Source: an uncultured Candidatus Saccharibacteria bacterium (GTDB lineage Bacteria; Patescibacteriota; Dojkabacteria; J137). Taken from it: a stretch of DNA of 64,000 bases. The translations under genes were made by a program, and so were the position numbers. Positions within the stretch are counted from its first letter, which is position 1; each line of letters starts with the position of its first letter. Shown here piece by piece: positions 1-64,000 of this stretch. The notes below the pieces were generated by a model. That model worked only from the letters and a program-made list of their open reading frames with translations. It ran no database searches and was not told the origin of the DNA. The stretch spans positions 2,767 through 66,766 of the forward strand of contig CAYPVU010000046.1 of assembly GCA_964414295.1 (NCBI GenBank). Reading direction: 5' to 3'.

Positions 1-2
1 AA

Positions 3-659
3 GATCATTTAACTATTATAAGTTCTCCTTTAAATCCTACTGGTGTTAATAAAGCAGTTTGGGATTTTGCAACAAAGAGAGGTAACTTAGAATATGATAC
101 TGTAGATGATGGTTTTGGTAACAAGAAAAAAGTATTTAAATCTTATACTCCTAACCATAAAAATGAATATGTTATTGTAATAACTGATCATGTTAGTTTA
201 TCTATAAATGAACAAGGATTTAATGATAAACAAAATATTGATAAGTATACTGAATATACAAATTATTGGAGAAATAATTTTGGGTACATTCCTGTAGTTA
301 TACAACAGTTTGCAGCAGATACATTATCTGTTGAAAGATTTAAAGCAGGTAAAACTGAACCAGATTTAAACTCCTTTGGTGATAGTAAAGCTTCTGTTAG
401 AAACTTTAATTATGTATTAACTTTATATAATCCTATGAAATTTGAGATGTTTGATCACAGAGGTTATAACATAGGTGTTTTAAGAGATTATTATAGATAT
501 TTATCTGTATTAAAATCTAGAGATGGTGCAGCTAATATAGGTAAAGGGTTACTCTTTTTAGGTGATGTAGGCTACATAAAAGAGTTACCTAAAGCAGAAG
601 ACTTTAAAAAGAACCCTGATATGTATAAACAGTTTAAGGCTAAATATGTTGATAAATAG
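3..659 (+). CDS. DnaB-like replicative helicase, C-terminal fragment; 5' end lies outside the window. The first in-window Met is at 435
   Basis: Frame 3 is open from base 3 to the stop at 659. The translation ...YIPVVIQQFAADTLSVERFKAGKTEPDLNSFGDSKASVRNFNYVLTLYNP resembles the DnaB H4/C-terminal region (ipvv..sQl.R..e.R..krP.lsDLreSG.iEqdAD.v..lyR). Confidence 0.4.
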   Translation, partial: DHLTIISSPLNPTGVNKAVWDFATKRGNLEYDTVDDGFGNKKKVFKSYTPNHKNEYVIVITDHVSLSINEQGFNDKQNIDKYTEYTNYWRNNFGYIPVVIQQFAADTLSVERFKAGKTEPDLNSFGDSKASVRNFNYVLTLYNPMKFEMFDHRGYNIGVLRDYYRYLSVLKSRDGAANIGKGLLFLGDVGYIKELPKAEDFKKNPDMYKQFKAKYVDK

Positions 660-687
660 TGTTGATTAATAATGTAGAAAGATAAAA

Positions 688-1371
688 ATGGCAAGTGGAG
701 TATTAATAGTAGGACCTTCTGGTAGTGGTAAATCTACCTCTATTAGAAATTTAGATCCTAAAGAAACATTTATTATTAATGTATTGAATAAAGACTTACC
801 TTTTAAAGGTTGGTCTAAAAATTATTCAGAATTTAATAAAGAAAATCCTAAAGGTAATATATTATTTAGTAATAATTTTACTACAATAGCTAATGCTATT
901 AAATATATTAATGAAAGTAGACCTGAAATCAAAAATATAGTTATTGATGACTTTCAAGCTACTATGGGATTAGAATACGCTAGACGTGTAAAAGAAGCAG
1001 GATTTGGTAAATTTCAAGATATTCTTTCAGGAGTATCTGCAATTATCAATGCTATTAAAGATGCTTCTAGAAAAGACCTTATAGTATATTTAATGAGTCA
1101 TCCTGAAACTGAAGTAGATGCTAATGGTAATAAGATTACTAAAGCAAAAACTGTAGGTAAAGGTGTAGACCAATATATTACTATAGAGGGTATGTTTACA
1201 ATAGTATTATATACTGCTAGTAGAAAGAAAGATAAAGAAGTAGATTATTTCTTTACTACTCAAACTGATGGTAGTAATACTGCAAAATCTCCAATGGAGA
1301 TGTTTTCAACTTATGAAATTCCTAATGATTTAAATATTGTTAGGAAAGCGATAATAGAATATTATTCGTAA
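688..1371 (+). CDS. P-loop NTPase, Sak4/RecA-like recombination ATPase candidate
   Basis: Walker A VLIVGPSGSGKST near the N-terminus and a hydrophobic-DD Walker B (IVIDDFQ). The ~230-aa size is typical of phage Sak4. Confidence 0.55.
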   Translation: MASGVLIVGPSGSGKSTSIRNLDPKETFIINVLNKDLPFKGWSKNYSEFNKENPKGNILFSNNFTTIANAIKYINESRPEIKNIVIDDFQATMGLEYARRVKEAGFGKFQDILSGVSAIINAIKDASRKDLIVYLMSHPETEVDANGNKITKAKTVGKGVDQYITIEGMFTIVLYTASRKKDKEVDYFFTTQTDGSNTAKSPMEMFSTYEIPNDLNIVRKAIIEYYS

Positions 1372-1414
1372 GCTTAGAGAGATAGTTTTTAGTTAATTAA
1401 TTTAAAATTTTATT

Positions 1415-1990
1415 ATGAGTAACGTACAATTTAATTTTAGCAACGCTGAAGAGATTAAAGTAAATGAGAGTAAATCTAAAAGAATTAAACCTGGTATTTA
1501 TCAAGTTGAAATTACTGGAATAAAAGTAGGACAAACTTCTACAGGATTACCTAGATTAGAAGTAGGTTTTATTACTCCTGAAGGAGAAACTCACACAGAA
1601 AACTTTAGTTTAAATTCTAAAGTAAATCCTGGTAAAACTAAATCAGGAATGGATATCACAATGTCTAAAATTAAGCATATTGGTTCTAAAGTAGTAACTG
1701 AAGAACAATTAAATAATGCTCAAACACCAGAACAATTAAACGCTTTACTTACAGGTAAAAAACTTCGTATGAAGTTTTGTGGTGAAGAGTTTATTGGTCA
1801 GAATGGAAAAGCAGTTAAAACTGTAATTGGTGGTGGAGTATTTGCAGAGTCTTTAGAAGTACCTCAAGATTCTACAATTTTGAAATTTGATCCAAATAAT
1901 GTATATGATATTAAACGTATTCCTACAGAAGAAGCTGCTGATAGTTCTATACCATCTAGTACTTCTAAATCTGATGAATTACCGTTTTAA
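1415..1990 (+). CDS. hypothetical protein (possible ssDNA-binding/OB-fold partner of the ATPase)
   Basis: Intact 191-aa ORF with a good ATG, sitting between the recombination ATPase and the primase. No diagnostic motif seen. Confidence 0.3.
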   Translation: MSNVQFNFSNAEEIKVNESKSKRIKPGIYQVEITGIKVGQTSTGLPRLEVGFITPEGETHTENFSLNSKVNPGKTKSGMDITMSKIKHIGSKVVTEEQLNNAQTPEQLNALLTGKKLRMKFCGEEFIGQNGKAVKTVIGGGVFAESLEVPQDSTILKFDPNNVYDIKRIPTEEAADSSIPSSTSKSDELPF

Positions 1991-2001
1991 TTGATAAATA
2001 G

Positions 2002-3087
2002 TTGTTTTTAAATAATGTAGAGAGGGTTAATAGCCCTCTCTATTATTATTACAATGTGGATAACAATATAAAATTTGATTTTAAAAAAGTTAGACCTGTA
2101 GATTTAAATTTAGATTATATTTATAAACGGCTAACACAAAAACAAATTTTAGAGCATTTTTTAGATGATACAATAGAATTTAAAAAGTTTATATTATCTC
2201 CTTTAAGGAAGGAAAATAATCCTTCTTTTAGTTTTAAATTAACTCCAAAGAATGATATAATTTGGACTGATTGGGGAACTGGTGAAACTGGAGATACAAT
2301 AAAATTTATTGAAAAATTATATGGTTGTAATCATCAAAAAGCTCTTGAAATTATATATGATAAACTTTTAAACGAGAAAAATGAACTTTATATTATTTCT
2401 GATAATAGTTTACGTTCTTCACAAGTTTCTGATAGTGAAAACTACAGAAGAACAACAAGAAGATCCTCTATAATTATTAAAGATCAGTTATTTACAGCTG
2501 CTGATAAATCTTATTGGAATAGTTATAATATAAGTTTACAAACTCTTGTTAAATATGATGTTTATTCTGTTAAATATTTATGGTATGAAGGAAATTTAAT
2601 AAAAACCTATAGTTCTAATAATCCTATATATGCTTATAAATTTACTTATGATGGTAATACTACTTATAAGATATATATGCCTTTTGAAGCCAAATCTAAA
2701 AAATGGTTAAGTAATACTACTAAAAGAGATATTCAAGGATACTCCCAATTACCTGAGAAAGATACTCTTTTAATTATTACTAAATCATTAAAGGATGTAA
2801 TGGTTTTAAATGAATTAGGATATAGTGCTATTGCTCCGCAAGCTGAATCTATAAATGTTGAAGAAAAGTTTATAGATAAGTTGTATAATAGGTTTGATAA
2901 TATAATAGTTTTTTATGATAATGATATAACTGGAATGTATCAAGCTAAAAAACTAAAAAAACAACATAATTTACCTAATATACAAATACCTAAAGAAATA
3001 TATAATGTTAAAGATATTAGTGATTTTTGTAAAAAATATGGAATTTATGAAACAAGAGAGTTCTTAAAAAAATTATTAACTATATGA
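2002..3087 (+). CDS. DnaG-like DNA primase (TOPRIM domain)
   Basis: TOPRIM signature: LIITKSLKDVMVLNELGYSAIAP ... NIIVFYDNDITGMYQAKKL (E..G...A plus DxD..G). The start codon is uncertain (TTG at 2002 or GTG at 2056). Confidence 0.5.
   Translation: MFLNNVERVNSPLYYYYNVDNNIKFDFKKVRPVDLNLDYIYKRLTQKQILEHFLDDTIEFKKFILSPLRKENNPSFSFKLTPKNDIIWTDWGTGETGDTIKFIEKLYGCNHQKALEIIYDKLLNEKNELYIISDNSLRSSQVSDSENYRRTTRRSSIIIKDQLFTAADKSYWNSYNISLQTLVKYDVYSVKYLWYEGNLIKTYSSNNPIYAYKFTYDGNTTYKIYMPFEAKSKKWLSNTTKRDIQGYSQLPEKDTLLIITKSLKDVMVLNELGYSAIAPQAESINVEEKFIDKLYNRFDNIIVFYDNDITGMYQAKKLKKQHNLPNIQIPKEIYNVKDISDFCKKYGIYETREFLKKLLTI
2019..2041 (+). terminator. hairpin AGAGAGGG-7nt-CCCTCTCT followed by a T/A-rich run
   Basis: Perfect 8-bp inverted repeat directly downstream of the stop at 1990. 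It overlaps the nominal TTG start of the next ORF, which probably starts later (GTG at 2056). Confidence 0.3.
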
Positions 3088-3680
3088 TATTTACAACAAC
3101 TCCTTGTAAATATGAGATTTTACATCAAGTAGAGATAGATGATTATATAGAATATGTAACATTATCTAAAAAAAGAAGACCTAAGTATCATAGAAAAGGT
3201 AGTAATATACCTAAAAAGTATTTAGATACAACTAAATACAACTTTGATACTAAAGGTACTCTAGTAGATGTTAAGACTGGTGAGAAAGTTATAGCTAACC
3301 CTAAAGTAGCAAATAAACCAAGACTTAAAAAAATATCTGGACAAGATATTTGGGTAGGAATAGATCATCATCTAAGAAGTAAAATAGCTAAAGAAGTAAA
3401 AAGTTACTTTAAAATAGCTTTTAAAAATATAAAACCTTTACAAGCTAAAGATTATCCTATAGGAGTTTCTATTGACTTTTATAAACCAATTGGTGAAGGA
3501 GATTATGATCTTGATAATTTAGTATTGATTTATAGAAAATGTTGTCACGATGCTTTAAAAGGAATTATTGAAGATGATACTGTTGCTTATCTTAGGTCTA
3601 TGCCTACAAATTTTATACCTATAAGCAATAATCAAAAAAGAAGAATGATTATTACTATATTTAAAATTGTATATTTATAA
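3084..3680 (+). CDS. RusA-like Holliday junction resolvase (tentative)
   Basis: Segment YPIGVSIDFYKPIGEGDYDLDNLVLIYRKCCHDALKGIIEDDTVAY matches the RusA D-x-D-N-L ... DD acidic catalytic pattern. Confidence 0.4.
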   Translation: MIFTTTPCKYEILHQVEIDDYIEYVTLSKKRRPKYHRKGSNIPKKYLDTTKYNFDTKGTLVDVKTGEKVIANPKVANKPRLKKISGQDIWVGIDHHLRSKIAKEVKSYFKIAFKNIKPLQAKDYPIGVSIDFYKPIGEGDYDLDNLVLIYRKCCHDALKGIIEDDTVAYLRSMPTNFIPISNNQKRRMIITIFKIVYL

Positions 3681-3695
3681 TTTAAAAAATAAATA

Positions 3696-4031
3696 ATGGT
3701 ACAAAATAAACAAATAATTTATACAGAAGAATTTGTTAATTTAGTTAGAGAAACTTTCAAAGATACTCCAGGAATAATATCTATGGCAGAAACTGGAGAT
3801 TATGCAATAGGAGAAATATTAGATGAATTAAGTGATCATCAAATAACTCCTGAGAATATTATTGATGCTTTTGATAGTCCCGATAGTTGGAGATCTATGC
3901 ATGATTTATATGTAACTGCTAGAAGAATGAAAAATGTTAATTTGCTACATGGAATGTGGTTAGAAAGAATTAGTGAAGTAGAAAATGCAACAGATAGAAC
4001 AATATCAGCTACAAAAGAAGGAAAAACCTAA
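3696..4031 (+). CDS. hypothetical protein
   Basis: 111-aa ORF. Its 47-nt overlap with the next gene suggests coupled translation. Confidence 0.3.
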   Translation: MVQNKQIIYTEEFVNLVRETFKDTPGIISMAETGDYAIGEILDELSDHQITPENIIDAFDSPDSWRSMHDLYVTARRMKNVNLLHGMWLERISEVENATDRTISATKEGKT

Positions 4032-4974
4032 TAGTGAAGTAGATTATTTTAACGTAAAAGCAATAAGTAATAGTAGTTTAGGATGGTATCTTAAAAGTCC
4101 TAGATATTATCAATTGAAAATAAATCAAGAAATAAAAGAAGATGATCAAAGTTATTTTGATTTAGGTTCTGCTATTCATTGTTATATATTAGAAAACAAT
4201 ATATTTAATGATAAGTATATAATATCCTATGTTAAACCTATAGAGGGTTTAATGGGTAAATTTATATCTTATTATGCTAAATATGACAATTTAGAAGAGG
4301 CTTATCACTATTCTGAATTTAAATATCCTTTAGATAGAGTATTAGAGTCTTTTAAAGAAGATAAGAATCAAAATTATTATAATTTTATTAAACAATCTCA
4401 AAATAAAACTATTATTTCTAAAGATGATTTTAAAACAATTGAGAATATTTATAATGGAGTAGTAGTTCACAAAAAAGCTTCAAAATTATTAATATCTACT
4501 AGTTCTTTACCTGAGTTAGGTTTCTTAGATGAATCTGAAGTTTTTACAGAACATGAAATATACTTTCAGTATATGAATAGTTTTTGTAAAGCTAAGTTAG
4601 ATAGATTTATCGTAAATCATACTAAAAAAGAAATAATATTAGTAGACTTAAAAACTACATCTAAATCTGTTTATGATTTTAGTAAAGCTTTCCTATCATA
4701 TGCTTATGATAGACAATTGGCTTTTTATAATTTAGCCTTATTATCAATATACCCAGACTATAAGATAACAAGTTACATAGTAGCTTGTCAAACATCATTT
4801 TTAAATGAAGTTATTTGTTATAAGATATCTGAAGAACAAATTTCTAATGGTTTAAATAGAGTTAATGATATTATATCTAAAATAGAAAAACACAATCTTT
4901 TCTATTTTGATTATCCTTTAGAGTACTTTGAAGGTGATGGTAGTGTAGAACTGATAATAGATAGTAATGGTTAA
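3985..4974 (+). CDS. PD-(D/E)XK family nuclease (Cas4/RecB-like phage exonuclease)
   Basis: N-terminal ISNSSLGWYLKSPRYY, motif ILVDLKTTSK (D-x-K), and YDRQLAFY (QxxxY) in the C-terminal third. Confidence 0.5.
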   Translation: MQQIEQYQLQKKEKPNSEVDYFNVKAISNSSLGWYLKSPRYYQLKINQEIKEDDQSYFDLGSAIHCYILENNIFNDKYIISYVKPIEGLMGKFISYYAKYDNLEEAYHYSEFKYPLDRVLESFKEDKNQNYYNFIKQSQNKTIISKDDFKTIENIYNGVVVHKKASKLLISTSSLPELGFLDESEVFTEHEIYFQYMNSFCKAKLDRFIVNHTKKEIILVDLKTTSKSVYDFSKAFLSYAYDRQLAFYNLALLSIYPDYKITSYIVACQTSFLNEVICYKISEEQISNGLNRVNDIISKIEKHNLFYFDYPLEYFEGDGSVELIIDSNG

Positions 4975-5512
4975 AAGTAAAAAGAAAGATGAAATAGCTT
5001 TAACTAAATCTACAACATTCATAAGACCTATGTTAGGTTACGATGTTCTTTTTTATGGAGATACTCACTGTAACTGTTATTTAAACTTAGATGGTGTAAA
5101 TGAAGGTTTTAGTTTAGTATTTAATAAAGAAAGATTAAAACTTTATGAATATATACCTAAAGAGTTTAGTAAACATCCGTTACTTAGAAATACATATGAT
5201 TTAGAAGATTATATGATATTTGAGTTTGATATACCAGATCAATATGTAGAAGATTTTTATCTATTTATAGATGGTAAATACTCTAAAATGAGTGATGATT
5301 ATAAAGAAGAAATTTTAGCTTTACATATGAGTAATCCTAAAATCTATGAAAAGTTAGAAGTTATATTATATCCTAGTAAAAAAGATATTAAAAAACTAGC
5401 TGACTTTTTAGATGTAGAATTACCTAAAGATGCTGAAGTTTTTGATAAAATAGATCTTAAAAAAGAATTGTTTGATTTAGATAATTTTAAAAATGATGAA
5501 AGAAACTCCTAG
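4967..5512 (+). CDS. hypothetical protein
   Basis: 181-aa ORF, tightly packed in the operon. Confidence 0.35.
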   Translation: MVKSKKKDEIALTKSTTFIRPMLGYDVLFYGDTHCNCYLNLDGVNEGFSLVFNKERLKLYEYIPKEFSKHPLLRNTYDLEDYMIFEFDIPDQYVEDFYLFIDGKYSKMSDDYKEEILALHMSNPKIYEKLEVILYPSKKDIKKLADFLDVELPKDAEVFDKIDLKKELFDLDNFKNDERNS

Positions 5513-5789
5513 TGAAAATTTAAAAATTGAAAGTTCTGATGGTAGAGTTCATGAATTTGAGCCAATTGGAGCTAACTCAATAAGACTATTTGGTGAACAA
5601 GTAGTAGTAGAGTATATTAGATATACTGATAACGATGAGAATATTAAAACCTTAAAATTAAAAGGTATTAAAGAGTTTAATATTGGTGATGATGCTGATA
5701 ATAATAGTGTTATAGTATCTATAATAGAAGATAAACACTCTGGAAAACCTAATAGTTTTATTTTTAATCGTGAAAAAAAGTCTAACTGA
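5493..5789 (+). CDS. hypothetical protein
   Basis: 98-aa ORF overlapping both neighbours by 20 nt. Confidence 0.3.
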   Translation: MMKETPSENLKIESSDGRVHEFEPIGANSIRLFGEQVVVEYIRYTDNDENIKTLKLKGIKEFNIGDDADNNSVIVSIIEDKHSGKPNSFIFNREKKSN

Positions 5790-6165
5790 AGAGAAGATTG
5801 GAATAAAGAAAATGGATATTAAAACTTATCAAGAAGAAGCTAGAAGAACAACAGCTCCGTTAGAATCTGAATTAATGAACTCTCTTCATTATATATCAGG
5901 TATAGTAACGGAAGCTGGTGAGCTTCTAGATGTATTGAAAAAAAACATAGCTTACGGGAAACCAATAGACTATGTAAATATGAAAGAGGAAGTTGGAGAT
6001 CTTATGTGGTATATTATTAATCTATGTGATCTTTATAATTGGAACATAGAAGAAATAATGGAAACTAACATAAATAAGTTAAAAATAAGATATCCTGAGA
6101 AATTTAATAGTGAAAAAGCTATTAATAGAGATTTAAGTGCTGAAAGAGCAGAATTAGAAAAGTAA
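5770..6165 (+). CDS. mazG: MazG-like nucleoside triphosphate pyrophosphohydrolase
   Basis: EAGELLD ... EEVGDLMWYIINLCDLYNWNIEEIMETNINKLKIRYPEKF is the canonical MazG E-x-x-E / E-x-x-D metal-binding helix pair plus the KL..RYP tail. Confidence 0.7.
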   Translation: MKKSLTEEKIGIKKMDIKTYQEEARRTTAPLESELMNSLHYISGIVTEAGELLDVLKKNIAYGKPIDYVNMKEEVGDLMWYIINLCDLYNWNIEEIMETNINKLKIRYPEKFNSEKAINRDLSAERAELEK

Positions 6166-6183
6166 CAATTAAAATTAAATAAA

Positions 6184-6429
6184 ATGAGAACTACAGCTAA
6201 AAAAAGTACTACTATTAACAAACGTGTTAATACTACTAAAGCTAAACGTAATTTACCTACAGGTATTTATTCTAGAGGAAATGGTACTTATAGAGTAATG
6301 GTTTGGGCAAATAATAAATTAAACTATTTAGGAACTTTTACAAGTTTAAATAAAGCTAAACTCGCAAAGAGTGAATGGAAAGGTGCTCCTAAAAATGGTA
6401 GAAGAAAAACAAAAACAAGTAGAAAATAA
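6184..6429 (+). CDS. AP2-domain DNA-binding protein
   Basis: LPTGIYSRGNGTYRVMVWANNKLNYLGTFTSLNKAKLA matches the AP2 beta-sheet/helix pattern (GV.....g.w.a.i....k...LG.F.t.eeAa.A). Confidence 0.45.
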   Translation: MRTTAKKSTTINKRVNTTKAKRNLPTGIYSRGNGTYRVMVWANNKLNYLGTFTSLNKAKLAKSEWKGAPKNGRRKTKTSRK

Positions 6430-7213
6430 CTATAATCCTGAATTACAGGATTTTGTAAATGTGTCTAATAACTTATTAGAAGTTCTATCTTCTAATGATA
6501 AGTATGATTACAATCTTTTAAAAGATGCTATTCAAGAAACATATTTTGAATTTATTAAAAATAAGATAGCTGGTATTAAATATAAGGGTGAGTTTTATTT
6601 TAGAAACTATCTTAAAACTATAATAAAGAAAAAATATGTTAAGTTTATATTTAGAGTTGGTAAAAGAAACACTTCAGAAGATATTAATAAATCTCAAATA
6701 AATATTTTTAGTAAATATCATGATTTATTAGAATCTGAAGATGTTAATTTTGAAGAAACATTAAGTGATTATTTACATTTATTAGATGAAAATAATCCTG
6801 AAAAAGTTTTAATATTTAAAGAGTTTTCATCTTTTTTAGATGAAGATAAAAATAAAATATTAAAAAAGCTTTATGAAGGATATGATACCAATGAAATTAA
6901 AAACCTTTATAATATATCTTCTAACAAAGTAACTCGTTCAGCTATTAGTAGACAAAGGCTAAAATTTAAATCTCATTTTAATTTAGACGTTAAAACAGTT
7001 AAGACTAATACTTTGAGTTACAAAAGAAAAGATGTACAAGGATCATTAAATAAATGGTCTAAGTTATCTGATAAAGATGTTATATTTATTAAGAAATTAA
7101 TTAAACTTGGTTTATCTAATACTTTAATCGTAGAAAAGATTAATCATAAAGTTAATAGAAGTACTATAAACAGAATTAGAACTAATAAACTTTGGACACA
7201 TATAATAGTATAA
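6371..7213 (+). CDS. hypothetical protein, possible transcription regulator/sigma-like
   Basis: The C-terminal third has an HTH-like segment (YNISSNKVTRSAISRQRLKFK). The start is probably the internal Met at about 6395. Confidence 0.3.
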   Translation: MNGKVLLKMVEEKQKQVENNYNPELQDFVNVSNNLLEVLSSNDKYDYNLLKDAIQETYFEFIKNKIAGIKYKGEFYFRNYLKTIIKKKYVKFIFRVGKRNTSEDINKSQINIFSKYHDLLESEDVNFEETLSDYLHLLDENNPEKVLIFKEFSSFLDEDKNKILKKLYEGYDTNEIKNLYNISSNKVTRSAISRQRLKFKSHFNLDVKTVKTNTLSYKRKDVQGSLNKWSKLSDKDVIFIKKLIKLGLSNTLIVEKINHKVNRSTINRIRTNKLWTHIIV

Positions 7214-7260
7214 CTCTACTTATTCTAAAGATAAGAAGTTGTTAAACTAGTTTTGATAGG

Positions 7261-7290
7261 TATTATAGGGAGTTAATTCTCCCTATAATA
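7261..7290 (+). terminator. perfect 12-bp-stem hairpin TATTATAGGGAG-TTAATT-CTCCCTATAATA (terminator or operator)
   Basis: 30-nt perfect palindrome in the 116-nt gap after the 6371..7213 gene. Confidence 0.4.
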
Positions 7291-7329
7291 TTAAAAACCA
7301 TAGAGTTATAAAATTATAAAATGTAAATT

Positions 7330-8250
7330 ATGAAAAAATTATTAATATTATTATTCTTATTACCTTTGTTTAGTATTGCTCAACAACAAAATCATTATAT
7401 TCCTAAAGAGAATATAATAGAAGATTATATTAAAGTTGGTAGTTGTGGTTCACCAGATGGTCCAGTATTACAAATAGCTAGCCCTCCTGCTAACTATAAT
7501 CAATTATTAACCAATGGTTATTGTAATTATAGTTATCCTACTACAGCTACTTTTACAGCTTGTTTTACATTTGTATCACCTGGTACTAGTGTTAGCTTAA
7601 ATGCTGGTTATTCTGCTAGTTGTGCAACAGTAACATTTAGTGGATTTACTTTATATAACAGTTCTTGTGCAGTAATAGGTACAGGATTGAATTTCAGTGG
7701 ATTAACACCTGGAGCTAGCTATACATGGTGCTTAACTATGAGAGCTAATGGAGGTCCTAGTTGTAACGGATTTACTACATTCTGTCCTTATTTCATGAAT
7801 ACTACTCCTTTACCAGTTAATCTAATAGAATATACTGCTAAAGTAGAAGATAGTATTGTTAAATTAGAATGGTTAACATTATCTGAAATTAATGCTGATT
7901 ACTATTATATTGAAAAAAGTACAGATTTAGTTAAAATTAGCTCATTAGAGCAACTTTCTGCTGCTGGTAATACTAATGTGCCAACTAAGTATAGAACGTT
8001 TGATTTAAAGCCTGAAAAAGGTATTAATTATTATACTTTAAAACAGGTTGATTTTGATGGTACAGTTTATGACTTAGGTACAAAAGCTGTGGTAATTAAA
8101 CATGAAATACATGAAAAGATTAACATTTATAATAGTAAAGGTCAATATATTGGTAATAGTTTAACTTCTGATTTATCACCTGGTTTGTACATAATTGAAA
8201 AAATATTTTTAAATGGTAATGTGGAAACAACTAAAATAATAATTAGATAA
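7330..8250 (+). CDS. secreted Cys-rich protein with a T9SS (Por) C-terminal sorting domain
   Basis: N-terminal signal peptide MKKLLILLFLLPLFSIAQQ. The C-terminus LEWLTLSEINADYYYIEKSTD...YYTLKQVDFDGTVYDLG...INIYNSKGQYIGNSLTSDLSPGLYIIEKIFLNGNVETTKIIIR fits the Flavobacteriia T9SS type-A CTD consensus. Confidence 0.65.
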   Translation: MKKLLILLFLLPLFSIAQQQNHYIPKENIIEDYIKVGSCGSPDGPVLQIASPPANYNQLLTNGYCNYSYPTTATFTACFTFVSPGTSVSLNAGYSASCATVTFSGFTLYNSSCAVIGTGLNFSGLTPGASYTWCLTMRANGGPSCNGFTTFCPYFMNTTPLPVNLIEYTAKVEDSIVKLEWLTLSEINADYYYIEKSTDLVKISSLEQLSAAGNTNVPTKYRTFDLKPEKGINYYTLKQVDFDGTVYDLGTKAVVIKHEIHEKINIYNSKGQYIGNSLTSDLSPGLYIIEKIFLNGNVETTKIIIR

Positions 8251-8435
8251 TGGCTGAAGAAAATATAAGAAAGATTGATCAATCTAAAATAGATAGATTG
8301 GAGGTTATTAATCATGCTTCAAATGATAAACCTATTGGTAGAATTTTAACTTTATATAAAGAATTAGGAGATTTTAATAGTATTGAGTTAGCAGTGCAAG
8401 ATAACGGTAAAACTATTAAAATATTTTTAGATTAA
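8250..8435 (+). CDS. hypothetical protein
   Basis: 61-aa ORF, ATGA-overlapped with the upstream gene. Confidence 0.3.
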   Translation: MAEENIRKIDQSKIDRLEVINHASNDKPIGRILTLYKELGDFNSIELAVQDNGKTIKIFLD

Positions 8436-8510
8436 CAAATTAAATTAATTATTAACATGAAGAAGATTTAAGAAAAATTACAATAAAATGAAAAATTGAG
8501 AAAGCAAAAA

Positions 8511-8537
8511 AGGGAGCTTAACTGCTCCCTCTTTTTA
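8511..8537. terminator. bidirectional rho-independent terminator between convergent operons
   Basis: AGGGAGC-TTAACT-GCTCCCT hairpin with an A-run upstream and a T-run (CTTTTTATTTTTT) downstream. It sits between the + gene ending at 8435 and the - gene ending at 8535. Confidence 0.5.
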
Positions 8538-11500
8538 TTTTTTAATATCTCCATTTACATAATCATAAAAGTACTCTAATCTTCCCCAACCTACTATGAA
8601 TCTTCTTGATTTCTTACCTAGTTTATGATCTTCTCCAGTTAAAGCTTTCCAAACTTCTTTAAACCAGTTCATACCATCTTCTAAAGTACCAGAAGTAGCC
8701 ATAGGAGATTTTAAGATTTCCATTGCTGAGCCTAAACTTACAAAGAATGTTAATTCAGATACTAATCTATCAGATATTCTTGTAACATATCTCTCAAACC
8801 AAGTATCGTCATCATCACCATCATCAGACTTTAAAACAGTTACTAAACCAATTAATGCTGTAATAACAGCCATTTCTAATAAAACTCCTTTAAGATTAGA
8901 TTTTTCCATTTCAGATAGTTCAGAGAATTTCTTTTTACCTCTTAATATACCAAAGCCTTCTCTTAATAAAGTTCTATATCTACCTTCCACCCAAGTTTCT
9001 AATACATAATCATATTTCTTAGCTCCCCATCTAGACTCAAACTGTCTAGGAATCCAGTTACGATGTTGCATTAACAATCTACCCATTATAGTTCTATTGA
9101 TAGCTGCTTTATCATTAGGGTCTAAATTACCAGTTATATTTTTAATAACATGTAATACTTTCTGTCTAAATACTGCTATTTCTTCAGTAGTTGGTTCAGG
9201 TTTATTAGGATTATTCCAAACTAATTCTCCATCTTTAATAGTATAATCATTAAAAGATATACCATATTTACCTTCTAACATCATAGCCATCATTACAGAG
9301 TTCTGTAAAGCAAATTCAGATACTTTATATAAAGAATAAAAATGACTAGTATCAAATATCTTTTTAGATTTATAAGCAGTTAATTCTTTTGCATATTCTC
9401 TACCAAAGAAACCTGTAACTATATCAAATTTCTCCATTAGTAGTTTAGCTTTTTTATCATTTTCTGTAATACCACCATTACCTAAAGTAGCATATTTATA
9501 AGCTTTACCAAAGTTTTTAGTACTATAATATTTACCTGTTATAGCAGCAAAAGAAGCATTTGTTATATTACCTAAATGATCTACAACTGGAGCAAATAAG
9601 TTTAAACCTAAGTTCTTTAAAGATGTATAAGCTATTACTTTATCAAAAGCTTTATCTAAACCATATCTTTTACCACCTATTTCTATACCAGTTCCTTCTT
9701 CTTTAGCTCTCCCATAAAATACAGTATCTATATAATCTTTTAAGTGATTATAAGTATTAGTATTATCAGCTTTCATTTTCTTAGTACCATCAGGCATAAC
9801 TGCCTCAATAGCTTGAGTTTCTTTAATTTTATCTAAAGTAATTAAAGCAGTATTTTCTACTTCTTTTAACTCTCTATATCTATAAGCACTATCAATAAAT
9901 GTATAAAGTACTTGTCCTAAATCATAAGACTTTCTTTTATCCATAAACTCTCTTCTTTCTTCTCTATTATAGAATACCATTTCTTGAGCACCTAATACAG
10001 GAATATCATTAACTCTTTCACCAGTAATAGGATTTCTTAAACCATATTCTTTTTCATCCATTGTAAATTGTAAAGATTCAGAAGCTTCTTTTGGTAATTG
10101 TTTAATAGCTTCTAAAAAGCCTATATCCATAGCTTTCTCTACAAATTGTTTAGTAAAGTTTGGAATAAAGTTACTTCTAACATCTTTCATTGGTAAAAAC
10201 TCAGATACATCATCCATAGTTTTAGTATAAAGATCATAAAACTCTTTAAGTCTAGAATCATTTTGTATTTCTAAATACTTAGGATCAGCCCAGATTTCCA
10301 TCTTAGGTTTTCTAAACTTATTATTGTTTTTATTTCTTTCTTCCCATACTTTGATATTTTCATTGTATTTCTTTTCCCAAATATTATCAGCAATTAATAA
10401 TAGTTCATCTTGTGTTCTATCTTTATATTTATCAGATTTATTAAGATTACCTAATATTTCTACTATATCATATTTCTTTCTACCTTTTAATACTTCCTCA
10501 TAATTTTTTTTAGACGTTTTATACTTTTCATCATCTTTAATTGTATTCTTAGTAAACCATTCATCATTATTACTTCTAAGAGCTTTATTAAATTCTAACC
10601 AATAAGAATATTTAACAGGAGCTACTAAATTACCTGTTTTATTACCTTCATCATCTATTTGAAGCATTCTATCAAAATCAGAACTAGTTAGGTTATTTTT
10701 ATCAATAACAGCTTTAATTTTATTTTTTAAAGTATAAGAATCTTGTCTGCTCTTTTCTAAAGCTTTAGTAACCATTTTATAAACAGAAGCTACTAAAGGA
10801 TTTTCTGATTTACTAACACCTAACCAAAATCTAGACCACATAGAAGTTTCTACTTGTGGTTGTAAAGCATCTTCAGGAGATACTATACCATTTTGTCCTA
10901 ATATTTGTTGTTTAGTTAAATTATCACTAATAATATTAGTAGCTATTTTAAGCATAACACCTTCTAATCTCTTAGCAGTACCAACTATACTATCTACTAC
11001 AGCATGATCTTTTTTAGTTTTTAATTCTTCATCTGATAATATACTATTAAGATTAGTATATAACTTTAAACTATCTTTAATATCTTGCCAATTTAAACTA
11101 GGATCAAAGTTATCATCAGTTAATAAATCTTCTATAATAAGTAAATCTCTTTGTATAGCAGGTAATATACTAGCTAATGTTCTCTGTTTCTGTAAGTTAG
11201 AAATATATGTTTCTCTTGTAGAAATAAAATCTTTTATTTTTTCTTTCTCTTTCTCATCAGTTTGTTTAGTTAATTTTCTCTCTAATATTTCTATTTGAGT
11301 TCTAAAATTATCTATCATTTCATCAATCTTAACTATACCAGTTTTTTCTAAACCTGTAGGAATAGAATTGTTATACTCAAATGATTTTAAGAAATATTTT
11401 TTAGTATTAGTAGTTTTATCATCTTGTATAGTATAAGTATTAGATATAGGTATAATACGTTTTTTAGCTACTTTAGAAGGAAGTATACCTAGTTTAGGAT

Positions 11501-13154
11501 CACCTTTTTCAAGTATCTTAACATATTCATTAATCTGAAGATTGTAACCTTTCATTTTATTTTTATGAATACCTGATTTACTACCAGGTTTAACATCATA
11601 AATATCTAAAGTACCATCTTTCCTAATAATAAGGATATCTATTGTACCAGCTCTTTTACTAGTAGTATTAGCAACCATTACTTCAGATAATACAATAGAA
11701 CCATCTTTTTTAGCCTCAGCTATAATATCAGCAATAGTTTCTATACCAGAATCAGAACTTCTAGTATTAAGTTTAGATTTTAATATACTATATATAGGAT
11801 TACTAGAATATTTAGATTCAATAGGTTTTAAATGCTTATTCTCATTAGGAAAAGCTTCTCTAATTAATTCTGATACTATTGCATGTTTTAATAACCCTAT
11901 TTGCTTTTCTCTTTCATTTTTCTCTATATCTTCTTTAGTTTGAGTAGAACCAGCAAATCTTTTATTATAATCCTCTTCTACCATTTCAGTAGGTGATTTA
12001 TAACCTTTTTCTCCTAATACTTCATATCTCTCTCCTTTAGCTCCAGTTTCATCTTTTATTATTTTAGATTGTAACTCTTGTAAAGAAGTTAATATAGATT
12101 TTTGAGATACTTCTCCAGCTTGATAAAAATCAGAATCTTCTAATGTTTGATTATTTTTTTTAGACGTTTTACCAGAGAGTATTTCAGAAGCTATATCTTT
12201 ATAAGGATTAGATACTTTATTATCAGCTATTCTAATAGCATCAGATAACTTAGTTAATCCTACATTCTTTAATATTCTTTTTAATACATTTAATACATTA
12301 TCAAACCATCTATTAGCTTTTTCTATATTAGCTTCAGTTTCTTCACCTTTAAACTGTTTAACTATATGATTAGCTATTAATTTACCAATAGCTTCTTCTT
12401 TTATCTTATCTATATTAGATGTACCATCTTCATTCTGATATGCTACAAATGAACTATATTCAGCTAAAGTAGCTTTATATATCTCATATTTAGTTATATC
12501 CTTCATCATCTTATTAAATAAAGGATTATCTTTACCTAATAATCTTACAGCAAAGTGAGCAGCTTCTTCAGATAAAGTATCTAATCTAGATTTACCTTTA
12601 ACTACTTGTATTAAATTATCTAATAACTTAGCTCTAGCTATAACATTTAAAGGATTTCCTTGAGAATCTGTTATCTCATCTAATTCTTCTACTGTTACAC
12701 CAATACTATCTAAATATTCCTTTATAATATTATCTAAGTTTTCGTTAGCATCTTCCATCATAGAAGATACTTGATAATTACCTGATTTTATTTTTTCAAT
12801 ATTAGCTTTTCTACCATTAGAATAAGTTAAATAATAATTACCATTAGATGCTTTAGCTATATCTAAATTTAATTTTTGAGCCTCTTGTCTTAGTTGGGCT
12901 ACATGTACTAAACTACTTGGAGCAAAACCACTTTGATTAATATTCCATTTATTAAGAAAAAAATTAATATCTTTTTCAGATACTTGATAAAAATCAGTAT
13001 TAATATTAAGCTCTTCTAAAGTAGGAAATCTATCATAATTATTATTCTTAGATTGCCATACAGAAAACTTAGCAGCTACTAAATATGAAGGTAATCCTAA
13101 TCTATCAGCTGCTTGTTTTACTTCAGGATGATTTTTATTTATACAAATAATCAT
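8535..13154 (-). CDS. large virion (probably ejected) protein, 1539 aa, with an acidic patch and a C-terminal transmembrane helix
   Basis: Last gene of the late operon, with a 4-nt overlap to the giant ORF. The C-terminal region has GVLLEMAVITALIGLVTVL followed by DDGDDDD. Confidence 0.45.
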   Translation of the reverse strand: MIICINKNHPEVKQAADRLGLPSYLVAAKFSVWQSKNNNYDRFPTLEELNINTDFYQVSEKDINFFLNKWNINQSGFAPSSLVHVAQLRQEAQKLNLDIAKASNGNYYLTYSNGRKANIEKIKSGNYQVSSMMEDANENLDNIIKEYLDSIGVTVEELDEITDSQGNPLNVIARAKLLDNLIQVVKGKSRLDTLSEEAAHFAVRLLGKDNPLFNKMMKDITKYEIYKATLAEYSSFVAYQNEDGTSNIDKIKEEAIGKLIANHIVKQFKGEETEANIEKANRWFDNVLNVLKRILKNVGLTKLSDAIRIADNKVSNPYKDIASEILSGKTSKKNNQTLEDSDFYQAGEVSQKSILTSLQELQSKIIKDETGAKGERYEVLGEKGYKSPTEMVEEDYNKRFAGSTQTKEDIEKNEREKQIGLLKHAIVSELIREAFPNENKHLKPIESKYSSNPIYSILKSKLNTRSSDSGIETIADIIAEAKKDGSIVLSEVMVANTTSKRAGTIDILIIRKDGTLDIYDVKPGSKSGIHKNKMKGYNLQINEYVKILEKGDPKLGILPSKVAKKRIIPISNTYTIQDDKTTNTKKYFLKSFEYNNSIPTGLEKTGIVKIDEMIDNFRTQIEILERKLTKQTDEKEKEKIKDFISTRETYISNLQKQRTLASILPAIQRDLLIIEDLLTDDNFDPSLNWQDIKDSLKLYTNLNSILSDEELKTKKDHAVVDSIVGTAKRLEGVMLKIATNIISDNLTKQQILGQNGIVSPEDALQPQVETSMWSRFWLGVSKSENPLVASVYKMVTKALEKSRQDSYTLKNKIKAVIDKNNLTSSDFDRMLQIDDEGNKTGNLVAPVKYSYWLEFNKALRSNNDEWFTKNTIKDDEKYKTSKKNYEEVLKGRKKYDIVEILGNLNKSDKYKDRTQDELLLIADNIWEKKYNENIKVWEERNKNNNKFRKPKMEIWADPKYLEIQNDSRLKEFYDLYTKTMDDVSEFLPMKDVRSNFIPNFTKQFVEKAMDIGFLEAIKQLPKEASESLQFTMDEKEYGLRNPITGERVNDIPVLGAQEMVFYNREERREFMDKRKSYDLGQVLYTFIDSAYRYRELKEVENTALITLDKIKETQAIEAVMPDGTKKMKADNTNTYNHLKDYIDTVFYGRAKEEGTGIEIGGKRYGLDKAFDKVIAYTSLKNLGLNLFAPVVDHLGNITNASFAAITGKYYSTKNFGKAYKYATLGNGGITENDKKAKLLMEKFDIVTGFFGREYAKELTAYKSKKIFDTSHFYSLYKVSEFALQNSVMMAMMLEGKYGISFNDYTIKDGELVWNNPNKPEPTTEEIAVFRQKVLHVIKNITGNLDPNDKAAINRTIMGRLLMQHRNWIPRQFESRWGAKKYDYVLETWVEGRYRTLLREGFGILRGKKKFSELSEMEKSNLKGVLLEMAVITALIGLVTVLKSDDGDDDDTWFERYVTRISDRLVSELTFFVSLGSAMEILKSPMATSGTLEDGMNWFKEVWKALTGEDHKLGKKSRRFIVGWGRLEYFYDYVNGDIKK

Positions 13155-16100
13155 TGGTTATTCTTTAAACATTTTAACATTACTCTTTTATCTTCTTCAG
13201 TACCCATATTAAAGTAACTCTCAGTAATATCTTGAGCTTCTAACTTATCTTTAACTTCTTGTATTAAGTTTGCAAATATAATACTTTTATCTGAATTAAT
13301 CAAAGAATTTATATAATTATCTAAATTATTAAACTTATCTTTTATACCATACATTTTCATTTTTTTATTGAAATCTTCAGTATTAAAGTCTTCAGTAAAA
13401 GTATAACCATCGTTATATGTTATTTTAGCTGTAGTAACATTATTGTTAACAGAAATAACATTTATTTTAATGTTATTAAAGTTATTCTTAGAATCTATTT
13501 TATAGTCTATAATTGGTGTACTAGTTTCTTTATTCGGATGATCTATAGAAAACTCTTGATTTTTAAGTATATAATTATCTAAATTATCTGTAACTTTAAG
13601 TTCTTGTCTAACTTCCATTAATAATTTAGGAAACTCTTTACCCCATTTACCTTTATCTTGTGTATGTGTAAGTTCTGACTTTCCTGTAGCTAATAATTTT
13701 TGTAAAGCTTTTGGATTTTGTTCAAAAGAAGCTTTTATTAACTGACCCATTAATTCCGTCTGTTGTGCATCAGTAGTTGTACCTAAAGGTCCTCTAAATT
13801 TAGAAACAGTCATTACACCATTTCTATTAAAAGGAATATAAGCTCTGTTATCGTAAGTAGCTTTATCAAACTTACCGCCTTTTAAAGATTGGTATGCTTG
13901 TTCCACAGAATTAAAAGAAACACCTTTAAAAGTAAAAGGTCTAACAGCAAAGTTACTCAACTCAGCATTTTCATTAGTATCTGCGTAAATATTAATTTTA
14001 GGTAAACTTGGGTCAAATAAATTATCTATTGGTGCTTCTTTAGCAGGAACAGATAATTCAACTGGATTTAATAAAGCACTTGTTAATTCATCTTCTATAA
14101 CATTATCTTGCTCAACATTAGTTTCATTTATTTCAATAGTAGATATAGGAGTAGGTTTAACCATATTATATTCATTAACTCTTCCTAAAGAATCAGCAAT
14201 AAAGTTTCTTTGCTCTAAAGTTAATCCAGTATTATTTTCATCTATAATACTTTTCTTTTTAGTCTTATACCATTCTTGTAAATTAGCTCCATTACCTAAA
14301 GGATTATCTATTACAAAAACAGGCATATCTTGAGAATCTTTACCCATATTTTCATAGATAAACTCTCTCTTAGCATCAGGATTCCACATTTTAATATACT
14401 TTTTATTAGAGTATACTTTATTATAATCAGATTTTTTTAAAGAAAACCCTAAAATTCTATCACCATCTTTATATACTCTATTAGTATTATATAAAGGTAT
14501 CATTTCTTGTAACTCTTGATTAAATACCATATTATATAATTTAAACTTAGATAATACAGTTTTCCAATTATTTTTAGCAAATTGAACTACAAATCCTCTA
14601 GTAATACCTTCTTGATCTTTAATATAAGCTTCTTTAAATAAATTTAAAGCTCTTTGTAATACTGGTATCATTTTATCAGCAGGTAAGTATTTCATATAAC
14701 TTAAATAACTTTCTGCTATACCAGATTGAAATAAAGCTAAATCTATTAATTTACCTCCTAAAGCAGGATTAGTATTAAATAACTCTTGTATAGAACCTGT
14801 TATCTGATCTGATGTATATTTATTAAACTTTTTATTAATAAACTGTACATTATCTATACTTGATTTATTTTTAATAAGAGGTATAACATATCTATTTATA
14901 AATAGATTATTATGTAAAGGATGATTAGGATCTCTCTTAATAGCTAATATTTGTTTACCAACAGAGTTATCACCTAAAAATAATTCTTTTAATAAATTTT
15001 GGTTAACTAATGTTTCATCTAATCCTACTAAGTATACATAATTTAAAAATGAATCAGTTATAGTATCTAATAATTTTTCATCTTGGATATCTCCTTCTAT
15101 GTTCATAAATGATTTAATTTCATTTAAGAACTTTTTATATAAAGGAGAACCAGTTAATAATAATTGCCCCCATAAGTCTATTGAAAATTTAGCACCATTG
15201 TTTTTAAATCCTCTCATAAAAGTAGCATTATATACTTCTTTTAAATTAGGTATTAGTACTCTACCAATAGGAACAGTTGGATCTATACCAGCTTTTTCTT
15301 GTTTAGCAATATAATTATAAGCACTAGGAAGATCTTTACCTACACCAAATGTATCATCTTTAGTAGCATTAATAGCATCAGTATACAATTTAGAATCTTC
15401 CATTAATCTTAAATAGTCATCTAATAATTGTAACTGTAATTTAGCATTTTCTGCTTCAGATAGTTGTCTAAGTTCTCTTAAATTATTAAAGTTAAAAGTA
15501 TTATTACCTAGTATATTATCTCTATCTTTTTTGTATTGAGTGTTTACAAACTTTATAACTTCAGGTTCTTTAGCATCATATAAACTATATTGATATAACT
15601 TAACAGAATCTTTGTTTAATTGTTTAATATACTTATCTCTTATTTTTTTAATTACTTCATTTTTACTTAAATTATTCTTACCAGTTAAACCTTTATTAAT
15701 TCTAGATTCTTTCACAAAATCTCTAATAATAGGTTGATTTAAGAACTCTATAACAAACTTATAATCAGCTCCTATAGAAATCATATATAAAGCTAAATCA
15801 GTTGTCATAGGATTAATATTCATCTTAGAAATAAATGGATCTTTAGCATTATCCACAAATGCTGTTAAGAACTCAGAAATCATTTCAGATATCAATGTAT
15901 TTCCTTTATTATCATAAACACCAGCTAATGATGGATATCCTTCTTGAGTTTTATTAAAATCAAAATTATAACTAAATCCTGGAACTACATATAGATTAGC
16001 AATTTGTGATAATATGTGGAAAGTATTGTGTAATGCTGATTGACCAACACCTGCTTTACCTTCCATATTTCTAACATGAGTATCTAATATTGTAGGAAAC

Positions 16101-19100
16101 TCTATTAATTTAGATCCTTTTACTTTACTAGAACCATCATCATAAAACTCTTCATATAGTTGTTTAAGCTTAGTACTACCATTAGGAGTAATTAACTGTT
16201 TAAATATTATATCATTAGGACCACTATTTCTTAATACAGTATGATTAATTTGATTTAATCTATTTTGTAATATTTGCTCTTCTGATAAAGGTTTATTATC
16301 AAAGTTATGATTATTAATAAATATATTTAATTTATCCACGTCAAAATCAGAACCACCTTGTGCAACTATCTCAGAAGGTACTACAACAGATTGTCCAGAT
16401 TCAGCAGGTAAAAATCCTACTATTTTAAAACTAACCATTGAGTTAAGTCCTTGTGTAGGAATACGATATCCTAATACATCTAATAATTCAGGATTAATTT
16501 TAGCTAAGTCTTCAACTGTTTTAACACCTTTATCAGCCCACATATTAGGAACTAATATTTCAGCTTGTAGAATCTCTTTACCATTTTTATCATTCTTTCT
16601 AACAAAAGCTAATCTTCTAGATCCTACTTCTTTATCAGTTTTCATACCAACAGTTTCAAATCCTGTTGATGCTACTTGAATTAATGTAGTACCTTTAGTT
16701 TTTTGTTTAATAATTCTATTATTAACTAAAGCTTGGAATAAGTTTTCTATTTTATTTCTAACTACAAGAGAATCTAAACTAGCCTTTAGTTTACTAGGAT
16801 TGTCTTTATCATATAATTCATCAAGACCATCTATAATATTCTCAGGTAAATTTCTTTGTCTTACTTCAGCCTTAATTAACTTTAATAGTTTTTCAGTATT
16901 ATTAAAAGTATAAATATCTTCTTCTTTAGTTACACCTAGCTCAGATAATAACTTTTCTTTAGATATTTCTGTAAGTCTATCTATAATATCAGAATACTCA
17001 TTAAATAATTCAGTAGCTGTAACTTCTTTATTATTATAAAAGTCAATTAACTGATAGTTATTATCAACACCTAGACCAAATAAATTAGAGAATAATAGTT
17101 TTCTTAGCTGTGTACCGTATAATATATTAGTTTTAACTTCCTGATTAGTATCTAACTGTAATCTTAAATAATCTAATCTTATTTTATTAGTATATAATTC
17201 TCCTTTATTAGATATTTTAATATCACTATTAGGATCATTATTTACATATAAATCATTTAACATAACCTTTGAGGGTGTACCTACTTTATTACCTGATTCA
17301 AATACAGCTATACCTACTCCATTATTCATTAAAGATTTATTTAAGTTCTCTAATTTACTACCTTTAATCATTGTAGGTAATAAAGGAACTAATGATAACT
17401 TTAAATAGAATGGTACATAAGAATCTTTATAATTTAGATCTGGTCCATAGTGCATTGGTTTTATTGGACTAAATAAAGCAAACTCTTCTTTAGTAATAGT
17501 TTGGTTATTCATTAATTTCTTATAAGCAGCTTCATGCGAATCAGACCAATAATAACCACCTAATCTAATCATATAATCTCTAAATGCAGGTAATGTAATA
17601 TATCCTTGAGCATCTGCTTCATTTAATTTAGCATAAGTTTCATCTACTATAGCAGGATCAATATATTTTTTATATTCATCTGTTAATAAAGATGTAATTA
17701 TAACATCCTTATAAACAGCTACTTTCATAGTACCATCTGTAGGATATTCAGATACTTGCTCAGGAAGTACGTTAATAAAATGATCTCTATATATTAAATT
17801 ATTAATATAAGAATCAATAGCAGGTATCTTACCAGTTGCTATTATACCAGGAGTTCTTTTATAGAAATCTTTAAAATAAGCTAAATCACCAAAAAATAAT
17901 TTAGTTTGTTCTATTGCACTAATTAACTCATTAACTCCAAATATAGCAGCTATTTCATTAATTTTATAAGATTGTAAGTTTTTACTTAAATCTGAAGAAG
18001 TTACATTAAACTCTTGTAATTTAGGTAATAATCTATTATTAGTATAATCTGTTAGATAATCAAATAACTCTCCTCTAAATCTATCTAATAGTTCATCATA
18101 TACTTTAGTACCTTCAATAATAGGTAACTTATAAGTTATTAAATCACTTTTTAGTTTATCAGATAACCAATCAAATAATAAAAACTCTTTACCATTTTTA
18201 TCAAACTCTTCTACTCCTTCTAATGTATCATAACTATTGATTCTATTAAGTTCATCTAATACATATCCAAAGAATTGTCTTTGTAACTCAGGATTAACAG
18301 ATACTCTATTATTATCTATTTGTATATCTTCTTTAGTAAATACTTTTAATCCTTTTAAACCATATTCTAATTTCTTATCAGCAGGTCTTAATAAAGTATG
18401 TATTTTATTATCTAATAAGTCTATTATCCTAGATATAATAATATCTTTTTCAGATAGCTTAGAATGATGTTTAGATTCTTCTTCAGCACTAATACCATCT
18501 CTAATAACTATTTGTAATTTACTATTATTTTTAATCTGTCCTAACCAAGTACTATGAACAATATTTTTATTGTTAGCAGTATCTAATTGAGGTAATACTT
18601 TATTATTTTTTAAATCATTAATTATTTGAGCTAAATAATTATATAAAGTAACAGCATAAACAGATTTACCTTCAGAATTAATAAAGTTTAATTCTATTTC
18701 ATCAACAGAATTAAGAGCTTCCATATTAATTAACTGTTTAAATCTACCAGCAGATATATTATCACCATAGTTAAACCATTCAGTAATTTGTTTATCTTCA
18801 TTTATACTTTTTAGTACTTCAGCTTTTAACTCAGCTACTATACCTTTAGCTTTCTTATAAGTTTCTTCATTACTTAATTTAATACCTAAAGAATCTAAAA
18901 ATAATTTATCATTATCTTTAACACTATTATATAGTTTTAATTTTTCTTCTTTAGTTCCAATAGAATATTTAGAATTTTTAATTCCTGATAAAAACTCTTT
19001 TCTAATTTTACTTTCAAGCTTTTCTGTAATAGCATCTATAGAATAAATGTTACCATCTCTATCTACAATTGTTTTTACATAGTCATTTTTAGTTTTACTA

Positions 19101-22100
19101 AATGCTTGAACAAAATCATATAATAATCTAGCTTGATCTAAATCTTTAATAGTTAAATCTTCAGTAACTCCTAAATGATCTAATATTTGATACATCCAAG
19201 GATATTGATTAACATTGTTTTTAAGAACATTAATCATAGAAGGCATATCAGTAATACCATTTAAAGTTTCAGCTAATATAGCCCAAGTTTTATCAAAGTC
19301 TACTAATTTAACTTCTCCTTTAGCTATTGCAGTATAAAGGTTACCTTTATCATTAAACACACTAGCATCTTTATATTCAAATAAATTGCGTATTAATAAT
19401 TTAATAGTATTAGGTAATCCATTCTTAGATGAAAATTCAACAGATGGTTTAAAATCTAAACCTGAGTTTCTATCATTTATTTTAATCTCATCATACTCTT
19501 CTACTTCATTAAATGTAGATAACCCAAACTCTGATAAATTATCATAATGTAATTTAGAAAACTCATTCCAGTTTTGTATAATTAAACTATATAATTTTGT
19601 ATCTGCTACAGAATTAGCTTCTTTAATATAATCTAATAACATAGGGTAGTAGTAAACTTCTAACATCCCTTTATCAGATATTTTACTTAAATGCTTTTGT
19701 GAAAATCCTCTTTTAGTATAGATATTCATGAATATAATATTCATAGCATCTAAAGCAGTTTTAACTTGTTCTTGAGTTAAACTTACTTTTCTAGTAACAT
19801 TATTATCATCAGTATAATTAAATATTCTAACTCTAAAGAAGTTATTATTAGTTGTATTTAATTTATTTAAATTACGAGTAATAGGTGTAGCATTAGCATA
19901 CATACCTTTATTAATTTTATTAAATAAAGTATCAGCATCTAATGGTTTACCTAATATTAAATGTTTAAAGAAATCAAATATCTTTTGGAAGAAATTCTTT
20001 TTAGTTTTTTCTTCTTTATTAAATTTTAATTTACCATCTGATAATACATAATCTCTAAACTCTTCAGCTAATGCTTCTTCCACTTCTAAATCTGTAGCAT
20101 TAGGTTTATTGTGTCTTTTTCTATAATCATTGTATAATGATAATCTTTGCTTATCATTTAAAAATAATTGTGATACTACGTGAAAAGCTTCATGGTAAAC
20201 AGTACCTACTTCTGCTACTTCAGATACTTCAACTGTACCTAATTTCTCAGCAGATACATAAAATCTACCAAATGCTTCTTGTCCATATTTAGCAACTTCT
20301 ATTAAATCAGATACTTTAAGAAACTTAATTTGAGGAAATCTTTCTCTAAACCAAGCTTCTTCTTTTTCCATATCTATCTTTTCATATGGATTATTATCTG
20401 TTTTAAGTCTAAAATTAAAAGGTAGAGCAATATCTCCAGATTCAGTTAAATTAATATCTAATGCAGATCCTGTGGTTGTTTCACTGTTAACTTCTGTTTT
20501 ACTAATTACAGGTTGACTAGCAGATTGTATATTTAAAGCTTCTAAAGCAGCTTGTGAAGCATCATCTATTACTATACCAGTATTATCAACAGGTACTTCT
20601 TCTTGCATACCTTCTTTAATATCTATATCTATATTAGTAATATCAACAGCTTGATTTATATCACCAAATGCAGACATTACAGACTCATTGACTGTAGGAT
20701 TATTAGTTGGTGAAACAGGCTCTGACTTATTACCTAATACATTAGATAAGCTAGTGCCAGTAAGAGTAACTTTTTGAGTAGAAGTAGTCTTAGCTATAGG
20801 TTGATCATATAGATTATTAGAATCATATGAAAAATATACACTTAAAAATCTTTTACCAGTATTATTAACGTTCCCTACAACATCTGTTGAAAATATAGGA
20901 GTTCTCTTTTGAGGAGCTATAGATTTACTACCAGGTGTAGCATGAGCAGTTAAATACTTAGCATAACTATCATATAAGTTATAGTTTTTAATTTCAAGCT
21001 TTTTATCTTTTATTTCCCAATTAGTTATCTCTAAATGTTTACTAGTATTATCTCTTTGTTGATCTAATAATTTTTTAGATACATTATTTAATTTATTTTC
21101 TAATAACCAATCTTTTAATAACTTTTGATTTTGTTCATCAGCTATCTTATCCATTGTAATAGTATTTTCACCAAATACTAAACTATTAGCTTCATAATCA
21201 AAGTATATAGCAGTCTTAGGATTCTGATTATTATTTCCCCAATAAATTAAAGATCCTATAATAGAATAAGATTTATCTTGAATATTTTCAGATTGTTTAG
21301 ATGGTACTAAATAATATTTAAAACCATCTATCATAATATGATTTTGTCTAAAATTAGATAAATCACCATTAGATATATTAGATATATATTTTAATATATC
21401 TATAATTAAATCAGCATTTTTACTAGAAATATTATTAGGTACTAATTCAGCAACTGTACCTTCAGGTCCTAATATTACTTGCCCATTAGCATTAGGAATA
21501 AAGTAATATAAAGCTCCTGATTTTCTAACATTTTTAATACTACCATCAGGTAATACTATATGAGGAGTTTTATTATTCTCAGTGGTTTGTGCTACAAATA
21601 AAGACTTATGTAAATTATCATCTACACCAAAAGTTTCTTCTACATTATTTCTAGCTCTTTGTCCATTTCTAGTAACAATAGTATTTAATATACCATTAGA
21701 TTTACCAGTAACTTTTAAATATACAGGTTTATCAGATGACTTAATTTTATTTCTAAAGTCCTCAAACTTTTGAATATCATCTACTCTACGTTTATTATAT
21801 TCTTCTTCTGTTTCACCAGGTCTAGTTTCTGAAGCTAATACTCTATCATAATATGTAGGTTCATGTATAAATGCATATAGATGTACTCCATCTACTATAA
21901 CAGGTTCAGTACCATTATATAAAAATACTTTGATAGTACCATCTTCTTGTGCTTCAGCTCTTAAAAAATAATTATTATCTACAGTATTATTCTTAGGATC
22001 TCTTAGATAATCAAACCATTTATCAGCATCATTTTCAGTATTAAATTCTAACTGACCTTCTTCATTAAATATATCTTCATACTCTCCAGTATATAATACA

Positions 22101-25100
22101 TCTAATCCAGCAGTAGAATATAAATTAGGTTTAGCTTTTCTAGTTAACTTATGAGTAGTTTTAGCTACATCTAAAGAATTATCTTTTGTATCATTAGACT
22201 CTTGTTCATTAAAAGATATTTCTCCAGGTCTAGATACACTATTAGTAGATTGTTTAAATAAGCTAGAATAACGTTTTTTATGCTTATCTAATACTTTTTT
22301 ATATTTAGCTAAAGGTTTTAACTCAGCTTTATATTGTTCTAATAATCTTTCTTTTTCTTTTATTAAATTTTCTAATATAGCTGCTTCATTTTCTCTTAAA
22401 GTAATTTCTTCATTAAGAGCAATATTTTCTTTAGAATTAACAGGTAAGTTATCTAACTCTTTTATAGAATTAACTTTATCTAATAACTTTTTAAAATATT
22501 CATATTTACCTCTTAACGCAGCTTTAAGTTTATTAATTATTTGTTTTAAAATAGATAATGATTCTTTAGCTGTAGATATAGCCTTTTCTGTATCTTCAAT
22601 TAATTTTTCTAATTGAACAGCTCTACCATCTAAATCAACTAAATTAAGAGAAGCTAACTCAGGTCTTTTAGATTCTAAATCGTTTTTCTCAGATTCTAAT
22701 TTACTTATTTCAGATTGAATAGAATAATAAATATTATTTAATTTTTCAATCTTTTCTAAGATAAATTTATTTTTTATTTTTTTCTTATCTTTAGTAATAT
22801 TAGATATTTCTTCTAATATTTTATTAGCTTCATTTTCTTTAGCTGTTATTTTTCTATTAATAGAATCTATTCTTCGATCTAATTGAGATAGAAGTTCATT
22901 AATTGTAGCTAATCTACTAGCAGCATCAATAAAGTCTTCATTAGCTTTATTTCTTAAACTTAAAGCAGCTTCATCTAACTTACGAGGCTTATATTTATTT
23001 TTGTTTTTGAATAACTCATTAATAGCATATCTAGTAACACCACCAGTAGGTTTGTGTACTTCTAAGAACTTATTACCAGAAGCATCTTGTATTACAGTAC
23101 CTTCTAATATTTGTCCATCTATATCTACTTCTACAATGTCACCAGTATTATATTCAGCTTCAAATTCTTTTAATTCTGTTTCATCCTTAGCAGCTTTAGT
23201 TTCTTTTTCATTAACTATTTTAGTAGCTTCTTCTTCTTTCTTTTTAGCTTCTTTAGCTTTCTTCTCAATAGTTTGAGGATTAGTTAATTCATCAAATCTT
23301 TTATAAGACTTTCTTAATTCTTTTATAAAAGCTTTTCTTTCTTTCTCTAAAGCTTCTAAATCTTTTTTAGAAGGTGATCCTTGTAGTTCATCAGAAAGTT
23401 CTTCAGCAGCTTCAGAAAGAGCTTCAGCAAATAAGTTTTTATCTTTTTCTAATTCTGCTTGTTTAATAGATACTTTATTGTTTAAAGCTTCTAAACCTTC
23501 TTTTAAACTTTTTTGTACTAAGGCTTCATTAAATATTTGATTTCTAACAGCAGGAGTAATTCCTCCAAATCTATCTGTTAGTTGATTATATAATTGTTCT
23601 AACTCTAAAGCTTTTTGTCTATATTCTCTAGATATAGTTTTACCATCTATAACATTACCTTTAGAATCTTTCATTTCAGGTAATACTATACCTTGTTGAG
23701 CTAATTGCTCATTAGTTAAGTCTTTAAGAGAATCTATCTCATTTAATAATCTTTCTCCTAAACCAGCTTCAAAATGAGTAAAAGCCCATCTATTAAATTG
23801 CTGATCTTTAAAGTAATTAAATAGTTCTTCACTACCAGCCTTAGCAGCTAGTTCTTGAGCTTCTTGTAATTTACCAGATTGTGCGTATTCTTGTATAGTT
23901 TTAATTATAGCATTCTTATCAACTTTTAATTCTCCAGTTTTTTCATCTTTAGTAATAAATTTACCAAAAGTATCATTCTTAAACTGATTAGCGTCTATAA
24001 GCTTTTTAAGATCTTCTAATTGTTTTCTTTCAGCTTTACCTCCTTCACCTATAGCTTTAGCAGAAGCTCCAAATAATCCACCTAAGATCATACCTGCTCC
24101 CATTGCATCCCAACCTTCTTTAGTTGTAAATGCGTTCATATATTCTTTAAATACTCCAGATATAGTTCCTAAATCTTCATAATCTGGTTCTAAATATTTC
24201 TTTTTATTATATTCTTGGAAAGCGTGTTGTAAACCTTCTTCAACTATACCTTCACTAAATGCTTGAGTAGCAAACTCTTTACCTATTTGTTTAGTAACAG
24301 CTTTCTTAGGTAAAGCAATAGTACCATCTTCTAATACATCTAATAAAGCTTTTCTACTATTATTATATCTTCTAAACCAAGAAGCAGCTTGCATCTTTTC
24401 TAAAGGTAATAGTAACATATTTAAACCAACTGTAGACATAGCAGCTTCAGCAGCTTTTTTCTTAGCTGTAGAATCATCATATCCTTGATTTAATAAATCA
24501 GAATATACTTCATCATATGTTTGTTTACCTTCAGCAATAGACTCTATAGATCTTGCAACACTACCAACAGTCCATTCAGATAGTTCTTTTGTAACTTTAT
24601 TTAAAGGAGTTTTTTGTAAGCTATTTGCATTTAATACTTTAATAGCAGCTTTATCTCCCATACTAGCAGCTTGTTCTAAAGCACCTAATTCTCCTATACT
24701 TAATCTAGTAGCATCAGATAATCTTTTACCATATAAAGATTTAGTAGCAGGTCCTATTAATTTACTAGCCCCATAACCAGTTAAATAAGCAGAAGCTATA
24801 AAAGCAGCACCATCAACTAAATCATCTGTCCAATAATCTAAGTCTGTTAAAGCTCTATGTAAGAAGTTTTTATTTTGATCAGCTTTAGTATTATAAATAG
24901 GAAGAGCTTCTTTTATACTTTCTTCAATATCCATAATAGCTCTAGATACAGGATTTTCAAATAAAGCAGAAGCATCTTGTTGAATAAGAGCAGAAGGAAT
25001 ACCTATTAGTATATCAGATATACTTGTAGCAGCTTTAGTAACTGTAGTACCAGCTAATCTACCTATACCATGAGCTACTGATTCACCTATACCAAATCTT

Positions 25101-25375
25101 TCAGCTCTAATTTCTTCTAATTCATCTTTAGAGAAATATGGAGATCTAAAGTCCATATCTCTAACATCTTCATTAGTAGCCCAAGATTTACCGTAACCAG
25201 CAGTTTCTGTAAAAATATTTGATCTGCTACCAGATTTGTAGTTTCCTCTTAATATATCATCAACTGTTAAAACAGGTGCTTGTCCTTGTAAATTAGTATT
25301 AGTAGAAGTAGATTTTTTATTTTTATCATCTCCTCCTGTATTACCAGTTAAAATATCATCTATTATAGCGCTCAT
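13151..25375 (-). CDS. giant multidomain virion protein (4074 aa): coiled-coil N-terminal third, HExxH zincin motif, crAss-like virion RNA polymerase DxDxD motif, C-terminal NADAR/YbiA-like domain
   Basis: Uninterrupted 12.2-kb ORF. VYHEAFHVVSQLF at about aa 1728. SDFDVDK at aa 3010-3014 (nt 16334..16348). NADAR-like ELSNFAVRPFTFKGVSFNSVEQAYQSLK...FEQNPKALQKLLATGKSELTHTQDKGKWGKEFPKLLMEVRQEL at aa ~3795-3927. Confidence 0.6.
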   Translation of the reverse strand: MSAIIDDILTGNTGGDDKNKKSTSTNTNLQGQAPVLTVDDILRGNYKSGSRSNIFTETAGYGKSWATNEDVRDMDFRSPYFSKDELEEIRAERFGIGESVAHGIGRLAGTTVTKAATSISDILIGIPSALIQQDASALFENPVSRAIMDIEESIKEALPIYNTKADQNKNFLHRALTDLDYWTDDLVDGAAFIASAYLTGYGASKLIGPATKSLYGKRLSDATRLSIGELGALEQAASMGDKAAIKVLNANSLQKTPLNKVTKELSEWTVGSVARSIESIAEGKQTYDEVYSDLLNQGYDDSTAKKKAAEAAMSTVGLNMLLLPLEKMQAASWFRRYNNSRKALLDVLEDGTIALPKKAVTKQIGKEFATQAFSEGIVEEGLQHAFQEYNKKKYLEPDYEDLGTISGVFKEYMNAFTTKEGWDAMGAGMILGGLFGASAKAIGEGGKAERKQLEDLKKLIDANQFKNDTFGKFITKDEKTGELKVDKNAIIKTIQEYAQSGKLQEAQELAAKAGSEELFNYFKDQQFNRWAFTHFEAGLGERLLNEIDSLKDLTNEQLAQQGIVLPEMKDSKGNVIDGKTISREYRQKALELEQLYNQLTDRFGGITPAVRNQIFNEALVQKSLKEGLEALNNKVSIKQAELEKDKNLFAEALSEAAEELSDELQGSPSKKDLEALEKERKAFIKELRKSYKRFDELTNPQTIEKKAKEAKKKEEEATKIVNEKETKAAKDETELKEFEAEYNTGDIVEVDIDGQILEGTVIQDASGNKFLEVHKPTGGVTRYAINELFKNKNKYKPRKLDEAALSLRNKANEDFIDAASRLATINELLSQLDRRIDSINRKITAKENEANKILEEISNITKDKKKIKNKFILEKIEKLNNIYYSIQSEISKLESEKNDLESKRPELASLNLVDLDGRAVQLEKLIEDTEKAISTAKESLSILKQIINKLKAALRGKYEYFKKLLDKVNSIKELDNLPVNSKENIALNEEITLRENEAAILENLIKEKERLLEQYKAELKPLAKYKKVLDKHKKRYSSLFKQSTNSVSRPGEISFNEQESNDTKDNSLDVAKTTHKLTRKAKPNLYSTAGLDVLYTGEYEDIFNEEGQLEFNTENDADKWFDYLRDPKNNTVDNNYFLRAEAQEDGTIKVFLYNGTEPVIVDGVHLYAFIHEPTYYDRVLASETRPGETEEEYNKRRVDDIQKFEDFRNKIKSSDKPVYLKVTGKSNGILNTIVTRNGQRARNNVEETFGVDDNLHKSLFVAQTTENNKTPHIVLPDGSIKNVRKSGALYYFIPNANGQVILGPEGTVAELVPNNISSKNADLIIDILKYISNISNGDLSNFRQNHIMIDGFKYYLVPSKQSENIQDKSYSIIGSLIYWGNNNQNPKTAIYFDYEANSLVFGENTITMDKIADEQNQKLLKDWLLENKLNNVSKKLLDQQRDNTSKHLEITNWEIKDKKLEIKNYNLYDSYAKYLTAHATPGSKSIAPQKRTPIFSTDVVGNVNNTGKRFLSVYFSYDSNNLYDQPIAKTTSTQKVTLTGTSLSNVLGNKSEPVSPTNNPTVNESVMSAFGDINQAVDITNIDIDIKEGMQEEVPVDNTGIVIDDASQAALEALNIQSASQPVISKTEVNSETTTGSALDINLTESGDIALPFNFRLKTDNNPYEKIDMEKEEAWFRERFPQIKFLKVSDLIEVAKYGQEAFGRFYVSAEKLGTVEVSEVAEVGTVYHEAFHVVSQLFLNDKQRLSLYNDYRKRHNKPNATDLEVEEALAEEFRDYVLSDGKLKFNKEEKTKKNFFQKIFDFFKHLILGKPLDADTLFNKINKGMYANATPITRNLNKLNTTNNNFFRVRIFNYTDDNNVTRKVSLTQEQVKTALDAMNIIFMNIYTKRGFSQKHLSKISDKGMLEVYYYPMLLDYIKEANSVADTKLYSLIIQNWNEFSKLHYDNLSEFGLSTFNEVEEYDEIKINDRNSGLDFKPSVEFSSKNGLPNTIKLLIRNLFEYKDASVFNDKGNLYTAIAKGEVKLVDFDKTWAILAETLNGITDMPSMINVLKNNVNQYPWMYQILDHLGVTEDLTIKDLDQARLLYDFVQAFSKTKNDYVKTIVDRDGNIYSIDAITEKLESKIRKEFLSGIKNSKYSIGTKEEKLKLYNSVKDNDKLFLDSLGIKLSNEETYKKAKGIVAELKAEVLKSINEDKQITEWFNYGDNISAGRFKQLINMEALNSVDEIELNFINSEGKSVYAVTLYNYLAQIINDLKNNKVLPQLDTANNKNIVHSTWLGQIKNNSKLQIVIRDGISAEEESKHHSKLSEKDIIISRIIDLLDNKIHTLLRPADKKLEYGLKGLKVFTKEDIQIDNNRVSVNPELQRQFFGYVLDELNRINSYDTLEGVEEFDKNGKEFLLFDWLSDKLKSDLITYKLPIIEGTKVYDELLDRFRGELFDYLTDYTNNRLLPKLQEFNVTSSDLSKNLQSYKINEIAAIFGVNELISAIEQTKLFFGDLAYFKDFYKRTPGIIATGKIPAIDSYINNLIYRDHFINVLPEQVSEYPTDGTMKVAVYKDVIITSLLTDEYKKYIDPAIVDETYAKLNEADAQGYITLPAFRDYMIRLGGYYWSDSHEAAYKKLMNNQTITKEEFALFSPIKPMHYGPDLNYKDSYVPFYLKLSLVPLLPTMIKGSKLENLNKSLMNNGVGIAVFESGNKVGTPSKVMLNDLYVNNDPNSDIKISNKGELYTNKIRLDYLRLQLDTNQEVKTNILYGTQLRKLLFSNLFGLGVDNNYQLIDFYNNKEVTATELFNEYSDIIDRLTEISKEKLLSELGVTKEEDIYTFNNTEKLLKLIKAEVRQRNLPENIIDGLDELYDKDNPSKLKASLDSLVVRNKIENLFQALVNNRIIKQKTKGTTLIQVASTGFETVGMKTDKEVGSRRLAFVRKNDKNGKEILQAEILVPNMWADKGVKTVEDLAKINPELLDVLGYRIPTQGLNSMVSFKIVGFLPAESGQSVVVPSEIVAQGGSDFDVDKLNIFINNHNFDNKPLSEEQILQNRLNQINHTVLRNSGPNDIIFKQLITPNGSTKLKQLYEEFYDDGSSKVKGSKLIEFPTILDTHVRNMEGKAGVGQSALHNTFHILSQIANLYVVPGFSYNFDFNKTQEGYPSLAGVYDNKGNTLISEMISEFLTAFVDNAKDPFISKMNINPMTTDLALYMISIGADYKFVIEFLNQPIIRDFVKESRINKGLTGKNNLSKNEVIKKIRDKYIKQLNKDSVKLYQYSLYDAKEPEVIKFVNTQYKKDRDNILGNNTFNFNNLRELRQLSEAENAKLQLQLLDDYLRLMEDSKLYTDAINATKDDTFGVGKDLPSAYNYIAKQEKAGIDPTVPIGRVLIPNLKEVYNATFMRGFKNNGAKFSIDLWGQLLLTGSPLYKKFLNEIKSFMNIEGDIQDEKLLDTITDSFLNYVYLVGLDETLVNQNLLKELFLGDNSVGKQILAIKRDPNHPLHNNLFINRYVIPLIKNKSSIDNVQFINKKFNKYTSDQITGSIQELFNTNPALGGKLIDLALFQSGIAESYLSYMKYLPADKMIPVLQRALNLFKEAYIKDQEGITRGFVVQFAKNNWKTVLSKFKLYNMVFNQELQEMIPLYNTNRVYKDGDRILGFSLKKSDYNKVYSNKKYIKMWNPDAKREFIYENMGKDSQDMPVFVIDNPLGNGANLQEWYKTKKKSIIDENNTGLTLEQRNFIADSLGRVNEYNMVKPTPISTIEINETNVEQDNVIEDELTSALLNPVELSVPAKEAPIDNLFDPSLPKINIYADTNENAELSNFAVRPFTFKGVSFNSVEQAYQSLKGGKFDKATYDNRAYIPFNRNGVMTVSKFRGPLGTTTDAQQTELMGQLIKASFEQNPKALQKLLATGKSELTHTQDKGKWGKEFPKLLMEVRQELKVTDNLDNYILKNQEFSIDHPNKETSTPIIDYKIDSKNNFNNIKINVISVNNNVTTAKITYNDGYTFTEDFNTEDFNKKMKMYGIKDKFNNLDNYINSLINSDKSIIFANLIQEVKDKLEAQDITESYFNMGTEEDKRVMLKCLKNNQ
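13595..13993 (-). other. NADAR (YbiA/DUF1768-like) domain segment of the giant ORF
   Basis: Aligns by eye with E. coli YbiA. GDFSNFAAWP..DG..W.TSEHYFQAQKF matches ELSNFAVRPFTFKGVSFNSVEQAYQSLKGGKF. FEQHAELRALLLAT...WGDGGHGKGKNRLGYLLMELREQL matches FEQNPKALQKLLATG...WGKEFPKLLMEVRQEL. Confidence 0.6.
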
Positions 25376-25390
25376 TATTATTTAATTTAA

Positions 25391-25430
25391 TTTGCAAATA
25401 TACTAAATATATTTAATATTCACAAATATA
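25391..25430 (-). promoter_or_regulatory. two copies of the Bacteroidota -7 element TAnnTTTG (TATATTTG) upstream of the giant gene
   Basis: Plus-strand TTTGCAAATATA (25391-25402) and CACAAATATA (25421-25430). Reverse-complemented they read TATATTTGCAAA and TATATTTGTG, lying 16-50 nt upstream of the ATG at 25375. Confidence 0.4.
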
Positions 25431-25447
25431 GAATATAATATTATTTA

Positions 25448-25654
25448 TTATCCAAACAATTCATTATAGAAGTTAATATCTTCTTTTTTAAATATAGCTT
25501 TAGAAAAATTATCTAATCCTACAGTATTTATTATTTCTTGTAACTTACTATCAGAATTAAATTTATCAGAACCAATTTCTTTTATTAAATGTTTTAAATA
25601 TGATTCTGTATTATTTTCAAAAGCTGGTGCATATTTACTTATAAATTGTTTCAA
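25448..25654 (-). CDS. hypothetical small protein
   Basis: 68-aa ORF upstream of the giant gene. Confidence 0.3.
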   Translation of the reverse strand: MKQFISKYAPAFENNTESYLKHLIKEIGSDKFNSDSKLQEIINTVGLDNFSKAIFKKEDINFYNELFG

Positions 25655-25878
25655 AGTAAGATTTCTAGAAGCATCTAACGCTACTTGTTTCTTTAAAGCT
25701 GTAAATCCTTCTTGAGGATTATTAAACTTAGCCCAGTATCCTATAACTTTACCAGACTTATCATATCTAGGTTCACCTTTAGTAGCTCCAGGTTGATTAG
25801 CAAATACTAAGTTTCCAGGATTATTATGATATTTTGCTATAGACTGTCCTGACTCTTTCCTGGTTTGAGTAGGACTTT

Positions 25879-28278
25879 CTACTTTCCCATTTTAAGATCT
25901 TCTTGGTTTTTTAAAAATGTTCTTAAAGCTTTTATTCTAGCTGCAAATTCACCAACATTATTAAATTCATATACGTTATTGGTAACTTCACCTGTAATAG
26001 GTTCTACTATTTGCATAGTAGCTTTAACTTTACCATCATCAGATCTATTAATAATCATTGGTACACCAGGTATTAATTCTCTACCATCTTTACCATCAGT
26101 AACTATTTTATCTCTACCTTTACCACCATCAGAAAAAGAATTAAATCTATCGTTTAATACTTCAGTTAATTCTCCTACTCCTTTTTCTCCCCAAGTAGCA
26201 TCTAATATTTCTTGATCTAGTCGAGGATATTTAACCATTAATCTAAGATTTTTATCTAAGTCTTTATGTTTAATAAAGTTACCTTTATCATCAATAGGAG
26301 ATACTTGTATATAATAACCATCTCTAGTGTTAATAACACCATCAATTTTCATTGCTGATATTTTATCATTAGACCCTAATCTTTCATATTCTCCATTAAC
26401 TAAAGATACATCTTCACCAGTTTCTGGATCAATATATCTATAATTAAATACTTGATTATTGATTACATCACTAGCTTTAAATGTACCATCTTGAGATTTA
26501 GTAATATTACCTCCAAATACTCCTTTAGTAACATTCATCCATTTATTTAATTCTGGACGTTTAGCTTGTGTTTCATCATCATCTATTAATACTAAATTAC
26601 CTTTTTCTCTTTTATCTGTAAATAATTCTTTATATGCTTCTTCATTATTAGCTTCTAAGAAGTCTACAACTTTACCAGAACCATTATTTTTAGCTGAAAC
26701 ATTATTAAAACCTTTACTTATATTATCTCTAATAATTTTTTGTTTATATTCTTTAGGTAAACTATTGAAAAATTCTATTGGTGAGTTATGACCAGAGTCT
26801 TTAAGTATTGTTAAGTAAGGTTCTTTATCATACTTATTTAACTCTACCAAAATAGCTTGTTTGTAAGGATCTTTACTATTACGCAAATCATCCATATTAT
26901 TTATTGGTTGTAAATCATTAACATAAGCTTCTATATATTCAGATTTAATAGCTTTAGGAAACTGTTTAACTAATTCTTTATCTATCTTAGATAGATTAGA
27001 GTAATTCTTTAATATTTTTTGACCAGATTTTTCTAATAATCTAGAATGGAAATTTTCATATCTTTTAGCTTTTTCAGAAGCTATTTCATGATTCATTAAA
27101 TATCTAGCAGCATCATCTCTACCAACAGGTAATCCTCCTTCAGTCATACCTTGAGCTAATTGATTAATAACTTCTTCTCTATTAACTATATTACCAAATT
27201 TATCATATTTTATATTAATGTTTCCTTTAACTATTCTGAAAGTATCAAATTCTTCTTTAGAATTAAATCCTAAAGCTTCTGGTGTAAATAAAGCTTGTCT
27301 AGATTTTTCAGTTTTGTCCATAAGATCTAGATAATTTCCAAAATCATAATCTTTCAATTGATATTCTACTTGACCTAAATCAATACCAAATTCTCTAAGA
27401 TCATCTTGATTTTGACCACTACCTCCTCCACCACCAGTTCTACTTTGTCCTACAGGTTTCATACCTTGTGTAGTATTCTCTTCATCAAAAGCAAATATTT
27501 TCCAAGAATCTATTATTTCTTTCATAATATCTTCTTCAGTCTTTTTTAAATTACCTTTATTAGATCTAAAGTAATAATCTGCTGTTTCATCAGTATCTTT
27601 ATTAGCTATCATATATCTAGCATGAGCTCTTGCAGCATCTACTACTCTTTGCATATTAGTATTCAAATATTTTCTTTGACCAGTTGTAGTTCTTATAAAA
27701 CCTTTACCATTTTCATCATAAGATATATCTGTACCTTCTCTATAAAGATCTGCTATATCTGGTTTTAAATGTCTACCTTTTTCTAACCAATCTTTTTCAA
27801 CATCTGCATAAGCAGTATATTTATACCAATTAGGATCAAAGTTACCTTGTTGTTGTTGCCATTGTCCTAACTCACTATCATATCCATGATAAATAGCTTT
27901 AGGATCTTTCATTCTAATTTGATCAACTAATTTTCTATATTCTTCATCAGCTTTAAGTGTTTGATATTCAGAGGCTAATTGATTAGCAACACCCGCTACT
28001 TTACCTCTAAATCCTAAAACATTACCTGATTTCATTAATTCAGCACTTAGTTCATCTAATTTTTGATTTTTAAGTTCTCTAAAAGCTTTAGCTCTATCTT
28101 GAGTACTATATCCGCCAGCTACATCTAAAGCAGCCCTTTTTTCTTCTAATAAGTTCAAAGAATCATCTAATTGCTTTTGTCTAAAAGCACCAGCTTGCAT
28201 TAATTCATTAAAAGGTAATGGTACATACTGAGAAACAAATTGTCCTGGTGCATATACATCAAATTGACTAACAGCCAT
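25879..28278 (-). CDS. large virion structural/ejected protein (799 aa)
   Basis: Intact ORF in the late operon with a GGGGGSG linker. No catalytic motif recognised. Confidence 0.4.
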   Translation of the reverse strand: MAVSQFDVYAPGQFVSQYVPLPFNELMQAGAFRQKQLDDSLNLLEEKRAALDVAGGYSTQDRAKAFRELKNQKLDELSAELMKSGNVLGFRGKVAGVANQLASEYQTLKADEEYRKLVDQIRMKDPKAIYHGYDSELGQWQQQQGNFDPNWYKYTAYADVEKDWLEKGRHLKPDIADLYREGTDISYDENGKGFIRTTTGQRKYLNTNMQRVVDAARAHARYMIANKDTDETADYYFRSNKGNLKKTEEDIMKEIIDSWKIFAFDEENTTQGMKPVGQSRTGGGGGSGQNQDDLREFGIDLGQVEYQLKDYDFGNYLDLMDKTEKSRQALFTPEALGFNSKEEFDTFRIVKGNINIKYDKFGNIVNREEVINQLAQGMTEGGLPVGRDDAARYLMNHEIASEKAKRYENFHSRLLEKSGQKILKNYSNLSKIDKELVKQFPKAIKSEYIEAYVNDLQPINNMDDLRNSKDPYKQAILVELNKYDKEPYLTILKDSGHNSPIEFFNSLPKEYKQKIIRDNISKGFNNVSAKNNGSGKVVDFLEANNEEAYKELFTDKREKGNLVLIDDDETQAKRPELNKWMNVTKGVFGGNITKSQDGTFKASDVINNQVFNYRYIDPETGEDVSLVNGEYERLGSNDKISAMKIDGVINTRDGYYIQVSPIDDKGNFIKHKDLDKNLRLMVKYPRLDQEILDATWGEKGVGELTEVLNDRFNSFSDGGKGRDKIVTDGKDGRELIPGVPMIINRSDDGKVKATMQIVEPITGEVTNNVYEFNNVGEFAARIKALRTFLKNQEDLKMGK

Positions 28279-28292
28279 AATTTATATTTTTA

Positions 28293-30647
28293 TTAACCTT
28301 GGTTTCTTGATTTTAATCTATAATAATCATCATATGTAAAATATGGGAACATATCTTTAAGTGTTTGAAACTTAACTTGATCCATTTGATCCATTTTTAC
28401 ATCTCTAGATTGTCCTTGATAAATACCTGATGTATTTTGTAAAGCAGCTGCTCTAATATTTCTAGCATTAGCATCAGTCATAACTCTACCAGTATCATAC
28501 ATATTTTGATATCTAGCTGCTTCAGAACCTAATCCCATTAAAGATTGTGCTTCTTCAGCTCTCATTTGGTTATTAGCCATTTGTTCTTGCATTCTAGCAT
28601 TAGCTAAAGCTCTTTGTGTATTAGCTCCTATTTGAGCACTATTAGATAGATATCCTCCAACGTTACCAGCAAGTCTAGCATTTTGTCTAGCTATTCTAGA
28701 TTGAACATTAATATCTTCTATAATAGGACGCATATCTATTTGTCTATTACGCATTAAAGATTTAACATTACCATATTCAGGATTAGTAGTTAAAGGCACA
28801 TAATCTTTTTTACCAAAAGTTTGTCCAAATTGATACATATTACCTAAATGAGGAATTATCTTATTAGCATAATCCATATAGTTAGGTGAACCAGTAGAAG
28901 GAGTAGTAGCTTTTAAATCAGCAGCTCCTCTTGCTTCAGCAGCAGCTTTATCTGCTAAATACTCTTGCATAGGATCACCATAAGTTCTCTGTGAAGGATA
29001 AGAAACATTAGTATTCATAACAGTACCTAAAGGACCTTGTTGAGAATTATTTATTTCAAATCCTCTTCTAGGCATAGAAGTCATAGGATTTAAAAAAGTA
29101 TCATAATCAAATGTTTCTGGTCCATTAAACATACCTCCATAAATATTATTACTGTTAGTTCCAGTATTATCAAATTCATATAGAGGTTCTATTCTAGGAC
29201 TTCCTACTCCTCCACCATCTACTCCTCCACCACGTCGATATTTCTTAGGATTAACATCAGTTTTTAAAGTACCTTTTAATTCTTCATCAGGTATTCTTAC
29301 AGATTTTTTATAAGTAGAATCAAATGTTTCTCTACCATATTGATCTTTATAAACTGGTACAGATTGTCCTGTAGCAGGATTAACTCTATACTGAGGAGCA
29401 CCATTTAATATTGCTGGTTTATTAGCCACATCTATTTGTCTATAAACAGGACCTTTAGGGATATTAGGAGTATTTGCTGTAGTATTAACTATAGGATTAG
29501 TTTTCATTTTATTAGTAACAGAAGCTTTAGCAAAAGGTTTTTCATATATTACTTCTTGTACTGGTTTTTTATAAATAGGAAATTGAGCAGTACCTGCTGC
29601 GCTAGGTATGTTAGTTACACCTAAAGGTTTAATAGGTTCTCTATCATATATTCCAGGATGAGCACTTAAAGGATCTATTTTTTGTCCTAATGGTCCTACA
29701 GGATTTCTACTATACTGATCTACAGTATAATTAAATAAATTTAAACTGTCTTGATAAGATTTTAATCTAGGATCATTTGGATCTGTTACTTTAATTGGAC
29801 CACCATTAGCATATTTAACTTTCATTGTTAAAGTATTAATATAGTCTTCAGTAGACATATTTGAGCTACTAGCAAGATCATCAAATGTTGATTTATACTT
29901 TTTATTTATTTTAATTTTACCTCCATTACCAAACATATCAAATTCTTGAGTAGCTGCTCCTTGAGATAATAAATCTATTGCTTGTTGTTCAGCTTGTTCT
30001 CTTTTAGCTTGTTGATTAGTTACATTAGCTTCTATAGATTGTCTAGTAAGCTTATCTCCTTTAAGATACTTTTCTCTTAAATTAGCTGGAATAATTATAT
30101 TACCTTCTTGAGCTTTAATATTACCACCAGGATCTATCATACTAGGATCTTCTGGATGTTTTGGTTTATTTTTAAAGTCTTTAATGATTTTACCATTACT
30201 AACTTCTAATTCATTTCTTTCAACATTAATAGTTGTTTTTGGAACAATTCCTCCTTTTTTCATTACAAAATTAGTTTGAACTTGATTAACTGCTTCTTTA
30301 CCAGCTTGTTGTCCAGCCATAGTAACAGGAGCAGGTACACCAGCAGCTTGAGTAGCAATAGGCGCAGCCATTCTCATCATAGAAGCATACATATCAGCAC
30401 CAGTATCAAATGTTTTACCAGCTTCTGTTTTATATTCGTAACCAAATAAATCAGAAGTATTTTTACCTGTTACTGCTTGCAAGGTAATCCCTAAAGGATT
30501 TACTCCCATAGCAGTATCTAAAGCCCCCATACCTAAATCTTTTAATTTATCAGAATTAGTAGGCTTATCTTTATCTTGTGTGTATATACTACCTCCACTT
30601 TGATATCTTTTAGCTAACTTAGCTTTTATGTAGGTGTTCTTTTTCAT
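28293..30647 (-). CDS. large virion structural protein (784 aa), Q/N/M-rich C-terminal region
   Basis: Intact ORF with Gly-rich linkers (GGGVDGGGVGS) and a C-terminal low-complexity region. Confidence 0.4.
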   Translation of the reverse strand: MKKNTYIKAKLAKRYQSGGSIYTQDKDKPTNSDKLKDLGMGALDTAMGVNPLGITLQAVTGKNTSDLFGYEYKTEAGKTFDTGADMYASMMRMAAPIATQAAGVPAPVTMAGQQAGKEAVNQVQTNFVMKKGGIVPKTTINVERNELEVSNGKIIKDFKNKPKHPEDPSMIDPGGNIKAQEGNIIIPANLREKYLKGDKLTRQSIEANVTNQQAKREQAEQQAIDLLSQGAATQEFDMFGNGGKIKINKKYKSTFDDLASSSNMSTEDYINTLTMKVKYANGGPIKVTDPNDPRLKSYQDSLNLFNYTVDQYSRNPVGPLGQKIDPLSAHPGIYDREPIKPLGVTNIPSAAGTAQFPIYKKPVQEVIYEKPFAKASVTNKMKTNPIVNTTANTPNIPKGPVYRQIDVANKPAILNGAPQYRVNPATGQSVPVYKDQYGRETFDSTYKKSVRIPDEELKGTLKTDVNPKKYRRGGGVDGGGVGSPRIEPLYEFDNTGTNSNNIYGGMFNGPETFDYDTFLNPMTSMPRRGFEINNSQQGPLGTVMNTNVSYPSQRTYGDPMQEYLADKAAAEARGAADLKATTPSTGSPNYMDYANKIIPHLGNMYQFGQTFGKKDYVPLTTNPEYGNVKSLMRNRQIDMRPIIEDINVQSRIARQNARLAGNVGGYLSNSAQIGANTQRALANARMQEQMANNQMRAEEAQSLMGLGSEAARYQNMYDTGRVMTDANARNIRAAALQNTSGIYQGQSRDVKMDQMDQVKFQTLKDMFPYFTYDDYYRLKSRNQG

Positions 30648-30656
30648 ATATTAAAA

Positions 30657-30669
30657 TTTTGCAAATATA
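30657..30669 (-). promoter_or_regulatory. TATATTTGCAAAA promoter-like element upstream of the 784-aa gene
   Basis: Plus-strand TTTTGCAAATATA lies 10-22 nt upstream of the start at 30647. It is the same motif found at 25391 and 38068. Confidence 0.35.
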
Positions 30670-30714
30670 AGTAAATCAAAGTTATAATCCAAAAAAATAC
30701 TATAATATTTTTTA

Positions 30715-33700
30715 TTATCTAGAAGATATTCTAAATATAGTAGTTAGTAAATGGAATATTAATTTTTTATTATTGTTATTATTATAAGTAAATCTAGCTT
30801 TAATATACTTATCTCTTAATCTATCTAAAGTACTAGATCTAGGTATAAATAATTGCCAAGTTCTTTCTTTACGTTTAATAGTATTATTAGGAGTTAATGT
30901 TATTAAGTTAGACTGCTGATAATCAGTATTACATATAACAGTATTAAATGTTTCTTCTAATTGATTATTATTAGTATCTAATACTTCAGTAAGTAATTCA
31001 AAATTATCAAAAGTCTTAGTATAAATAGGTTTATCATTAGCAATAATATCTACAGTAGAATCATATATAGTACCATAATATTCACAATAATTGTCTTTAC
31101 CATGTATGTATAATTCATTAGGTATTGTAGGATTAGGTGTTATAATACGTTTACCATCATTTATATAAATAGTTGGTTTAAATGATAGGAAACTAATAAA
31201 AGCATCTAAAGACTCATCATAACTAATAGTGAACTTATTATTCACTTGTATTTTATTATTTAAATTTACTATTTCTGTTTCAACAGAAGGATATTCATTA
31301 TATTGTTTACCATCTAAATCTTTAAATGTATATAGTACTTCATTTCTAATTCTATTATAAGTACCTGTAATACCACTAAAATCTTGATGTATTGGGTTAT
31401 CTTCAAGTCTTATATTACCTTTTAATATATCTTGAAAGAATGAATGTAGACCTTTTATATCAGATACTGATTGATTTTGTCCATTAAATCTATAAAACTT
31501 ACGTTTTAATATATCTAACCAATACACAGAGTCATCAGTTTGTACTAAACTAAATTGATGTTTAGTACCAGTATCATTAGATATATATTTATGTGTTTGT
31601 ATTGTACTACCAGTACCTAATATTAAATCTGTTGTTCCTTGTATTAAAGCTGTAGGATTAATTAATATTTGTGAGAAAGCTCTATCTTGAAATACTAAAG
31701 CATTATCTCTAACTACTACTGCACCATTAATTGGACCATATACAGACTCTAAATCATAAAATCTATTAGTTTTCCATATAGTCCAACTATCTGTTAATTC
31801 TCCATTTATTTTCTCATTAGAAGCATAGATTCTACAATCATATTCTTGTTGATTAATAAACTCTAATGGTTTAGGTAAATATTTAACTATATCATTATCT
31901 ACAGAATATACTAACTGATATACAAAATCATCACCAAAGAAATGTGAATAAGAGTTGTTTGTTTCTTCAACAGAATTATAACCAACTCTGTTCATACTCA
32001 TTCCTGTTCCTACTCCTCCTTGTATAGCTCCATTATACCATCTAACATCAAAATTATAAGAAGATTCACAAGGAAAATACCATATTGCTCCTGCTCTAGA
32101 TATTACAGAGTCTGTAATATTTATACCATTTCCCCAACCTTTAAATAAAGCAAAATGATCAAAAACAGATACAAAAGTATCTCCTCCAAAACAAGTAACA
32201 GAAGTACTATTACCTAAATTAGCAGAACTAATAGGTATTAATCTGCTACAAGCTATATATTCATTTTGAGCTCTATTTTCATATCCTTTACCACCATATT
32301 GATTAGGATTAGGTCTATAGTAATGAACATAATAGTGTGCAGGAGAACCTGGAACATGTGGAAGAGTTTCACCATTATCTAGTACTAAAAATAAACAAGT
32401 ATTACCTGCAAATCTAACTTGATTTGGAGTATGTGCTAAACTACCATCTGTTGGTACATGTGTATTATAACATTGTGAACCATTAGATAATGTTACACTT
32501 TGTGTTAATACATCTGTGCTTGGAAAATGAGCTTGACTTATTTTACAATCCTGAATTTCAGAAAAAATACTATTAGAATAAAATTTAGGAGAACCTCCAT
32601 TAGAATAAAACTTATAAAAGAATACAGAATTTTCAGCTGGATAAGTACCTATAGAAGGCTCATATACAGTAGTATGATCTCTAGTTATATAACCTCCTAA
32701 GTATATTTTATCTCCTGTTTGAAATTTAAAAGTTTTATTAATAACTATTTCTGGAGATACTAATACAAAATGATCATCTGATATAACATTTGCTCTTAAA
32801 GGTTGGTGACTATCTTCATTAGCATCTAATAAATCAGGAGTCCCGTTTAATAAATCAGATCTATGTAAAGTACTATTACTAGTTTCTCTAAACATATGAT
32901 TCATTAAACCATTAAATAATATAGTTTTATCTGAATCAGTTCTTTTAACTCTAACTATAGAATATCCACTTATTTTATCTTCTATTAATGAAGTATTAAC
33001 TTGAAAATTTACACCCAAATTATATATAGTAGAATAATCAAAAGGGCTACTACTTGTTACAGCACATATTCTTTCATCAATAGGCATTTTAATATCACAT
33101 ATCCATTTAACAAAGTAAGGTTTACCTTCTTTATTAAAAAATTGAATACCAAATCTATAAGTTTCTCCTCTTTGAAAACCTTTTAATAATCCACTAGTAT
33201 AAGCACCATTAGCTTCAAAAGAGTTTTTATTTACATATTGTCTATTAGAAGAGTCTAAAGTATATGTATTATTAGTTCTTCCTTTATTTCTATATCCAGG
33301 AGCTACTATAGATTGTCTGGAATAATCTCTAAAAGGATTAACAATAATTTCATCATTAGTAGGATAATTAACAAAATTAAAAGATATATTAGGTCCTATA
33401 CCACCTACATTTCCAGAATTATCATAAATATAATCATCATCATTAGGAATTATACAGTCAGCTTTAGGATCTATTTGATTATTAGTAGGCACAGTATTAG
33501 TTATAGTAAATTCATTAGCTCCAGATATATTATTAATATCCATTACATAATTACCATTATCTAACTTATATCTAAAAGCTCTGGCATCATATTCAGGTAA
33601 ATCATCCATATCACTTCTAACATTAAGAGCAAATAGGATATTGTCTTTAGTTATAAGTTCTTTACAATGGGTAAAGCTATATTTTAAGTCTAATAGTTCA

Positions 33701-34893
33701 TCTAAACTAATAGTACCTAGATTTTCACTACCAGAATCAGTAAAAGTATAAGGACCTAAAGAAGGAGTATTTTCATCTTTAATTTTAGTAATTGTAGGAT
33801 TACTTGTGATAGTATCTCTATATATTCTATATACTTCTATTCTATTATAATCAGCATCTGGATAATTAATTATACCTCTAATAGACTTGGTGGTAGTTAC
33901 ACCAACACTACCTCTTATATCTGTTACCCAATTATCTAATTTATCATTACCTTCTAATATATAAATAGGATAACTTAAATCTGAAAATACTGTTTCTTGA
34001 CCTCCAGTAGTTCTTAAAAAATAAGCATATTGTACTATACCTGTTTTGTGAGAACCTCCTGATTGTAAAATATCTGTTAGTATAGGAGTATCTAAGTTAA
34101 CAGCAGATGATACACTTAAATTATCTATATCTACTAAAAATCCATTAGGATCAGCAGTATTAAACTTTCTTAATTTATTGTGAAAATCTGTAAAATAAAT
34201 ATTTTGAGTTTCTGGTATTTCATATCTTCCTATAACTCTTCTCATAGGATGATATTTAGTAAAACCACAAACATTGTTATATAATAATTCTAAATTAGTT
34301 ACAGCATCAGATTTATCATTATACTCTAATTTCCATATTTGACCTATACCATTAAAATCATTAGTATCATGATTAGTAGTTAATAATATTATAGTATCTC
34401 TAATAGTAGTCCAACCTATTACTTCTAAATCTGTTTGAACAGGTATTTTAACTGTAAATTGAAAATCTGCTGTGGCTGAATAAGTAATATTTACAAATTG
34501 ATTAACTGCTGTAAATACTAATCCTGTATTTTGATTATTAACCCAAACTTTAATTCCTAAATTTTGTAAAACAGTATCAGTATCAAATTCATCAGCTAGC
34601 TTTTTTAAAAATCCTTTTAATGTTAAACCATTTCTTAATACAGATTTATAAACACCATTAATAGTAAAACCACTTGCTCCAGTTATAGGAAAGTTACCAC
34701 CATTATATACAGCTTCTATAACAGAACTAGTATTAGGTATAGTTAAAGATAGTTCATTACCTTTATAATTAACTAAAGCTCCTTGATTTCTTCCTACACC
34801 AAAATTTAAAGCATCTTTATAAGTATTTTTATTTTGAATTAAATTAGAAGCATCTTTATTCATGCCTCCAACAAATGTATTAATACTTTCCAT
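30715..34893 (-). CDS. tail fibre / tail spike-like protein (1392 aa)
   Basis: Very large beta-rich protein with Asn/Thr/Tyr-rich composition, placed downstream of the lysis cassette in the late operon. Confidence 0.4.
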   Translation of the reverse strand: MESINTFVGGMNKDASNLIQNKNTYKDALNFGVGRNQGALVNYKGNELSLTIPNTSSVIEAVYNGGNFPITGASGFTINGVYKSVLRNGLTLKGFLKKLADEFDTDTVLQNLGIKVWVNNQNTGLVFTAVNQFVNITYSATADFQFTVKIPVQTDLEVIGWTTIRDTIILLTTNHDTNDFNGIGQIWKLEYNDKSDAVTNLELLYNNVCGFTKYHPMRRVIGRYEIPETQNIYFTDFHNKLRKFNTADPNGFLVDIDNLSVSSAVNLDTPILTDILQSGGSHKTGIVQYAYFLRTTGGQETVFSDLSYPIYILEGNDKLDNWVTDIRGSVGVTTTKSIRGIINYPDADYNRIEVYRIYRDTITSNPTITKIKDENTPSLGPYTFTDSGSENLGTISLDELLDLKYSFTHCKELITKDNILFALNVRSDMDDLPEYDARAFRYKLDNGNYVMDINNISGANEFTITNTVPTNNQIDPKADCIIPNDDDYIYDNSGNVGGIGPNISFNFVNYPTNDEIIVNPFRDYSRQSIVAPGYRNKGRTNNTYTLDSSNRQYVNKNSFEANGAYTSGLLKGFQRGETYRFGIQFFNKEGKPYFVKWICDIKMPIDERICAVTSSSPFDYSTIYNLGVNFQVNTSLIEDKISGYSIVRVKRTDSDKTILFNGLMNHMFRETSNSTLHRSDLLNGTPDLLDANEDSHQPLRANVISDDHFVLVSPEIVINKTFKFQTGDKIYLGGYITRDHTTVYEPSIGTYPAENSVFFYKFYSNGGSPKFYSNSIFSEIQDCKISQAHFPSTDVLTQSVTLSNGSQCYNTHVPTDGSLAHTPNQVRFAGNTCLFLVLDNGETLPHVPGSPAHYYVHYYRPNPNQYGGKGYENRAQNEYIACSRLIPISSANLGNSTSVTCFGGDTFVSVFDHFALFKGWGNGINITDSVISRAGAIWYFPCESSYNFDVRWYNGAIQGGVGTGMSMNRVGYNSVEETNNSYSHFFGDDFVYQLVYSVDNDIVKYLPKPLEFINQQEYDCRIYASNEKINGELTDSWTIWKTNRFYDLESVYGPINGAVVVRDNALVFQDRAFSQILINPTALIQGTTDLILGTGSTIQTHKYISNDTGTKHQFSLVQTDDSVYWLDILKRKFYRFNGQNQSVSDIKGLHSFFQDILKGNIRLEDNPIHQDFSGITGTYNRIRNEVLYTFKDLDGKQYNEYPSVETEIVNLNNKIQVNNKFTISYDESLDAFISFLSFKPTIYINDGKRIITPNPTIPNELYIHGKDNYCEYYGTIYDSTVDIIANDKPIYTKTFDNFELLTEVLDTNNNQLEETFNTVICNTDYQQSNLITLTPNNTIKRKERTWQLFIPRSSTLDRLRDKYIKARFTYNNNNNKKLIFHLLTTIFRISSR

Positions 34894-34907
34894 TTTATAT
34901 AATTATA

Positions 34908-35711
34908 TTAATGTTGTCTTCTTCTTTCTTGTGAACCAGTACTTCTAAAGAAATCATTATGTTGATTAACTTTAGGTACTAATCTCATAATTTGATTTTT
35001 AATCATTTCCATTTTATCTGGATTAGGCATTGTAGCTCTATTTTGAGCAGCTCCTACATACCACATCCACTCTCTTTCAGCATGTTCAAACTTAGCTCTT
35101 TTAGTATCATCAGCTATCCACATTCTATAAAAGATTTTCATCATTAAATAAGACTTAACAGCATTCTTATATTTAATATCTTCAGGGATTAAAGGATATC
35201 CATCATTATCTACAGGAAAAGCCCAATATGATATACATATATCACCTTCTTTTGTAGATAGTGTAATATATTCATTATTAATATCATAAGTAATACCAGA
35301 ACCACAGTTACCACTAACACAGTTAGTACATACATTAGAGAAAGAATTACCAAAGTTATCAATATAAATATCTTCAGCTGTTTTTTGAAGTTCTGATACA
35401 TTACAACAATCTCCGTCTAATAAATGATGAAAAGTATAACCAGCATATCTAGCAGCATGACCATTAACTGCTATTTGTCTTAGTTGATGAAAATCACAAG
35501 GTAATTTAGCTCTATAATTAGTTGCTTTTAAATTAGGATTATCCGCAGAACCAGTTACTTTTGCAATATATTGTTCAGGCATTCCTATAAGATCTAAAGC
35601 TTCATAAGCCCAATATATTAAATCTTCCCAAGGAAGCTCATCTTTAAATCCAGTATCTCTATAAACTGAATCTATAATTTCTTTTATTGAAGTGTATTTA
35701 CCGTTTAACAT
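34908..35711 (-). CDS. Cys-rich virion protein (267 aa)
   Basis: Cysteine cluster CCNVSELQ...CTNCVSGNCGSG. ATGA-coupled to the upstream gene. Confidence 0.35.
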   Translation of the reverse strand: MLNGKYTSIKEIIDSVYRDTGFKDELPWEDLIYWAYEALDLIGMPEQYIAKVTGSADNPNLKATNYRAKLPCDFHQLRQIAVNGHAARYAGYTFHHLLDGDCCNVSELQKTAEDIYIDNFGNSFSNVCTNCVSGNCGSGITYDINNEYITLSTKEGDICISYWAFPVDNDGYPLIPEDIKYKNAVKSYLMMKIFYRMWIADDTKRAKFEHAEREWMWYVGAAQNRATMPNPDKMEMIKNQIMRLVPKVNQHNDFFRSTGSQERRRQH

Positions 35712-36184
35712 TATTCAAAGTAGTCTATTTCTGGTTTATATTTTAGTAATTTAGCAAGAGTTCTTTTAGCATTTCTGCAAGGAGTAAAAGAGTAATAAGT
35801 TATATTATTGATTCTAGCTCCTTTTTTATTCCAATAAAATCTGTATCTATATCCATTTCTATGTTCATTCATATGGACTACTTTTTTACCAACTTCAAAA
35901 GTAGTTTTCCAATCTATAGACATTCTATTATTAGAGTAATTAATTTTATTTTTTTTTATTCTTAAACTACCTAAACTAAAAGGTAATTTAACTGTTTCAG
36001 ATTCTAATAATAACTTATCTATAAGTACTTTATTAGCTAATTTAATAATTTTATTATATGTTTTCTTATCTACTTGTAATTCTTTTAAAACAGTTTCTTT
36101 ATATATTTTATAAGAATCTTTAATAGTAAAGTCAGTTTTTATTTTATTTTCAGTTCTAGGTCTTCTTATTATATTATCACTCAT
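35711..36184 (-). CDS. hypothetical protein
   Basis: 157-aa basic protein. Confidence 0.3.
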   Translation of the reverse strand: MSDNIIRRPRTENKIKTDFTIKDSYKIYKETVLKELQVDKKTYNKIIKLANKVLIDKLLLESETVKLPFSLGSLRIKKNKINYSNNRMSIDWKTTFEVGKKVVHMNEHRNGYRYRFYWNKKGARINNITYYSFTPCRNAKRTLAKLLKYKPEIDYFE

Positions 36185-36211
36185 ATCTATCTACACTTCT
36201 AATACAGAAAA

Positions 36212-36892
36212 TTATTGTTGTTCAGTTGTTGGTTGCACTGTATGTTTAGCATCTCCAGCAGCATCTGTAGGAGCAGCTAAAGCTATTCTAAAGTTATTTT
36301 TAATTATCATTTCTTTCATTATTTCTATCATAGCAGAAGAAATAGGATAAGGATTATCATAACTAAAACATTGTTTATTATCACAATCTAAAAATGATTC
36401 AGTACTTTGAGGATCTTCAAATACTCCATGAATACTTATTTTCTCAACTAAATCATCATTCATTATATATAAGTAATCTTCTAAAAAGAAAACTCTTTTA
36501 ACGTTTTTAGTAAACTTATTAGTACCTACCCAAGGTACTCTAGAAAAAGGTATTATACTATAAGGTTTAGATGTTATATCTACAGGTTTTACAATAGTAC
36601 TATTATCATCTATTAATCTAGGTATCTTAACTTTACTTTTAACAATAGTACAATCAACATCTATATTACAGCAAGCAGAGGCATCAACTGCCTCTACTTC
36701 TGTACATAAAGTTTGATAAAAACTTTGAGATAAATCTTTTTTCTTATCTAATTGTTGTTTTATTAATTGAGCTCTTGTATTTTTAATCCAAAAAGCAACT
36801 TGTTCATCAGAAATTATTTCATCATCAGATTGTAGACCACCTCTAACAATGTTCTTTAAATCATATATTAATTGATTAAGTGTAGTACTCAT
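36212..36892 (-). CDS. hypothetical protein
   Basis: 226-aa ORF, coupled to the upstream gene. Confidence 0.3.
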   Translation of the reverse strand: MSTTLNQLIYDLKNIVRGGLQSDDEIISDEQVAFWIKNTRAQLIKQQLDKKKDLSQSFYQTLCTEVEAVDASACCNIDVDCTIVKSKVKIPRLIDDNSTIVKPVDITSKPYSIIPFSRVPWVGTNKFTKNVKRVFFLEDYLYIMNDDLVEKISIHGVFEDPQSTESFLDCDNKQCFSYDNPYPISSAMIEIMKEMIIKNNFRIALAAPTDAAGDAKHTVQPTTEQQ

Positions 36893-37992
36893 TATATATT
36901 AGTTTGAAAATTTGCTTTTAATCCTTTATTATAATCATATATAAATAGTTCAGCTGTTTTAGGAACTCCTATATATCCTTGATCATAATGCCATTTATCA
37001 GAAGTACCAACACTTCTAAGGTATCTTACAGAAGCTCCAGGAAAATCTTTCATACGCATAAATTTATATTCAAATCTATGATGTTTATCTCCCATAAACC
37101 ATTCTCTGTAACTTGTACTAGCCCAGTCTTGTTTTCTTTCTTCTGCCATAATTAAAGGTAAGAAACTAATGTTAGATACTTCTTTATCTCCGTGAGCAAA
37201 ACCAAATAAGTTTTGTCCATATTTAACATATTTTCTTTGATGTCTAGAAGCATCTACACTAACATTAGGATTATTATCATATATAAAAGATAAACATTGT
37301 CCTAAATAAAATACTTTATCTTCATCATGATTACCTTTAATTACAGGTACATATACTTTTGCATATTTACTTGCTTTATCTATACAACGTCTAAGAACAT
37401 TAACACCTACAATAAAAGAGTCTTCAGACTTAACTAATATATCTTGAGGAGTTCCTCTTTTTGTTGTGTTAGATGAACCATTAGTATTATAAAAATCATT
37501 ACCTACAGGAAATACAATCATCTCAGGTAAGTAAGGTATAGCAGCATTTAATAGTTCATCAAAAGATTTTTCAAAGGTAGCTATATTTTCTTCTAAAGAA
37601 CTATTCTTATCAGTTTCTGATATAACACATAATTTATCTATATGAGCATCAAATAAATTAATTATAGCAATATTTTTATTTTGTTTTGGATATTGAACTT
37701 TATGCTCAGGTTTAACATATTCTTTAATAGATTTTAAAAGCTCTTCTTTAAATTTAGATACTTCTAATTCTTTATTAGTATCATATTGAATACTTTCTCT
37801 ATACTCACCATTTGGTAATTGCCAAACTTTTTTTCTTTTAATAGTAAAGTTATTATCAGAACCTTTAACTTCTTTCTTAGCTTCTTTTACAATATCAGGA
37901 GTAGTTTTAAGAATCCTAGCAATAAAATTAGTACCTTTTTTTAAATAACCTGGTTTAGCAATTAAAAAGCTCTTAACTTGTTCTTTATTCAT
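36892..37992 (-). CDS. calcineurin-like metallophosphoesterase
   Basis: Motifs LFDAHIDK (D-x-H), GNDFYN and GNHDED (the GNHD/E signature of the metallophosphatase fold). Confidence 0.5.
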   Translation of the reverse strand: MNKEQVKSFLIAKPGYLKKGTNFIARILKTTPDIVKEAKKEVKGSDNNFTIKRKKVWQLPNGEYRESIQYDTNKELEVSKFKEELLKSIKEYVKPEHKVQYPKQNKNIAIINLFDAHIDKLCVISETDKNSSLEENIATFEKSFDELLNAAIPYLPEMIVFPVGNDFYNTNGSSNTTKRGTPQDILVKSEDSFIVGVNVLRRCIDKASKYAKVYVPVIKGNHDEDKVFYLGQCLSFIYDNNPNVSVDASRHQRKYVKYGQNLFGFAHGDKEVSNISFLPLIMAEERKQDWASTSYREWFMGDKHHRFEYKFMRMKDFPGASVRYLRSVGTSDKWHYDQGYIGVPKTAELFIYDYNKGLKANFQTNI

Positions 37993-38067
37993 ATTTAAAA
38001 ATTTAAAGCCTATCTAATCTTTTATAAGGATAAAATTAAATAGGCTTGGTTCATATTAGTAAAATTT

Positions 38068-38078
38068 ATGCAAATATA
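38068..38078 (-). promoter_or_regulatory. TATATTTGCAT promoter-like element
   Basis: Plus-strand ATGCAAATATA, about 80 nt upstream of the start at 37992, in a 125-nt intergenic gap. Confidence 0.3.
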
Positions 38079-38117
38079 CAACAAATATTTGAAATATCCA
38101 AATTTTTTATAACATTT

Positions 38118-38699
38118 TTATGGCTTTTTTAAAGATATTTTTTTACTAACTGAAACATTATGATATACTTCATTAAAATCTGTACTTAATCTATATCCAA
38201 ACATTAATCCTTTATTAGTGGTTAAATCTAGCTTTAAGGAAGTATTATTGAATGAATTTCTATTACCACCTACCTCAGCTCCTACCCATAAAGCATTTGG
38301 TTGATATGGTACTTTATAAGGTACTTTAACTTCTATTGTAGTAGTTTCTTTAATTAATACAGGAAATTTAGGAGTATATTCAAAGTTATTACTAACAAGA
38401 GTACCATCTACTACAGTTGTTAATACACCATCAATTAAAGTATCAGATATTGCAGATACATATCTTTTAAGATATTTAGAAGTATCTATTGGATCTTTAA
38501 TAGTATCATATACAGGTACTTTAATATAATGTTTAATTAAAGTATCTTTGGGTATAATAGTATCTCTAGTTCTAGTAATAGTACTATCTTTATAATTAAT
38601 TTCTGTATTAGTAGTAGGATTACTACAAGAATTAACTAATAGTAAATATACTACAACAATAAATAATATTCCTATAACTACGTCTTTAATGTTCTTCAT
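38118..38699 (-). CDS. lipoprotein (outer-membrane spanin-like)
   Basis: Signal peptide plus lipobox-like LLVNSC in MKNIKDVVIGILFIVVVYLLLVNSCSNPTT. Overlaps the upstream membrane-protein gene. Confidence 0.4.
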   Translation of the reverse strand: MKNIKDVVIGILFIVVVYLLLVNSCSNPTTNTEINYKDSTITRTRDTIIPKDTLIKHYIKVPVYDTIKDPIDTSKYLKRYVSAISDTLIDGVLTTVVDGTLVSNNFEYTPKFPVLIKETTTIEVKVPYKVPYQPNALWVGAEVGGNRNSFNNTSLKLDLTTNKGLMFGYRLSTDFNEVYHNVSVSKKISLKKP

Positions 38700-38979
38700 T
38701 TTCTTCTATTTTTTTATCTTTTGCTTTCTCTGTCATTATAGTATTATACCCAGCATACACAAAAAAAGTACCACTAATTGCCATTACATCAACTAAAGTT
38801 AAACTTTCATGTTTAATACAATATACTATATAAATTAAAGATACTATAATAGCTAAAGTAAATAGTACAAATCTTTCTATTCTTTTAGCTGAGAAAAAAC
38901 TCTTTTGTGAACTAAATGTTTTTAATAGTTCTTGTAAATAATTCATAAATATACTAATAAGGTTTATACTGGTTTCCAA
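38686..38979 (-). CDS. small membrane protein (i-spanin/holin-like)
   Basis: Two hydrophobic helices (FVLFTLAIIVSLIYIVYCI and VMAISGTFFVYAGY) followed by a charged tail. Confidence 0.35.
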   Translation of the reverse strand: METSINLISIFMNYLQELLKTFSSQKSFFSAKRIERFVLFTLAIIVSLIYIVYCIKHESLTLVDVMAISGTFFVYAGYNTIMTEKAKDKKIEENEEH

Positions 38980-39590
38980 ATATAATTTTTATAAATATTT
39001 CTTTTTTTAACATACTCTGAAAAAGTAGAAGGATTTACACCACAAAAAATAGCAGCTTCTTTATAAGTATTAAAAGTTTTAATATAATTATTTTGAATAT
39101 CATACATATCAACTTTTTTACTATTAGGATTATTAGAACCTGTAACATCTTTATTTAACCATTTAGGTTGAGTTCTTTTTTTACAAATTGACATTTTCAA
39201 TCTAGTTTCTAATGATATTCTTCTATTTTTAGCCTTATTTCTTATTTTTTCTACTATATCTTTATAATTGGGTAAATCTTTTATATTAGGAGGTTTATCT
39301 CCTCCTAATGAAGTATTTACTAATTTTTTATTTTTATCTTTTAATTTTTGAATTAACTCTACTTCTTTCTTATAACATTCTTCTTCAGAACCTTTAAAAA
39401 TTACTCTATATTTTATTTCACAATTTCTTTTCCTTATCCATCTTGATTTTCTAAGGTTGTATTCTTTACTGTTTTTATTCAAAGAATTATAAATATGATG
39501 TTTAAATCTTCTATCTGGATATTTAGAAACACCTAAATATTTTATCCCACTATCATCACCTAACACATAAATATAACAATTATTTTCCAT
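38964..39590 (-). CDS. GIY-YIG homing endonuclease with NUMOD-like DNA-binding modules
   Basis: N-terminal CYIYVLGDDSGIKYLGVSKYPDRRFKHH matches the GIY-(10)-YIG-R-H core. C-terminal FNTYKEAAIFCGVNPSTFSEYVKK is an HTH-like NUMOD1 segment. The gene is inserted inside the lysis cassette. Confidence 0.6.
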   Translation of the reverse strand: MENNCYIYVLGDDSGIKYLGVSKYPDRRFKHHIYNSLNKNSKEYNLRKSRWIRKRNCEIKYRVIFKGSEEECYKKEVELIQKLKDKNKKLVNTSLGGDKPPNIKDLPNYKDIVEKIRNKAKNRRISLETRLKMSICKKRTQPKWLNKDVTGSNNPNSKKVDMYDIQNNYIKTFNTYKEAAIFCGVNPSTFSEYVKKRNIYKNYIWKPV

Positions 39591-40083
39591 TTAAAAGCTC
39601 GTTTAATCTTTTTTTACTATATGGTTCATAAACAGTCTTTTTATCTTTTACATACATTAATAAAATTTGCTTTCTATTATTTTTTTTAACTGTATAAGAA
39701 GCATGAACCCACGCTATTTTATTTTTTTCAATACCTTCAGCTATTAATTGGTCAAATTCTAAATTATCTTTTATATAATCAAATATCTGTTTGTTAGTAA
39801 TACCATTATCAAATACATCAGCATCTATATCCATAGCTTCACCTAAGCAATGTTGTGAGGTTGCACTGCCTCCCATTTTTTTGTTTACTTTAGGACTTCT
39901 ATAAAATGAAGTAATAGCAATAGGTTTACCGTGCATTTCCCTTATAGGTTCAAATATCTTTTCAGCTAAAATTTTCATAGCCTCAAGGTGTTCTTGTGTA
40001 GGAGTATTATCTATTCCTAACCTTGTGGCTTGTTGAGATTTAATAGCTTCTGCTAGTGTTATATGTTTACTAACTCTTGTCAT
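39580..40083 (-). CDS. endolysin, peptidase M15 (VanY/YcbK-like Zn D,D- or L-Ala-D-Glu peptidase)
   Basis: ITSFYRSPKVNKKMGGSATSQHCLGEAMDID (SxHxxGxAxD) plus the downstream WVHAS histidine. Confidence 0.7.
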   Translation of the reverse strand: MTRVSKHITLAEAIKSQQATRLGIDNTPTQEHLEAMKILAEKIFEPIREMHGKPIAITSFYRSPKVNKKMGGSATSQHCLGEAMDIDADVFDNGITNKQIFDYIKDNLEFDQLIAEGIEKNKIAWVHASYTVKKNNRKQILLMYVKDKKTVYEPYSKKRLNELLNGK

Positions 40084-40085
40084 AA

Positions 40086-40340
40086 CTATTTCTTTCTAAA
40101 TTTATCAATAAAGTTTTTTGCTTGGGTTAATGATTCAATAATTATCTTTACAAATTTACCTGCATTAACCAAAACCACAAGGCTTAAAGATGCTAATGTC
40201 AGCAACTTAAAATACACATCATAATTATCAACTAAGTGAGCAGCTATGTTGCTAATAAAGCTCGTAGCTATCAATAATAAGCTCATTGCTAATGTTTTTA
40301 TCTCTGTATAATCCTGATTTAAGTCATGTAAAGATGCCAT
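40086..40340 (-). CDS. holin-like small membrane protein
   Basis: 84 aa with two TM helices (LAMSLLLIATSFISNIAAHL and LTLASLSLVVLVNAG) and a basic C-terminus. Lies immediately upstream of the endolysin. Confidence 0.45.
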   Translation of the reverse strand: MASLHDLNQDYTEIKTLAMSLLLIATSFISNIAAHLVDNYDVYFKLLTLASLSLVVLVNAGKFVKIIIESLTQAKNFIDKFRKK

Positions 40341-40353
40341 TGTATTTTAATTT

Positions 40354-40518
40354 TTAATTGTTATCATTAATTAATTCGTTATCCAATTCATATTTTATAA
40401 CTTCAATTATTTTTTCTTCTATTACATTATCGTTCTCATCATAGGTAATCTCCACAACTTCTCTGCGGATTAATCTACTCTCTTTAAATGTGTCGTTGTA
40501 TGCTGTTTCTGTTCTCAT
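40354..40518 (-). CDS. small acidic ORF (54 aa) not in the supplied track
   Basis: ATG at 40516-40518 (plus-strand CAT) reads MRTETAYNDTFKESRLIRREVVEITYDENDNVIEEKIIEVIKYELDNELINDNN and fills the gap between holin and upstream gene. Confidence 0.2.
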   Translation of the reverse strand: MRTETAYNDTFKESRLIRREVVEITYDENDNVIEEKIIEVIKYELDNELINDNN

Positions 40519-40519
40519 A

Positions 40520-41689
40520 TTATCTTACAAAAGCTGTTGGTAGTGCTCTTGATGCAGGTAAAACTCTGATATTAGTTTGAGCTGGCAATGTTGGATCTGT
40601 AATTCCTGAACTTGATAAGGTTTGTGCTAAAAAATGAACGTATCTTGTAATACTTCCTGATGTAAGGTTGAATCCTAAAAAAGATAAATCAAAGGTCATT
40701 CTCTGCCAAGAGCCTGACGTATTTGAATTTGTAATAAGCACTAAATACAACTCGCCTTTTCTTAGCACAGTATCAGTTATTACAACAGTCTTTACCCCCG
40801 TTGTATTTGTCGAAAATTCACCTCCATCGTGAATTAATGTTGCTGTATAAGCGGCATTACCTATAATTTGGCTATCTATTCTATACAAACTCATTCTACC
40901 TGTTGAACCAGATGTTTGAGCTGTTTGTATTCTACAACCTAAACTATTTATAGTTTGTCCATTACCTATTACAGGTGTAACAGAACTTCCGGGGTTTACT
41001 GCACCGTTATCAAATGATAATACCTTAGTAAAATTCCACCAAATAGCAGATGAATGCCATCTATGCACCATTCCTGCGTCCAACCAATCAGTAACCATTT
41101 CCACTTTTTCAGGATTGGTAAACGGAGTTTCACCAGCGTTAAGCGTTTGTCCTGGTAAAACTTCGTATATCCTTAAATCTCCAAAGATTGAACGCCAAAT
41201 AAATTTTTGTCCTTGTGTGAAACTTCTTGAAGAACTCCATGTAAGTAACTTGTCTTCATCATCTATTCTCTCATCTTCAAGTATATTATTAACTACAAGG
41301 TTATTGTAATCAATAGCTTTAATTTTTAATACATAGATTAACGCAACAGGGAAACTACTTGGTGTGCCACTAAGAGTATAATTGCCCAACGCATCAAAGC
41401 TGGAGACAACCACATCAACTCCAAGACTTGTCTTTGGAAGAATCCCCGTAGGCTGCCCGTTTGCATCCACTTGCGAAACATACGCATCCACCCCATTAGG
41501 GAATTGGTCGAGTAAGATTGTTGCTCCTTGTGGTATCGTGATTGTTCCACTTGCTGCGCTAATTGTTGTAAAATAGACGATTTTGTATTCATTGTTTTCT
41601 AAAGTTAATACACGATTATTTAATCCAGATAAATTCTGAATACTATCAAAAGTAGCAGTAAAAGGATTAAATGTAAATTTTAAAGACAT
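40520..41689 (-). CDS. receptor-binding / tail-fibre-tip-like protein (389 aa) with GC content well above its neighbours
   Basis: Gly/Ser/Thr/Asn-rich beta-type sequence. The nucleotide composition is visibly GC-richer than the rest of the window; overlapping ORFs called on both strands here reflect that (fewer stops). Confidence 0.4.
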   Translation of the reverse strand: MSLKFTFNPFTATFDSIQNLSGLNNRVLTLENNEYKIVYFTTISAASGTITIPQGATILLDQFPNGVDAYVSQVDANGQPTGILPKTSLGVDVVVSSFDALGNYTLSGTPSSFPVALIYVLKIKAIDYNNLVVNNILEDERIDDEDKLLTWSSSRSFTQGQKFIWRSIFGDLRIYEVLPGQTLNAGETPFTNPEKVEMVTDWLDAGMVHRWHSSAIWWNFTKVLSFDNGAVNPGSSVTPVIGNGQTINSLGCRIQTAQTSGSTGRMSLYRIDSQIIGNAAYTATLIHDGGEFSTNTTGVKTVVITDTVLRKGELYLVLITNSNTSGSWQRMTFDLSFLGFNLTSGSITRYVHFLAQTLSSSGITDPTLPAQTNIRVLPASRALPTAFVR

Positions 41690-41691
41690 AA

Positions 41692-41919
41692 TTAATTACT
41701 AAATTGAACAGAACTTAAACTATAACTACCAGGACCTCCTATATAACTTAATTTAGCTTTAATAGGAGCTTTACCATAAGATACTGAACTCCAAGTAACA
41801 GTATCTATTCTTTCATCATCTGTTCCTTGATTTAAATAAGTAATATCTATTTTACAATCTTCATATTGTAATATAGTATTAACTCTAGGAACATTTAGTT
41901 GTATTGTTTTATTATCCAT
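41692..41919 (-). CDS. hypothetical small virion protein
   Basis: 75-aa ORF. Confidence 0.3.
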   Translation of the reverse strand: MDNKTIQLNVPRVNTILQYEDCKIDITYLNQGTDDERIDTVTWSSVSYGKAPIKAKLSYIGGPGSYSLSSVQFSN

Positions 41920-41920
41920 T

Positions 41921-42514
41921 TTAATAGCTGCTTACAATTGACCATTCAGTTCCATTAAAAATTATTGTTCTAGACGAATACTGAGCATTTAAATTAAAAG
42001 AGTTAGCACCATCTATTGTTTTACCACCTCCACTAATAGATACAGTATTTACAGAATTATCTATTCTTTTTAAATAAAATATTTTACCAGTTGTAGGATT
42101 TGCTGGTAATTTAAGATCAACATTAAACGCAGTTGCATCTACTAAAATTAAACCATAATTTTCAGATATTATATTACTATTACTATAAGTAAATGGTACT
42201 ATAACACTACCAGGTAAATTATTAATTATTTGATCTACATATTGTTTAGTAGCAGCATGCATGTTAGATGAAGGATGTGCATGTAGAGTTAAAAACCCTG
42301 TCATTGTATCTCCAGCTTTAGCTACTTTACTATTATTTAAAGATGAATCGCCATTAGATCTATCAGTAATTTCTTGCTGTATAGCAGCATTGACAGAAGC
42401 TAATAAGTTTTGTACAGTAATAATATAATTATTACCAGATCTAACAAAAGGTATAACATCATTAGAATTTGGAGTATTTTCTACAGTAAATTGGGATATT
42501 TTCTTATCAGCCAT
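41921..42514 (-). CDS. hypothetical tail-associated protein
   Basis: 197-aa ORF in the fibre gene cluster. Confidence 0.3.
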   Translation of the reverse strand: MADKKISQFTVENTPNSNDVIPFVRSGNNYIITVQNLLASVNAAIQQEITDRSNGDSSLNNSKVAKAGDTMTGFLTLHAHPSSNMHAATKQYVDQIINNLPGSVIVPFTYSNSNIISENYGLILVDATAFNVDLKLPANPTTGKIFYLKRIDNSVNTVSISGGGKTIDGANSFNLNAQYSSRTIIFNGTEWSIVSSY

Positions 42515-42515
42515 A

Positions 42516-43340
42516 CTATTGATTATTTTCAGTTTTTATAAAAGAATTATTTTCTTGAAGTATATAATTACCATCTTCTTGAATTATTCTAAAAAATGTA
42601 AATATACTTTCATCTGTTAAAGTAGGATCTATATATTGAGAACCATAAGGAGCAAAACATAATCCACATAGTTTAGCTACATGATCCCATATTTTATTAA
42701 CTTGTATTTGAGTAAGACAATTAATATCAGCTCCATCATTACCTTCTTGCATATTTCTAATATCAAAAGATATTAGATAATCAGTATCTGTTAATACTAC
42801 AACAGGATAACCATTTATTATATTATCAGTACTTACAGAATAAATAGTAATAGTGTCTACACCATCAAATATAGCAGTATAATCTTCAGGTGTACTAGTA
42901 TTATTATTTATCTCATCCATAATAGATACTAATAAATCATACAAGTCATCATTAACTGCTACAACAGAACATATCAGAACTCCATTAATATAAAGTTCTA
43001 CAGTTTCTCCTGTTATTATAGTACTATTTTTAGCTAATCTAAAAGAACCAACAGATCTTGAAGGTGTTTCTGTTTGATAACATTTTAAAGCATCATAATA
43101 AGCTACTAAAACTTCTAGTGTTAATTTATCTTTTTCACAAGATAATCCTAGTTTTATTTTATCTGCTAATTTAGAAGCTTTATCTGCTATACAACAAGAC
43201 ATCTTGTGTAATCTAACTAAATGATCTTTATTTGTAGCTTTATTATAACTTAATATAATATTGGCATTAGTTATTGTAGGAGATGACTCTCCCTCACTTA
43301 TTCCTCTACCTGGAGAAGATATGTTTAAAGACTTACTCAT
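42516..43340 (-). CDS. hypothetical tail-associated protein
   Basis: 274-aa ORF. Confidence 0.3.
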   Translation of the reverse strand: MSKSLNISSPGRGISEGESSPTITNANIILSYNKATNKDHLVRLHKMSCCIADKASKLADKIKLGLSCEKDKLTLEVLVAYYDALKCYQTETPSRSVGSFRLAKNSTIITGETVELYINGVLICSVVAVNDDLYDLLVSIMDEINNNTSTPEDYTAIFDGVDTITIYSVSTDNIINGYPVVVLTDTDYLISFDIRNMQEGNDGADINCLTQIQVNKIWDHVAKLCGLCFAPYGSQYIDPTLTDESIFTFFRIIQEDGNYILQENNSFIKTENNQ

Positions 43341-43831
43341 TATCCAATTATTACTATTCTGATTGAAAATATATTAGGAAAACCTGAAGTATTAATTAAA
43401 AAGTTTGTATTACTATTAGTAGTATCCATTAGTATAGTAACATTAGATTGTCTAATAGCTAATGGAGGATTAGGTAAAGGATTAAATTGTCCTATAGCCC
43501 AAACTTCTACTACATAATCACTTCTAAGGTTAACTAAACTATTACCACAAGCTTTTTGAGGTATATTACAAGTAATATATTGTTCACCTACTATAGATAT
43601 AGTAATAGTATCAGGTTTAACTTGTCCACTATAATCATAATTATATTCTAAAACCATTTTAGATAAACCTGCTCCAGGAGGTCCTGGATCTCCCTGTGGT
43701 CCTTGTGGACCTGGGTCACCTTGAGGACCTTGAGGTCCAGTTGGTCCAATAGGTCCTTGTGGTCCTACTGGTAATATTAATGCGTCATCAGAGCATCCAC
43801 AAACTCCTGTTCCACATGATGTACAAGCCAT
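43340..43831 (-). CDS. collagen-like repeat protein (fibre component)
   Basis: Eleven consecutive Gly-X-Y triplets ([33 protein letters not shown]) after a Cys-rich N-terminus [14 protein letters not shown]. Confidence 0.55.
43670..43768 (-). repeat. tandem 9-nt (GGT CCT TGT-type) repeats encoding the collagen-like G-X-Y tract
   Basis: Locally GC-rich repetitive DNA (ggtccttgtggacctgggtcaccttgaggaccttgaggtcc...). Confidence 0.7.
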
Positions 43832-43846
43832 ATTTATAAGTTTTAA

Positions 43847-44425
43847 TTATTTACAACCACAAGATTTCTTATTACAAATCTTATTTAATATATCTAGAAG
43901 ATTAGTAGCTTTTGTTATATTACCACATTTACCAGCATGTTTTAATGCTTGTAAATAAGTATAAGCTAATAATGCATTTTTTACAACAGTATTATCGCAA
44001 TCACAACCTGTATCAGGTATTTTTGCTAACATTTGAGATACACAACAACTTACTTGACAATCTAGTAACACATATTTAGTTATATAATAAATGTTTGTAG
44101 ATGTTGTAACAGTATAAGTAAATGTATATACTCCATCAGGTAAAGGAGTTTCAGTAGTACCTAAACCTAAAGTAACAGAAGTTATATTTGTAGATAGACA
44201 AGTATCTGTTGGAAATCCTTCAGATAGTAAATCTATAGATACTATACCTAATATTCCAGGAATAGTAACTTGCAATGTAGCTTCTGTAGCATCAGATATT
44301 AATTCATTAGGTGCTCCCCAGCCTGTTAAATTAGTGGTACTATCATAAGTACCAGTAGTTTCTGTAAAAGTTATACTCTTACAGTTTGAACTTTGACATA
44401 TAGAGAAATCTAATTTAACGCTCAT
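43847..44425 (-). CDS. Cys-rich virion protein (192 aa)
   Basis: 13 cysteines including CCVSQ, GCDCDN, GKCGN, KKSCGCK. Confidence 0.35.
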   Translation of the reverse strand: MSVKLDFSICQSSNCKSITFTETTGTYDSTTNLTGWGAPNELISDATEATLQVTIPGILGIVSIDLLSEGFPTDTCLSTNITSVTLGLGTTETPLPDGVYTFTYTVTTSTNIYYITKYVLLDCQVSCCVSQMLAKIPDTGCDCDNTVVKNALLAYTYLQALKHAGKCGNITKATNLLDILNKICNKKSCGCK

Positions 44426-44439
44426 TTTTAGAATATTTA

Positions 44440-44474
44440 AAAAGGCTGGCTAGCTTTTAACCAACCAGCCTTTT
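44440..44474. terminator. strong hairpin AAAAGGCTGG-15nt-CCAGCCTTTT (bidirectional rho-independent terminator)
   Basis: Perfect 10-bp inverted repeat flanked by an A-run and a T-run, immediately downstream of the 404-aa gene. Confidence 0.55.
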
Positions 44475-44496
44475 AATTAATTAGTATTGTATTAGA

Positions 44497-45711
44497 TTAT
44501 ACAGTTACTGTAGCAAAAGCACCTGGAACTGAAGCCATCCAAGGATTCAATTGTGCTAATACGTCAGTAGTTTGAGCTGCATTTTCTACTATAAAGATAT
44601 ATAGTAAGTTTTTAGCAGGTTTAACACCACTAACTGGATAAGATTTATGAGTATTAACCCATTCAATAGTAATTACATCATAGTTAGCACCAGATACCAC
44701 ATCTGTTCTACCAGCAGGTACTGGATGTCCAATACGATTAGTAATACCATCAAATCCATAAGCAAACCATTCTAGTTCAGCTACTGATTGCCAAGCTCCA
44801 ATACCCTTATTAGATTCTTGAGAAGTAGTTACAGGAGTATTTCCAAAGTTAGTAATTTTAACTTCAAAGATAGCTTTTAAATACTTATACAAACCTACTT
44901 CAAATGGAATAGCAGCACCAGTTAAACGAATGCCCCAAGCTGTAATAGCACTCATAGCACCAATATTAGCAGCTAATACTGTACCTGAAGCTCCTTGATA
45001 AGGAACATCTAAATGGAATGTGTTAGCTGTTGGAACAGAAGCTACTACGTAAGCAGGAGTAGTACCAGTAGTACCATCAATTCTTACAACAGAACCAACT
45101 GATAAACCATGAGCATTTGATGTAACTAAAGTAGCACCGTTTGTTACTGTAGCATTATTAGACAATGCTGTAAAAGTACCATCAACTAATCTTTCAGCTA
45201 TAACAGCTTTAAATGGATCAGCTACAATTTGTTTAGTTAGATCAGCAGCAATCTCTTGTTGAGTAGCAGTTAGATCTGAAGTATAACGGTATACACGCTT
45301 GTTTAATTGCTCAGACCACATATCTTTGTTGTGTTTGTAAATAACACTAACTTTGTAGTCATTTGCATTAATAGCGTCAATAGAACCACTAGTACCGTTG
45401 TAACCAATGGAAGTAATTTGTTCTTGAGCTGCTGAATAAGAAGCACCGCTAAATTTGGTAACTCCTGCTCCATCAATTCTCAAAGAAAAGTTAAGAGGTT
45501 CTGTAGCTCCTCTACCTTGTGCAATACGAATATACTTACTATCTGAGTAAGTATCACCAGGTGCTAATACAGCATCTGTTTCATCTAAAACAACAATCTC
45601 ACCATTTGCGATATAAGTAGCAGTAGCACTTCTATCAGTGATTTGCACGTTTGATGTTCTAGAGATGTTCTTTCCAATAAGAACATTAATTGATTCATCT
45701 GATTTGAACAT
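44497..45711 (-). CDS. abundant virion structural protein (404 aa; major tail/head-associated candidate)
   Basis: Ala/Gly/Thr/Val-rich, GC-richer codon composition typical of highly expressed structural genes, and followed by its own strong terminator. Confidence 0.4.
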   Translation of the reverse strand: MFKSDESINVLIGKNISRTSNVQITDRSATATYIANGEIVVLDETDAVLAPGDTYSDSKYIRIAQGRGATEPLNFSLRIDGAGVTKFSGASYSAAQEQITSIGYNGTSGSIDAINANDYKVSVIYKHNKDMWSEQLNKRVYRYTSDLTATQQEIAADLTKQIVADPFKAVIAERLVDGTFTALSNNATVTNGATLVTSNAHGLSVGSVVRIDGTTGTTPAYVVASVPTANTFHLDVPYQGASGTVLAANIGAMSAITAWGIRLTGAAIPFEVGLYKYLKAIFEVKITNFGNTPVTTSQESNKGIGAWQSVAELEWFAYGFDGITNRIGHPVPAGRTDVVSGANYDVITIEWVNTHKSYPVSGVKPAKNLLYIFIVENAAQTTDVLAQLNPWMASVPGAFATVTV

Positions 45712-45752
45712 TGTTAATTAATTTTAATTGTTTATATTTGTTTTTATTTTAT

Positions 45753-46013
45753 TTATGGATAAACCTCAATTAAGACTGAATCTCCTACTAAAATATCGTT
45801 TTGCGTTGCTCCAGTAGAAATTCTTGATGTTATAACTTTTACCGAGTTCTTATTTTCTCTAAATACGTTGACAGCTCGGTCATCACCAACACTTTTTTGC
45901 GTGTTAAGGATAAAGACTTTATTGTCTGTAAAAGCTCCGTTTAATGTACCTAAGTATTCACCAACAGAGGTATAGCTCCAAACTATACTCCCTCCTAATG
46001 TATTTTCTAACAC
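45753..46013 (-). CDS. hypothetical small structural protein
   Basis: 86-aa ORF. Confidence 0.3.
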   Translation of the reverse strand: MLENTLGGSIVWSYTSVGEYLGTLNGAFTDNKVFILNTQKSVGDDRAVNVFRENKNSVKVITSRISTGATQNDILVGDSVLIEVYP

Positions 46014-46029
46014 AATTGCTACAGGCGCA

Positions 46030-46212
46030 TTAGTTCCTGTTTTGGGTTAATAATGCTTTATAAACTTTTGGTTTTTTGTTTTCAATATCTACTATTTCAT
46101 TTACTTTATTTAAAATAGGTTCTACTTCAGATATTCTAGCAAAGTTATTTTCAATAGGACCTTCTTTTAAAGTAGATCTATTATTTTTGTTAATTCCTTG
46201 TAATTTATCCAT
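46030..46212 (-). CDS. hypothetical small protein
   Basis: 60-aa ORF between structural genes. Confidence 0.25.
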   Translation of the reverse strand: MDKLQGINKNNRSTLKEGPIENNFARISEVEPILNKVNEIVDIENKKPKVYKALLTQNRN

Positions 46213-46232
46213 TGTTTTATATTTTTATTGTT

Positions 46233-46937
46233 TTATTCCATTTCTAAAAATTCTCTTCTAGCTATTTCTACTCTAGGAGATTCTATATTAGATAAAGCTC
46301 TAATAATAGCTAATTTAATTATTTCTCTATGTGTACTTTCAGATAAATCACAATTTATCATAGCAACAGGAGTTTGATAACTAGGACCATTTGTAATAAC
46401 AGCAGGTTTTCTTAAATATCTTAAACTATAATTTGTTATAGTACTATTAGCTGTAGATATTAATTCAAAAGTATCTCCTTCATAAGCTAACCTTAAAATT
46501 TTATCATTTGTAGGTTTATTAAAAGGATCTTTAATAATCTTATTATATCTATCATGTGTTATAGGTATTACTTTAGAAATATTTGATACTGTTTGATTGT
46601 GACAATCTGTATAAGATATAATACAATCTTCTTGTAAAGCATGTCTATAATCACTTGGTAAGCTTACAAATACTCCATTTGGTTTATTATTAGGAGTATT
46701 TACAAAAGTAGTAGTATTATAACTTTTTGTTATATTTCTTAGGTCATCAAGCCTTTTTTGAGTTTCTTCTACACCTTGCTTTCTAATATTATTCCCATAG
46801 GCTCTTTGAGAAATAAATTCATCAACAGCACTATTCAAAAAAACATCTATTTCTTCAGCAATGAGATTAGGATAGGCTAGACTATCAATTTTGTCTAGCC
46901 CTATCTTAAACTCATAATGCATTTGGCTTGCAGTCAT
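46233..46937 (-). CDS. hypothetical head-associated protein
   Basis: 234-aa ORF, ATGA-coupled to the upstream gene. Confidence 0.35.
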   Translation of the reverse strand: MTASQMHYEFKIGLDKIDSLAYPNLIAEEIDVFLNSAVDEFISQRAYGNNIRKQGVEETQKRLDDLRNITKSYNTTTFVNTPNNKPNGVFVSLPSDYRHALQEDCIISYTDCHNQTVSNISKVIPITHDRYNKIIKDPFNKPTNDKILRLAYEGDTFELISTANSTITNYSLRYLRKPAVITNGPSYQTPVAMINCDLSESTHREIIKLAIIRALSNIESPRVEIARREFLEME

Positions 46938-47773
46938 TATTTACTTTTTTCTAGTTTACTTTTAAGAGATAAATAGACATCTTGATTCTTTGGATTACTT
47001 AAATATTGTATTGTTTCTTCCAACGAAAGACCTATTACATCTCCTCCAGGTAAAATATATTTACTACCATTTTTAATTAAGTGTCTATATTCAATACAAT
47101 CTTCAATAAACACTTTTATTTTAAAATAAGGATCATCTACTATTTCTAGGAATTTAGCAGGATTTTCTTCAATCATTTTGCTTATTTGAGCTTCTACAAA
47201 ATCAACAGTAGCATCTTTAGAAGGTTTAGTACCAAATACTTTTAGTACATTACGCATTTCTTCAATACCTTTTAGTTGACCAAATTTCTTATAAGCTTCA
47301 CGTTTAACTTTAAATTTATCAGCTTCTAATTTAATAGACTCTTCTTTATTTACAATAACGTATTCAGCAAATGGAGCATATCCTACTTCAGATTCACTTT
47401 TAGCAAATTTCTGATGTCCTTTACAAACTAAATAAATTAGTTCGTGTTCAGGATCTTCTAAATTAAGAATTAATCCATTCTTTGGAATTCTAATTTTAAA
47501 TGCTCCCCAAAACTCTTTATTAAATCTAGAAAGAGTTCCTTTGTTAAGCTTCATTGCTTGTTCCAATCTGTCCTCGTCAGCAGGAGTCAGTCCTGTTATG
47601 TACTGACCCATGCTGTTTACTTGGACTGTTTCTTGTACAAATGTATTTGTGTATCTAAACTCACCATCATGTCCTGGAGGTAACCATCCATTACGTTTAC
47701 ATTGTTTAATTGTAACTTGTTTAGGTTTTAAAACCTCATTAGACACTTTTTCTTCAACTGCACTTTTACTCAT
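46937..47773 (-). CDS. hypothetical head-associated protein
   Basis: 278-aa ORF directly downstream of the capsid gene. Confidence 0.35.
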   Translation of the reverse strand: MSKSAVEEKVSNEVLKPKQVTIKQCKRNGWLPPGHDGEFRYTNTFVQETVQVNSMGQYITGLTPADEDRLEQAMKLNKGTLSRFNKEFWGAFKIRIPKNGLILNLEDPEHELIYLVCKGHQKFAKSESEVGYAPFAEYVIVNKEESIKLEADKFKVKREAYKKFGQLKGIEEMRNVLKVFGTKPSKDATVDFVEAQISKMIEENPAKFLEIVDDPYFKIKVFIEDCIEYRHLIKNGSKYILPGGDVIGLSLEETIQYLSNPKNQDVYLSLKSKLEKSK

Positions 47774-47796
47774 ACTTTGTTTATATTATTTTAATA

Positions 47797-49245
47797 TTAA
47801 ATTGCTTGTGAGAAAATCATTTCAGCACAACTCATTGGATTCTCAATTAAGATCCCTTGATTAGCCATACAATGTAACTCATAACCATCTACAGCAGATG
47901 CAGCAGAAGATTTGAAAGATACATTTGGACCATAAGGGCTAGTAGAACCAGCAATGTGCCACATGTTTTCTTTACGTCCTTTAGGATATACTCTACGAAT
48001 ATTACTTTTACCTTTGTTAGTACCAAAGTTTAAGATAGTATAACGGTAGCTTTCAGTTGGGAAACCATCTGGATGTAAAGTACGGTTAGTTACTACGTTA
48101 TCATACTCAGGTAAATGAGCAAGAGTAAATTTAATACCTTGAGGTCCACGGTATTCTACATATTGACCACCAAATCCTAAGTTTTGTCCTGATCCAAATA
48201 CACGTTTAGAATCTAGAGGCTGGAATACAGCAACTTTATTTTCTAAAGCTTTGTGGAACTGAACCATACCAGCTTCACCAGTAAATGCTATAAAATGACG
48301 TTGATCTTCAGGTAAAATGTTTACAGAAAGATTCAATAGAATGTCAGTTAATAGATCAATAGTAAAGTTAGTGTAATTAAACTTATAAGCAGGTGAAATT
48401 TGCTGACGTAAACCAGCTCCTTCAATGATTGGGAATCCTGATTCACCTTTCATAGTATAAGTACCATTAGCATTCTTATTAGATTCAGAATACAATAAGT
48501 TACGGTTTTTCTCTTTATACCATTGACAGATAAATTCCCATTCTGCGTATTGTGTCCAGATTTTAGTAGATTTATTAGATTTAGGATCTAACATTTCAAT
48601 TACTACAGGACGAGCGTGCATATTACCAGGAACAGTATAAGTCTTTCTTAGAGTAGAGAAAGCATTACGCATTTTGAAAGGAGAAGTGAAGCTAGTTTCG
48701 CCAGCTGTTCTTGATAATGTTCTTTCTTGATTAGAATACTCTTTAGAGAATTGTCTACCAGCTGTTAATAGTGCAGGAGGCATAAATGCTGTAGGATCAC
48801 CAGTCATCATTTGAACACGGTAAACCCAGTCAGTACCATTAGAGAAAGGCTCTTCCATTACACGTACACGGAAGCTTCTATCATCAGCTACCAATACATC
48901 AGTGTAAGCAAAATATTTCTCAGGGAAAGTGATCTCAAACATAGTGTTGTTGATACCAGGACGGTTCATATCAGAAGCAGAATAACCTACTACTGGAACA
49001 GCCTTCTCATCATCACCTTTTAAGAACCATTCATAATCGTTATCTGTAGGAAGTTCTTCTTCAGCTCCTAGCATAGATAACCAATAATCAAGACCTGTAT
49101 ATTGGTTAAGACCAAATACTCTTGACATAATATTGGATACTAAAGTTGGTTGTTCTGCGAACATAGTACCCAAGTGATTGTCGGTTGTTAGACCTGACCA
49201 TGACTTGCCTTCATATAGTTGAAGGGTGTTAATTTTTTGTGCCAT
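47797..49245 (-). CDS. major capsid protein candidate (482 aa)
   Basis: Position TerL-portal-acidic scaffold-this gene. Size and GC-richer composition fit an HK97-fold major capsid protein of crAss-like phages. No sequence-level confirmation possible. Confidence 0.45.
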   Translation of the reverse strand: MAQKINTLQLYEGKSWSGLTTDNHLGTMFAEQPTLVSNIMSRVFGLNQYTGLDYWLSMLGAEEELPTDNDYEWFLKGDDEKAVPVVGYSASDMNRPGINNTMFEITFPEKYFAYTDVLVADDRSFRVRVMEEPFSNGTDWVYRVQMMTGDPTAFMPPALLTAGRQFSKEYSNQERTLSRTAGETSFTSPFKMRNAFSTLRKTYTVPGNMHARPVVIEMLDPKSNKSTKIWTQYAEWEFICQWYKEKNRNLLYSESNKNANGTYTMKGESGFPIIEGAGLRQQISPAYKFNYTNFTIDLLTDILLNLSVNILPEDQRHFIAFTGEAGMVQFHKALENKVAVFQPLDSKRVFGSGQNLGFGGQYVEYRGPQGIKFTLAHLPEYDNVVTNRTLHPDGFPTESYRYTILNFGTNKGKSNIRRVYPKGRKENMWHIAGSTSPYGPNVSFKSSAASAVDGYELHCMANQGILIENPMSCAEMIFSQAI

Positions 49246-49268
49246 TTTAATTTAATTGTTTTAGTTGT

Positions 49269-50387
49269 TTAGATTTTATTTTTTGCTATTTTTTCCATAA
49301 TTCCTAAATCTACAGAAGAATTAGTTTTCTTACTAACTCCTTGAGATTGTTTTTTATCTTGAGCTTTAATTGCTTCAGCTAACTTTTTAGTAGCTTTTGT
49401 AGTAGCTTTTTGCTCTATTTTAGAGAAATCCCAGTTTAATACTAAAGTAGCATAAGCAACTTTTAAATCAAAATTAGGATCTTTTTCTCTAGCTTTTACT
49501 ATTGCATTTTTACCATCTTTATCTGTTTTAAATATACCTTCTATTAGTTTCTTTTTATCGTCTTTATTAACTTTTAAACCAGGTATAAACTCTTCAGATT
49601 TATCAATAGTAGATTTAATATTATTGATATACTCAATATATCTTTGTTCTCTTAATTTAGCTTCTTGTTTTTGAGATTCTACAAAGCTTTCTTTTTCTTT
49701 AGTTTCTAAACTTATTAGTTTATTTAAAGATCTTTTAGCTTCTTTTTCTAAAATTCCAGCATCTTCATAATCAGATAATCTTTCTTCTATTTCATCTTTA
49801 TCAAAACCTGTTTTAGATAACAAATCTCTTATTAGCTGTTTTTGTAGATTTTCATTTTCTTCTATTTGATCTACATCAATATTTTCATATTCTTGAATCT
49901 TAGATTGTTTACCTATAAGATCTGCTAAAGGAACTCCTTCTTCATAATTGTTTATAAGATCTTTAATTACTTCAGGTAAACTATTTTTATAAGATTCTAC
50001 TTCTTGTACTACTTTATTTTCAAAAGCTTCTACTAGTTTTGTTTCATCATATTCTTCAGATTCATTATATTCAATTAAACCTGATTCAGCTAACATACTA
50101 GCAAAAACATTAATAGGGTTAGAAGAATCTTTATTATCAGCAGTAATAGTATCTTCTTCCTCTTCTTCAATCTCTACTTCATCAGAGTCTTCATCTTTAT
50201 CAGAATCCTCATTTTCATTTTCTTCATTTTCTTCTTCCTCATCTTCATCTGATGATTTAACATCATCTTCTTGAGGTATTGTTGGATTAAGAATAGTTTG
50301 AGTATCATCAGAACCAGCTCCTTTTTCTCCAAACAAAACACTTAAATCTAAACCTTCTAAAGGATTATCTACACTATTATCTTCCAT
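49269..50387 (-). CDS. acidic scaffold-like protein
   Basis: Extreme D/E tract (SDEDEEEENEENENEDSDKDEDSDEVEIEEEEED) plus predicted helical/coiled-coil remainder. Lies between portal and capsid genes. Confidence 0.45.
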   Translation of the reverse strand: MEDNSVDNPLEGLDLSVLFGEKGAGSDDTQTILNPTIPQEDDVKSSDEDEEEENEENENEDSDKDEDSDEVEIEEEEEDTITADNKDSSNPINVFASMLAESGLIEYNESEEYDETKLVEAFENKVVQEVESYKNSLPEVIKDLINNYEEGVPLADLIGKQSKIQEYENIDVDQIEENENLQKQLIRDLLSKTGFDKDEIEERLSDYEDAGILEKEAKRSLNKLISLETKEKESFVESQKQEAKLREQRYIEYINNIKSTIDKSEEFIPGLKVNKDDKKKLIEGIFKTDKDGKNAIVKAREKDPNFDLKVAYATLVLNWDFSKIEQKATTKATKKLAEAIKAQDKKQSQGVSKKTNSSVDLGIMEKIAKNKI

Positions 50388-50486
50388 ACTCTTAATTTTA
50401 AATACAAAGATAAGTCAAATATTTAACTTATACAATGTAAAATTTATAATTTATTATATTATTAGTTTTTATTTATAGCTTAAATC

Positions 50487-51044
50487 TTATCCAAACGTTA
50501 TTATCTTATACCAAATCTTTGCTTTAAGCGTACCGTCACCGCCTGTTGGGTTAGTACTATTATATGTTGTTAATTCCACATTATTACCTATTCCATTTAT
50601 TTGATTTTGTAATGCTAAGTTTGTGTCGATAGTATCAAGCAATCCTCCTGAATTATTTGAAGCAATAATTGCAGTATTAAATTGCATTATTATTAATGTT
50701 TTGTGTATATACGCAGAATAATTATTAAATGCTAAGTGGTCGTTTTCTAACGTATATGGTACTGTTCCGTATGTATATTCTAAAGCTATTTTGTTAATAT
50801 CGTAATATTCGTTTGTGTTTGGAGCTGGTAACAACTCAATTGGTGTACTACCCATGTTTAAAATCTGACTTGAAGTAATATCTACTTCTGTATAAGTCCA
50901 TTCAGATTCTTGATTATCATTAGATTGTAAAGATTCTATTTCAGATTTAATAGTTAATAAATCTTCTATATATTCTTTTCTATTAATTGTTTGTAAAGGA
51001 GTATTTAAACGTCTTTTTATAAGTCTATTAATATTTGAGATCAT
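50487..51044 (-). CDS. hypothetical virion protein
   Basis: 185-aa ORF, overlapping the portal stop. Confidence 0.3.
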   Translation of the reverse strand: MISNINRLIKRRLNTPLQTINRKEYIEDLLTIKSEIESLQSNDNQESEWTYTEVDITSSQILNMGSTPIELLPAPNTNEYYDINKIALEYTYGTVPYTLENDHLAFNNYSAYIHKTLIIMQFNTAIIASNNSGGLLDTIDTNLALQNQINGIGNNVELTTYNSTNPTGGDGTLKAKIWYKIITFG

Positions 51045-53479
51045 TATTTTTTAGGTTTAGGTTTATTTTTAGCAATTTGTTTTTTAGCTTCTATTTCTTT
51101 TTCTTTAATTTCTTTTTGTGTTTTTATCTTTTCTCTTTCAAGATTAGCTCTATCTCTATCAATCATATCTTGATTCATAGATTGTTGTTGTTCAAAAGCA
51201 AATCTTCTTTCTTCTAAAGATAATTTAGCTAACTCAACAGGATCAGGGATACCGTTACCATCAGTATCCAATTCAGATTGTCTATTAAACGCAGCTATTT
51301 CAGCAACTTGTATTTTAGTTTGTCTATCAGCTTCTTTGTTCCAATCATCTCTATCCATTTTTTCTCTTTCAAAAGCTATCATATCTTGCTGCATTTGAGC
51401 TTGAGCTTGTTGCTGCTGTTGTTGTTGAGCTTGCATTTCTTGTTGTCTTCTCTGTTCAGCTTGAATGAGTTTATTTTTAATATCAGCCAAAGACTCACTA
51501 TTAAATATAGATATAATATCAGATAATGCAATTTGGTCATTCTGCATTGCTGCATGTGATAATTGTTTTAAAGTTTCTATTGCTTGATGATCTTTAGAAG
51601 AATTAGTTAAGAATACTCCATATTCAGCATCGTTAAATAATTCACCATCTACAGAAAAAAATACAGTAGCTAAATCATCTGTTATATATTGGAATTTTTT
51701 AGTTTTACCTTCAGATATAATATACTTAGCTGTTTCAACTAAAGTTTCTACAACTCTCTTTTTAACATCATTATGTATAGTAAACCATTTTTCTGTAATA
51801 TGAGCAGATTGTACAACAGCTCTTTCAACATTACCTACTAACTCACTAGAAGATACTGCTCCCATACGCTGTGGAGTTACTCCACTAACATTATATAATT
51901 TCTGTTCTACAAATTCTAATAAGCTAATATATCCTTGTATTTGATTTCCAGTTTCTAAATTTAATTCTCCAGATTGACCAGACATATTACCAGCTAATTT
52001 ACCAGTAGCAGCTCCTTTTTTACCTTCTTTAAAACTATCTACAAAAGCAAATTTCATTGATGTAGCATAGTATAACCACTTATCTATTTCCCAACCTTCA
52101 GGTATCATAGCTAAATCTACTTTAGCTATTTTTCCTTGATTAGCAGCTAGTAATAATTCTGTTCTATACCAAATAACTACATAAAGATATATCCAAGGGA
52201 TTAGTCTATCCATTAAAGAAATAGATTGACTATTATTAGCATTATATATTGTTCCTACATATCCAGATTTACAAATAGATATATTATCCATTCTTCTAAA
52301 CTGAACAGGTCTAGGACGCATATTCACATAAATATCAGTACCTATTTTAGTACCTTCCCAATATTCATTTATCCATAACCATTCTATAGAAGAATCTGGA
52401 TCTTCTTTATCATGTTTATAAAGTTCATCTACAAGTAATTCCTGTTGTTCACCATTTTCATCTAAAAATGTAAGTTTACCAACTTTACGTCTAGACTTCC
52501 AAACTACTTTACAAACTCTTACATTATTAGCTTCGTCAAAATTAGCTTGAGCAGCTTTACCAGATAGTACATCTTCTTCTCTTTGTATAAATAATTTATA
52601 AGGTTCAGTATAACCTAATAGTTGTTTATTAAGAGCATTTTTATTACCATTCCATTCTTCTAATAAATCTATATCAGATTTAGATAAACTATCATAAAAA
52701 GTATCTATTACTTGTCCTATAGACATCCAAGTTTCTTCTACAATGATATCTGAATCATCTATATTATCAGAATTAGGATTTAATGTGCAATATATTTCAG
52801 TAGGATTAACTCTTCTTACAGAAGGTTCATCAGCTACTATATCAACACAATAAATTTCTTCACCAGCTATTAAAGAATCTTCCCAACCCTTTAAAAATAA
52901 CATATCTAAATTAAGATATCTTCTAAAATATTGAACTATTTTAGTAGCTATAGATTCTCTCATATCTTGATATTCATATGAGATATATTTTTGTAATTCT
53001 TCTGGTGTAGGAGGAGGATTTTCTGGATCAACACTTTCAGGATCAATATGAGCCATTAGCATTTGTTCCAACATTTGTATTATTAACTCTTTTTGCTTTT
53101 TTTCTTTATCAGAAATAACATCTTCATTAATAGCTCTTATAATAAAATTAAAAGGTCTTTTAGCTTCTTCTCCAAATAATAAATTAAATATTGGAGATAC
53201 AATATCGTAGTATTGTAGATTAGCAGGTAATTCTAAATTATCTAAACCTAGAGGATTACATACATACTCTAAATCTGTTTTATCTAAAATACCATTGTAT
53301 AAAGCATAGTTTCTTAACTTTCTCCATTTAGGAGAACGTCTAGTATTATCATATAACCCTACTATACCAAGACCTGAATCAACACAAGCTTTAGCCCATT
53401 CTTCATTTTTTTCTCTTCTTGATAACTTTTGTCTAGGGAAATTATTTTGATGTTCCATTTTATTAGCTAATAAAAACAA
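51044..53479 (-). CDS. portal protein candidate (about 805 aa) with a poly-Q / lysine-rich C-terminal tail
   Basis: Sits directly downstream of TerL and is of crAss-like portal size. The true start is probably the ATG at 53458 (MEHQNN...); the track start at 53479 is a TTG. C-terminal QQQQQQQAQAQMQQ...KPKPKK. Confidence 0.45.
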   Translation of the reverse strand: MFLLANKMEHQNNFPRQKLSRREKNEEWAKACVDSGLGIVGLYDNTRRSPKWRKLRNYALYNGILDKTDLEYVCNPLGLDNLELPANLQYYDIVSPIFNLLFGEEAKRPFNFIIRAINEDVISDKEKKQKELIIQMLEQMLMAHIDPESVDPENPPPTPEELQKYISYEYQDMRESIATKIVQYFRRYLNLDMLFLKGWEDSLIAGEEIYCVDIVADEPSVRRVNPTEIYCTLNPNSDNIDDSDIIVEETWMSIGQVIDTFYDSLSKSDIDLLEEWNGNKNALNKQLLGYTEPYKLFIQREEDVLSGKAAQANFDEANNVRVCKVVWKSRRKVGKLTFLDENGEQQELLVDELYKHDKEDPDSSIEWLWINEYWEGTKIGTDIYVNMRPRPVQFRRMDNISICKSGYVGTIYNANNSQSISLMDRLIPWIYLYVVIWYRTELLLAANQGKIAKVDLAMIPEGWEIDKWLYYATSMKFAFVDSFKEGKKGAATGKLAGNMSGQSGELNLETGNQIQGYISLLEFVEQKLYNVSGVTPQRMGAVSSSELVGNVERAVVQSAHITEKWFTIHNDVKKRVVETLVETAKYIISEGKTKKFQYITDDLATVFFSVDGELFNDAEYGVFLTNSSKDHQAIETLKQLSHAAMQNDQIALSDIISIFNSESLADIKNKLIQAEQRRQQEMQAQQQQQQQAQAQMQQDMIAFEREKMDRDDWNKEADRQTKIQVAEIAAFNRQSELDTDGNGIPDPVELAKLSLEERRFAFEQQQSMNQDMIDRDRANLEREKIKTQKEIKEKEIEAKKQIAKNKPKPKK

Positions 53480-53484
53480 ATATA
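53474..53484 (-). promoter_or_regulatory. TATATTTGTTT promoter-like -7 element upstream of the portal ATG
   Basis: Plus-strand AAACAAATATA lies 19-26 nt upstream of the ATG at 53458. Confidence 0.3.
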
Positions 53485-53541
53485 CAATAAAAATACAAGA
53501 TAATTACTATTATTTGTTAGTTGTTTTTAATTTTTTTAAAC

Positions 53542-56500
53542 TTACCATAGCTTATTTTTACGTTTTGTAAATAGTTTTCTATTCCAAAAATCAGAATTTA
53601 ATATATCATTTTTATCATTAGCTTCTTCTATTTTAACTTTCTTTACTTCTTGTATATGATACATACACATCATTAGACTCATAACTCTATCAAAGTTACC
53701 TTCTGGATTATAGGCAATTAACTCTTTTAATAGAGGAATACATCTTATTTTATGCATATTTTTAATACCATTAGATGAATCATAGTCTTCTAATAACCAC
53801 ATAATTATTAGATCCTCACCATGATCTTTTAATGATTTATTCATATGCATACCTTTACCTCTTTCTACTTTAGAGTTTTGTATAACATCTTTAATATAAG
53901 CAGGTTGATCTAAAAGTAAATAAGTTTCATTCTTACCTTCTAAATATTGGAATAGACCTTTTTTCTCATTTTCATATAAACATCTAGCATTATAAAAATG
54001 AAGTAATCTTCTTAAAATTTCATAATACTCATTTGCTGTTTTAGGTCTAGCTGTATATTCAGCAACTATTCTATTTGTTATTTTATCTATAATTATAGTA
54101 GAACCTAAAGAAGTTGTGCCAGATTGATCATGATCATAAGGGTCAGTACCTGCTAAATATCTACCAAAAGGTACATTTCCTTCCTCATCTTCATAAGGCA
54201 TCTCATATATAACCACACATCCTTCAGAATCTTGATCTTTAGTTAAAGGAAATTCTTTTAAAGGATTTAAATTAGGATTAGGCTTCCATTCATATTTAAG
54301 TGAATTAGGATTAAATACAATATCTCCTATATAATTAGTATTTTGTATTCTTTCTGATCCTTCTACTTGAGATAATATTATTTGTAAATCAGCTAAAGGA
54401 AATCTATTACCACTAGTTCTTAAAAATGCTTCAGCTGGAGATAAAGGTTGCTGAGTTATTTCTTTTTCATAAGCTCTCTTATTACCAGATTTTTTAACTA
54501 TTTCTCTTTTTAGTAGCAAAGATTCTTTTGCTTTAGCTCTATCAGAGTTACCATCTTTATCTACATAAGGAGGCTTATACCAAGAATCATCTACAAACCA
54601 TCCACAAGAACCTATTGCATTTTCATCCCATATATTTTCATAAGCTCTTAATCCATAAGAAGAAGGATTATAAAACATATCTGCAAAATCTTGTGTACCA
54701 CCTTCCATATCTCCACCTGTTCCATAAATAATAGGAATACCTATCATTATTTCTCCATCTGAGAATAATGGTTTAGATAACATATAAGATTCTATAAGTC
54801 CAGTCCACTTTCCTGCTTCTTCAAATAACATTACAGAAGCAGATTTACCAATTGATTTAAAAGGGTTATCTTTAAAACTCATAGTCATTATTTCAGACTT
54901 GAATCCAGATTCTACTTCTATACCATTTATTTTTTCTTTAAATCCTGATTTAATATATTGTCTAGTATCTATTAACTTTCTTTTAGCCCAATCAGTATTA
55001 GTGTTAATAAAGTTAATCATGTCTAAAGCCATATTCATTGTAGTTTGTGAATACTCCGCTAAAAAAGCTGCTATAATAGAAAATGAATTTCTATACCAAT
55101 TATATTCATAAACCGTATTAAATGCTCCTTTATATGAGTTATGAGTAACTATATAATCTCTAGTTATATATAAATGATTTGGGTTTTCTACTAAAATGCA
55201 AGAACTTTCTTCTTGATAATCTAATTTTTTAACAGAAGTAATAGCTACTTTATTATGATTATATTTTCTTTTTTTAATATTTTTATTTTTTCTATCTAGT
55301 TTAAATATTTCATAATCTGTTATTATATTAACTACCCAAGAATCTCTAACAATAGATTGCTTATTATTTGGAAAATTCATTAGTTTTCTACCATTACTAC
55401 TTTTAGATTTAGTAGCTCTTAATCCAAGACTTCTACAAATATCAACTACATCATTAGCTAATGTTTCAGAAGAAGAAGTAAATCTACATGTTCCATTTGG
55501 ACTACTAGTACCATCAGTATCCATTAATCCTTTTAATAACTCTAATCTTGTATCATAAGAACCTTTCTTATAAATTTCAGGAATAAACTTATCATAAGAT
55601 TTTACATTTAATTTTAAATTTTGTATAAATCTTAATAAATTATTAGGAGTACCAGGACCACCATCTTTTACAGTAATACTATATTTAAAAGGAGTGGTTG
55701 TTTTATTAACATTGTATCTAGATTTTAATATATCTTTTACAATATTAACTAGTTGTTCATCGTTTGATGAAAACTCTAAACTTGATTTTGTTAGACTTCC
55801 ATCTCCTATTAAAACACCTAGTAAATAAGGATCTATTGGTAAAGGTAAATCATAGAAATTTAAAGGTTTACAATTTTCTATAAAGTAAGCATAGTAACAT
55901 TTATTACCTTTATTTCTTTTTAATTTCTTATCTAAAAAGAATTTAGTATTTACTATTCTTTTTTTACCTCTTTGATCAATAATTTCCCAAAGATGTTCTA
56001 ATCCGCATTTTACTTTTCTACCATCTCTTAATTCTAACTCATATACATCCTTCTTTCCTTGAGGATATACTTCAAGGATTCTTGTAGGATAACCGTCAGG
56101 ATTCATTACTAAATCATTAGGTTTTAATGTACCCATTGGTTTGAATCCAAATGGAGTTAAAACAAGTTCACTATTAGGTTGTTCAAATCCTTTTCTCCTT
56201 GATTTAGCTACTATTATACCTTCTTTATTTAATTTAGCTTTCTCTAATTCATGATAATAATAGTAATCCATATCTAGAAAACGAGGAAATCCTTCGTACT
56301 TTCTAGCTTTTTTACCTTCTCCTTCAGTTATTTTAATTCTACCAAAGTTAAGATAAGCATAATGTTCTCCAGTTATTCTAATACCACCTACAGTATAACC
56401 TTCTCTACATCTTCTATCTTGTTCATCCCAATACTCTTGATATTCATATGTTCCTTCAGGAGCATCACAATAAGTATTATATTTAACAAACCTTTTAGCT

Positions 56501-56583
56501 TCTTCACAAAAATAATCAGTATTTATGAAAGTAGTAGGGTTTGTTAAATAAGGTATATCATGTATAAGTATATCGTTACTCAT
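53542..56583 (-). CDS. terL: terminase large subunit interrupted by an intein (1013-aa precursor)
   Basis: Candidate P-loop remnant AKSRRKGF sits at the N-extein/intein junction. Nuclease-domain motif LAGTDPYDHDQSGTTSLGSTIIIDK (RuvC-like G.DP....D). Gene order TerL-portal. Confidence 0.65.
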   Translation of the reverse strand: MSNDILIHDIPYLTNPTTFINTDYFCEEAKRFVKYNTYCDAPEGTYEYQEYWDEQDRRCREGYTVGGIRITGEHYAYLNFGRIKITEGEGKKARKYEGFPRFLDMDYYYYHELEKAKLNKEGIIVAKSRRKGFEQPNSELVLTPFGFKPMGTLKPNDLVMNPDGYPTRILEVYPQGKKDVYELELRDGRKVKCGLEHLWEIIDQRGKKRIVNTKFFLDKKLKRNKGNKCYYAYFIENCKPLNFYDLPLPIDPYLLGVLIGDGSLTKSSLEFSSNDEQLVNIVKDILKSRYNVNKTTTPFKYSITVKDGGPGTPNNLLRFIQNLKLNVKSYDKFIPEIYKKGSYDTRLELLKGLMDTDGTSSPNGTCRFTSSSETLANDVVDICRSLGLRATKSKSSNGRKLMNFPNNKQSIVRDSWVVNIITDYEIFKLDRKNKNIKKRKYNHNKVAITSVKKLDYQEESSCILVENPNHLYITRDYIVTHNSYKGAFNTVYEYNWYRNSFSIIAAFLAEYSQTTMNMALDMINFINTNTDWAKRKLIDTRQYIKSGFKEKINGIEVESGFKSEIMTMSFKDNPFKSIGKSASVMLFEEAGKWTGLIESYMLSKPLFSDGEIMIGIPIIYGTGGDMEGGTQDFADMFYNPSSYGLRAYENIWDENAIGSCGWFVDDSWYKPPYVDKDGNSDRAKAKESLLLKREIVKKSGNKRAYEKEITQQPLSPAEAFLRTSGNRFPLADLQIILSQVEGSERIQNTNYIGDIVFNPNSLKYEWKPNPNLNPLKEFPLTKDQDSEGCVVIYEMPYEDEEGNVPFGRYLAGTDPYDHDQSGTTSLGSTIIIDKITNRIVAEYTARPKTANEYYEILRRLLHFYNARCLYENEKKGLFQYLEGKNETYLLLDQPAYIKDVIQNSKVERGKGMHMNKSLKDHGEDLIIMWLLEDYDSSNGIKNMHKIRCIPLLKELIAYNPEGNFDRVMSLMMCMYHIQEVKKVKIEEANDKNDILNSDFWNRKLFTKRKNKLW
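55138..56172 (-). mobile_element. intein with LAGLIDADG homing endonuclease domain inside terL (about 345 aa)
   Basis: Two LAGLIDADG blocks (YLLGVLIGDGSL and LLKGLMDTDGTS). C-terminal splice motif ...YIVTHN|SYKG (His-Asn followed by Ser). The N-terminal junction is near ...EQPN|SELVLTPFG. Confidence 0.6.
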
Positions 56584-56584
56584 A

Positions 56585-57091
56585 TTATCTTTCTCTATCT
56601 TTTACAGATCCTCCGCCTCTAACTCTATTTTCAGCAGCTTGTTCTTTCTTAACTCTTTCTTCTAATTTATCTAAGGACTCTATAATCTTACCTAGTTTTT
56701 CTAAATTAGCTGTATAAGATCTATCTTCAGGAGAAGATCTTTTAAAATAGTTAGATAATTTTTCAACAGCAAGTTTTGCTGAGTTTAACATTCTTAGTGT
56801 AGGAGTTTCTTGTAAAGCATAATACTTTTTAGCAGCATCAGAAATTAAATTATCAGGTTTCCATTTAGAATCTTTTATAAAATCTTCTATTATTTTAGAT
56901 TCTCTTATATCTTCAGGATAAGCTTGATAAGCAGATTTAAAATCAACTAGCATATAAATATAAGTTAGTTCTTTAAATGCTTGTTCTTTATCTTTAGATT
57001 TATCTCTATCCCAAATTGCTTTAAATTCAGGTATAACTAATTTATCAGGATCTATTACTACTTTATTACTTTTAAAATTAAATATACTCAT
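56585..57091 (-). CDS. putative terminase small subunit
   Basis: 168-aa helical protein immediately upstream of terL. Assignment is by position only. Confidence 0.3.
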   Translation of the reverse strand: MSIFNFKSNKVVIDPDKLVIPEFKAIWDRDKSKDKEQAFKELTYIYMLVDFKSAYQAYPEDIRESKIIEDFIKDSKWKPDNLISDAAKKYYALQETPTLRMLNSAKLAVEKLSNYFKRSSPEDRSYTANLEKLGKIIESLDKLEERVKKEQAAENRVRGGGSVKDRER

Positions 57092-57092
57092 A

Positions 57093-57308
57093 CTACACAG
57101 TAATACTATCTATCATTTTAACTAACTTCTCAATTACTATCTTACGATTATCAGCTTCTAGTATAGGTTTTCTAATAACTCCTACAAAATGTTTTTTACC
57201 AATTTCTTCAGGATTACTTTCAAATTGTGGTTCATCAATCATCATTGCTAAAGCTTTAACTACAGCCTCTATCTCTTGTGCTTTATTACTTTCCATACTT
57301 AAATCCAT
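57093..57308 (-). CDS. hypothetical small protein
   Basis: 71-aa ORF. Confidence 0.3.
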   Translation of the reverse strand: MDLSMESNKAQEIEAVVKALAMMIDEPQFESNPEEIGKKHFVGVIRKPILEADNRKIVIEKLVKMIDSITV

Positions 57309-57561
57309 TTATTTTTATATCTAATTTTAATTTACTTAACTTATTATAGTTTCCTAAAACTACTTTATATCCCTCATCTCTATGATAAACTATACATCTA
57401 TTTTTATGTATTTTTCCTTTGGAATTATAACTTTCAGTTATAGATCTAATATCATCAAGATCTACTAACCACCTAGTAGTTAAATTGAGTTTAACTATTT
57501 TAGGATTCTCAGGATCATTGTTGTATAGATTACCTATAACTCTAAATTCATGTTGAGACAT
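57286..57561 (-). CDS. hypothetical small protein
   Basis: 91-aa ORF. Confidence 0.3.
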   Translation of the reverse strand: MSQHEFRVIGNLYNNDPENPKIVKLNLTTRWLVDLDDIRSITESYNSKGKIHKNRCIVYHRDEGYKVVLGNYNKLSKLKLDIKINGFKYGK

Positions 57562-57562
57562 A

Positions 57563-57763
57563 TTACCATTTATTTAAAGGACATTTTTTATCAATACTTC
57601 TTATAGCAGCTATAATAGGACATCCACAAGCAGTACATATACCTAATTTATTCTTAGGGCATTTAGAACATTCTTTAGCTCTATTAAGAGCTAGTTCTTC
57701 TGATTCTTTAGTTGGGAATATTATATTCTTCCAACCATCTATAATATTACTTATCTCTTCCAA
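57563..57763 (-). CDS. Cys-rich zinc-ribbon small protein
   Basis: CSKCPKNKLGICTACGCPIIAAIRSIDKKCP: CxxC ... CxxC ... C spacing. Confidence 0.35.
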   Translation of the reverse strand: MEEISNIIDGWKNIIFPTKESEELALNRAKECSKCPKNKLGICTACGCPIIAAIRSIDKKCPLNKW

Positions 57764-57953
57764 GTTCTATATCTCTAAGTTTCTTTCTATTTTTCTTAAC
57801 TCCAAATATACCTAAATGTATTGCTCTAAAAGATTCATATTTTCCAGATTCCATAGCAAGCTTAATCATCTTATATTGAGAGTTAATAACTCTTTCTACA
57901 TCACTCTTAGGAATATTTAATCTAAGAGATACTTCTCTAATCACTTTATCCAT
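57747..57953 (-). CDS. HU/IHF-like small DNA-binding protein (tentative)
   Basis: 68 aa; the layout DKVIREVSLRLNIPKSDVERVINSQYKMIKLAMESGKYESFRAIHLGIFGVKKNRKK resembles the HU helix-helix-beta-arm pattern. Confidence 0.3.
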   Translation of the reverse strand: MDKVIREVSLRLNIPKSDVERVINSQYKMIKLAMESGKYESFRAIHLGIFGVKKNRKKLRDIELGRDK

Positions 57954-58315
57954 TATTTCTCAAGTTTAAGTTTATAAGTAATATTTAAAACATTATCCTT
58001 TTCATCAGGATACTTTAAAAGATGTTTAACTATTTTATTATCATTAGTTAATATTCTTTTACTTCTAAGACTAGTAAGATGATTATTAAAAGAAGGTTCA
58101 CTCATTTTAATAGACATATACATTGCTTTTCTTGCACTAGCAGAAAAGATAAGATTAAATAACTTATCTTCATCTAGGTGTCTATTTGCATAACATAGAG
58201 TAAGAATAGTACTTAGTACTTCTACTTCTCTTTTCTTTAAATTTAAAATAGGATTTAAAGCATTTACATATGCTTTATAAAACTTTTTAATATCTACATT
58301 AACAGGTATTATCAT
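57953..58315 (-). CDS. hypothetical protein (first gene of the leftward late operon)
   Basis: 120-aa ORF whose start abuts the ORF-free island. Confidence 0.3.
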   Translation of the reverse strand: MIIPVNVDIKKFYKAYVNALNPILNLKKREVEVLSTILTLCYANRHLDEDKLFNLIFSASARKAMYMSIKMSEPSFNNHLTSLRSKRILTNDNKIVKHLLKYPDEKDNVLNITYKLKLEK

Positions 58316-58860
58316 ATCTAATCTACACTATTATAATCTACTTCTCTTCAGTTAATACCTAAAAAAGGGTAATAATCTTACGGGACTACTACCCTTAGTG
58401 TTAGTTTCATTTTAAACTGTAGTATACTAAATACTTTTGTTTATAAGAGGATTTACTAACCTAGTATCTTAATATATATTTTAGAGCATAGCATTGGCTG
58501 ACTCCATTTTAAAGTAACTAATCCTACCTATCTCTACTTCTAACTATCTAATTACTTCCCATAACTACATAGCAAAGTTTACCCCTAGTTAAGGATCTTA
58601 CTTAATACTTTTGGATTTCCTTAGTTTAATTTGCGTCTGGCTTTCGCTGTACCTACTGGGGTAGTTTTACCTACTATTGTTTCCCCACTATTAAACTTTG
58701 TTCATCCAAGGATCTATCTCTCTATTTGAGAGGAGTACTTATCTCCTTTGTTAGACCTCTAACCTAACCCTTGCTAAAGATTAGTCCCCTTAAAGGTGAA
58801 TAACAATGCAAAGATAAAACAAATATCTGACATTTCCAAATAATTTAGCAATTATTTTTA
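58316..58860. other. GC-richer ~550-bp ORF-free island, pyrimidine-rich on + strand, at the left edge of the gap between the leftward late operon and the rightward + genes (the rest of the gap, 58861..59020, is AT-rich); candidate structured ncRNA or origin
   Basis: No ORF >=60 aa in any frame. Composition is clearly less AT-rich than the flanks. Local hairpins are present, e.g. GGGTA-18nt-TACCC and GGGG/CCCC pairs; TACCTACT occurs twice. Confidence 0.35.
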
Positions 58861-59020
58861 TAAGTTTTTTATAACTATCTGAAAATCAATAAAAAATTTT
58901 TTTATAAAATTTTAAAAATGTAAGTATAAATTTAAACGAGGACCACCCCATTTCCTAACCCCCTCTCAGGCTTGGGCAGGGAAAATCCCTCGCCACTAAT
59001 AACCTAAAAACCATTTTTTT

Positions 59021-59311
59021 ATGAACAAGCAACAATTTATTGCTGCATTAAACGCAGCAGGCGTAGAATTAAAGCAGAGAGTATTTGAAGATACTGTTAT
59101 TGCTAAAACTATTAATTTATTAACTCTTGGATTTGTTAGAAGAGTAAGTAGTACTGGTAAAGCGCAGTACATTCTAACAGAAGATAATAAGGAGTTAATA
59201 ATTAATGTTACTCAGTTCAGAGATAATGATACTTACAAAATCATTAAAAGAACTGCTACAATAGAATACAAATCCATGAAACCAGGACAGTATTTTATTA
59301 TAGGATTATAA
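59021..59311 (+). CDS. hypothetical protein
   Basis: 96-aa ORF preceded by a GC-rich leader and followed by a clean terminator. Confidence 0.35.
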   Translation: MNKQQFIAALNAAGVELKQRVFEDTVIAKTINLLTLGFVRRVSSTGKAQYILTEDNKELIINVTQFRDNDTYKIIKRTATIEYKSMKPGQYFIIGL

Positions 59312-59316
59312 AGATT

Positions 59317-59340
59317 AGAGCCCTAACGGGCTCTTTTCTT
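59317..59340 (+). terminator. rho-independent terminator AGAGCCC-TAAC-GGGCTCT + TTTCTTT
   Basis: Perfect 7-bp GC-rich stem with a tetraloop and a T-run, 6 nt after the stop. Confidence 0.6.
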
Positions 59341-59510
59341 TCGTCTATTTAAGTTATTTAGATATTTATTTAATACATCTATTTAATTATTTAGATATGT
59401 ATTTAATTGAGTATTAAAGACTTAGGATTTAGATTTAATATTTAGATTTAGGTCTTTATACACCTAACCAAACAAATAACCATATTTACAATTATCTATA
59501 TTTACAATAC
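59341..59510. repeat. iteron-like direct repeats (TTATTTAGATAT x2, ATTTAGATTTA x2, TATTTAAT x3, ATATTTACAAT x2)
   Basis: Seen directly: 59355-59366 and 59388-59399; 59427-59437 and 59440-59450; 59483-59493 and 59498-59509. Confidence 0.45.
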
Positions 59511-59559
59511 TAATGTAAATTATATAGCTTATATTATTATGTTAACTATAATTAATGGT

Positions 59560-59960
59560 TGTCTTACTTATATTGAGTGGACAACTAATCCTAATGGCTA
59601 ATTAGGATTGCTATAGGTTTATACTTGTACCTGGCAGAAATAAAAACAAGTATTTAATTTAATGCACCACAACTCACTTCCCAAGGGTGAGCAGTTGTAA
59701 TATTCATCTCGGCTCCTATAAATAATAAGTTATTAGAGATGATTACTGTGCACAAGTAGAAGACCTAAATCAGATAGTCCTCGAAGATTATCATGAAGGA
59801 GTGGCTCTATTACAACTGAGTGCAGAGAGAATACTCTCATCCAAACAGGTATATTACCAATCTATAAGAAGCAGGTGTAACAGTAAGGTTACTGTCTTAT
59901 AAGGAGATATATATCAAGGTTTGCAACCTTGTGAGAGTCAAATTATCTTTAATATTAACT
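59560..59960. other. hairpin-dense non-coding stretch (candidate structured RNA / leader)
   Basis: Several perfect stems within 400 nt: GTTGTC-16nt-GACAAC, CCTAAT-GGCTA-ATTAGG, CAACTCAC...GTGAGcAGTTG, GAGAG-AATA-CTCTC, CAGTAA-GG-TTACTG, CAAGGTT-TGCA-AACCTTG. No ORF. Confidence 0.3.
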
Positions 59961-59997
59961 TAACAACAACAGACATGTTGTAAAATATGTAAAAAAT

Positions 59998-60249
59998 ATG
60001 AAAACATTAGACATGTTACAATCATTTGTAAGAAAAGAAGTTTCTATGAATGATTTAAGTTATTTGACCAAATGGCTTATGGTCGATTATCAAAATATTA
60101 CATTAATAGAATATATTAATAAAATCAACGAATTTTTATCAATAGATTTTTTTGATACTCCAAAAAAAATAAAAAGTGTTGTTGAATATTATCAACAATA
60201 TATAGAAGCAGAATTAAACTCATTAGAAAATCAATCTTATGAAGGATAG
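59998..60249 (+). CDS. hypothetical protein
   Basis: 83-aa ORF. Confidence 0.3.
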   Translation: MKTLDMLQSFVRKEVSMNDLSYLTKWLMVDYQNITLIEYINKINEFLSIDFFDTPKKIKSVVEYYQQYIEAELNSLENQSYEG

Positions 60250-60604
60250 TTCATCTATTAAAAAATTCGTATGTTAAATTGGTGTCCATATTATCTACGG
60301 ACACCAATTTCTTTGATAATAGATGATAAGTTTCTACTACGAAAGTTGTAGTTTTAATAATCATTACTATTGCAATAGTATCAGAAGCAAAGAGTATTCA
60401 TTGAAGAATATAAACAAAAAACTATGCGCTGAATATTATCAAAGTTTTATTAATATTAACCTTAAAACTATATAATATGAATGCACTACAAGAACTAATA
60501 CTCTATACAATAATATGTATAGGATTTCTATCATTACTCATTGTATTATACAATATAGATAATAATGATAACAATAATTTAACATAACCATTAATATAGC
60601 TAAT

Positions 60605-60904
60605 ATGAAAATATCTATAGAATTTGCAATTAGTATTATACTTATATTACTATTTGCAGCTATGCCATTTATATATAGTATGTATCTATTAGCTGAACGT
60701 TATTTAAAACGTTCTATTAGATATCGTAAAGCTATTAAATGGCGTAAACGTCATAAACAACTAATAGGTGATAAAAATTATATTTATTCACCTAATAAGA
60801 TTAAATCTATATATCCTGAGAGTAGGATAGATTTCAATACATATCAAAAATACCTAAAAACAACAAACAATGAACACTCAAAAAGCATTTCATTTGGTAA
60901 ATAG
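60605..60904 (+). CDS. small membrane protein
   Basis: N-terminal TM helix ISIEFAISIILILLFAAMPFIYSMYLLA followed by a basic region. Confidence 0.35.
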   Translation: MKISIEFAISIILILLFAAMPFIYSMYLLAERYLKRSIRYRKAIKWRKRHKQLIGDKNYIYSPNKIKSIYPESRIDFNTYQKYLKTTNNEHSKSISFGK

Positions 60905-61154
60905 AACTAAAATGTTCTGGCAACCAAAAGATAAAAGATCAATACAATTGAAATATATTGAAGATGATCATTTATCTAAAATAGAAACAATCATTAAAAC
61001 TAAACCTGTATCTTCTAATTTTAATGGCTTTAGTCAACAAGTTTGGTTAACTGCAATTAGATTAGAAAAAGAATACAGAAAAGAACTAATAAACAATGTT
61101 TTAGATAAAGTAGTCGGAAAAGATTACTCTAAAAGAAAGTTTTTAGTTATTTAA
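60870..61154 (+). CDS. hypothetical protein
   Basis: 94-aa ORF. Confidence 0.3.
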   Translation: MNTQKAFHLVNRTKMFWQPKDKRSIQLKYIEDDHLSKIETIIKTKPVSSNFNGFSQQVWLTAIRLEKEYRKELINNVLDKVVGKDYSKRKFLVI

Positions 61155-61194
61155 AGATATCAAGTTTTCATAGACTTGGTTTTTAGGTTAATAT

Positions 61195-61228
61195 GGGTAG
61201 TAGGAGTGGTTTCCTACTATCCTTTTAA
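61195..61228 (+). terminator. rho-independent terminator GGGTAGTAGGA-GTGGTT-TCCTACTATCC + TTTTAAT
   Basis: About 10-bp stem with one bulge, followed by a T-run, 40 nt after the stop at 61154. Confidence 0.5.
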
Positions 61229-61387
61229 TGTCACTATTAAATATATAATGTAATCTAACTAAAGCGGTTAGCTATATATACTATAAGATTATAACTTATA
61301 TGTTTAATAAAGGTCCAAAGTCCTTGTAAAGTACAGATGGGAAAAACAATAAATTAATCTATTTTTAAACAATTAAAACTTAAAGTT

Positions 61388-61966
61388 ATGACAAAGTTAG
61401 TTAAAGTATCTAGAACAAAAAATGGTGCATTACAAGCAGAATTTGCTGCACAAATCTTAAAACCAAACAGTAACAATAATGCATTAGCATTATTAAATCT
61501 AGGTGATGACAGATTTAAACAAGCTTCTGAAAGAAGAGCTTGGATGACTGTATCAGCTTTAGCAATGCAAACTTATTTTGGTATAGATGTATCAAATCTA
61601 CAAAATGAGCAAAGTATTGAAATTAATCTTGATAATCCTAAAGTAAATGGTAATCCTTTGAATGTACAAATTCAAGAATTTACTCAAAAGGAAATTCAAG
61701 ATAGAATTGCAAAAACTACTTCTAATGGAGTAAAATCATCTTTACAGTATTTACTTGATAATGCTCTTAAAACAGCTAAACAAGTTAAAACTGAAGAAGG
61801 TACTAAATACTTCATTAAAGATGGAGGTTTTATCTTCTCAATTTCTACTGTTGTAGTAGGAGAAGCCCAACATAAATTTATTACTGATGCTACTATGGTA
61901 GCTGAAAGTACTCTTGTTAATGAAAGTGCTACTGCACAAGCTGCAAGTGTTAATTTAGTTGGATAA
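61388..61966 (+). CDS. hypothetical protein
   Basis: 192-aa ORF with a clean ATG. Confidence 0.35.
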   Translation: MTKLVKVSRTKNGALQAEFAAQILKPNSNNNALALLNLGDDRFKQASERRAWMTVSALAMQTYFGIDVSNLQNEQSIEINLDNPKVNGNPLNVQIQEFTQKEIQDRIAKTTSNGVKSSLQYLLDNALKTAKQVKTEEGTKYFIKDGGFIFSISTVVVGEAQHKFITDATMVAESTLVNESATAQAASVNLVG

Positions 61967-62112
61967 TCAATTAAATAATAATTTAAACATTTTAAAGGGA
62001 GTAGGGTAAAACCTACTCTCTTTTTACATTAATCTTAAAACTATAGTCATGACTCCTTATTGTAATTATCTCATGACTATATCATTAATAGTGGTATAAA
62101 AAGTATTAAATA

Positions 62113-62331
62113 ATGACTAAAATCAATAAAAAGTATCCTAATGCAATCTTAGTAGATTGCGAGGGTGGTAGAAAGCTCTATAATAATAATGGTAATTTAA
62201 TTGAATGTGATATAAATAATAATATTATATTAGAATTAGGTGAACCATCTAAATTAGAGAAACAATTATTAAATGACTTTAAAGAACTATTAGAAGAACT
62301 TAAAAATCCTGAAGAAGATGGGAACTCTTAG
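62113..62331 (+). CDS. hypothetical small protein
   Basis: 72-aa ORF. Confidence 0.3.
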   Translation: MTKINKKYPNAILVDCEGGRKLYNNNGNLIECDINNNIILELGEPSKLEKQLLNDFKELLEELKNPEEDGNS

Positions 62332-62501
62332 AATAATATGTAAAGATGGTAGTATTAGAAGAATAAATTTCTCTAATGCTGTTAAATACGATTTAAAAGG
62401 TAATAAATTAACTCAATATGAAGTTAATAAAAATTTAATTAAATCTGCTAATTCAGTTGAACCTGATAATCAGAAAGTAGAAATTATCTATAATTAATAT
62501 T

Positions 62502-62801
62502 ATGAGTAAAACAATTAGTTTAGATCCTACTAGACTTGAAGGAGAATCCTTTGAAGACTACAAAAAAAGAAGAGCTTTAGTTAATAAAGCTATTAAACAT
62601 TATAAAAGAGGAACTGTTGTTCATCCTGCATTAATTTATGTACCTAAAAGAACTAAAACTGAAAATGGTACAGATGAAGTAATGTATGATGAAAAAGGTG
62701 AAATTATATATGATGTATATAAAAATAAACCGTATGTAAAAGAGAAAACTGAAAAAGTTGTAGAAAAAACAGAACAATCAGAAGAAAAACCAAAAGAATA
62801 A
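62502..62801 (+). CDS. hypothetical protein
   Basis: 99-aa ORF, Lys/Glu-rich. Confidence 0.3.
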   Translation: MSKTISLDPTRLEGESFEDYKKRRALVNKAIKHYKRGTVVHPALIYVPKRTKTENGTDEVMYDEKGEIIYDVYKNKPYVKEKTEKVVEKTEQSEEKPKE

Positions 62802-62802
62802 T

Positions 62803-63213
62803 TTGAAAAAACTATTATTAATTGCTATAGCATTACTAGGTAGTGCTATGGCACAAGTTTATATTCCTTTAGGCTTGTCCAAAACAGAGCTTTATGAAGC
62901 TTATACTAAGGAAGAAATAAAAGTAATTGAAAGTACTAAAGATATATTTTATGTAATAGATAATAAATCTATTAGACATCTTTATACATTTCAGAATAAT
63001 ATCGTAGCTAAATATTGTACTATATTTAACTTATCTGATATTAATCCTCAAGCTGTACCTAAGTTCTTAGATGAAAAGTTATACAGATTAGATAAAGATT
63101 TAATGGTATGGTTTGAAACTGAATCTCCTAAAAAATCTAAATATATGATTAGTTATGTATTAGATTATGAAACTGATACAGCTATTATTATATATAATAT
63201 AAATCCTAAATAA
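62803..63213 (+). CDS. secreted protein (signal peptide)
   Basis: MKKLLLIAIALLGSAMAQ signal peptide. Confidence 0.4.
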   Translation: MKKLLLIAIALLGSAMAQVYIPLGLSKTELYEAYTKEEIKVIESTKDIFYVIDNKSIRHLYTFQNNIVAKYCTIFNLSDINPQAVPKFLDEKLYRLDKDLMVWFETESPKKSKYMISYVLDYETDTAIIIYNINPK

Positions 63214-63221
63214 TATCTAAT

Positions 63222-63611
63222 ATGAAAAAGTTCATCTTATTGAGTATTATGATTATTTCTGCTATAGTAGGAATATCACAGAATTTAAAAATCAAATCTG
63301 ATATAATTGATGCTAAAGGTAATTATATAGAATCTAAAGTATTTCTATACGAAAGAGATAGTTTAATTCTTCAAAAAGAAACTAGCAGCTTTAATTATAA
63401 ATTAGATTTAAATAAAGAATACTTTCTTGTTATAGAGAGTATATCTAATCCAGGTTTAACTAAAATAATTAATTTTAATACTATTAAAGCTAAATCTGCA
63501 AAACATAAATTTGAATTTGTAGTTATGATGGATGAATCACTCAAAAGTTTTGGAGGATTAGTCTATTATAGTACAAATAAAGACTGTTTTGATTATATTA
63601 TACTTAAATAA
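63222..63611 (+). CDS. secreted protein (signal peptide)
   Basis: MKKFILLSIMIISAIVGISQN signal peptide. Confidence 0.4.
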   Translation: MKKFILLSIMIISAIVGISQNLKIKSDIIDAKGNYIESKVFLYERDSLILQKETSSFNYKLDLNKEYFLVIESISNPGLTKIINFNTIKAKSAKHKFEFVVMMDESLKSFGGLVYYSTNKDCFDYIILK

Positions 63612-64000
63612 AAATCTTGTAATATTTTCTTAAAAAGGGAATGCGTATTTTACGTCACCTAGTTATCTGGAACTAAGAAAATACAAGTGGTGGAGTCCGA
63701 AACCTGTACCAATAGGTTTTTTGGTCCTAATAGAGAGTAGTTGAAATACACTACTCTCTTATTTGATATAATCTAAGTAAAGTATGTACCGAAAGGCTTA
63801 ATTGTGGCAGCATAATAGATTAATATAAGTTAGCTATAGGTACTATACCTATTATGCCTCAACAATAGTAATATTGTTGTAGTAGTTGTTGAGTTACATT
63901 AGTTAAAACTAATAGTTAATAACAACATTGTGCGGAAGAGTGCCTTAATAGGATGATTCCTCTTCAATAATAAACTGGAGTGATTATAAATAACAAAATA

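Follow-up and report, generated by a model that had tools for sequence, protein, structure and literature searches.

Phage-encoded cargo of type IX secretion systems (T9SS) has been described before, in publications of 2019 and 2020 (PMC6949934, PMC7468147). For 'Cryophage', Bellas et al. (2020) proposed that the host T9SS is hijacked, possibly for superinfection exclusion (PMC7468147), and the resistance of Flavobacterium to phages maps to gliding/T9SS genes (PMC9804748; bioRxiv 10.1101/2020.10.02.323337). The locus analyzed here lies on a 64-kb stretch of DNA (the window) and resembles that of Cryophage, likewise a phage of a Bacteroidota-type host, whose accessory genes vary and encode a T9SS sorting domain at their end (PMC7468147). 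While the Cryophage cargo comprises enzymes or a PA14 protein (endoglucanase, GH39), for which full type-A C-terminal domains (CTDs) are annotated (PMC7468147), the cargo in the window is a predicted non-enzymatic, PPC-like module and its CTD is truncated and sub-threshold. The crAss-like 'cluster 2' phages described by de Jonge et al. (2019) also possess T9SS sorting-domain proteins in non-core positions; these are linked to BACON repeats and adjoin the head module (PMC6949934). No sequence relationship to them was seen. A tblastn search of 50,697 phage records, 147 of them with a crAss-like major capsid protein (MCP), gave matches to the middle domain of our protein only, in four huge phages, and no match to the family as such.

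The 306-aa protein is composed of a signal peptide, an N-terminal cargo module, a pre-CTD domain and a C-terminal tail, which is the layout of bacterial T9SS cargo. The same order (signal peptide, variable N-terminal module, middle domain, C-terminal sorting region) is found in a T9SS type A sorting domain-containing protein of a Vicingaceae bacterium (P0059) and in a 369-aa ORF of the uncultured phage LR756500, whose middle domains are 41-48% identical to that of the window protein. Unlike the latter, both have a complete CTD of approximately 85 aa including YPNP and strands β1-β2, which scores above the HMM threshold, and their N-terminal modules are unrelated to that of the window protein. 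Hence, phage genes of this general kind are already known; unreported are the family of the 306-aa protein and its shortened signal. Phage-encoded envelope proteins which bear a signal peptide, are not part of the virion and mediate superinfection exclusion or receptor masking are exemplified by T5 Llp and T4 Imm/Sp. The 306-aa protein has no sequence or structural relationship to them, and a functional analogy is conjecture.

The carrier phage can be assigned to the crAss-like phages (Crassvirales) by its hallmark genes, as the window contains a crAss-type MCP (phrog_11589, E 8e-114), portal (phrog_6547, E 1e-157) and terminase (phrog_6681, E 8e-128). In comparison with gut crAss-like phages, the MCP shows 35% identity across 98% of its length, and all cultured relatives infect Bacteroidota. 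The original prediction had derived a Bacteroidota host from the presence of a T9SS signal. This host assignment stands on independent evidence, namely the crAss-like MCP, portal and terminase, a Bacteroidetes-type signal peptidase site in 36 of 38 family members, and homologues on Chitinophagales chromosomes. The gene is the last of the + strand module and lies opposite the structural module. Further genes of the + module encode a MazG-like pyrophosphatase, a DUF3799/PDDEXK-type nuclease and a sigma-like protein.

The ORF itself (positions 7330 to 8250, + strand, stop codon included) starts with ATG and is real. In agreement with what had been predicted, its product begins with a putative Sec/SPase I signal peptide, which on sequence reading covers aa 1-18 (MKKLLILLFLLPLFSIAQ; 7330 to 7383, + strand) and consists of MKK, a hydrophobic core of 11 residues and the site SIA|QQQ. 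SPase I probably cleaves at SIA|QQ and thereby exposes a Gln, in accordance with the Bacteroidetes Q-rule, by which a Gln follows the signal peptide (PMC5837995). The motif [ASGTC]Q occupies the predicted cleavage position in 36 of the 38 family members, and Q19 is nearly invariant in the family alignment (A1). A lipobox Cys is absent from the N-terminus, the earliest Cys being residue 39. Together with eight Cys residues in a single domain of extracytoplasmic type, the signal peptide and the Q-rule site suggest that the protein is exported. Neither the Pfam nor the PHROGs profiles matched the protein.

Behind the signal peptide, aa 34-160 (7429 to 7809, + strand) form a predicted β-sandwich. 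Instead of the approximately 20 Cys in 140 aa that had initially been reported for this half of the protein, there are eight (residues 39, 65, 78, 98, 113, 134, 145 and 152). Seven of them are invariant in the family, and four disulfides are likely. The module is the best-conserved part of the protein, with a mean pairwise identity of 54%. Since a Foldseek search of the PDB with the model of the whole protein returned uninformative matches to generic tandem Fn3/Ig structures (TM ~0.25), the N-terminal domain was modelled by itself. This model could be superposed, with moderate Z scores, on structures of collagenase collagen-binding and PPC domains, suggesting that the fold most closely resembles the clostridial collagenase collagen-binding/PPC domains. 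The identity to the collagen-binding domains of ColH/ColG (3JQW, 5IKU, 1NQD) and to the pre-peptidase C-terminal domain of B. anthracis (5SV5) is 11-16%, and the four presumed disulfides distinguish the phage family from these domains. The PPC assignment had no counterpart among the Pfam profiles at E<=10, and the sole match of a profile search against the PDB was the Fn3 domain of chitinase A1 (E 0.22). Large Fn3-repeat proteins that appeared among the profile matches of the N-terminal domain were discarded as spurious because they shared only a local Fn3-like motif (GLTPG..Y). Since the modelled module is a β-sandwich like the collagen-binding/PPC domains, it may be a binder rather than an enzyme. 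No enzymatic or catalytic domain is present in the 306-aa protein, which makes polysaccharide modification, one of the functions originally envisaged, unlikely.

The middle of the protein (aa 161-256; 7810 to 8097, + strand) is occupied by a seven-strand Fn3/Ig-like 'pre-CTD' domain with the pattern LPVxL...W.T.SE.N.DY..IE.S.D...NYY.LKQVDFDG. In bacterial T9SS cargo and in one uncultured phage of 462 kb, this domain is followed by a full type-A CTD. All bacterial proteins possessing it carry a full-length CTD-type region of approximately 85 aa behind it, and most of them score on PF18962. The original prediction had taken the last 90 aa or so as the CTD. This applies to the last 50 aa or so, whereas the segment YYTLKQVDFDG/YYTLKQVDFDGTVYDLG, which had been counted in, belongs to the middle domain. 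A sequence search of the PDB with aa 161-306 did not retrieve a CTD structure.

The remaining tail (aa 257-306; 8098 to 8247, + strand) corresponds to strands β3-β7 of a type-A CTD and is predicted as four strands, which the AF2 model places in aa 261-305. The protein thus combines a putative N-terminal Sec signal peptide with a CTD-like match that reaches its C-terminal residue. By profile HMM, the proposed sorting domain stayed below threshold: TIGR04183, of which positions 15-72 (of 72) aligned with aa 256-306, scored 17.7 bits (E 0.0026) against a curated cut-off of 23 bits, and PF18962 gave no match at E<=10. In the family, PF18962 matched at the same position in 5 of 38 and TIGR04183 in 7 of 38 members; the relatives passing the CTD HMMs are P0017/19/21/32/35, P0103 (52.9 bits) and P0169. 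BLASTP aligned the window tail with the PF18962-positive CTD of P0017 (E 8e-5, 35% identity, 52 columns), the match spanning CTD residues 35-85, i.e. the C-terminal 60%. Short tails were also matched to bacterial CTDs by hhalign (P 7.6e-4), and a local HMM of bacterial CTDs scored 17.5 bits on the tail. On these alignments, the tail is of common descent with bona fide type-A T9SS CTDs. Compared to relatives with a full CTD, it lacks approximately 25 aa comprising YPNP and β1-β2 and approximately 12 aa of the β5 region. It retains the β3-β4 loop (N-S-K-G271), DLSPGLY and K302. The N-x-x-G loop was found in 38 of 38 members, with G271 invariant, and all but one of the 38 have a Lys among their last eight residues. 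These motifs correspond to published functional CTD motifs, the β3-β4 loop and a C-terminal motif with a near-invariant Lys (PMC11285876, PMC10994853), the correspondence having been established by alignment and not by structure.

The structurally characterised CTDs of P. gingivalis have 59-108 residues and form a compact seven-strand (3+4) Ig-like β-sandwich (PMC11285876, PMC10994853), from which the tail, with ~50 aa and four predicted strands, departs. The seven-strand fold is treated as necessary (PMC11285876, PMC10994853), recognition is largely fold-dependent (PMC10994853), and disturbance of CTD integrity blocks secretion, as in RgpB A719R (PMC11285876). Within the family, the tail is the least conserved domain (mean pairwise identity 27.5%), and a rough NJ tree contains at least five clades in which full and short tails replace each other at the same position. 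When all ORFs of the window with at least 50 aa were scanned by HMM, no other T9SS-like gene emerged. A non-significant match to PorP_SprF was recorded for a 193-aa lipoprotein-like ORF of the window.

With moderate confidence, the gene product can be regarded as an exported accessory, non-virion protein of a Bacteroidota crAss-like phage that is built like T9SS cargo and probably passes the host T9SS. It would be exported through Sec by means of its signal peptide, SPase I cutting after SIA and leaving an N-terminal Gln, and its N-terminal β-sandwich would fold in the periplasm with four disulfides. The Fn3-like pre-CTD domain and the 50-aa reduced CTD, whose retained four-strand sheet β4-β3-β6-β7 bears both elements with a known importance for secretion (C-terminal Lys motif and β3-β4 loop), would probably be recognised by the PorV/SprA translocon of the host, whereupon the protein would cross the outer membrane. 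Either on the infected cell or after release, the collagen-binding/PPC-like module would bind a ligand on surfaces or in the environment. The most plausible benefit for the phage would be an altered cell surface (T9SS-dependent receptor masking, superinfection exclusion) or adhesion. A further-reaching and more doubtful proposal is that the tail of 35-50 aa is a naturally minimised, fully functional T9SS signal, which serves Chitinophagales as well as many unrelated phages to display a disulfide-bonded binder on infected cells. Such a signal would be the half-sandwich β4-β3-β6-β7 alone, including the C-terminal Lys and the β3-β4 loop, and might perhaps pack against the Fn3-like domain in front of it and in this way be completed. 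If the tail drives secretion, it would be a natural minimal T9SS signal (35-50 aa compared to 59-108 aa in characterised CTDs) which narrows what PorV/SprA recognise and offers a compact tag for surface display. In case the signal is indeed minimal in this sense, the smallest unit recognised by the T9SS translocon would be defined and, with it, a phage 'surface-conversion' gene occurring across lineages.

Alternatively, the signal may be vestigial, so that the protein is still exported by Sec, its truncated tail having lost the ability to direct it through the T9SS. The protein would then act in the periplasm or on the inner side of the outer membrane, for instance by binding an envelope component, and the tail would be a structural cap only. 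The loss of β1-β2, the shortened β5, the sub-threshold scores on both HMMs, the low conservation of the tail relative to the other domains and the emphasis of the literature on an intact seven-strand fold (PMC11285876) fit this idea, which we nevertheless consider rather unlikely: a similar tail length and the same motifs are kept at ~40% identity in unrelated phages and bacterial chromosomes, full and short tails are interchangeable in the clades mentioned above, and the functional motifs sit on exactly those strands that remain. Were the tail vestigial, the gene would encode an ordinary exported accessory protein of a phage with an unknown ligand. It is very unlikely that the half-CTD serves as a decoy which engages PorV/SprA without completing transport, thereby throttling the T9SS output of the host and stripping T9SS-dependent receptors from the surface, with the consequence that superinfection, or the adsorption of progeny to debris, is prevented. 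For such a jammer, it speaks that the contact-relevant C-terminal Lys and β3-β4 loop are preserved while the full fold is not (PMC10994853), and that receptors of Flavobacterium phages depend on gliding/T9SS genes (PMC9804748). However, the same short tail is encoded by Chitinophagales chromosomes in ordinary bacterial neighbourhoods, which fits badly with self-poisoning. A virion decoration or accessory fibre protein that binds to the host surface via Ig/Fn3-like domains is still less probable, even though the whole model matched Fn3-rich tail-tip and fibre proteins in Foldseek. With TM values of 0.2-0.4, these matches reflect a generic tandem β-sandwich, and the apparently cleavable Q-rule signal peptide, the disulfide-rich domain, the terminal position of the gene in the + strand module, and the occurrence of the family on bacterial chromosomes and in phages that differ in morphotype argue against a structural role. 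Finally, a fragment of host DNA mis-assembled into the phage contig, for which the existence of bacterial homologues would speak, can practically be dismissed. Three sequencing runs yielded contigs, one of them 86 kb in size, that bear the identical gene with identical neighbours; it is flanked by phage genes on both sides, its GC content (28.7%) matches that of the window (27.3%), and its closest homologues likewise reside on phage contigs.

The family comprises about 70 clusters whose members share approximately 40% identity on average. Mostly with short tails, it occurs in unrelated phage lineages and on chromosomes of Chitinophagales. The phage contigs concerned are T4-like, jumbo, integrase-bearing or DNA-polymerase-A-bearing and have no neighbouring genes in common. 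A family restricted to phages was ruled out by four MAG contigs of Chitinophagales, on which the neighbouring genes are clearly bacterial. They emerged from a scan of GTDB genomes with a degenerate pattern, which yielded a fifth match in a MAG labelled 'Legionella'; bacterial neighbours were established for the other four. A GTDB locus search using a narrower family alignment found no match, and relatives of the genes flanking the 306-aa ORF were found neither in IMG/VR nor in the protein database. Judged by its patchy, cross-lineage occurrence without shared neighbours, the 306-aa protein is an accessory gene product. Its separate acquisition by crAss-like, T4-like, jumbo and other Bacteroidota phages suggests that the host surface is manipulated in a way that is of general use. 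The Q-rule signal peptide and the CTD remnant may moreover serve as markers of the host phylum of uncultured phages, the remnant being missed if HMM thresholds alone are applied.

The gene had also been described as lying between two hairpins in the manner of a moron. Both hairpins exist, but the gene is not alone between them. The start codon of a 61-aa ORF on the + strand (8250 to 8435; phrog_10600, unknown function), whose product lacks a signal peptide, overlaps the stop codon of the 306-aa ORF (TAATG), and the two are therefore probably co-translated. The small ORF is missing beside the family gene in all five other contexts compared (L001, L002, L004, L013, L014). It is, like the upstream ORFs, unrelated across contexts, and no conserved neighbour or partner gene was detected. 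For a moron speak the patchy distribution across lineages and the flanking hairpins. On the other hand, the gene shows no compositional anomaly and no promoter was identified, a scan for sigma-70 promoters giving 11 compared to 13.1 expected, with a model built for promoter types other than those of Bacteroidota and phages. The downstream hairpin (8511 to 8530), composed of an A-run, GGGAGC-TTAACT-GCTCCC and a T-run, is a canonical bidirectional terminator of the intrinsic type, placed where the + and - modules converge. The upstream one (7261 to 7290) is a perfect 12-bp hairpin, TATTATAGGGAG-TTAATT-CTCCCTATAATA, situated 40 nt 5' of the ATG. It has a predicted RNA folding energy of -19.2 kcal/mol (z -5.0) and no T-run, and it may be a terminator, a 5' stabiliser or a processing site. 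Throughout the 64 kb, hairpins of the type GGGAG...CTCCC occur at these two positions only, with a chance expectation of 0.02.

The studied gene, a 306-codon ORF with an ATG start (7330-8250, plus strand), is the second-to-last gene of a plus-strand block (688-8435) that includes a PD-(D/E)XK/DUF3799-type nuclease, a MazG-like pyrophosphatase and a sigma-70/ECF-like protein. A long minus-strand block carrying structural genes converges with it. Since the major head protein, the portal and the large terminase match crAss-type PHROGs (E ~1e-114 to 1e-157) and the capsid protein shows ~35% identity to those of gut crAss-like phages over 98% of its length, the window is judged from its sequence to be part of a crAss-like phage (27% GC). 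The capsid protein matches 147 phage records, whose named hosts (Bacteroides, Flavobacterium, Cellulophaga, Azobacteroides) are all Bacteroidota.

Only two GGGAG...CTCCC hairpins occur in the 64-kb window, 0.02 being expected by chance, and they bracket a two-gene cassette. The upstream one is a perfect hairpin with a 12-bp stem (7261-7290), located 40 nt before the ATG and lacking a T-run, while the other one (8511-8530) is a classical bidirectional terminator between the converging blocks. Between the studied gene and this terminator lies a 61-aa ORF (8250-8435, plus strand), the start of which overlaps the stop codon of the studied gene (TAATG). Its product, which lacks a signal peptide, matches phrog_10600 (unknown function, E 1e-5); in other genomes the ORF is not linked to the family. 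Hairpins also precede homologues in two other, unrelated phage contexts. They are perfect, with 10 and 15 bp (L001, 9933-9957; L002, 9947-9977), are separated from the family gene by 25-45 nt and echo the hairpin at 7261-7290. A scan with the sigma-70 consensus, which excludes Bacteroidota and phage promoter types, revealed no enrichment of promoters. Directly upstream of the cassette, a candidate sigma-70/ECF-type factor (6395-7213, plus strand) has a TIGR02937 match under the cut-off (E 8e-6, 25.6 versus 42.9 bits) and none in Pfam or PHROGs; a metagenomic homologue with 56% identity bears the JGI label 'sigma24 family'.

The Sec signal peptide of the original prediction is plausible by sequence reading, as MKK and an 11-residue hydrophobic core are followed by S-I-A and then QQQ; a lipobox Cys is absent from it. 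The cysteine content was overestimated at about 20, since there are only eight, all within residues 39-152. AlphaFold2, supplied with 38 relatives, gave a confident model (pLDDT 88) of three β domains comprising aa ~40-157, 163-256 (seven strands) and 261-305 (four strands). A database search yielded ~56 full-length relatives of ~300 aa with 35-98% identity and ~34 more distant proteins whose similarity is confined to the middle third. PF18962 is present in most of the latter, among which are several Bacteroidota proteins with the name 'T9SS type A sorting domain-containing protein'. In these distant proteins, mostly bacterial T9SS cargo, a variable N-module is followed by the same middle domain, with the motif LPV.L...W.T.SE.NN..F.VERS.DG...NYYRLKQVDFDG, and by a complete C-terminal sorting domain (CTD) starting with YPNP. 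Due to this order, the 'YYTLKQVDFDG' stretch is assigned to a pre-CTD Fn3/Ig-like domain. Thus, the CTD of ~90 aa proposed earlier merged two units, of which only the last ~50 residues are CTD-like.

At their curated thresholds, standard profiles did not recover even this part. PF18962 gave nothing in the 306-aa protein at E<=10, and the NCBIfam TIGR04183 match, in which aa 256-306 align with profile positions 15-72 of 72, remained sub-threshold (17.7 bits versus a cut-off of 23, E 0.0026). Among the aligned relatives, however, PF18962 matched 5 of 38 and TIGR04183 7 of 38 at the homologous position, and the further family members P0103 and P0169 reached 52.9 and 30.2 bits. BLASTP aligned the window tail with residues 35-85 of an 85-aa segment holding the CTD of the homologue P0017 (E 8e-5, 35% identity). 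In a profile-profile alignment of short tails with bacterial CTDs (P 7.6e-4), the 'I.N..GQ.V' and 'GIY' strands matched and a 16-residue stretch was jumped. Judged by these alignments, the tail is homologous to the T9SS CTD. Known CTD structures are seven-strand 3+4 sandwiches of 59-108 residues with the sheets β4-β3-β6-β7 and β5-β2-β1, in which the β3-β4 loop and the C-terminus are functionally relevant (PMC11285876). A near-invariant, functionally important Lys is located near the C-terminus, and recognition is largely fold-dependent (PMC10994853). The window tail lacks ~25 residues (YPNP/β1-β2) and ~12 residues around β5, so that essentially the β4-β3-β6-β7 sheet is left, in which both functional elements are retained. 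G271, the Gly of the β3-β4 loop, is invariant, and 37 of 38 members possess a Lys within the last eight residues (K302 in the window). By the structural definition the tail is not a CTD; it is best described as a reduced CTD and a candidate signal.

A profile of the N-domain found only 91 matches among 1.84 billion representative proteins, ~70 of which are 250-360-aa proteins with the same layout. Counted from the end of the middle-domain motif, tails of 76-100 aa, most with PNP, occur in ~10 members, tails of 60-73 aa in another ~10 (window, 62 aa) and tails of 41-59 aa in ~60. The short tail is therefore the rule in the family and not a decay peculiar to the window phage. A rough neighbour-joining tree, built without support values, places members with a full CTD in at least five clades amid short-tail members, implying that full and short tails interconverted repeatedly, possibly by recombination inside the shared middle domain. 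Mean pairwise identity drops along the protein: the N-domain averages 54%, the middle domain 37% and the tail 27.5%.

All nine metagenomic neighbourhoods inspected, a sample of contexts and not an exhaustive survey, are phage-like and mutually unrelated. Besides the crAss-like window they comprise a T4-like contig with Gp23, gp13 and sheath genes, whose family member is, identical copies aside, the closest homologue (59% identity), a 353-kb IMG/VR contig, an integrase-bearing contig and replication modules with DnaB, UDG, DNA polymerase A and ThyX. The family occurs on six IMG/VR contigs, and no neighbouring gene shared between the contexts was found. The family is absent from 50,697 deposited phage genomes, in which four huge uncultured phages match through the middle domain only. 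In one of them, LR756500.1 (462 kb), a 369-aa protein (L019, 1949-3058) begins with a signal peptide and an unrelated N-module, shares the middle domain at 41% identity and ends in a full TIGR04183 CTD that scores above threshold (32.7 bits). Hence, this deposited huge-phage genome, the record of which is unannotated, contains a canonical T9SS-cargo-like protein.

Restriction of the family to phages was rejected, as five true members emerged when GTDB species genomes were scanned with a degenerate DNA pattern. Four are located on contigs of Chitinophagales MAGs (L020, 2710-3456, interrupted by masked sequence; L026, 101-1045; L027, 2291-3148; L029, 5909-6856 and 3506-5776) with plainly bacterial neighbours, namely an ABC-F ATPase, a two-component system, a porin, a SprB-repeat/CHU_C protein, DUF2461 and a 756-aa protein. 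On three of them (L020, L027, L029) the gene adjoins a ~750-780-aa protein that also has the middle domain; the 756-aa protein of L029 shows a sub-threshold CTD match (PF18962, 20.6 versus 27 bits). These chromosomal members are good candidates for studying the short tail in a culturable relative. Another member (L024, 7193-7999, minus strand) resides on a contig of 8.4 kb assigned to the bin 'uncultured Legionella sp.', which is probably a mis-binned phage or Bacteroidota contig. Bacteroidota phages may carry both CTD types, as a 175-aa protein (L042, 5544-6071, plus strand) that weakly matches CHU_C, a type-B T9SS signal, is encoded on the same phage-like contig as the homologue P0145.

It appears somewhat more probable than its alternatives that the protein would be exported by Sec, that cleavage would leave an N-terminal Gln and that, after oxidative folding, the reduced CTD would pass it to the host T9SS. 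The binding module would then be displayed or released and alter the infected cell's dealings with phages or substrates. Beyond the signal peptide and the CTD-derived tail, we infer every step. The Q-rule, a specific trait of Bacteroidetes SPase I substrates (PMC5837995), was used earlier to argue for host-export adaptation of P. gingivalis phage proteins (PMC10367356). Since phage resistance of Flavobacterium maps to gliding/T9SS genes (PMC9804748; bioRxiv 10.1101/2020.10.02.323337), a T9SS-delivered protein would be well placed for receptor masking.

The main rival, to which we give perhaps a quarter of our credence, holds that the protein acts in the periplasm, its tail having lost the ability to target the T9SS. 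A decoy of the T9SS is less likely; the short tail, present in all three bacterial copies readable to the C-terminus (L026, L027, L029), speaks for a functional feature and against a jamming device. Readings as a virion protein or as an assembly artefact also rank lower. A chimeric host fragment was rejected, because the identical protein with identical neighbours was assembled in three independent sequencing runs (one contig of 86 kb) and the GC content of the gene (28.7%) is in line with that of the phage.

The concept of phage-encoded T9SS cargo is already known. 'Cryophage' encodes an endoglucanase, a GH39 and a PA14 protein with type-A CTDs, and its authors speculated explicitly on hijacking and superinfection exclusion (PMC7468147); such cargo was also described for crAss-like cluster 2 phages (PMC6949934), and fold matches include viral UniProt entries annotated 'Secretion system C-terminal sorting domain'. 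What is new is a discrete, rare family joining a PPC-like disulfide module to the pre-CTD domain, its spread over unrelated phage lineages and into Chitinophagales, and the predominance of an N-terminally truncated CTD missed by standard HMM thresholds.

Beyond the convergent terminator, two giant minus-strand ORFs of 1539 aa (8535-13154) and 4074 aa (13151-25375) are reminiscent in size and position of the very large virion proteins that crAss-like phages have; a search of the protein database with the C-terminal 400 aa of the former gave no homologue at E<=1e-10 and did not recover the protein itself. The large terminase (53542-56583, minus strand) is unusually long (1013 aa). Its residues 483-993 match a crAss-type TerL PHROG, and the ~480 aa N-terminal to them give matches to other TerL PHROGs as well as to P-loop families (DnaC-like loader, primase). 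Within the structural block, a 208-aa ORF (38964-39590, minus strand) weakly matches a GIY-YIG homing-endonuclease PHROG (E 0.005), and a 193-aa ORF with a lipoprotein-like N-terminus (…LLVNSC; 38118-38699, minus strand) matches the T9SS membrane protein PorP_SprF below threshold (E 0.011, 15.7 versus 22.3 bits), which is probably not significant, though curious given the T9SS theme. A 129-aa ORF without family match (63222-63611, plus strand) has a signal peptide ending in …GISQ (Q-rule-like) and is a second candidate for an exported phage protein.

Follow-up and report, generated by a model that had tools for sequence, protein, structure and literature searches.

A 4074-residue gene of a deep-branching crass-like phage probably encodes an ejected cargo protein with fused polymerase, zincin-like and NADAR modules

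What does a single 12.2-kb gene in a block of late phage genes encode, and is its architecture as singular as it appears? The gene lies in a window of 64,000 nucleotides from the metagenomic contig CAYPVU010000046.1 (all coordinates given here are window positions, and all features named with coordinates lie on the minus strand). A preliminary description of this DNA, made from the sequence alone, placed one uninterrupted frame near the end of the late operon and saw in it a combination of domains that it did not recognize as described. The frame itself is as stated there. It runs from ATG to stop at 13151..25375, encodes 4074 aa and is the second-last gene of the late block, in which the genes for capsid, portal, ring and muzzle proteins precede it. 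The identical protein is also recorded on an 86,316-bp Logan contig. Pfam and PHROGs gave no match in the first 3790 residues of the protein. Its modules follow one another in the order gp67/gp47-like part, spacer, zincin-like part, two-barrel RNA polymerase (RNAP), NADAR domain and cysteine-bearing tail.

The crassvirus context of the locus is set by the muzzle protein, the major capsid protein, the portal and the ring protein. Of these, the Crassvirus muzzle protein (30715..34893; Pfam PF25731, E 1.5e-146, plus PF25729) is the marker by which the locus is assigned to the block of crassvirus tail and cargo genes. Between it and the 4074-aa ORF lie two genes for proteins of 799 and 784 aa (25879..30647), identified by synteny with cr109_1 and cr130_1 and devoid of cysteine; they occupy the positions of the crAss001 cargo proteins C2 and C1, and by this likeness (PMC10172136) a cargo role may be assigned to them. 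On the other side follows, with an overlap of stop and start codons, a 1539-aa cargo protein of the gp65/gp49 type (8535..13154) whose C-terminus resembles phi14:2 gp65 (E 1e-11), cr109 gp52 and cr126 gp002. The RNAP gene is found in the crassvirus cargo/transcription block, beside gp67-like and gp65-like genes. Both cr109_1 and cr130_1 show the same succession of muzzle gene, two small proteins, giant ORF and an ORF of ~1400-1500 aa. The best matches of the major capsid protein are Suoliviridae; since this protein is only ~35% identical to that of any known phage, we regard the phage as deep-branching crass-like. Membership in Suoliviridae (the delta crAss-like family) goes by close kinship of hallmark proteins (MCP, TerL), of which an MCP identity of 35% falls short, and the genome organisation, which resembles that of Suoliviridae, does not in itself establish membership. 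A megablast search of the ORF against phage genomes returned zero nucleotide matches.

The predicted two-barrel virion RNAP module comprises aa ~1900-3700 (14276..19678) and is recognized by homology to phi14:2 gp66 (PDB 6VR4; phmmer E 3.3e-45). The aligned stretches of gp66 (865-1409, 1486-1708 and 1929-2023) take in the regions of the connector, the DFDID motif, the bridge helix and the trigger loop, which the gp66 paper places at residues 1095-1238 (connector), 1529-1559 (bridge helix) and 1598-1636 (trigger loop). Residues 1-850 of gp66, including the cleft-blocking self-inhibition domain (196-233), remained unaligned, this region being too divergent to judge. The preliminary description had likened DFDVD at aa 3010-3014 (16334..16348) to the metal-binding loop of the gp66 class and had proposed a search of the surrounding region for gp66 resemblance; the likeness is borne out by that strong match to 6VR4 and by the alignment of GGSDFDVDK with the catalytic GSDFDIDK of gp66. 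In the gp66 family the metal-binding DFDxD belongs to the second double-psi beta-barrel; in a six-sequence alignment Y, R, I, P, G, D, F, D and D are invariant around the motif (YRIP...GSDFDxDK). DFDVD is the only DxDxD in the 4074 aa, but with ~1.3 expected by chance the motif alone is uninformative, and it is the alignment with the gp66 motif that carries weight. The prediction that aa ~1900-3700 form a virion-type two-barrel RNAP is firmly supported.

The location of the gene in a late structural operon would also suit a structural tail or fibre component, in which the RNAP-like region is a decayed relic rather than part of an ejected cargo. We consider this very improbable. The catalytic motif and its flanking invariant residues are intact, and the orthologues of the RNAP are proven to be ejected, active polymerases: transcription of early genes by phi14:2 gp66 has been published, as has the presence of gp65, gp66 and gp67 and of their gp47, gp49 and gp50 orthologues in virions (Drobysheva et al.; PMC10172136). 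Furthermore, the near-absence of cysteine is a trait that the 4074-aa protein has in common with other cargo proteins, whereas the structural proteins contain 1-3% cysteine.

The part of the chain in front of the polymerase is less uniform than the preliminary description supposed, which had taken the N-terminal ~1000 residues for a coiled-coil/low-complexity region. A crude periodicity test gave a heptad-like (coiled-coil-like) signal at aa ~780-1000 only, and to that extent the description stands. Residues ~75-600, by contrast, belong to a conserved N-terminal module (aa ~73-603; 23567..25159) homologous to the N-terminus of the virion protein gp67 of phi14:2 (residues 55-554; blastp E 1e-16), which is conserved and colinear in the metagenomic relatives P0063, P0135 and L086. 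It is followed by a variable, K/E-rich spacer (aa ~604-1600; 20576..23566), delimited by composition, heptad test and homologue search; aa ~600-1600 found zero homologues at E<=1e-5 among 214 related proteins.

Behind the spacer, the HEAFH motif was found where it had been placed before (aa 1728-1732; 20180..20194). It is the sole HExxH in the 4074 aa, with 0.026 expected by chance from the composition, and together with an invariant Glu1767 (20075..20077) it defines a zincin-like metallopeptidase module at aa ~1660-1850 (19826..20398). The gluzincin signature is an HExxH on a helix with a Glu further along as the third zinc ligand; H1728, E1729, H1732 and E1767 are invariant in an alignment of 14 homologues. 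In a PDB profile search, E1767 aligned with the third zinc ligand of PPEP-1/Zmp1 at a marginal E of 0.07 (the PPEP-1 counterpart is E185, as counted along the printed alignment), and the top matches were all zinc proteases, but at E-values of 0.07-1.4. A comparison by hhalign with the gp65-type HExxH module gave a probability of 95.9% and E 6.2e-9, with both HExxH and the distal Glu among the 102 aligned columns; the gp65-type module of crassviruses is named Zincin-like in the literature (Yutin et al. 2018, as cited in later papers). Pfam returned zero matches for the zincin region, including that of the 14 homologues, and an AlphaFold2 (AF2) model from four sequences (pLDDT 40.8) was too poor for a fold search. 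For the putative peptidase of the preliminary description, the homology to the gp65-type zincin stands; the reading of the HExxH module as a zincin-like metallopeptidase has support from sequence, not from fold.

Probable roles of the zincin-like module are processing or activation of the chain, or an attack on a barrier of the host. A reading in which it does not process the chain, being either an entry enzyme directed at peptidoglycan or host proteins or an inactive structural remnant, appears unlikely to us but deserves serious weight: Drobysheva et al. raise RNAP activation and peptidoglycan digestion both as options, cleavage sites are not readable from the 4074-aa sequence, and the AF2 model was too poor to show a zincin fold. 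On the other hand, H, E, H and the distal E are kept unchanged across homologues of only 23-44% identity, and such invariance across very divergent proteins argues for catalysis rather than for a remnant.

The third claim, a NADAR domain near the C-terminus, was confirmed by profile as well as by fold. The predicted domain (aa ~3789-3934; 13574..14011) scores 23.6 bits against Pfam PF08719, below the cut-off of 35.1; the same family is recorded for most of 51 NADAR homologues, and the colinear relatives reach 44-57 bits. Searched against the PDB, a profile built from 47 homologues matched YbiA (E 8e-15) and PnNADAR (E 1e-10). The NADAR core was modelled by AF2 with a pLDDT of 84-95, and Foldseek, which had been suggested as a check on this segment, returned only YbiA (E 4e-5) and the PnNADAR-ADP-ribose complex (E 5e-4), both at probability 1.0. 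That aa ~3789-3934 would adopt the YbiA-like alpha/beta fold of a NADAR domain is firmly supported. The catalytic residues of PnNADAR are E43, K50 and E125, or Asp/His substitutes (PMC11543638). Glu3825 (13901..13903) and Lys3832 (13880..13882) match E43 and K50 and have the same spacing. The third catalytic position falls within T3903-H3904-T-Q3906-D3907, where alignments differ by one residue, so that the counterpart would be either His or absent; His3904 and Gln3906 are invariant and Asp3907 is nearly so. A weak signal of Pfam Phage_30_3 is seen in this protein and in relatives, and direct sequence comparison with T4 gave no match at E<=1e-3. T4 AdfN (gp30.3) and other phage NADARs have the NADAR fold in common with the 4074-aa protein, but they are small free-standing early proteins outside any virion polymerase.

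For the NADAR module the probable role is to remove ADP-ribose from the bases of phage DNA or from signals derived from ADP-ribose; early transcription would thereby be shielded from defences that work by ADP-ribosylation, such as DarT1. The domain might instead destroy soluble ADP-ribose-derived immune signals or by-products, or be a YbiA-like housekeeping N-glycosidase, with no cleaning of DNA involved. YbiA is among its structural matches, and Iyer et al. (2022; PMC9503650) argue that phage NADARs act mainly on ADP-ribose derivatives of low molecular weight and that virions often package them. We judge a role apart from DNA to have roughly one chance in four. Every non-YbiA NADAR tested to date, several unrelated ones from phages among them, takes ADP-ribose off DNA and counteracts DarTG1 (PMC11825919), and the physical fusion of the domain to a DNA-tracking polymerase suits a DNA substrate. 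In addition, the positional homologue cr85_1 gp056 bears an ART domain instead, which links the position to ADP-ribose chemistry, although the substrate is not identified thereby.

Could the 12.2-kb ORF simply be an assembly chimera that joins separate genes? The sequence comes from a single metagenomic contig, but evidence in favour of a chimera was not found, and the scenario is hardly credible. The base composition is even along the ORF, and the single-cysteine pattern described below is exactly that expected of the fused state. Independent genomes and metagenomic proteins, among them cr109 gp53, cr130 gp79, P0063, P0135, P0106, L086 and L063, are colinear with the protein over all modules.

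Among the closest known systems is cr130_1 (Chuhaivirus simiae, Suoliviridae) gp79 (YP_010113266.1, 5801 aa). It shares both synteny and module order with the 4074-aa protein, with a gp67-like N-terminus, HExxH at 2642, DFDID at 4229 and NADAR at 5155-5415; the HExxH modules of the two are 33% identical (E 7e-12) and the NADAR-like regions match at E 8e-13. It also has a cysteine 4 residues from its end, but more internal cysteines, is ~1700 aa longer, uses TAG recoding and is only 24-33% identical to the 4074-aa protein; RefSeq labels it 'DprA-like DNA recombination-mediator protein'. The gp53 of cr109_1 (Buchavirus splanchnicus, Suoliviridae; YP_010112503.1) is similar in size (4328 aa), likewise fuses gp67-like, zincin and RNAP parts with HExxH at 1718 (1728 here) and DFDID at 3222, and has the same flanking genes; its C-terminal cysteine, too, is paired with a Cys4 at the start of the protein encoded next. 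It differs by lacking a NADAR domain and by TAG recoding. The Cellulophaga phage phi14:2 has homologous modules, the same gene order and the same terminal-cysteine pattern, and its gp66 is an experimentally proven virion RNAP with DFDID. In this phage, however, gp67, gp66 and gp65 are three separate genes (1797, 2180 and 1421 aa) without NADAR, and the HExxH lies in gp65, whereas in the 4074-aa protein it is upstream of the RNAP. In cr126_1 (Kolpuevirus hominis, Steigviridae) gp003 (YP_010111697.1, 2402 aa; RefSeq name 'DUF1768 domain-containing protein', DUF1768 being NADAR) RNAP and NADAR share one chain and the NADAR is 41.7% identical to ours (E 5e-24), but it is N-terminal (aa 53-208) and the chain is not fused to a gp67-like and zincin part.

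Zincin, RNAP motif and NADAR also occur in the same order in at least 13 distinct metagenomic protein cluster representatives. P0059, P0062, P0063, P0088, P0090, P0099, P0114, P0170, P0179 and four others carry a zincin HMM match, GxDFDxD and a C-terminal NADAR above the Pfam threshold, along with the terminal cysteine; the ten full-size ones measure 3429-6000 aa. Outside the NADAR they are 22-35% identical to the 4074-aa protein, and some have extra domains, e.g. DUF7831 in P0059. A standalone 447-aa NADAR gene (L008) was left uncounted as a separate arrangement, since it is probably an artificial product of the masked stretch directly in front of it. Among 80 IMG/VR relatives most RNAP ORFs encode 3500-4800 aa, 51 of the 80 with a zincin HMM match and three with NADAR.

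The view that such cargo functions are normally split over genes of about 1-2.2 kb could therefore not be upheld: Steigviridae cargo genes encode 1350-2500 aa, and RefSeq Suoliviridae contain syntenic fused ORFs of 4328-5801 aa. Nor is the arrangement undescribed, as cr130_1 gp79 and the metagenomic clusters show; fusion of three cargo proteins into one huge polyprotein in some phages has been published (Yutin et al. 2018, as cited in later papers), and RNAP genes reaching ~6000 aa are in the literature. Giant fused genes are already the norm in a large crAss-like branch, and the 4074-aa gene is a further, divergent member, which corrects the idea that a fused polymerase of ~4000 residues is unusual in crass-like phages.

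The module homology, the synteny and the many colinear relatives make it very probable that the 4074-aa ORF is the main ejected cargo protein of this phage and a natural fusion of separate proteins plus NADAR. One fusion partner would be a gp67/gp47-like cargo protein ending in the zincin-like module, the other a two-barrel virion RNAP of the gp66/gp50 type, with the NADAR added near the C-terminus. By analogy with phi14:2 and crAss001, the protein would be synthesized late and packaged into the capsid; it would be driven into the host before the DNA or together with it, and its RNAP part would there transcribe the early genes. The virion RNAP gp50 of N4-like phages (Schitoviridae) is likewise a giant packaged and ejected polymerase fused to zincin-like metallopeptidase domains, but it is a T7-like single-subunit enzyme with a fold unrelated to the two-barrel RNAP. 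Polyvalent proteins (Iyer et al. 2017) similarly unite several early-acting domains, typically around a zincin hub, on one delivered chain, and zincin-like, RNAP and NADAR modules stand together in this one late-block ORF.

NADAR, and in cr85_1 gp056 (a homologue with zincin plus ART-PolyVal) ART, recur as swappable add-ons on the ejected polymerase/cargo chain, a recurrence unmentioned in the literature that we searched. It points to ADP-ribosylation-based defences as a pressure in the first minutes of crassvirus infection, and makes cargo-chain NADARs candidate pre-packaged anti-DarT factors.

A further regularity concerns the cysteines. The only one in the 4074-aa protein is Cys4069 (13169..13171), five residues before the C-terminal residue, in a tail (aa 3935-4074; 13154..13573) for which homologues were not detectable; the only one in the 1539-aa protein is residue 4 (13143..13145). 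Such end-to-start pairing of cysteines in otherwise nearly cysteine-free cargo proteins is present across crass-like phages and absent at fusion points. The first link (gp67/gp47-like) keeps one cysteine, no more than ~9 residues from its C-terminus; the middle links, namely the RNAP and small inserted proteins, have two, one among residues 2-6 and the other C-terminal; and the last link (gp65/gp49-like) has the N-terminal one only. A gene that fuses two links lacks both cysteines of the junction.

We tentatively propose, with somewhat less than even confidence, that these terminal cysteines join crassvirus cargo proteins into a head-to-tail chain of fixed order. The links would most simply be disulfides that form in the virion and are reduced once they reach the cytoplasm of the host; the cargo order would equal the gene order wherever cargo genes are adjacent, and in the giant ORF a peptide bond would take the place of one of these links. 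If the tethers are real, they would account for equimolar packaging and for the ordered, threaded ejection of huge proteins through a narrow tail. Independent packaging signals at each terminus were rejected as an explanation, as they leave unexplained why the first link lacks an N-terminal and the last a C-terminal cysteine, and why fusions lose both. Joining by native chemical ligation or in an intein-like manner was discarded as well, the N-terminal cysteine being residue 3-6, not 1 or 2, and an intein domain being absent. A nucleotide-level signal for translational coupling at the overlapping stop and start was dismissed on the gene orientation in the crAss001-like PhiCrAssBcn13, in which the gp47-like gene and the RNAP gene are on opposite strands, yet the gp47-like protein still has its C-terminal cysteine and the RNAP its Cys5.

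The open reading frame at 13151..25375 (minus strand) runs uninterrupted from an ATG start for 4074 aa, and its polymerase region is recognizable by plain sequence search. Against the PDB the protein matches 6VR4, the virion RNA polymerase gp66 of Cellulophaga phage phi14:2, with an E value of 3.3e-45; residues 2467-3040, 3032-3258 and 3512-3606 align with gp66 865-1409, 1486-1708 and 1929-2023, and the gp66 paper places the connector, the catalytic DFDID, the bridge helix and the trigger loop within these gp66 ranges. The DFDVD at aa 3010 is the sole DxDxD of the chain and would be meaningless without context, since ~1.3 such motifs are expected by chance. Here the context is given, with GGSDFDVDK aligned to GSDFDIDK of gp66, so that both the single long frame and the two-barrel polymerase motif of the preliminary description stand, the latter without need of a fold comparison.

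The ~1000-residue N-terminal coiled coil of that description is overstated: a crude heptad test limits the signal to aa ~780-1000, and aa 73-585 match the N-terminus of the phi14:2 virion protein gp67 (E 1e-16), a stretch that is conserved and colinear among the giant relatives. For aa ~600-1600 no homologue was detected, relatives included. The next protein (1539 aa; 8535..13154, minus strand) has a C-terminal part similar to gp65 and its relatives; unlike phi14:2 gp65 it lacks HExxH, a motif present in merely about one quarter of the gp65-like proteins examined. Its aa 412-579 give a weak, below-threshold match to PD-(D/E)XK nucleases (E 0.0017). Judged by sequence and put in phi14:2 terms, the 4074-aa protein joins gp67, a zincin module, gp66 and NADAR in one chain, and the protein after it is gp65-like.

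The protein has a single HExxH, the HEAFH at aa 1728 (0.026 expected from composition), and H1728, E1729, H1732 and E1767 are invariant among 14 homologues of 23-44% identity. In profile-profile comparison the module matches the gp65-type HExxH region (probability 95.9%, E 6e-9), which is termed Zincin-like in the literature. Top PDB matches of the module profile are all zinc proteases, C. difficile Zmp1/PPEP-1 and then FtsH, all marginal (E at least 0.07); in this alignment E1767 falls on the third zinc ligand of PPEP-1. By sequence logic the module is a zincin, as first proposed. Support from the fold did not follow: the predicted structure reached a pLDDT of just 41, because the input alignment held only three homologues.

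The C-terminal NADAR scores 23.6 bits in Pfam, under the 35.1-bit threshold. Nevertheless, nearly all of its 51 homologues are recorded with PF08719, a profile built from 47 of them retrieves E. coli YbiA (E 8e-15) and the Phytophthora NADAR (E 1e-10), and the same two proteins are the only significant PDB neighbours (probability 1.0 each) of an AlphaFold model with a confident core (pLDDT 84-95). The assignment is confirmed by profile and by predicted fold. Glu3825 and Lys3832 correspond to E43 and K50, two catalytic residues of the Phytophthora enzyme (PMC11543638); the third catalytic position lies within an invariant THTQD stretch, where alignments differ by one residue. All four colinear relatives scanned carry a NADAR above the Pfam threshold. 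The domain (13574..14011) is 80-85% identical to those of one compared crass-like locus (L008) and three metagenomic relatives (P0005, P0057, P0058), whereas the adjoining polymerase shares merely 25-35%, which suggests either recent module exchange or far stronger constraint on the NADAR. In the literature searched, no paper was found that places NADAR/DUF1768 on a crass polymerase. NADARs of this type also occur mid-chain in a second group of giant proteins (2400-5300 aa; P0060, P0069, P0081, P0087, P0109, P0123, P0125 and others), which lack GxDFDxD, usually lack a zincin match and contain zero cysteine.

With the identities and order of the modules demonstrated, a mode of action can be proposed, in which packaging, ejection and early transcription follow the orthologues (including PMC10172136). 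The protein would be synthesized late, packed into the cargo zone of the capsid and ejected through the tail in partly unfolded form; its polymerase part would then conduct early transcription. DarT prevents phage DNA from being replicated and transcribed (PMC11825919, PMC11543638), and several unrelated phage NADARs strip ADP-ribose off DNA and defeat DarTG1 (PMC11825919); a NADAR delivered with the polymerase would act ahead of all phage gene expression. The main alternative is a NADAR directed at soluble ADP-ribose signals, and such derivatives have been proposed as targets of phage NADARs (PMC9503650). The zincin may process or activate the chain itself, or attack a host barrier.

A further regularity concerns cysteines. 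The 4074-aa protein has a single one, Cys4069 (13169..13171), as does the 1539-aa protein, Cys4 (13143..13145); the two proteins at upstream cargo positions have none, and nearby structural proteins contain 1-3%. In phi14:2 the sole cysteine of gp67 is its final residue, gp66 (2180 residues) has Cys3 and Cys2179, and gp65 has Cys3 only. Cargo-block proteins are otherwise nearly devoid of cysteine: the first link of the chain bears a C-terminal one only, middle links both, and the last an N-terminal one only. In a survey of 69 non-redundant IMG/VR loci, a cysteine lies within the last 9 residues of 51 of the 61 polymerase ORFs whose C-terminus is complete, and the other 10 are not followed by a cargo ORF. 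Cysteines occur within the first 7 residues of 45/48 ORFs following the polymerase, and in none of the 69 loci does a polymerase lacking the C-terminal cysteine precede a protein with an N-terminal one. The upstream junction is concordant in 31/33 loci; small proteins inserted in the chain have cysteines at both termini, and fused proteins lack both junction cysteines. Median cysteine content is 0.05% in polymerase ORFs versus 1.75% in 11 neighbouring upstream ORFs that served as a small control. Among the compared loci, the pairing is seen in L004, L008 and L016-L096. The rule applies at the protein level, since it holds in the crAss001-like PhiCrAssBcn13 despite a gp47-like gene on the opposite strand. 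Disulfides form in crAss001 virions, and no description of the pattern was found in the literature searched. Its simplest reading, a hypothesis we rate a little below even, is that the terminal cysteines tether cargo proteins head to tail; if so, the fused ORF would be one chain link made as a peptide bond.

The claim that the arrangement is undescribed could not be upheld. Syntenic fused ORFs occur in the RefSeq Suoliviridae cr109_1 (4328 aa), cr10_1 (4460 aa), cr4_1 (4491 aa), cr50_1 (4774 aa) and cr130_1 (5801 aa). HExxH and DFDID lie at 1718 and 3222 in cr109 gp53, and cr130 gp79 matches our protein's order of HExxH, DFDID and NADAR-like region. Polymerase ORFs are mostly 3500-4800 aa in 80 IMG/VR loci fetched by the catalytic region, with the zincin module in 51/80 and NADAR in 3/80. 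When the C-terminal 425 residues were searched exhaustively, 728 proteins were found; among the best 127 representatives (query excluded) 66 exceed 2000 aa, and 13 combine zincin, GxDFDxD and NADAR in the same order. Published work describes crAss-like polymerase genes as a hallmark of the group, with sizes of up to ~6000 aa, and reports that in some phages the three cargo proteins are joined into a single polyprotein. The 4074-aa gene is a divergent addition to a known, common class. Fusion genes in NC_055892, NC_055901, NC_055868 and NC_055891 are misleadingly named ('DprA-like DNA recombination-mediator protein', 'DNA helicase', 'nuclear pore complex protein-like protein').

Depending on lineage, the NADAR occupies either terminus or a place upstream of the zincin. 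In cr126_1 it is at the polymerase N-terminus (annotated 'DUF1768 domain-containing protein'), and in cr131_1 on the downstream piece of a split gene. The break in this latter gene (L006; NC_055902, 1..15881) coincides precisely with DFDxD: the upstream piece stops at the equivalent of aa 3010, a 242-aa ORF follows, and the piece with the NADAR-like region begins at the equivalent of aa 3011. The gp47-like gp056 of cr85_1 (L009; NC_055883, Steigviridae) has an ART-PolyVal ADP-ribosyltransferase domain directly after the zincin (E 2e-21 for the C-terminal 986 aa, passing the Pfam threshold; P0004 is listed alongside); here another kind of NAD/ADP-ribose enzyme occupies a similar position in the cargo chain. 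Because the NADAR shifts position and cr85_1 carries ART-PolyVal, the cargo chain resembles the 'polyvalent proteins' of Iyer et al., NAD/ADP-ribose enzymes being its interchangeable add-ons.

The phage itself is far from everything in the phage collection, where it has no nucleotide match. Its polymerase is at most 35% identical to the closest relative. Among 147 crass-like records, the best matches to its major capsid protein (47797..49245, minus strand) are Suoliviridae, at only ~35% identity; the phage seems to represent a lineage that branches deeply and belongs to none of the families described. G+C is ~23-34% across the window. The giant gene is second-last in a long minus-strand block whose other products include the portal, ring protein 1, this capsid protein of crassvirus type (PF23898, E 4e-143) and the muzzle protein (PF25731, E 1.5e-146); an identical 4074-aa protein is on record from an 86-kb Logan contig (SRR8581213). 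Upstream of the gene the otherwise tightly packed operon leaves a 504-nt gap (25376..25878), in which promoter-like matches do not exceed the number in shuffled sequence and a 68-aa ORF is located (25448..25654, minus strand). The late block opens with a 1013-aa ORF (53542..56583, minus strand) that contains a LAGLIDADG homing-endonuclease domain (aa 345-399), probably an intein within a putative large terminase, an arrangement reported for delta-group crass-like phages.

What the first reader, a model, noticed from the sequence alone, without database searches (positions are those of the whole stretch)
13595..13993. NADAR (YbiA-like) domain embedded in a probable ejected virion protein: candidate injected anti-DarT/ADP-ribosylation counter-defence
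The segment aa ~3795-3927 aligns by eye with E. coli YbiA over both conserved blocks (SNFA...P...G..F.S.E.AYQ..K.GKF, then FEQ...L..LLATG...L.HT..D..WG...LLME.R.EL). NADAR domains hydrolyse ADP-ribose adducts, including guanine-ADP-ribose made by DarT toxins. Phage-encoded NADARs have been proposed to counter DarTG defence. Here the domain would enter the cell with the genome as part of the cargo protein, before any phage gene is expressed. That would be an efficient anti-defence delivery route.
Basis: partly seen in the sequence, partly recalled or inferred. Interest (0 to 1): 0.8.

Follow-up and report, generated by a model that had tools for sequence, protein, structure and literature searches.

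The report
ADP-ribose-removing domain on crAss virion polymerase
A small enzyme domain of the kind that strips ADP-ribose off DNA bases is fused to the end of the giant RNA polymerase that this crAss-like phage packs into its particle; the same fusion recurs in hundreds of related phages, so it is probably an anti-defence tool delivered together with the polymerase.

Summary

The carrier is not generic cargo. It is the Crassvirales virion RNA polymerase polyprotein, a fusion of crAss001 gp47-like and gp50-like parts. Its catalytic module matches phi14:2 gp66 (E=1.5e-47), with the DFDVD metal motif aligned.

In 60 of 80 related viral contigs the NADAR sits in the same ORF as this polymerase. 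The domain moves as a cassette: it is 87% nucleotide-identical to a copy in a phage whose polymerase is only about 25% identical, with dN/dS 0.2.

The catalytic Glu, Lys and T4 AdfN-like His are kept. The window's copy has an unusual short middle segment and lacks one phosphate-binding Trp.

The anti-DarT reading is plausible but inferred. All phage NADARs tested so far reverse DarT1, yet no substrate, host or DarT link was shown here.

I rate it a new variant of a known kind, with moderate to high interest.

A side finding: the cargo proteins are almost cysteine-free except at their extreme termini.

The parts
13151..25375 (-). 4074-aa virion RNA polymerase polyprotein (gp47-like plus gp50-like fusion) that carries the NADAR domain
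   Evidence: ORF. blastp to crAss001 gp47 (aa 96-252, 1670-1829) and gp50 (aa 2497-3252). The identical protein is on record on an 86-kb Logan contig.
13598..13999 (-). NADAR (YbiA-fold) domain cassette, aa 3793-3926
13901..13903 (-). E3825, equivalent to catalytic Glu (P. nicotianae E43, T4 AdfN E36)
   Evidence: Aligned to 8bau SSEQYF. Glu in 67/67 distinct relatives. Mutational data in PMC11543638 and PMC11257639.
13880..13882 (-). K3832, equivalent to the phosphate-binding catalytic Lys (P. nicotianae K50, AdfN K43)
   Evidence: Same Glu+7 spacing as in 8bau. Lys in 67/67.
13643..13672 (-). Last-strand and loop motif LTHTQDKGKW (aa 3902-3911) with invariant Thr-His (H3904), D3907 and W3911
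   Evidence: T-H 67/67, Q 65/67, D 58/67, W 64/67. Same L-x-H-[ST] signature as T4 AdfN LKHS. hhalign places the YbiA Glu opposite T3903 and His opposite His.
13754..13879 (-). Atypical short middle segment (aa 3833-3874, GGKFDKATYDNRAYIPFNRNGVMTVSKFRGPLGTTTDAQQTE). It replaces the usual GAxAKxLGRxIKGLDxKxWD helix and loop. The family Trp (P. nicotianae W89) is T3868.
   Evidence: Alignments. W in 62/67 relatives, Thr only in the window and L005. pLDDT <50 for fragment residues 90-114. Not a frameshift artefact. Conserved in L005, P0028, P0029 and P0030. dN/dS 0.12.
14000..14128 (-). Acidic, low-confidence linker between the polymerase body and NADAR (aa 3750-3792)
   Evidence: pLDDT 45-68. 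No similarity to L005. The gp66-equivalent body should end near aa 3745, extrapolating from the alignment.
13154..13597 (-). C-terminal tail after NADAR (aa 3927-4074), unknown fold. It ends ...VMLKCLKNNQ with the protein's only Cys (C4069, nt 13169-13171).
   Evidence: No Pfam hit. Cys count.
15602..17977 (-). Catalytic RNA polymerase module (aa 2467-3258) with the metal-binding DFDVD motif at aa 3010-3014 (nt 16334-16348)
   Evidence: phmmer to 6VR4 (phi14:2 gp66) E=1.5e-47, GSDFDVDKL aligned with GSDFDIDKM. tblastn to crAss genomes.
20180..20194 (-). HEAFH (HExxH) motif at aa 1728-1732 in the gp47-like part; possible zincin-like processing peptidase
   Evidence: Motif. The region aa 1670-1829 is homologous to crAss001 gp47 2100-2293 and conserved in many loci. 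No Pfam or PDB sequence hit. Peptidase role inferred from PMC5512222.
8535..13154 (-). 1539-aa homologue of crAss001 gp49 (polymerase-associated cargo protein), overlapping the stop of the giant gene
   Evidence: blastp E=7e-22. Single Cys at residue 4.
25879..34893 (-). Upstream context: muzzle gene (30715-34893) and two Cys-free genes of 784 and 799 aa in the cargo C1/C2 position
   Evidence: PF25731 crAss_MUZ E=1.5e-146; ring proteins 1 and 2 further upstream. Synteny with crAss001 gp44-gp50.

Best explanation
The segment encodes a NADAR-family ADP-ribosyl N-glycohydrolase domain. It is appended, through a flexible linker, to the C-terminal side of the virion-packaged RNA polymerase polyprotein of a divergent crAss-like phage.

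The polymerase is made late, packed in the capsid and ejected ahead of or with the DNA. The domain therefore enters the cell with the enzyme that must read the incoming genome.

The most likely job is to remove ADP-ribose that host ADP-ribosyltransferases of the DarT1 type put on bases (guanine N2) of single-stranded phage DNA, or possibly on nascent RNA. The enzyme would act locally at the transcription bubble, so early transcription and later replication are not blocked.

The domain behaves as a mobile accessory module. It is swapped between unrelated polymerase genes and can sit on either side of the polymerase core.

Shown here: the fold, the key residues, the polymerase identity of the carrier, the recurrence of the fusion, the horizontal transfer and the purifying selection.

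Inferred: packaging of this particular protein, catalytic activity, the substrate, and the anti-defence role.
For: Fold and family:

Key residues:
- Glu, Lys and Thr-His are invariant in 67/67 distinct relatives; D and W are near-invariant.
- E36 and K43 of T4 AdfN are essential for countering DarTG1 (PMC11257639).
- The His signature is the hallmark of AdfN-type phage NADARs (PMC11125620, PMC11257639).

Carrier:
- Muzzle, then two cargo-position genes, then the giant gene.
- Homology to crAss001 gp47/gp50, which are in virions by mass spectrometry (PMC10172136).
- Homology to the phi14:2 gp66 polymerase.

Recurrence:
- 158 relatives in IMG/VR. Of the best 80, 60 share one ORF with the polymerase core (50 on its C-terminal side, 10 on its N-terminal side) and 9 lie in the adjacent ORF.
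- 874 representative proteins match. Of the best 150, 90 are at least 1000 aa.
- Only 7 hits in 185,579 species genomes, all of them metagenome-assembled genomes.

Mobility and constraint:
- 86.8% nucleotide identity to L005 over 402 nt, while the polymerases are 24-28% identical. dN/dS is 0.20. P0028 shows the same mosaic pattern.

Companions:
- In L044 the NADAR sits beside an AlkB-like 2OG-Fe(II) dioxygenase, another direct-reversal enzyme for base damage on single strands.

Precedent:
- All phage NADARs tested so far remove guanine ADP-ribose and defeat DarT1 (PMC11257639, PMC11125620).
Against: - No enzymology, and no host or DarT gene was linked.
- PADLOC gives no DarG match.
- The window's copy scores below Pfam's gathering threshold.
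- It lacks the Trp equivalent to the pyrophosphate-contacting W89, and its middle segment is short and modelled with low confidence.
- The R93 equivalent is absent from the whole subfamily.
- The subfamily is closer to YbiA (hhalign 98.5%) than to T4 AdfN (64%, N-terminal half only).
- Iyer et al. (PMC9503650) argue that most phage NADARs target soluble ADP-ribose derivatives rather than macromolecular adducts.
- Only a few polymerase copies are thought to be packaged per virion (PMC10172136), which limits any global detoxifying capacity.
- Whether the domain stays attached or is cleaved off by the HExxH region is unknown.
Confidence: 0.42

Rival explanations
1. The domain degrades soluble NAD/ADP-ribose-derived molecules (for example N-glycosidically linked cyclic ADP-ribose type immune signals or toxic by-products) at the very start of infection, rather than adducts on nucleic acids.
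For: The general argument for phage NADARs, and for their packaging or early deployment, is in PMC9503650. In cr130_1/cr131_1 and L044 the NADAR is flanked by SLOG/DprA-like and DUF7831 domains; PMC9503650 links SLOG-Macro-NADAR combinations to small-molecule processing. The altered phosphate-binding segment in the window's copy could reflect a different ligand.
Against: Every phage NADAR assayed so far acts on guanine-ADP-ribose in DNA (PMC11257639, PMC11125620). Covalent tethering to a DNA-bound polymerase makes little sense for a diffusible substrate. The AlkB-like neighbour in L044 points to nucleic-acid base repair.
Confidence: 0.2
2. The domain serves the polymerase's RNA products. It would remove ADP-ribose from RNA bases or ends, or process NAD-derived 5' structures on early transcripts.
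For: The fusion to an RNA polymerase is the dominant architecture. NADARs have been linked to RNA repair contexts (PMC9503650). Titles and abstracts retrieved describe NADAR hydrolases reversing cytidine ADP-ribosylation and reversing enzymes for RNA ADP-ribosylation (PMC12945103, PMC11833690; not read in full).
Against: There is no direct evidence for any RNA substrate of this subfamily. The position of the domain relative to the polymerase core is variable (N- or C-terminal, or a separate ORF), which argues against a fixed geometric coupling to the RNA exit path.
Confidence: 0.15
3. In this particular phage the domain is catalytically impaired and acts as a binder or decoy, or is a decaying passenger.
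For: Sub-threshold Pfam score. Trp to Thr at the W89-equivalent site and a 3-residue shorter, low-pLDDT middle segment. A non-enzymatic phage NADAR counter-defence is alluded to in PMC11257639.
Against: The same variant is kept in at least four different protein contexts (window, L005/P0029, P0028, P0030). dN/dS is 0.20 overall and 0.12 in the unusual segment. All catalytic-core residues are retained. A related short-middle group exists (L011, L029, L044, L050), so this is a lineage rather than random decay. The low pLDDT may simply reflect that only one alignment row carries the variant.
Confidence: 0.12
4. The domain balances or reverses ADP-ribosylation carried out by the phage's own injected ADP-ribosyltransferase, as an immunity or timing device.
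For: Virion-packaged ARTs are common in polyvalent phage proteins (PMC5512222, PMC9503650).
Against: No ART domain was found in the window's large proteins. A by-eye PARP-like motif next to NADAR in L026/L052 was not confirmed by Pfam or PDB searches.
Confidence: 0.06
5. It is a housekeeping YbiA-type N-glycosidase for riboflavin-pathway intermediates.
For: Best NCBIfam hit is TIGR02464. The subfamily is closest to YbiA by profile comparison.
Against: 31 bits against a cut-off of 73.7. The YbiA-defining last-strand Glu is not conserved. The context is a packaged polymerase of a lytic-type phage with no riboflavin genes nearby.
Confidence: 0.02

Closest known systems
T4 AdfN (gp30.3), the phage 'orphan antitoxin' NADAR that defeats DarTG1
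   Same: NADAR fold. Catalytic Glu and Lys at the same spacing. L-x-His-[Ser/Thr] in the last strand instead of the YbiA Glu. Phage-encoded, and a likely counter to base ADP-ribosylation.
   Different: AdfN is a free-standing 152-aa early protein made after infection. Here the domain is part of a 4074-aa packaged polymerase. Sequence relationship is weak: PF08010 gives 25 bits against a cut-off of 36, and hhalign gives 64% over the N-terminal half only. This subfamily keeps the QD..W(G) loop that AdfN lacks.
DarG1 (DarT1-associated NADAR antitoxin; G. lovleyi 8BAT, E. coli C7)
   Different: DarG1 has an Asp in the last strand and a basic N-terminal extension thought to bind ssDNA (PMC11543638). 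Neither is present here. There is no adjacent DarT and no PADLOC DarG hit.
E. coli YbiA / P. nicotianae NADAR (PF08719 core family)
   Same: Best sequence and structure matches. Shared SNF...E......K and D..WG...LLME.R motifs.
   Different: The last-strand Glu is replaced by Thr-His. The R93 equivalent is missing in the subfamily, and the W89 equivalent is missing in this copy. It is embedded in a phage polyprotein.
Crassvirales virion RNA polymerase (phi14:2 gp66; crAss001 gp47/gp49/gp50)
   Same: The carrier protein is a member: E=1.5e-47 to 6VR4, aligned DxDxD motif, same gene neighbourhood.
   Different: gp47-like and gp50-like parts are fused into one 4074-aa chain. crAss001 and phi14:2 gave no match to the NADAR query.
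Polyvalent virion-injected phage proteins (T4 Alt, MuF fusions, N4 vRNAP with zincin peptidase; Iyer et al. 2017, 2022)
   Same: A multi-domain giant protein delivered with the DNA. It combines a 'jump-start transcription' module, an HExxH region and a conflict-related enzyme domain.
   Different: NADAR does not occur as a word in the 2017 polyvalent-protein paper, and crAss phages do not occur in either paper. The partner here is a two-barrel crAss-type polymerase rather than an N4-type one.

Membership tests
NADAR superfamily (PF08719, YbiA fold) | Significant match to the family profile at the curated threshold | tested here: inconclusive
   The window's copy scores 30.1 bits, E=6.8e-7, below the gathering score of 35.1. 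Close relatives pass (36.6-55.9 bits in L052, L026, L063, L047 and L010). The subfamily profile hits YbiA at 6e-15 and 8bau at 3.8e-10. hhalign gives 98.5%.
NADAR superfamily (PF08719, YbiA fold) | YbiA-like alpha+beta fold | tested here: met
NADAR superfamily (PF08719, YbiA fold) | Catalytic Glu and phosphate-binding Lys (P. nicotianae E43/K50) | tested here: met
   E3825 and K3832 align to 8bau SSEQYFMKRK. Invariant in 67/67 relatives.
NADAR superfamily (PF08719, YbiA fold) | Charged or His residue in the last strand (Glu in YbiA, Asp in DarG1, His in phage gp30.3 type) | tested here: met
   LTHT with invariant Thr-His, like T4 LKHS. The exact register against the YbiA Glu is ambiguous: hhalign pairs Glu with Thr, while anchoring on the Leu pairs Glu with His.
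NADAR superfamily (PF08719, YbiA fold) | Pyrophosphate clamp (P. nicotianae R79, W89, R93) | tested here: not met
   The W89 equivalent is Thr in the window and L005 (W in 62/67 relatives). The R93 equivalent is Ser in the subfamily consensus. The GR Arg is R in only 36/67, and its equivalent in the window is uncertain.
NADAR superfamily (PF08719, YbiA fold) | N-glycosidic hydrolysis of ADP-ribose adducts | not testable with these tools
   Needs enzyme assays.
AdfN-type anti-DarT1 phage NADAR | Membership of the gp30.3 sequence family (PF08010) | tested here: not met
   25.3 bits against a cut-off of 36, with only 29 N-terminal residues matched. hhalign to T4 AdfN gives 64% over 54 columns.
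AdfN-type anti-DarT1 phage NADAR | Removes guanine ADP-ribose from DNA and restores growth on DarTG1 hosts | not testable with these tools
   Experimental. By analogy only (PMC11257639).
AdfN-type anti-DarT1 phage NADAR | Host range includes bacteria encoding DarT1-like toxins | not tested
   Host unknown (27% G+C window).
Crassvirales virion RNA polymerase | Homology to phi14:2 gp66 with the metal-binding DxDxD loop | tested here: met
   E=1.5e-47 to 6VR4; GSDFDVDKL aligned to GSDFDIDKM.
Crassvirales virion RNA polymerase | Location in the cargo gene block after the muzzle gene | tested here: met
   PF25731 muzzle at 30715-34893, then the 784-aa and 799-aa genes, then the giant gene and the gp49 homologue.
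Crassvirales virion RNA polymerase | Physical presence in virions and ejection into the host | not testable with these tools
   Known for the homologues (PMC10172136; review PMC10136315). Not known for this protein or for its NADAR end.
Polyvalent phage proteins (Iyer et al. 2017) | Zincin-like HExxH peptidase domain within the multi-domain chain | tested here: inconclusive
   HEAFH at aa 1728 lies in a region conserved with crAss001 gp47 and many loci. There is no Pfam or PDB sequence match.

The most novel reading that the evidence does not exclude
Crass-like phages couple a base-adduct eraser to their injected RNA polymerase. The NADAR domain, tethered to the enzyme that opens the incoming DNA, would strip ADP-ribose from exposed template bases as transcription proceeds. 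That would be a form of repair-coupled viral transcription. The domain is traded between phages as a plug-in cassette for the ejected polyprotein, alongside other direct-reversal enzymes such as AlkB-like dioxygenases.
Probability: 0.3. Interest if true: 0.75.

Novelty: new variant of a known kind. Interest (0 to 1): 0.62.

Why it matters
Crassvirales are the most abundant phages of the human gut, yet almost nothing is known about how they evade host immunity. Phage NADARs were only recently shown to defeat DarTG1, and only as free early proteins of T4-like and a few other coliphages.

A NADAR built into the packaged polymerase would be present before any phage gene is expressed and would sit exactly where single-stranded phage DNA first appears.

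The fusion is frequent: hundreds of representatives, with 60 of 80 sampled loci holding it in the polymerase ORF. It is also horizontally mobile. Together these suggest strong and widespread selection by ADP-ribosylating defences in Bacteroidota-type hosts, which have not been studied in this respect.

It also shows that the giant crAss polymerase proteins act as platforms for exchangeable accessory enzymes. The claim is directly testable with a 135-residue recombinant domain.

Tried and rejected
- Megablast of the whole giant gene against 50,697 phage records found no match. The phage has no close sequenced relative there.
- I asked whether the odd middle segment is a compensated frameshift or assembly error. 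The other two frames are full of stops and hold no canonical motif, and the same segment recurs in L005, P0028, P0029 and P0030. Rejected.
- PADLOC search for a DarG-like signature gave only a weak hit to candidate model PDC-M42C.
- A by-eye PARP-like H-Y-E motif (VYHG...GFYFTD) next to NADAR in L026/L052/P0029 had no Pfam or PDB support. Dropped.
- The HExxH region had no significant hit against PDB sequences or Pfam, so the peptidase call stays an inference.
- The genome collection scan gave only 7 hits, all metagenome-assembled genomes of mixed phyla. These may be mis-binned phage contigs; I did not check. It gave no host clue.
- Seven literature searches combining NADAR, DUF1768, YbiA or ADP-ribose terms with crAss terms found no paper describing this fusion. 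The only trace is the GenBank product name 'DUF1768 domain-containing protein' on cr126_1 gp003.
- tRNA scan of the window: none.
Full report
**1. What is at the coordinates**

The + strand of 13595-13993 has many stop codons. The minus strand is in frame within a single 12.2-kb ORF, 13151..25375, encoding 4074 aa.

**2. Is it a NADAR domain?**

- Pfam gives PF08719 at E=6.8e-7 and 30.1 bits for the isolated 201-aa stretch, and 7e-5 for the whole protein. This is significant but under Pfam's gathering score of 35.1.
- TIGR02464 gives 2.6e-7, far below its equivalog cut-off.
- phmmer against all PDB sequences finds only E. coli YbiA (1.6e-5), with both blocks aligned.
- A word-indexed search returned 26 homologues at 44-55% identity; 24 of them already carry PF08719.
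- A profile of 22 of these plus the query (A1) hits YbiA at 6e-15 and the Phytophthora nicotianae NADAR (8BAU) at 3.8e-10. hhalign against YbiA gives 98.5% probability over the full domain.

The fold assignment is secure.

**3. Catalytic residues**

In the alignment to 8BAU, E3825 and K3832 fall on the residues called E43 and K50 in PMC11543638. The PDB chain numbering is offset by two. These correspond to E36 and K43 of T4 AdfN, both essential for countering DarTG1 (PMC11257639).

In the last strand the protein reads L-T-H-T-Q-D-K-G-K-W-G. The literature distinguishes NADAR groups by this strand: Glu in YbiA, Asp in DarT1-linked antitoxins, His in phage gp30.3 proteins (PMC11125620). T4 AdfN, which I translated from the T4 record, reads L-K-H-S here.

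Across 67 distinct relatives the counts are:

| Residue | Conserved in |
|---|---|
| Glu | 67/67 |
| Lys | 67/67 |
| Thr-His | 67/67 |
| Gln | 65/67 |
| Asp | 58/67 (Glu in 6) |
| Trp | 64/67 |

The register of His against the YbiA Glu is ambiguous. hhalign pairs the Glu with the Thr. Anchoring on the preceding Leu pairs it with the His. I could not resolve this without model coordinates.

**4. The unusual middle segment**

Most relatives carry ...GAxAKxLGRxIKGLDxKxWD... between the two blocks. This includes the equivalents of the pyrophosphate-contacting R79 and W89 of the P. nicotianae enzyme.

The window instead reads GGKFDKATYDNRAYIPFNRNGVMTVSKFRGPLGTTTDAQQTE. It is three residues shorter, with Thr where 62/67 relatives have Trp. 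It is modelled at pLDDT <50, although only one alignment row carried this variant.

It is not a frameshift artefact. The same variant occurs in L005/P0029, P0028 and P0030, which are four different protein contexts counting the window. A looser group with SGxFDxxTY and shortened middles also exists (L011, L029, L044, L050).

Between the window and L005 the segment has dN/dS 0.12, against 0.20 for the whole domain (only 53 substitutions, so this is rough). The variant is maintained, not decaying. It may nevertheless bind the ADP-ribose phosphates differently or prefer another substrate.

**5. What carries the domain**

The window is a divergent Crassvirales genome.
- The major capsid protein is about 35% identical to crAss capsid proteins.
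- Portal and terminase are present.
- Pfam identifies the crassvirus muzzle protein (E=1.5e-146) and tail ring proteins 1 and 2.

Downstream of the muzzle gene come two genes of 784 and 799 aa, then the 4074-aa gene, then a 1539-aa gene. This is the order gp44 (muzzle), gp45, gp46, gp47, gp49/gp50 of crAss001.

Local BLAST shows:
- The giant protein joins a gp47-like part (aa 96-252 and 1670-1829, including HEAFH at 1728) to a gp50-like part (aa 2497-3252).
- The 1539-aa protein is the gp49 homologue.

Residues 2467-3258 match the solved phi14:2 gp66 DNA-dependent RNA polymerase at E=1.5e-47, with GSDFDVDKL aligned to the catalytic GSDFDIDKM.

gp47, gp49 and gp50 were detected in crAss001 virions by mass spectrometry and are modelled as ejected, partly unfolded cargo (PMC10172136). 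The phi14:2 enzyme drives rifampicin-resistant early transcription (review PMC10136315).

Extrapolating the gp66 alignment, the polymerase body should end near aa 3745. An acidic, low-confidence linker (3750-3792), the NADAR (3793-3926) and a 148-aa tail of unknown fold follow. The domain is therefore a C-terminal appendage of the packaged polymerase. Packaging of this exact protein is inferred, not shown.

**6. Recurrence**

- Among GenBank phages the query domain finds crAss genomes cr126_1, cr131_1 and cr130_1, plus T4-like Aeromonas phages and a few others.
- In cr126_1 the domain is at the N-terminus of gp003, already labelled 'DUF1768 domain-containing protein'. gp003 is the orthologue of crAss001 gp50 (E=1.7e-138).
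- In cr130_1 it lies near the end of a 5801-aa protein, and in cr131_1 inside a 1401-aa one.
- A scan of IMG/VR found 158 relatives. I analysed the best 80. In 60 the NADAR is in the same stop-free ORF as the polymerase core: 50 on the C-terminal side and 10 on the N-terminal side. In 9 it is in an adjacent ORF, some of these split only by recoded stop codons. In 11 the held DNA shows no polymerase match, although 7 of these are still ORFs of at least 1189 aa.
- An exhaustive HMMER search of 1.84 billion representatives gave 874 proteins at E<=1e-3. Of the best 150, 90 are at least 1000 aa and 48 are at least 3000 aa.
- Only 7 hits occur among one genome each of 185,579 prokaryotic species, all in metagenome-assembled genomes.

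This NADAR clade is thus essentially a phage domain, and mostly a polymerase-attached one. The sample is ranked by similarity to the query, so it is biased towards this clade.

**7. Mobility**

The L005 giant protein is 24-28% identical to the window's in the polymerase and HExxH regions. Yet 402 nt covering exactly aa 3793-3926 are 86.8% identical at the DNA level, and the flanks are unalignable. P0028 shows the same pattern: about 33-35% in the alignments covering the polymerase against 88% in the NADAR.

The variable position of the domain relative to the polymerase core points the same way. The domain is a cassette exchanged between distant polymerase genes, which is typical of accessory conflict modules.

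Neighbouring accessory domains differ from phage to phage: AlkB-like 2OG-Fe(II) dioxygenase, DUF7831, an SLOG/DprA-like stretch recognised by eye (with the GenBank product name on cr130_1), UvrD_C_2 and DUF4116.

**8. Mechanism**

The best-supported reading is that an ADP-ribosyl N-glycohydrolase is delivered with the polymerase and removes base ADP-ribosylation from phage nucleic acid.

For this reading:
- The fold and the retained catalytic core.
- The AdfN-like His.
- All phage NADARs assayed so far (T4 AdfN, Bas32, Bas60) hydrolyse guanine-ADP-ribose and neutralise DarT1 (PMC11125620).
- DarT enzymes act on single-stranded DNA and block transcription and replication (PMC11543638).
- An AlkB-like direct-reversal enzyme is co-fused in L044.

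Tethering suggests local action at the transcription bubble. This fits the small number of polymerase copies thought to be packaged (PMC10172136).

Against this reading:
- There are no functional data and no host or DarT link.
- There is no DarG-like PADLOC hit.
- The phosphate-binding segment is altered.
- The subfamily is nearer to YbiA than to AdfN.
- Iyer et al. hold that phage NADARs mostly target soluble ADP-ribose derivatives.

Rivals are listed separately with their odds.

**9. Relation to what is known**

- NADARs as DarT1 antitoxins date from 2023, and as phage counter-defences from 2024.
- Giant 'polyvalent' injected proteins with HExxH peptidases and jump-start polymerases were described in 2017 (PMC5512222). 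That paper mentions neither NADAR nor crAss phages.
- I found no paper that describes NADAR domains in Crassvirales polymerases. The library does not cover subscription journals or supplementary tables fully.

I therefore rate it a new variant of a known kind: a known counter-defence enzyme family in a new, widespread, polymerase-tethered and horizontally mobile architecture.

**10. Side observation: cysteines**

The 4074-aa protein contains a single cysteine, six residues from its C-terminus. The gp49 homologue has a single cysteine at residue 4. The two cargo-position proteins have none. Other proteins of the window have 0.55-1.4% Cys.

crAss001 shows the same pattern:
- gp47 has one Cys, third from the end.
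- gp49 has one, at residue 5.
- gp50 has Cys at residue 5 and ninth from the end, plus one internal.
- gp46 has none.

Of 53 distinct NADAR-bearing ORFs with a visible end, 45 have a Cys in the last ten residues. Mean Cys content of 75 giant ORFs is 0.076%.

The crAss001 structure paper reports disulfides in tail and capsid proteins but nothing on cargo termini. A head-to-tail disulfide link between cargo proteins is one idea. It is untested.

**Verdict**

The anti-DarT function is plausible at roughly 40%. Interest is 0.62.

Noticed in passing
window 13169-13171 (C4069 of the 4074-aa protein); 13143-13145 (Cys4 of the 1539-aa protein, 8535-13154); 25879-30647; also L092 (crAss001 gp45-gp50) and L005-L084: Cargo proteins are almost free of cysteine, and the few Cys sit at the extreme ends. 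The giant protein has one Cys in 4074 residues (6th from the end). The gp49 homologue has one Cys (residue 4). The 784- and 799-aa proteins have none, against 0.55-1.4% Cys in capsid, portal, terminase, muzzle and primase. crAss001 gp47, gp49 and gp50 show the same pattern. 45 of 53 distinct giant ORFs end with a Cys within the last 10 residues. Possible terminal disulfide links between cargo proteins; not mentioned in PMC10172136.
   Followed up: partly
window 13151-25375 versus L092: The giant protein is a single-chain fusion of what are separate genes in crAss001: gp47-like aa 96-252 and 1670-1829, gp50-like aa 2497-3252. An HEAFH motif at aa 1728 (nt 20180-20194) lies in a block conserved across many loci. 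It may be a zincin-like processing peptidase as proposed for polyvalent proteins, but it has no Pfam or PDB sequence hit.
   Followed up: partly
L044:8651-11728; L003 (cr130_1) 10651-13815; L002 (cr131_1); L063; L010: Other accessory domains are fused next to the NADAR in polymerase polyproteins of other phages. L044 has an AlkB-like 2OG-Fe(II) oxygenase plus DUF7831 (Pfam), and an SLOG-like stretch recognised by eye. cr130_1 has DUF7831 after the NADAR (Pfam); cr131_1 shows the same sequence motif there. cr130_1 also has a DprA/SLOG-like stretch before the NADAR. L063 has UvrD_C_2 and L010 has DUF4116. The polymerase proteins look like platforms for exchangeable enzymes.
   Followed up: partly
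L002 (cr131_1) and L003 (cr130_1) NADAR regions; L025, L082: In-frame stop codons inside conserved NADAR sequence (for example GNR*ITH, F*AAK) indicate stop-codon reassignment in these phages. Their apparently 'stand-alone' small NADAR ORFs under the standard code are artefacts.
   Followed up: no
window 53542-56583 (-): The large terminase ORF is 1013 aa, and its N-terminal 100-490 residues also match P-loop helicase-loader and primase PHROGs. It may carry an insertion or an extra domain. The crAss review mentions inteins in TerL of some groups.
   Followed up: no
window 8535-13154 (-), aa 412-579: The gp49 homologue has a weak, sub-threshold PD-(D/E)XK nuclease match (PF12705, E=0.0017, 18.8 bits against a cut-off of 22).
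   Followed up: no
H1 (Bacillus phage AgentSmith MW749006 46361-46789); H5 (Pseudomonas phage Lu11): The closest GenBank phage copy of this NADAR subfamily (47.7% identity) is in a non-crAss Bacillus jumbo-type phage, inside a gene annotated as toprim domain protein. The cassette therefore also circulates outside Crassvirales.
   Followed up: no

Follow-up and report, generated by a model that had tools for sequence, protein, structure and literature searches.

The window, by which we mean the whole 64-kb stretch of DNA analyzed here, has a G+C content of 27% and derives from an AT-rich uncultured crassvirus, the largest gene of which is an ORF of 4074 aa. No tRNA genes were found within the 64 kb. 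On the same strand as this ORF are genes for the crassvirus major capsid protein (Pfam Crass_capsid, 4.5e-143), the portal, the large terminase and the muzzle. The genes run in the order muzzle, two cargo-sized ORFs of 784 and 799 aa, 4074-aa ORF and 1539-aa ORF, which parallels both g070 to g065 of the Cellulophaga phage phi14:2 and the cargo block gp45-gp50 of PhicrAss001 (PMC10172136). From its N- to its C-terminus, the 4074-aa protein consists of an extension, a zincin-like domain, an RNA polymerase module similar to gp66 of phi14:2, a NADAR domain and a C-terminal tail (Table 1). An identical protein occurs in a public collection, where it lies on a Logan contig of 86 kb (SRR8581213).

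Table 1. Features of the polymerase locus, with positions in the window
Feature	Position	Strand	Basis and remarks
Virion RNA polymerase polyprotein (putative), 4074-aa ORF	13151..25375	-	ORF list and translation
N-terminal extension, aa 1-1652	20420-25375	-	
Zincin-like metallopeptidase domain (predicted), aa ~1653-1830	19886..20419	-	HEAFH at aa 1728-1732 (20180-20194); EEALAEEF at aa 1766-1773
gp66-like RNA polymerase module, aa 1831-3737	14165..19885	-	Family profile positions 40-1923
First barrel (DPBB1) region, aa ~2588-2734	17174..17614	-	D2588, K2639, K2659 and K2697 (SGNKVG) invariant; 4- and 30-sequence alignments and AF2 beta-strands; approximate, predicted boundaries
Connector between the barrels, aa 2735-2898 (~165 aa), mostly helical	16682..17173	-	Maps to gp66 1095-1238; model helices H321-347, H361-374, H379-388 and H407-423
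Second barrel (DPBB2) region, aa ~2899-3025	16301..16681	-	Invariant YRIPTQG (R2971) and GSDFDVDK
DFDVD (D3010, D3012, D3014), predicted Mg2+-binding catalytic loop of the second double-psi beta-barrel	16334..16348	-	Aligned to gp66 1361-DFDID-1365; invariant in the 4- and 30-sequence alignments
Bridge-helix equivalent, aa 3092-3122 (GKAGVGQSALHNTFHIL)	16010..16102	-	Maps to gp66 1529-1559; inside model helix H627-660
Trigger-loop equivalent, aa 3161-3199	15779..15895	-	VDNAKDP, D3175 invariant; maps to gp66 1598-1636
NADAR (YbiA-like) domain, C-terminal, aa 3794-3930	13586..13996	-	Profile and single-sequence matches
1539-aa downstream ORF	8535..13154	-	Position matches phi14:2 g065
Crassvirus muzzle protein, upstream of the cargo/RNAP block	30715..34893	-	Pfam crAss_MUZ 1.5e-146, crAss_MUZ_C 2.7e-13

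Several other features of the window were recorded. In the large terminase ORF (53542-56583, minus strand, 1013 aa), the terminase matches are split between aa 113-372 and aa 483-993. A LAGLIDADG homing-endonuclease domain lies at aa 345-399, and ...YIVTHN|SYKGAF, at the end of the insertion, has the HN/S form typical of C-terminal intein junctions; an intein that contains a homing endonuclease is the probable explanation. Within the structural block, where such a gene was not expected, a 366-aa ORF (36892-37992, minus strand) gave matches to families of phage DNA repair exonucleases (phrog_704, 1.6e-56). The region 688-8250 is in the opposite, plus-strand orientation and encodes replication/recombination-type proteins, including an AAA_24 ATPase and a PD-(D/E)XK/DUF3799 nuclease, along with a weak match to a CHC2 primase zinc finger that falls under the Pfam gathering score. 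This block is probably part of a replication module converging on the cargo genes.

The initial annotation had singled out three alternating aspartates, D3010, D3012 and D3014, some 1000 residues from the C-terminus of the large ORF, as a candidate catalytic loop of a crAss-type two-barrel virion RNA polymerase. The peptide that it quoted, VAQGGSDFDVDKLNIFINNH, is indeed present in the minus-strand ORF as aa 3004-3023 (window 16307-16366), the residue numbers are exact, and 1060 residues separate the motif, DFDVD at aa 3010-3014, from the C-terminus. DFDVD is the sole DxDxD within the ORF. Based on the length and Asp content of the ORF, ~1.27 DxDxD and ~0.056 DFDxD are expected by chance; the bare pattern therefore carries little weight, and the case rests on homology and fold. 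The same expectation would fit a triad of chance origin in a large cargo or structural protein without enzymatic function, as would the lack of a Pfam or PHROG polymerase annotation for the region. When the whole protein was scanned against Pfam and PHROGs, the polymerase core went undetected and the NADAR end alone was matched. Because neither database has a model for the core, no curated family threshold is applicable, and automated annotation would report a hypothetical protein or, at most, a NADAR protein.

Homology to a known polymerase was found by direct comparison. When the whole ORF was searched against all PDB chains with phmmer, it gave one strong match, 6vr4_A, the structure of phi14:2 gp66 (E=3.3e-45), so that the alignment to gp66 suggested in the initial annotation could be made over two stretches: ORF 2467-3040 with 6vr4_A 865-1409, and ORF 3032-3258 with 6vr4_A 1486-1708. 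At the motif, aqGGSDFDVDKlnif is paired column for column with tkTGSDFDIDKmyvm of gp66. A gp66 sequence translated from the phi14:2 genome record also matched the ORF (phmmer E=3e-46). A family profile built from 30 sequences aligned with 6VR4 at E=2.3e-188 in a single stretch covering chain positions 123-2100 and matched no other polymerase in the PDB; on the gp66 sequence it aligned to 109-2086.

To define conservation, we used two alignments, one of 4 and one of 30 sequences, together with a set of 152 retrieved family proteins. In the 30-sequence alignment, K2639, K2659, K2697, R2971-I-P (of YRIPTQG), G3008, D3010, D3012, D3014, K3015 and D3175 are invariant. At least 95% of the 152 family rows retain D-[FY]-D-x-D-K, and the motif reads DFDID, DYDID, DFDVD or DYDVD in nearly all of these proteins, with Val at position 4 in 35 of the 142 motif matches. 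The ten proteins missed by a first strict pattern had the motif behind another preceding residue, with the exception of one without the region. The comparison with a DxDGD-like hallmark, made in the initial annotation, thus holds for the Asp triad but not for the fourth position, which in the crAss-like family is Ile or Val and not the Gly of DFDGD or DYDGD.

The predicted fold points in the same direction. An AlphaFold2 model of aa 2467-3300, computed with the 30-sequence alignment as input, reached a mean pLDDT of 81 and a pTM of 0.80, and a Foldseek search with it retrieved 6VR4 (E=2.3e-34, TM 0.71); all 50 matches listed were RNA polymerases. A Toprim or glycosyltransferase DxD reading of the motif was ruled out by the fold. 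Two double-psi beta-barrels joined by a connector are predicted in one chain, an arrangement characteristic of the gp66 family (there with a connector of ~140 aa). A second barrel with conserved basic residues, which the initial annotation had asked for, was recovered: K2639, K2659 and K2697 correspond to gp66 K1012, K1027 and K1064 in the alignment to the family profile and, because these three invariant lysines precede the connector, they belong to the first barrel. K2697, in SGNKVG, may correspond to the GNKG lysine of bacterial beta. Downstream of the second barrel, the segments equivalent to the bridge helix and the trigger loop are recognizable. In the 30-sequence alignment and in segment numbering, D709 of the trigger loop shows no variation, and conservation reaches at least 90% at V708, K712 and D713. 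Non-DPBB surroundings, the outcome under which the initial annotation would have been abandoned, were found neither in the model nor in its structural matches. With the gp66 alignment, the invariance across 30 sequences and the fold in hand, and with no loss of the motif in most orthologues, a chance origin of the triad is effectively refuted and has a negligible probability.

Taken together, the window protein exhibits the features by which the gp66 family is recognized, namely sequence homology, the position of DFDxD, two barrels, basic residues in DPBB1, a bridge helix and trigger loop, and a crassvirus cargo-block context. Its homology with gp66 (Steigviridae) extends over essentially all of the gp66 length and includes the GSDFD[IV]DK loop, the DPBB1 lysines, the connector, the bridge helix and the trigger-loop VDNAKDP, and both genes occupy the same position in the virion cargo gene block. 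The two proteins nevertheless differ in several respects. Their identity is just ~25-28%, and position 4 of the motif is Val in the window polymerase and Ile in gp66. In addition, an insertion of ~100 aa that separates the DFDxD loop from the LQNRL helix in gp66 is absent from the window polymerase.

This last difference bears on whether the polymerase is functional. Altered transcription machinery is reported for some crAss-like lineages, and the module could in principle be a degenerate, inactive relic kept for a structural or ejection role. The ~100-aa deletion after the catalytic loop would fit such a relic, as would the poor conservation of the cleft-blocking segment, and the activity of the window polymerase is itself a prediction from sequence. 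However, all of the family-invariant positions are intact, including the three Asp residues, K3015, R2971, the three DPBB1 lysines and VDNAKDP. Moreover, several other high-scoring members have a similar core span of ~770-830 aa, indicating that the shorter form is a common variant. We therefore regard an inactive relic as very unlikely and the module as very probably an intact polymerase. Because the cleft-blocking segment of gp66 is not recognizably conserved, regulation may differ from that of gp66.

The protein was also compared with other two-barrel enzymes. The RNAi polymerases of the QDE-1/RDR type are likewise single-chain two-barrel proteins, and an active enzyme of this architecture could be mainly RNA-dependent, as these are, or primase-like, instead of a DNA-dependent transcriptase. 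We found no detectable sequence similarity to QDE-1/RDR polymerases, and identity in the structural alignment was ~13%. QDE-1 has Gly at position 4 of the motif and differs in its accessory domains and biology, which places the window protein outside the QDE-1/RDR group; a mainly RNA-dependent or primase-like activity appears extremely unlikely. In cellular multisubunit RNA polymerases, the barrels are distributed over two subunits, beta-prime/Rpb1 (with NADFDGD) and beta/Rpb2, whereas the window protein carries both on one chain. The Gly that is universally conserved in the cellular enzymes is Val here, and the protein does not belong with beta-prime; neither sigma nor other RNAP subunits are evident for it. 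No sequence homology was detected to the tape-measure-fused virion RNA polymerase P23-45 gp96 or to P74 gp62/P32 gp64, which come from another phage lineage and have another fusion partner.

We then considered the size of the family. An exhaustive phmmer search with aa 2420-3600 against 1.84 billion cluster representatives identified 3842 relatives at E<=1e-3 and 1370 at E<=1e-30; the best non-self representative was 37% identical in the polymerase core. In IMG/VR, more than 514 viral loci, many of them on contigs of 80-130 kb, were matched by the patterns G[SG]D[FY]D[IV]DK and VD.AKD, which were taken from the family alignment, and a locus search of IMG/VR with the single sequence returned no match. 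A word-indexed protein search yielded only 2 matches when the query was the single sequence and 1 when it was the alignment, most likely because Lys/Asn/Ile-rich sequence had filled its candidate list. The median length of the 152 retrieved proteins was 3821 aa, showing that a giant fused form is common in the family.

Among deposited phages, relatives are distant. No match to the ORF was found by megablast among 50,697 phage records, indicating that no close relative has been deposited. When the polymerase core was searched against the phage collection with tblastn, 146 matches were obtained, all with <60% identity (~24-28% among the 25 listed) and nearly all in phages named as crAss-like or as phages of Bacteroides, Flavobacterium or Cellulophaga. 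The major capsid protein is likewise <=36% identical to that of any deposited crassvirus. The low identity of both core and capsid and the lack of a megablast match mark the phage as a deeply divergent crassvirus.

The regions fused to the polymerase module vary within the family. No recognizable domain was found in aa 1-1652. Within this extension, aa 1-450 are common to 29 of 151 homologues, aa 450-1050 are coiled-coil-like with abundant Lys/Glu repeats, and nothing homologous to aa 1050-1600 was found among the top 151. The zincin-like domain lies directly N-terminal of the polymerase module. Of 151 homologues, 88 had it on the same chain as the polymerase, and 86 of 89 retained HExxH. Its AF2 model had a pLDDT of 72.6, and sequence-level support for the domain was not significant. 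The gp66 study proposed a protease of this kind as a possible activator of the polymerase or as an enzyme that cleaves fused polyproteins, and the HEAFH domain of the window protein probably has one of these roles, processing or activating the polyprotein. The window polymerase is fused to ~1830 N-terminal residues that include this domain, whereas in phi14:2 the HExxH is in the separate downstream protein gp65; the domain order therefore differs between lineages. The giant fused RNAP polyproteins of uncultured crAss-like phages have the same fused form, a split version of which is represented by gp47/gp49/gp50 of PhicrAss001.

At the C-terminus, the window polymerase carries a NADAR domain that is absent from gp66. 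A 7-member NADAR profile matched YbiA (E=3.5e-17) and the NADAR structure 8bau (E=1.6e-11) in the PDB. As a single sequence, the region matched NADAR in Pfam at 7e-5, with 23.6 bits against a gathering score of 35.1, and phrog_1017 at 4e-11. These similarities extend over aa 3794-3930 and place the domain in the NADAR superfamily. The fusion is found in just 10 of 151 homologues, and the NADAR regions of the window protein and its closest relative are without a segment found in the other five aligned copies.

The 1539-aa ORF downstream of the polymerase gene had no Pfam or PHROG match. Its ATG overlaps the polymerase stop codon (ATGA, minus strand, 13151-13154), suggesting translational coupling of the two genes, and 5 of 151 family members have a homologue of this ORF as part of the polymerase chain. 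The product is a probable RNAP-associated cargo protein. Using phmmer, we found no match of phi14:2 gp65 or gp67 to either the 4074-aa or the 1539-aa ORF; the N-terminal 1830 aa and the 1539-aa ORF are thus linked to those proteins as orthologues by position and by fusions elsewhere in the family.

Based on homology, motif conservation, predicted fold and gene context, DFDVD very probably forms a catalytic loop, in agreement with the initial annotation. We conclude with high confidence that it binds Mg2+ as the catalytic loop of a DNA-dependent RNA polymerase that has both barrels in a single chain and is orthologous to phi14:2 gp66. This enzyme accounts for aa ~1831-3737 of the 4074-aa protein, a predicted virion cargo polyprotein from a divergent crassvirus. 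In gp66, each Asp-to-Ala change in 1361-DFDID-1365 abolishes RNA synthesis; the enzyme requires Mg2+ and is packed in the virion, early-gene transcription is rifampicin-resistant, and the early promoters of phi14:2 share no common motif (bioRxiv 10.1101/2020.03.07.982082). Lysines of DPBB1 are known to bind both RNA product and NTP in enzymes of the two-barrel type (PMC9508822). By correspondence with these enzymes, D3010, D3012 and D3014 would coordinate the catalytic Mg2+ where the two barrels meet, and K2639, K2659 and K2697 of the first barrel would bind the incoming NTP as well as the 3' end of the RNA. The bridge helix (aa 3092-3122) and the trigger loop (aa 3161-3199) would complete the active center, acting in translocation and NTP loading.

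The mode of delivery may also be shared with characterized crassviruses. By analogy with phi14:2 and PhicrAss001, the window polymerase is expected to be present in the virion and delivered to the host, and a model for cargo ejection has been derived from the PhicrAss001 virion (PMC10172136). The capsid would contain the polyprotein, which would leave through the tail in a partly unfolded state, either before the DNA or along with it. The polymerase would then refold in the host cytoplasm and transcribe early phage genes independently of the host polymerase. Mg2+-dependent, rifampicin-resistant, DNA-templated synthesis, which has been shown for gp66 only, is predicted for the window polymerase, and its packaging, injection, template preference and proteolytic processing are likewise expected by analogy.

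The enzyme family and its DFDxD motif have already been published as a hallmark of crAss-like phages (bioRxiv 10.1101/2020.03.07.982082). The window polymerase is accordingly a divergent member of a known family with a less common combination of domains, not a new system, and knowledge of two-barrel polymerases is unchanged by it. What the analysis provides is an annotation for the largest gene of this phage, whose polymerase core is missed by Pfam and PHROGs, and exact targets for mutagenesis (D3010, D3012, D3014, K2639, K2659 and K2697). It also extends the family, for which gp66 provides the only solved structure, by a deeply divergent sequence, and it shows one arrangement in which zincin-like, polymerase and NADAR domains are combined in a single chain.

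The sole lead that is mildly novel here is the possible delivery of a NADAR domain on an injected polymerase. Stand-alone phage NADARs that neutralize DarTG1 are known (PMC11825919). A NADAR domain injected on the polymerase might serve as a pre-packaged counter-defense that strips guanines of ADP-ribose while the entering phage DNA is transiently single-stranded, a proposal that we regard as tentative and rather doubtful. Its target could be, for example, damage caused by a DarT1-type toxin, which would be repaired on the template of the phage's own polymerase before phage gene expression. If this were true, a virion-delivered, polymerase-tethered NADAR would represent a new mode of deployment.
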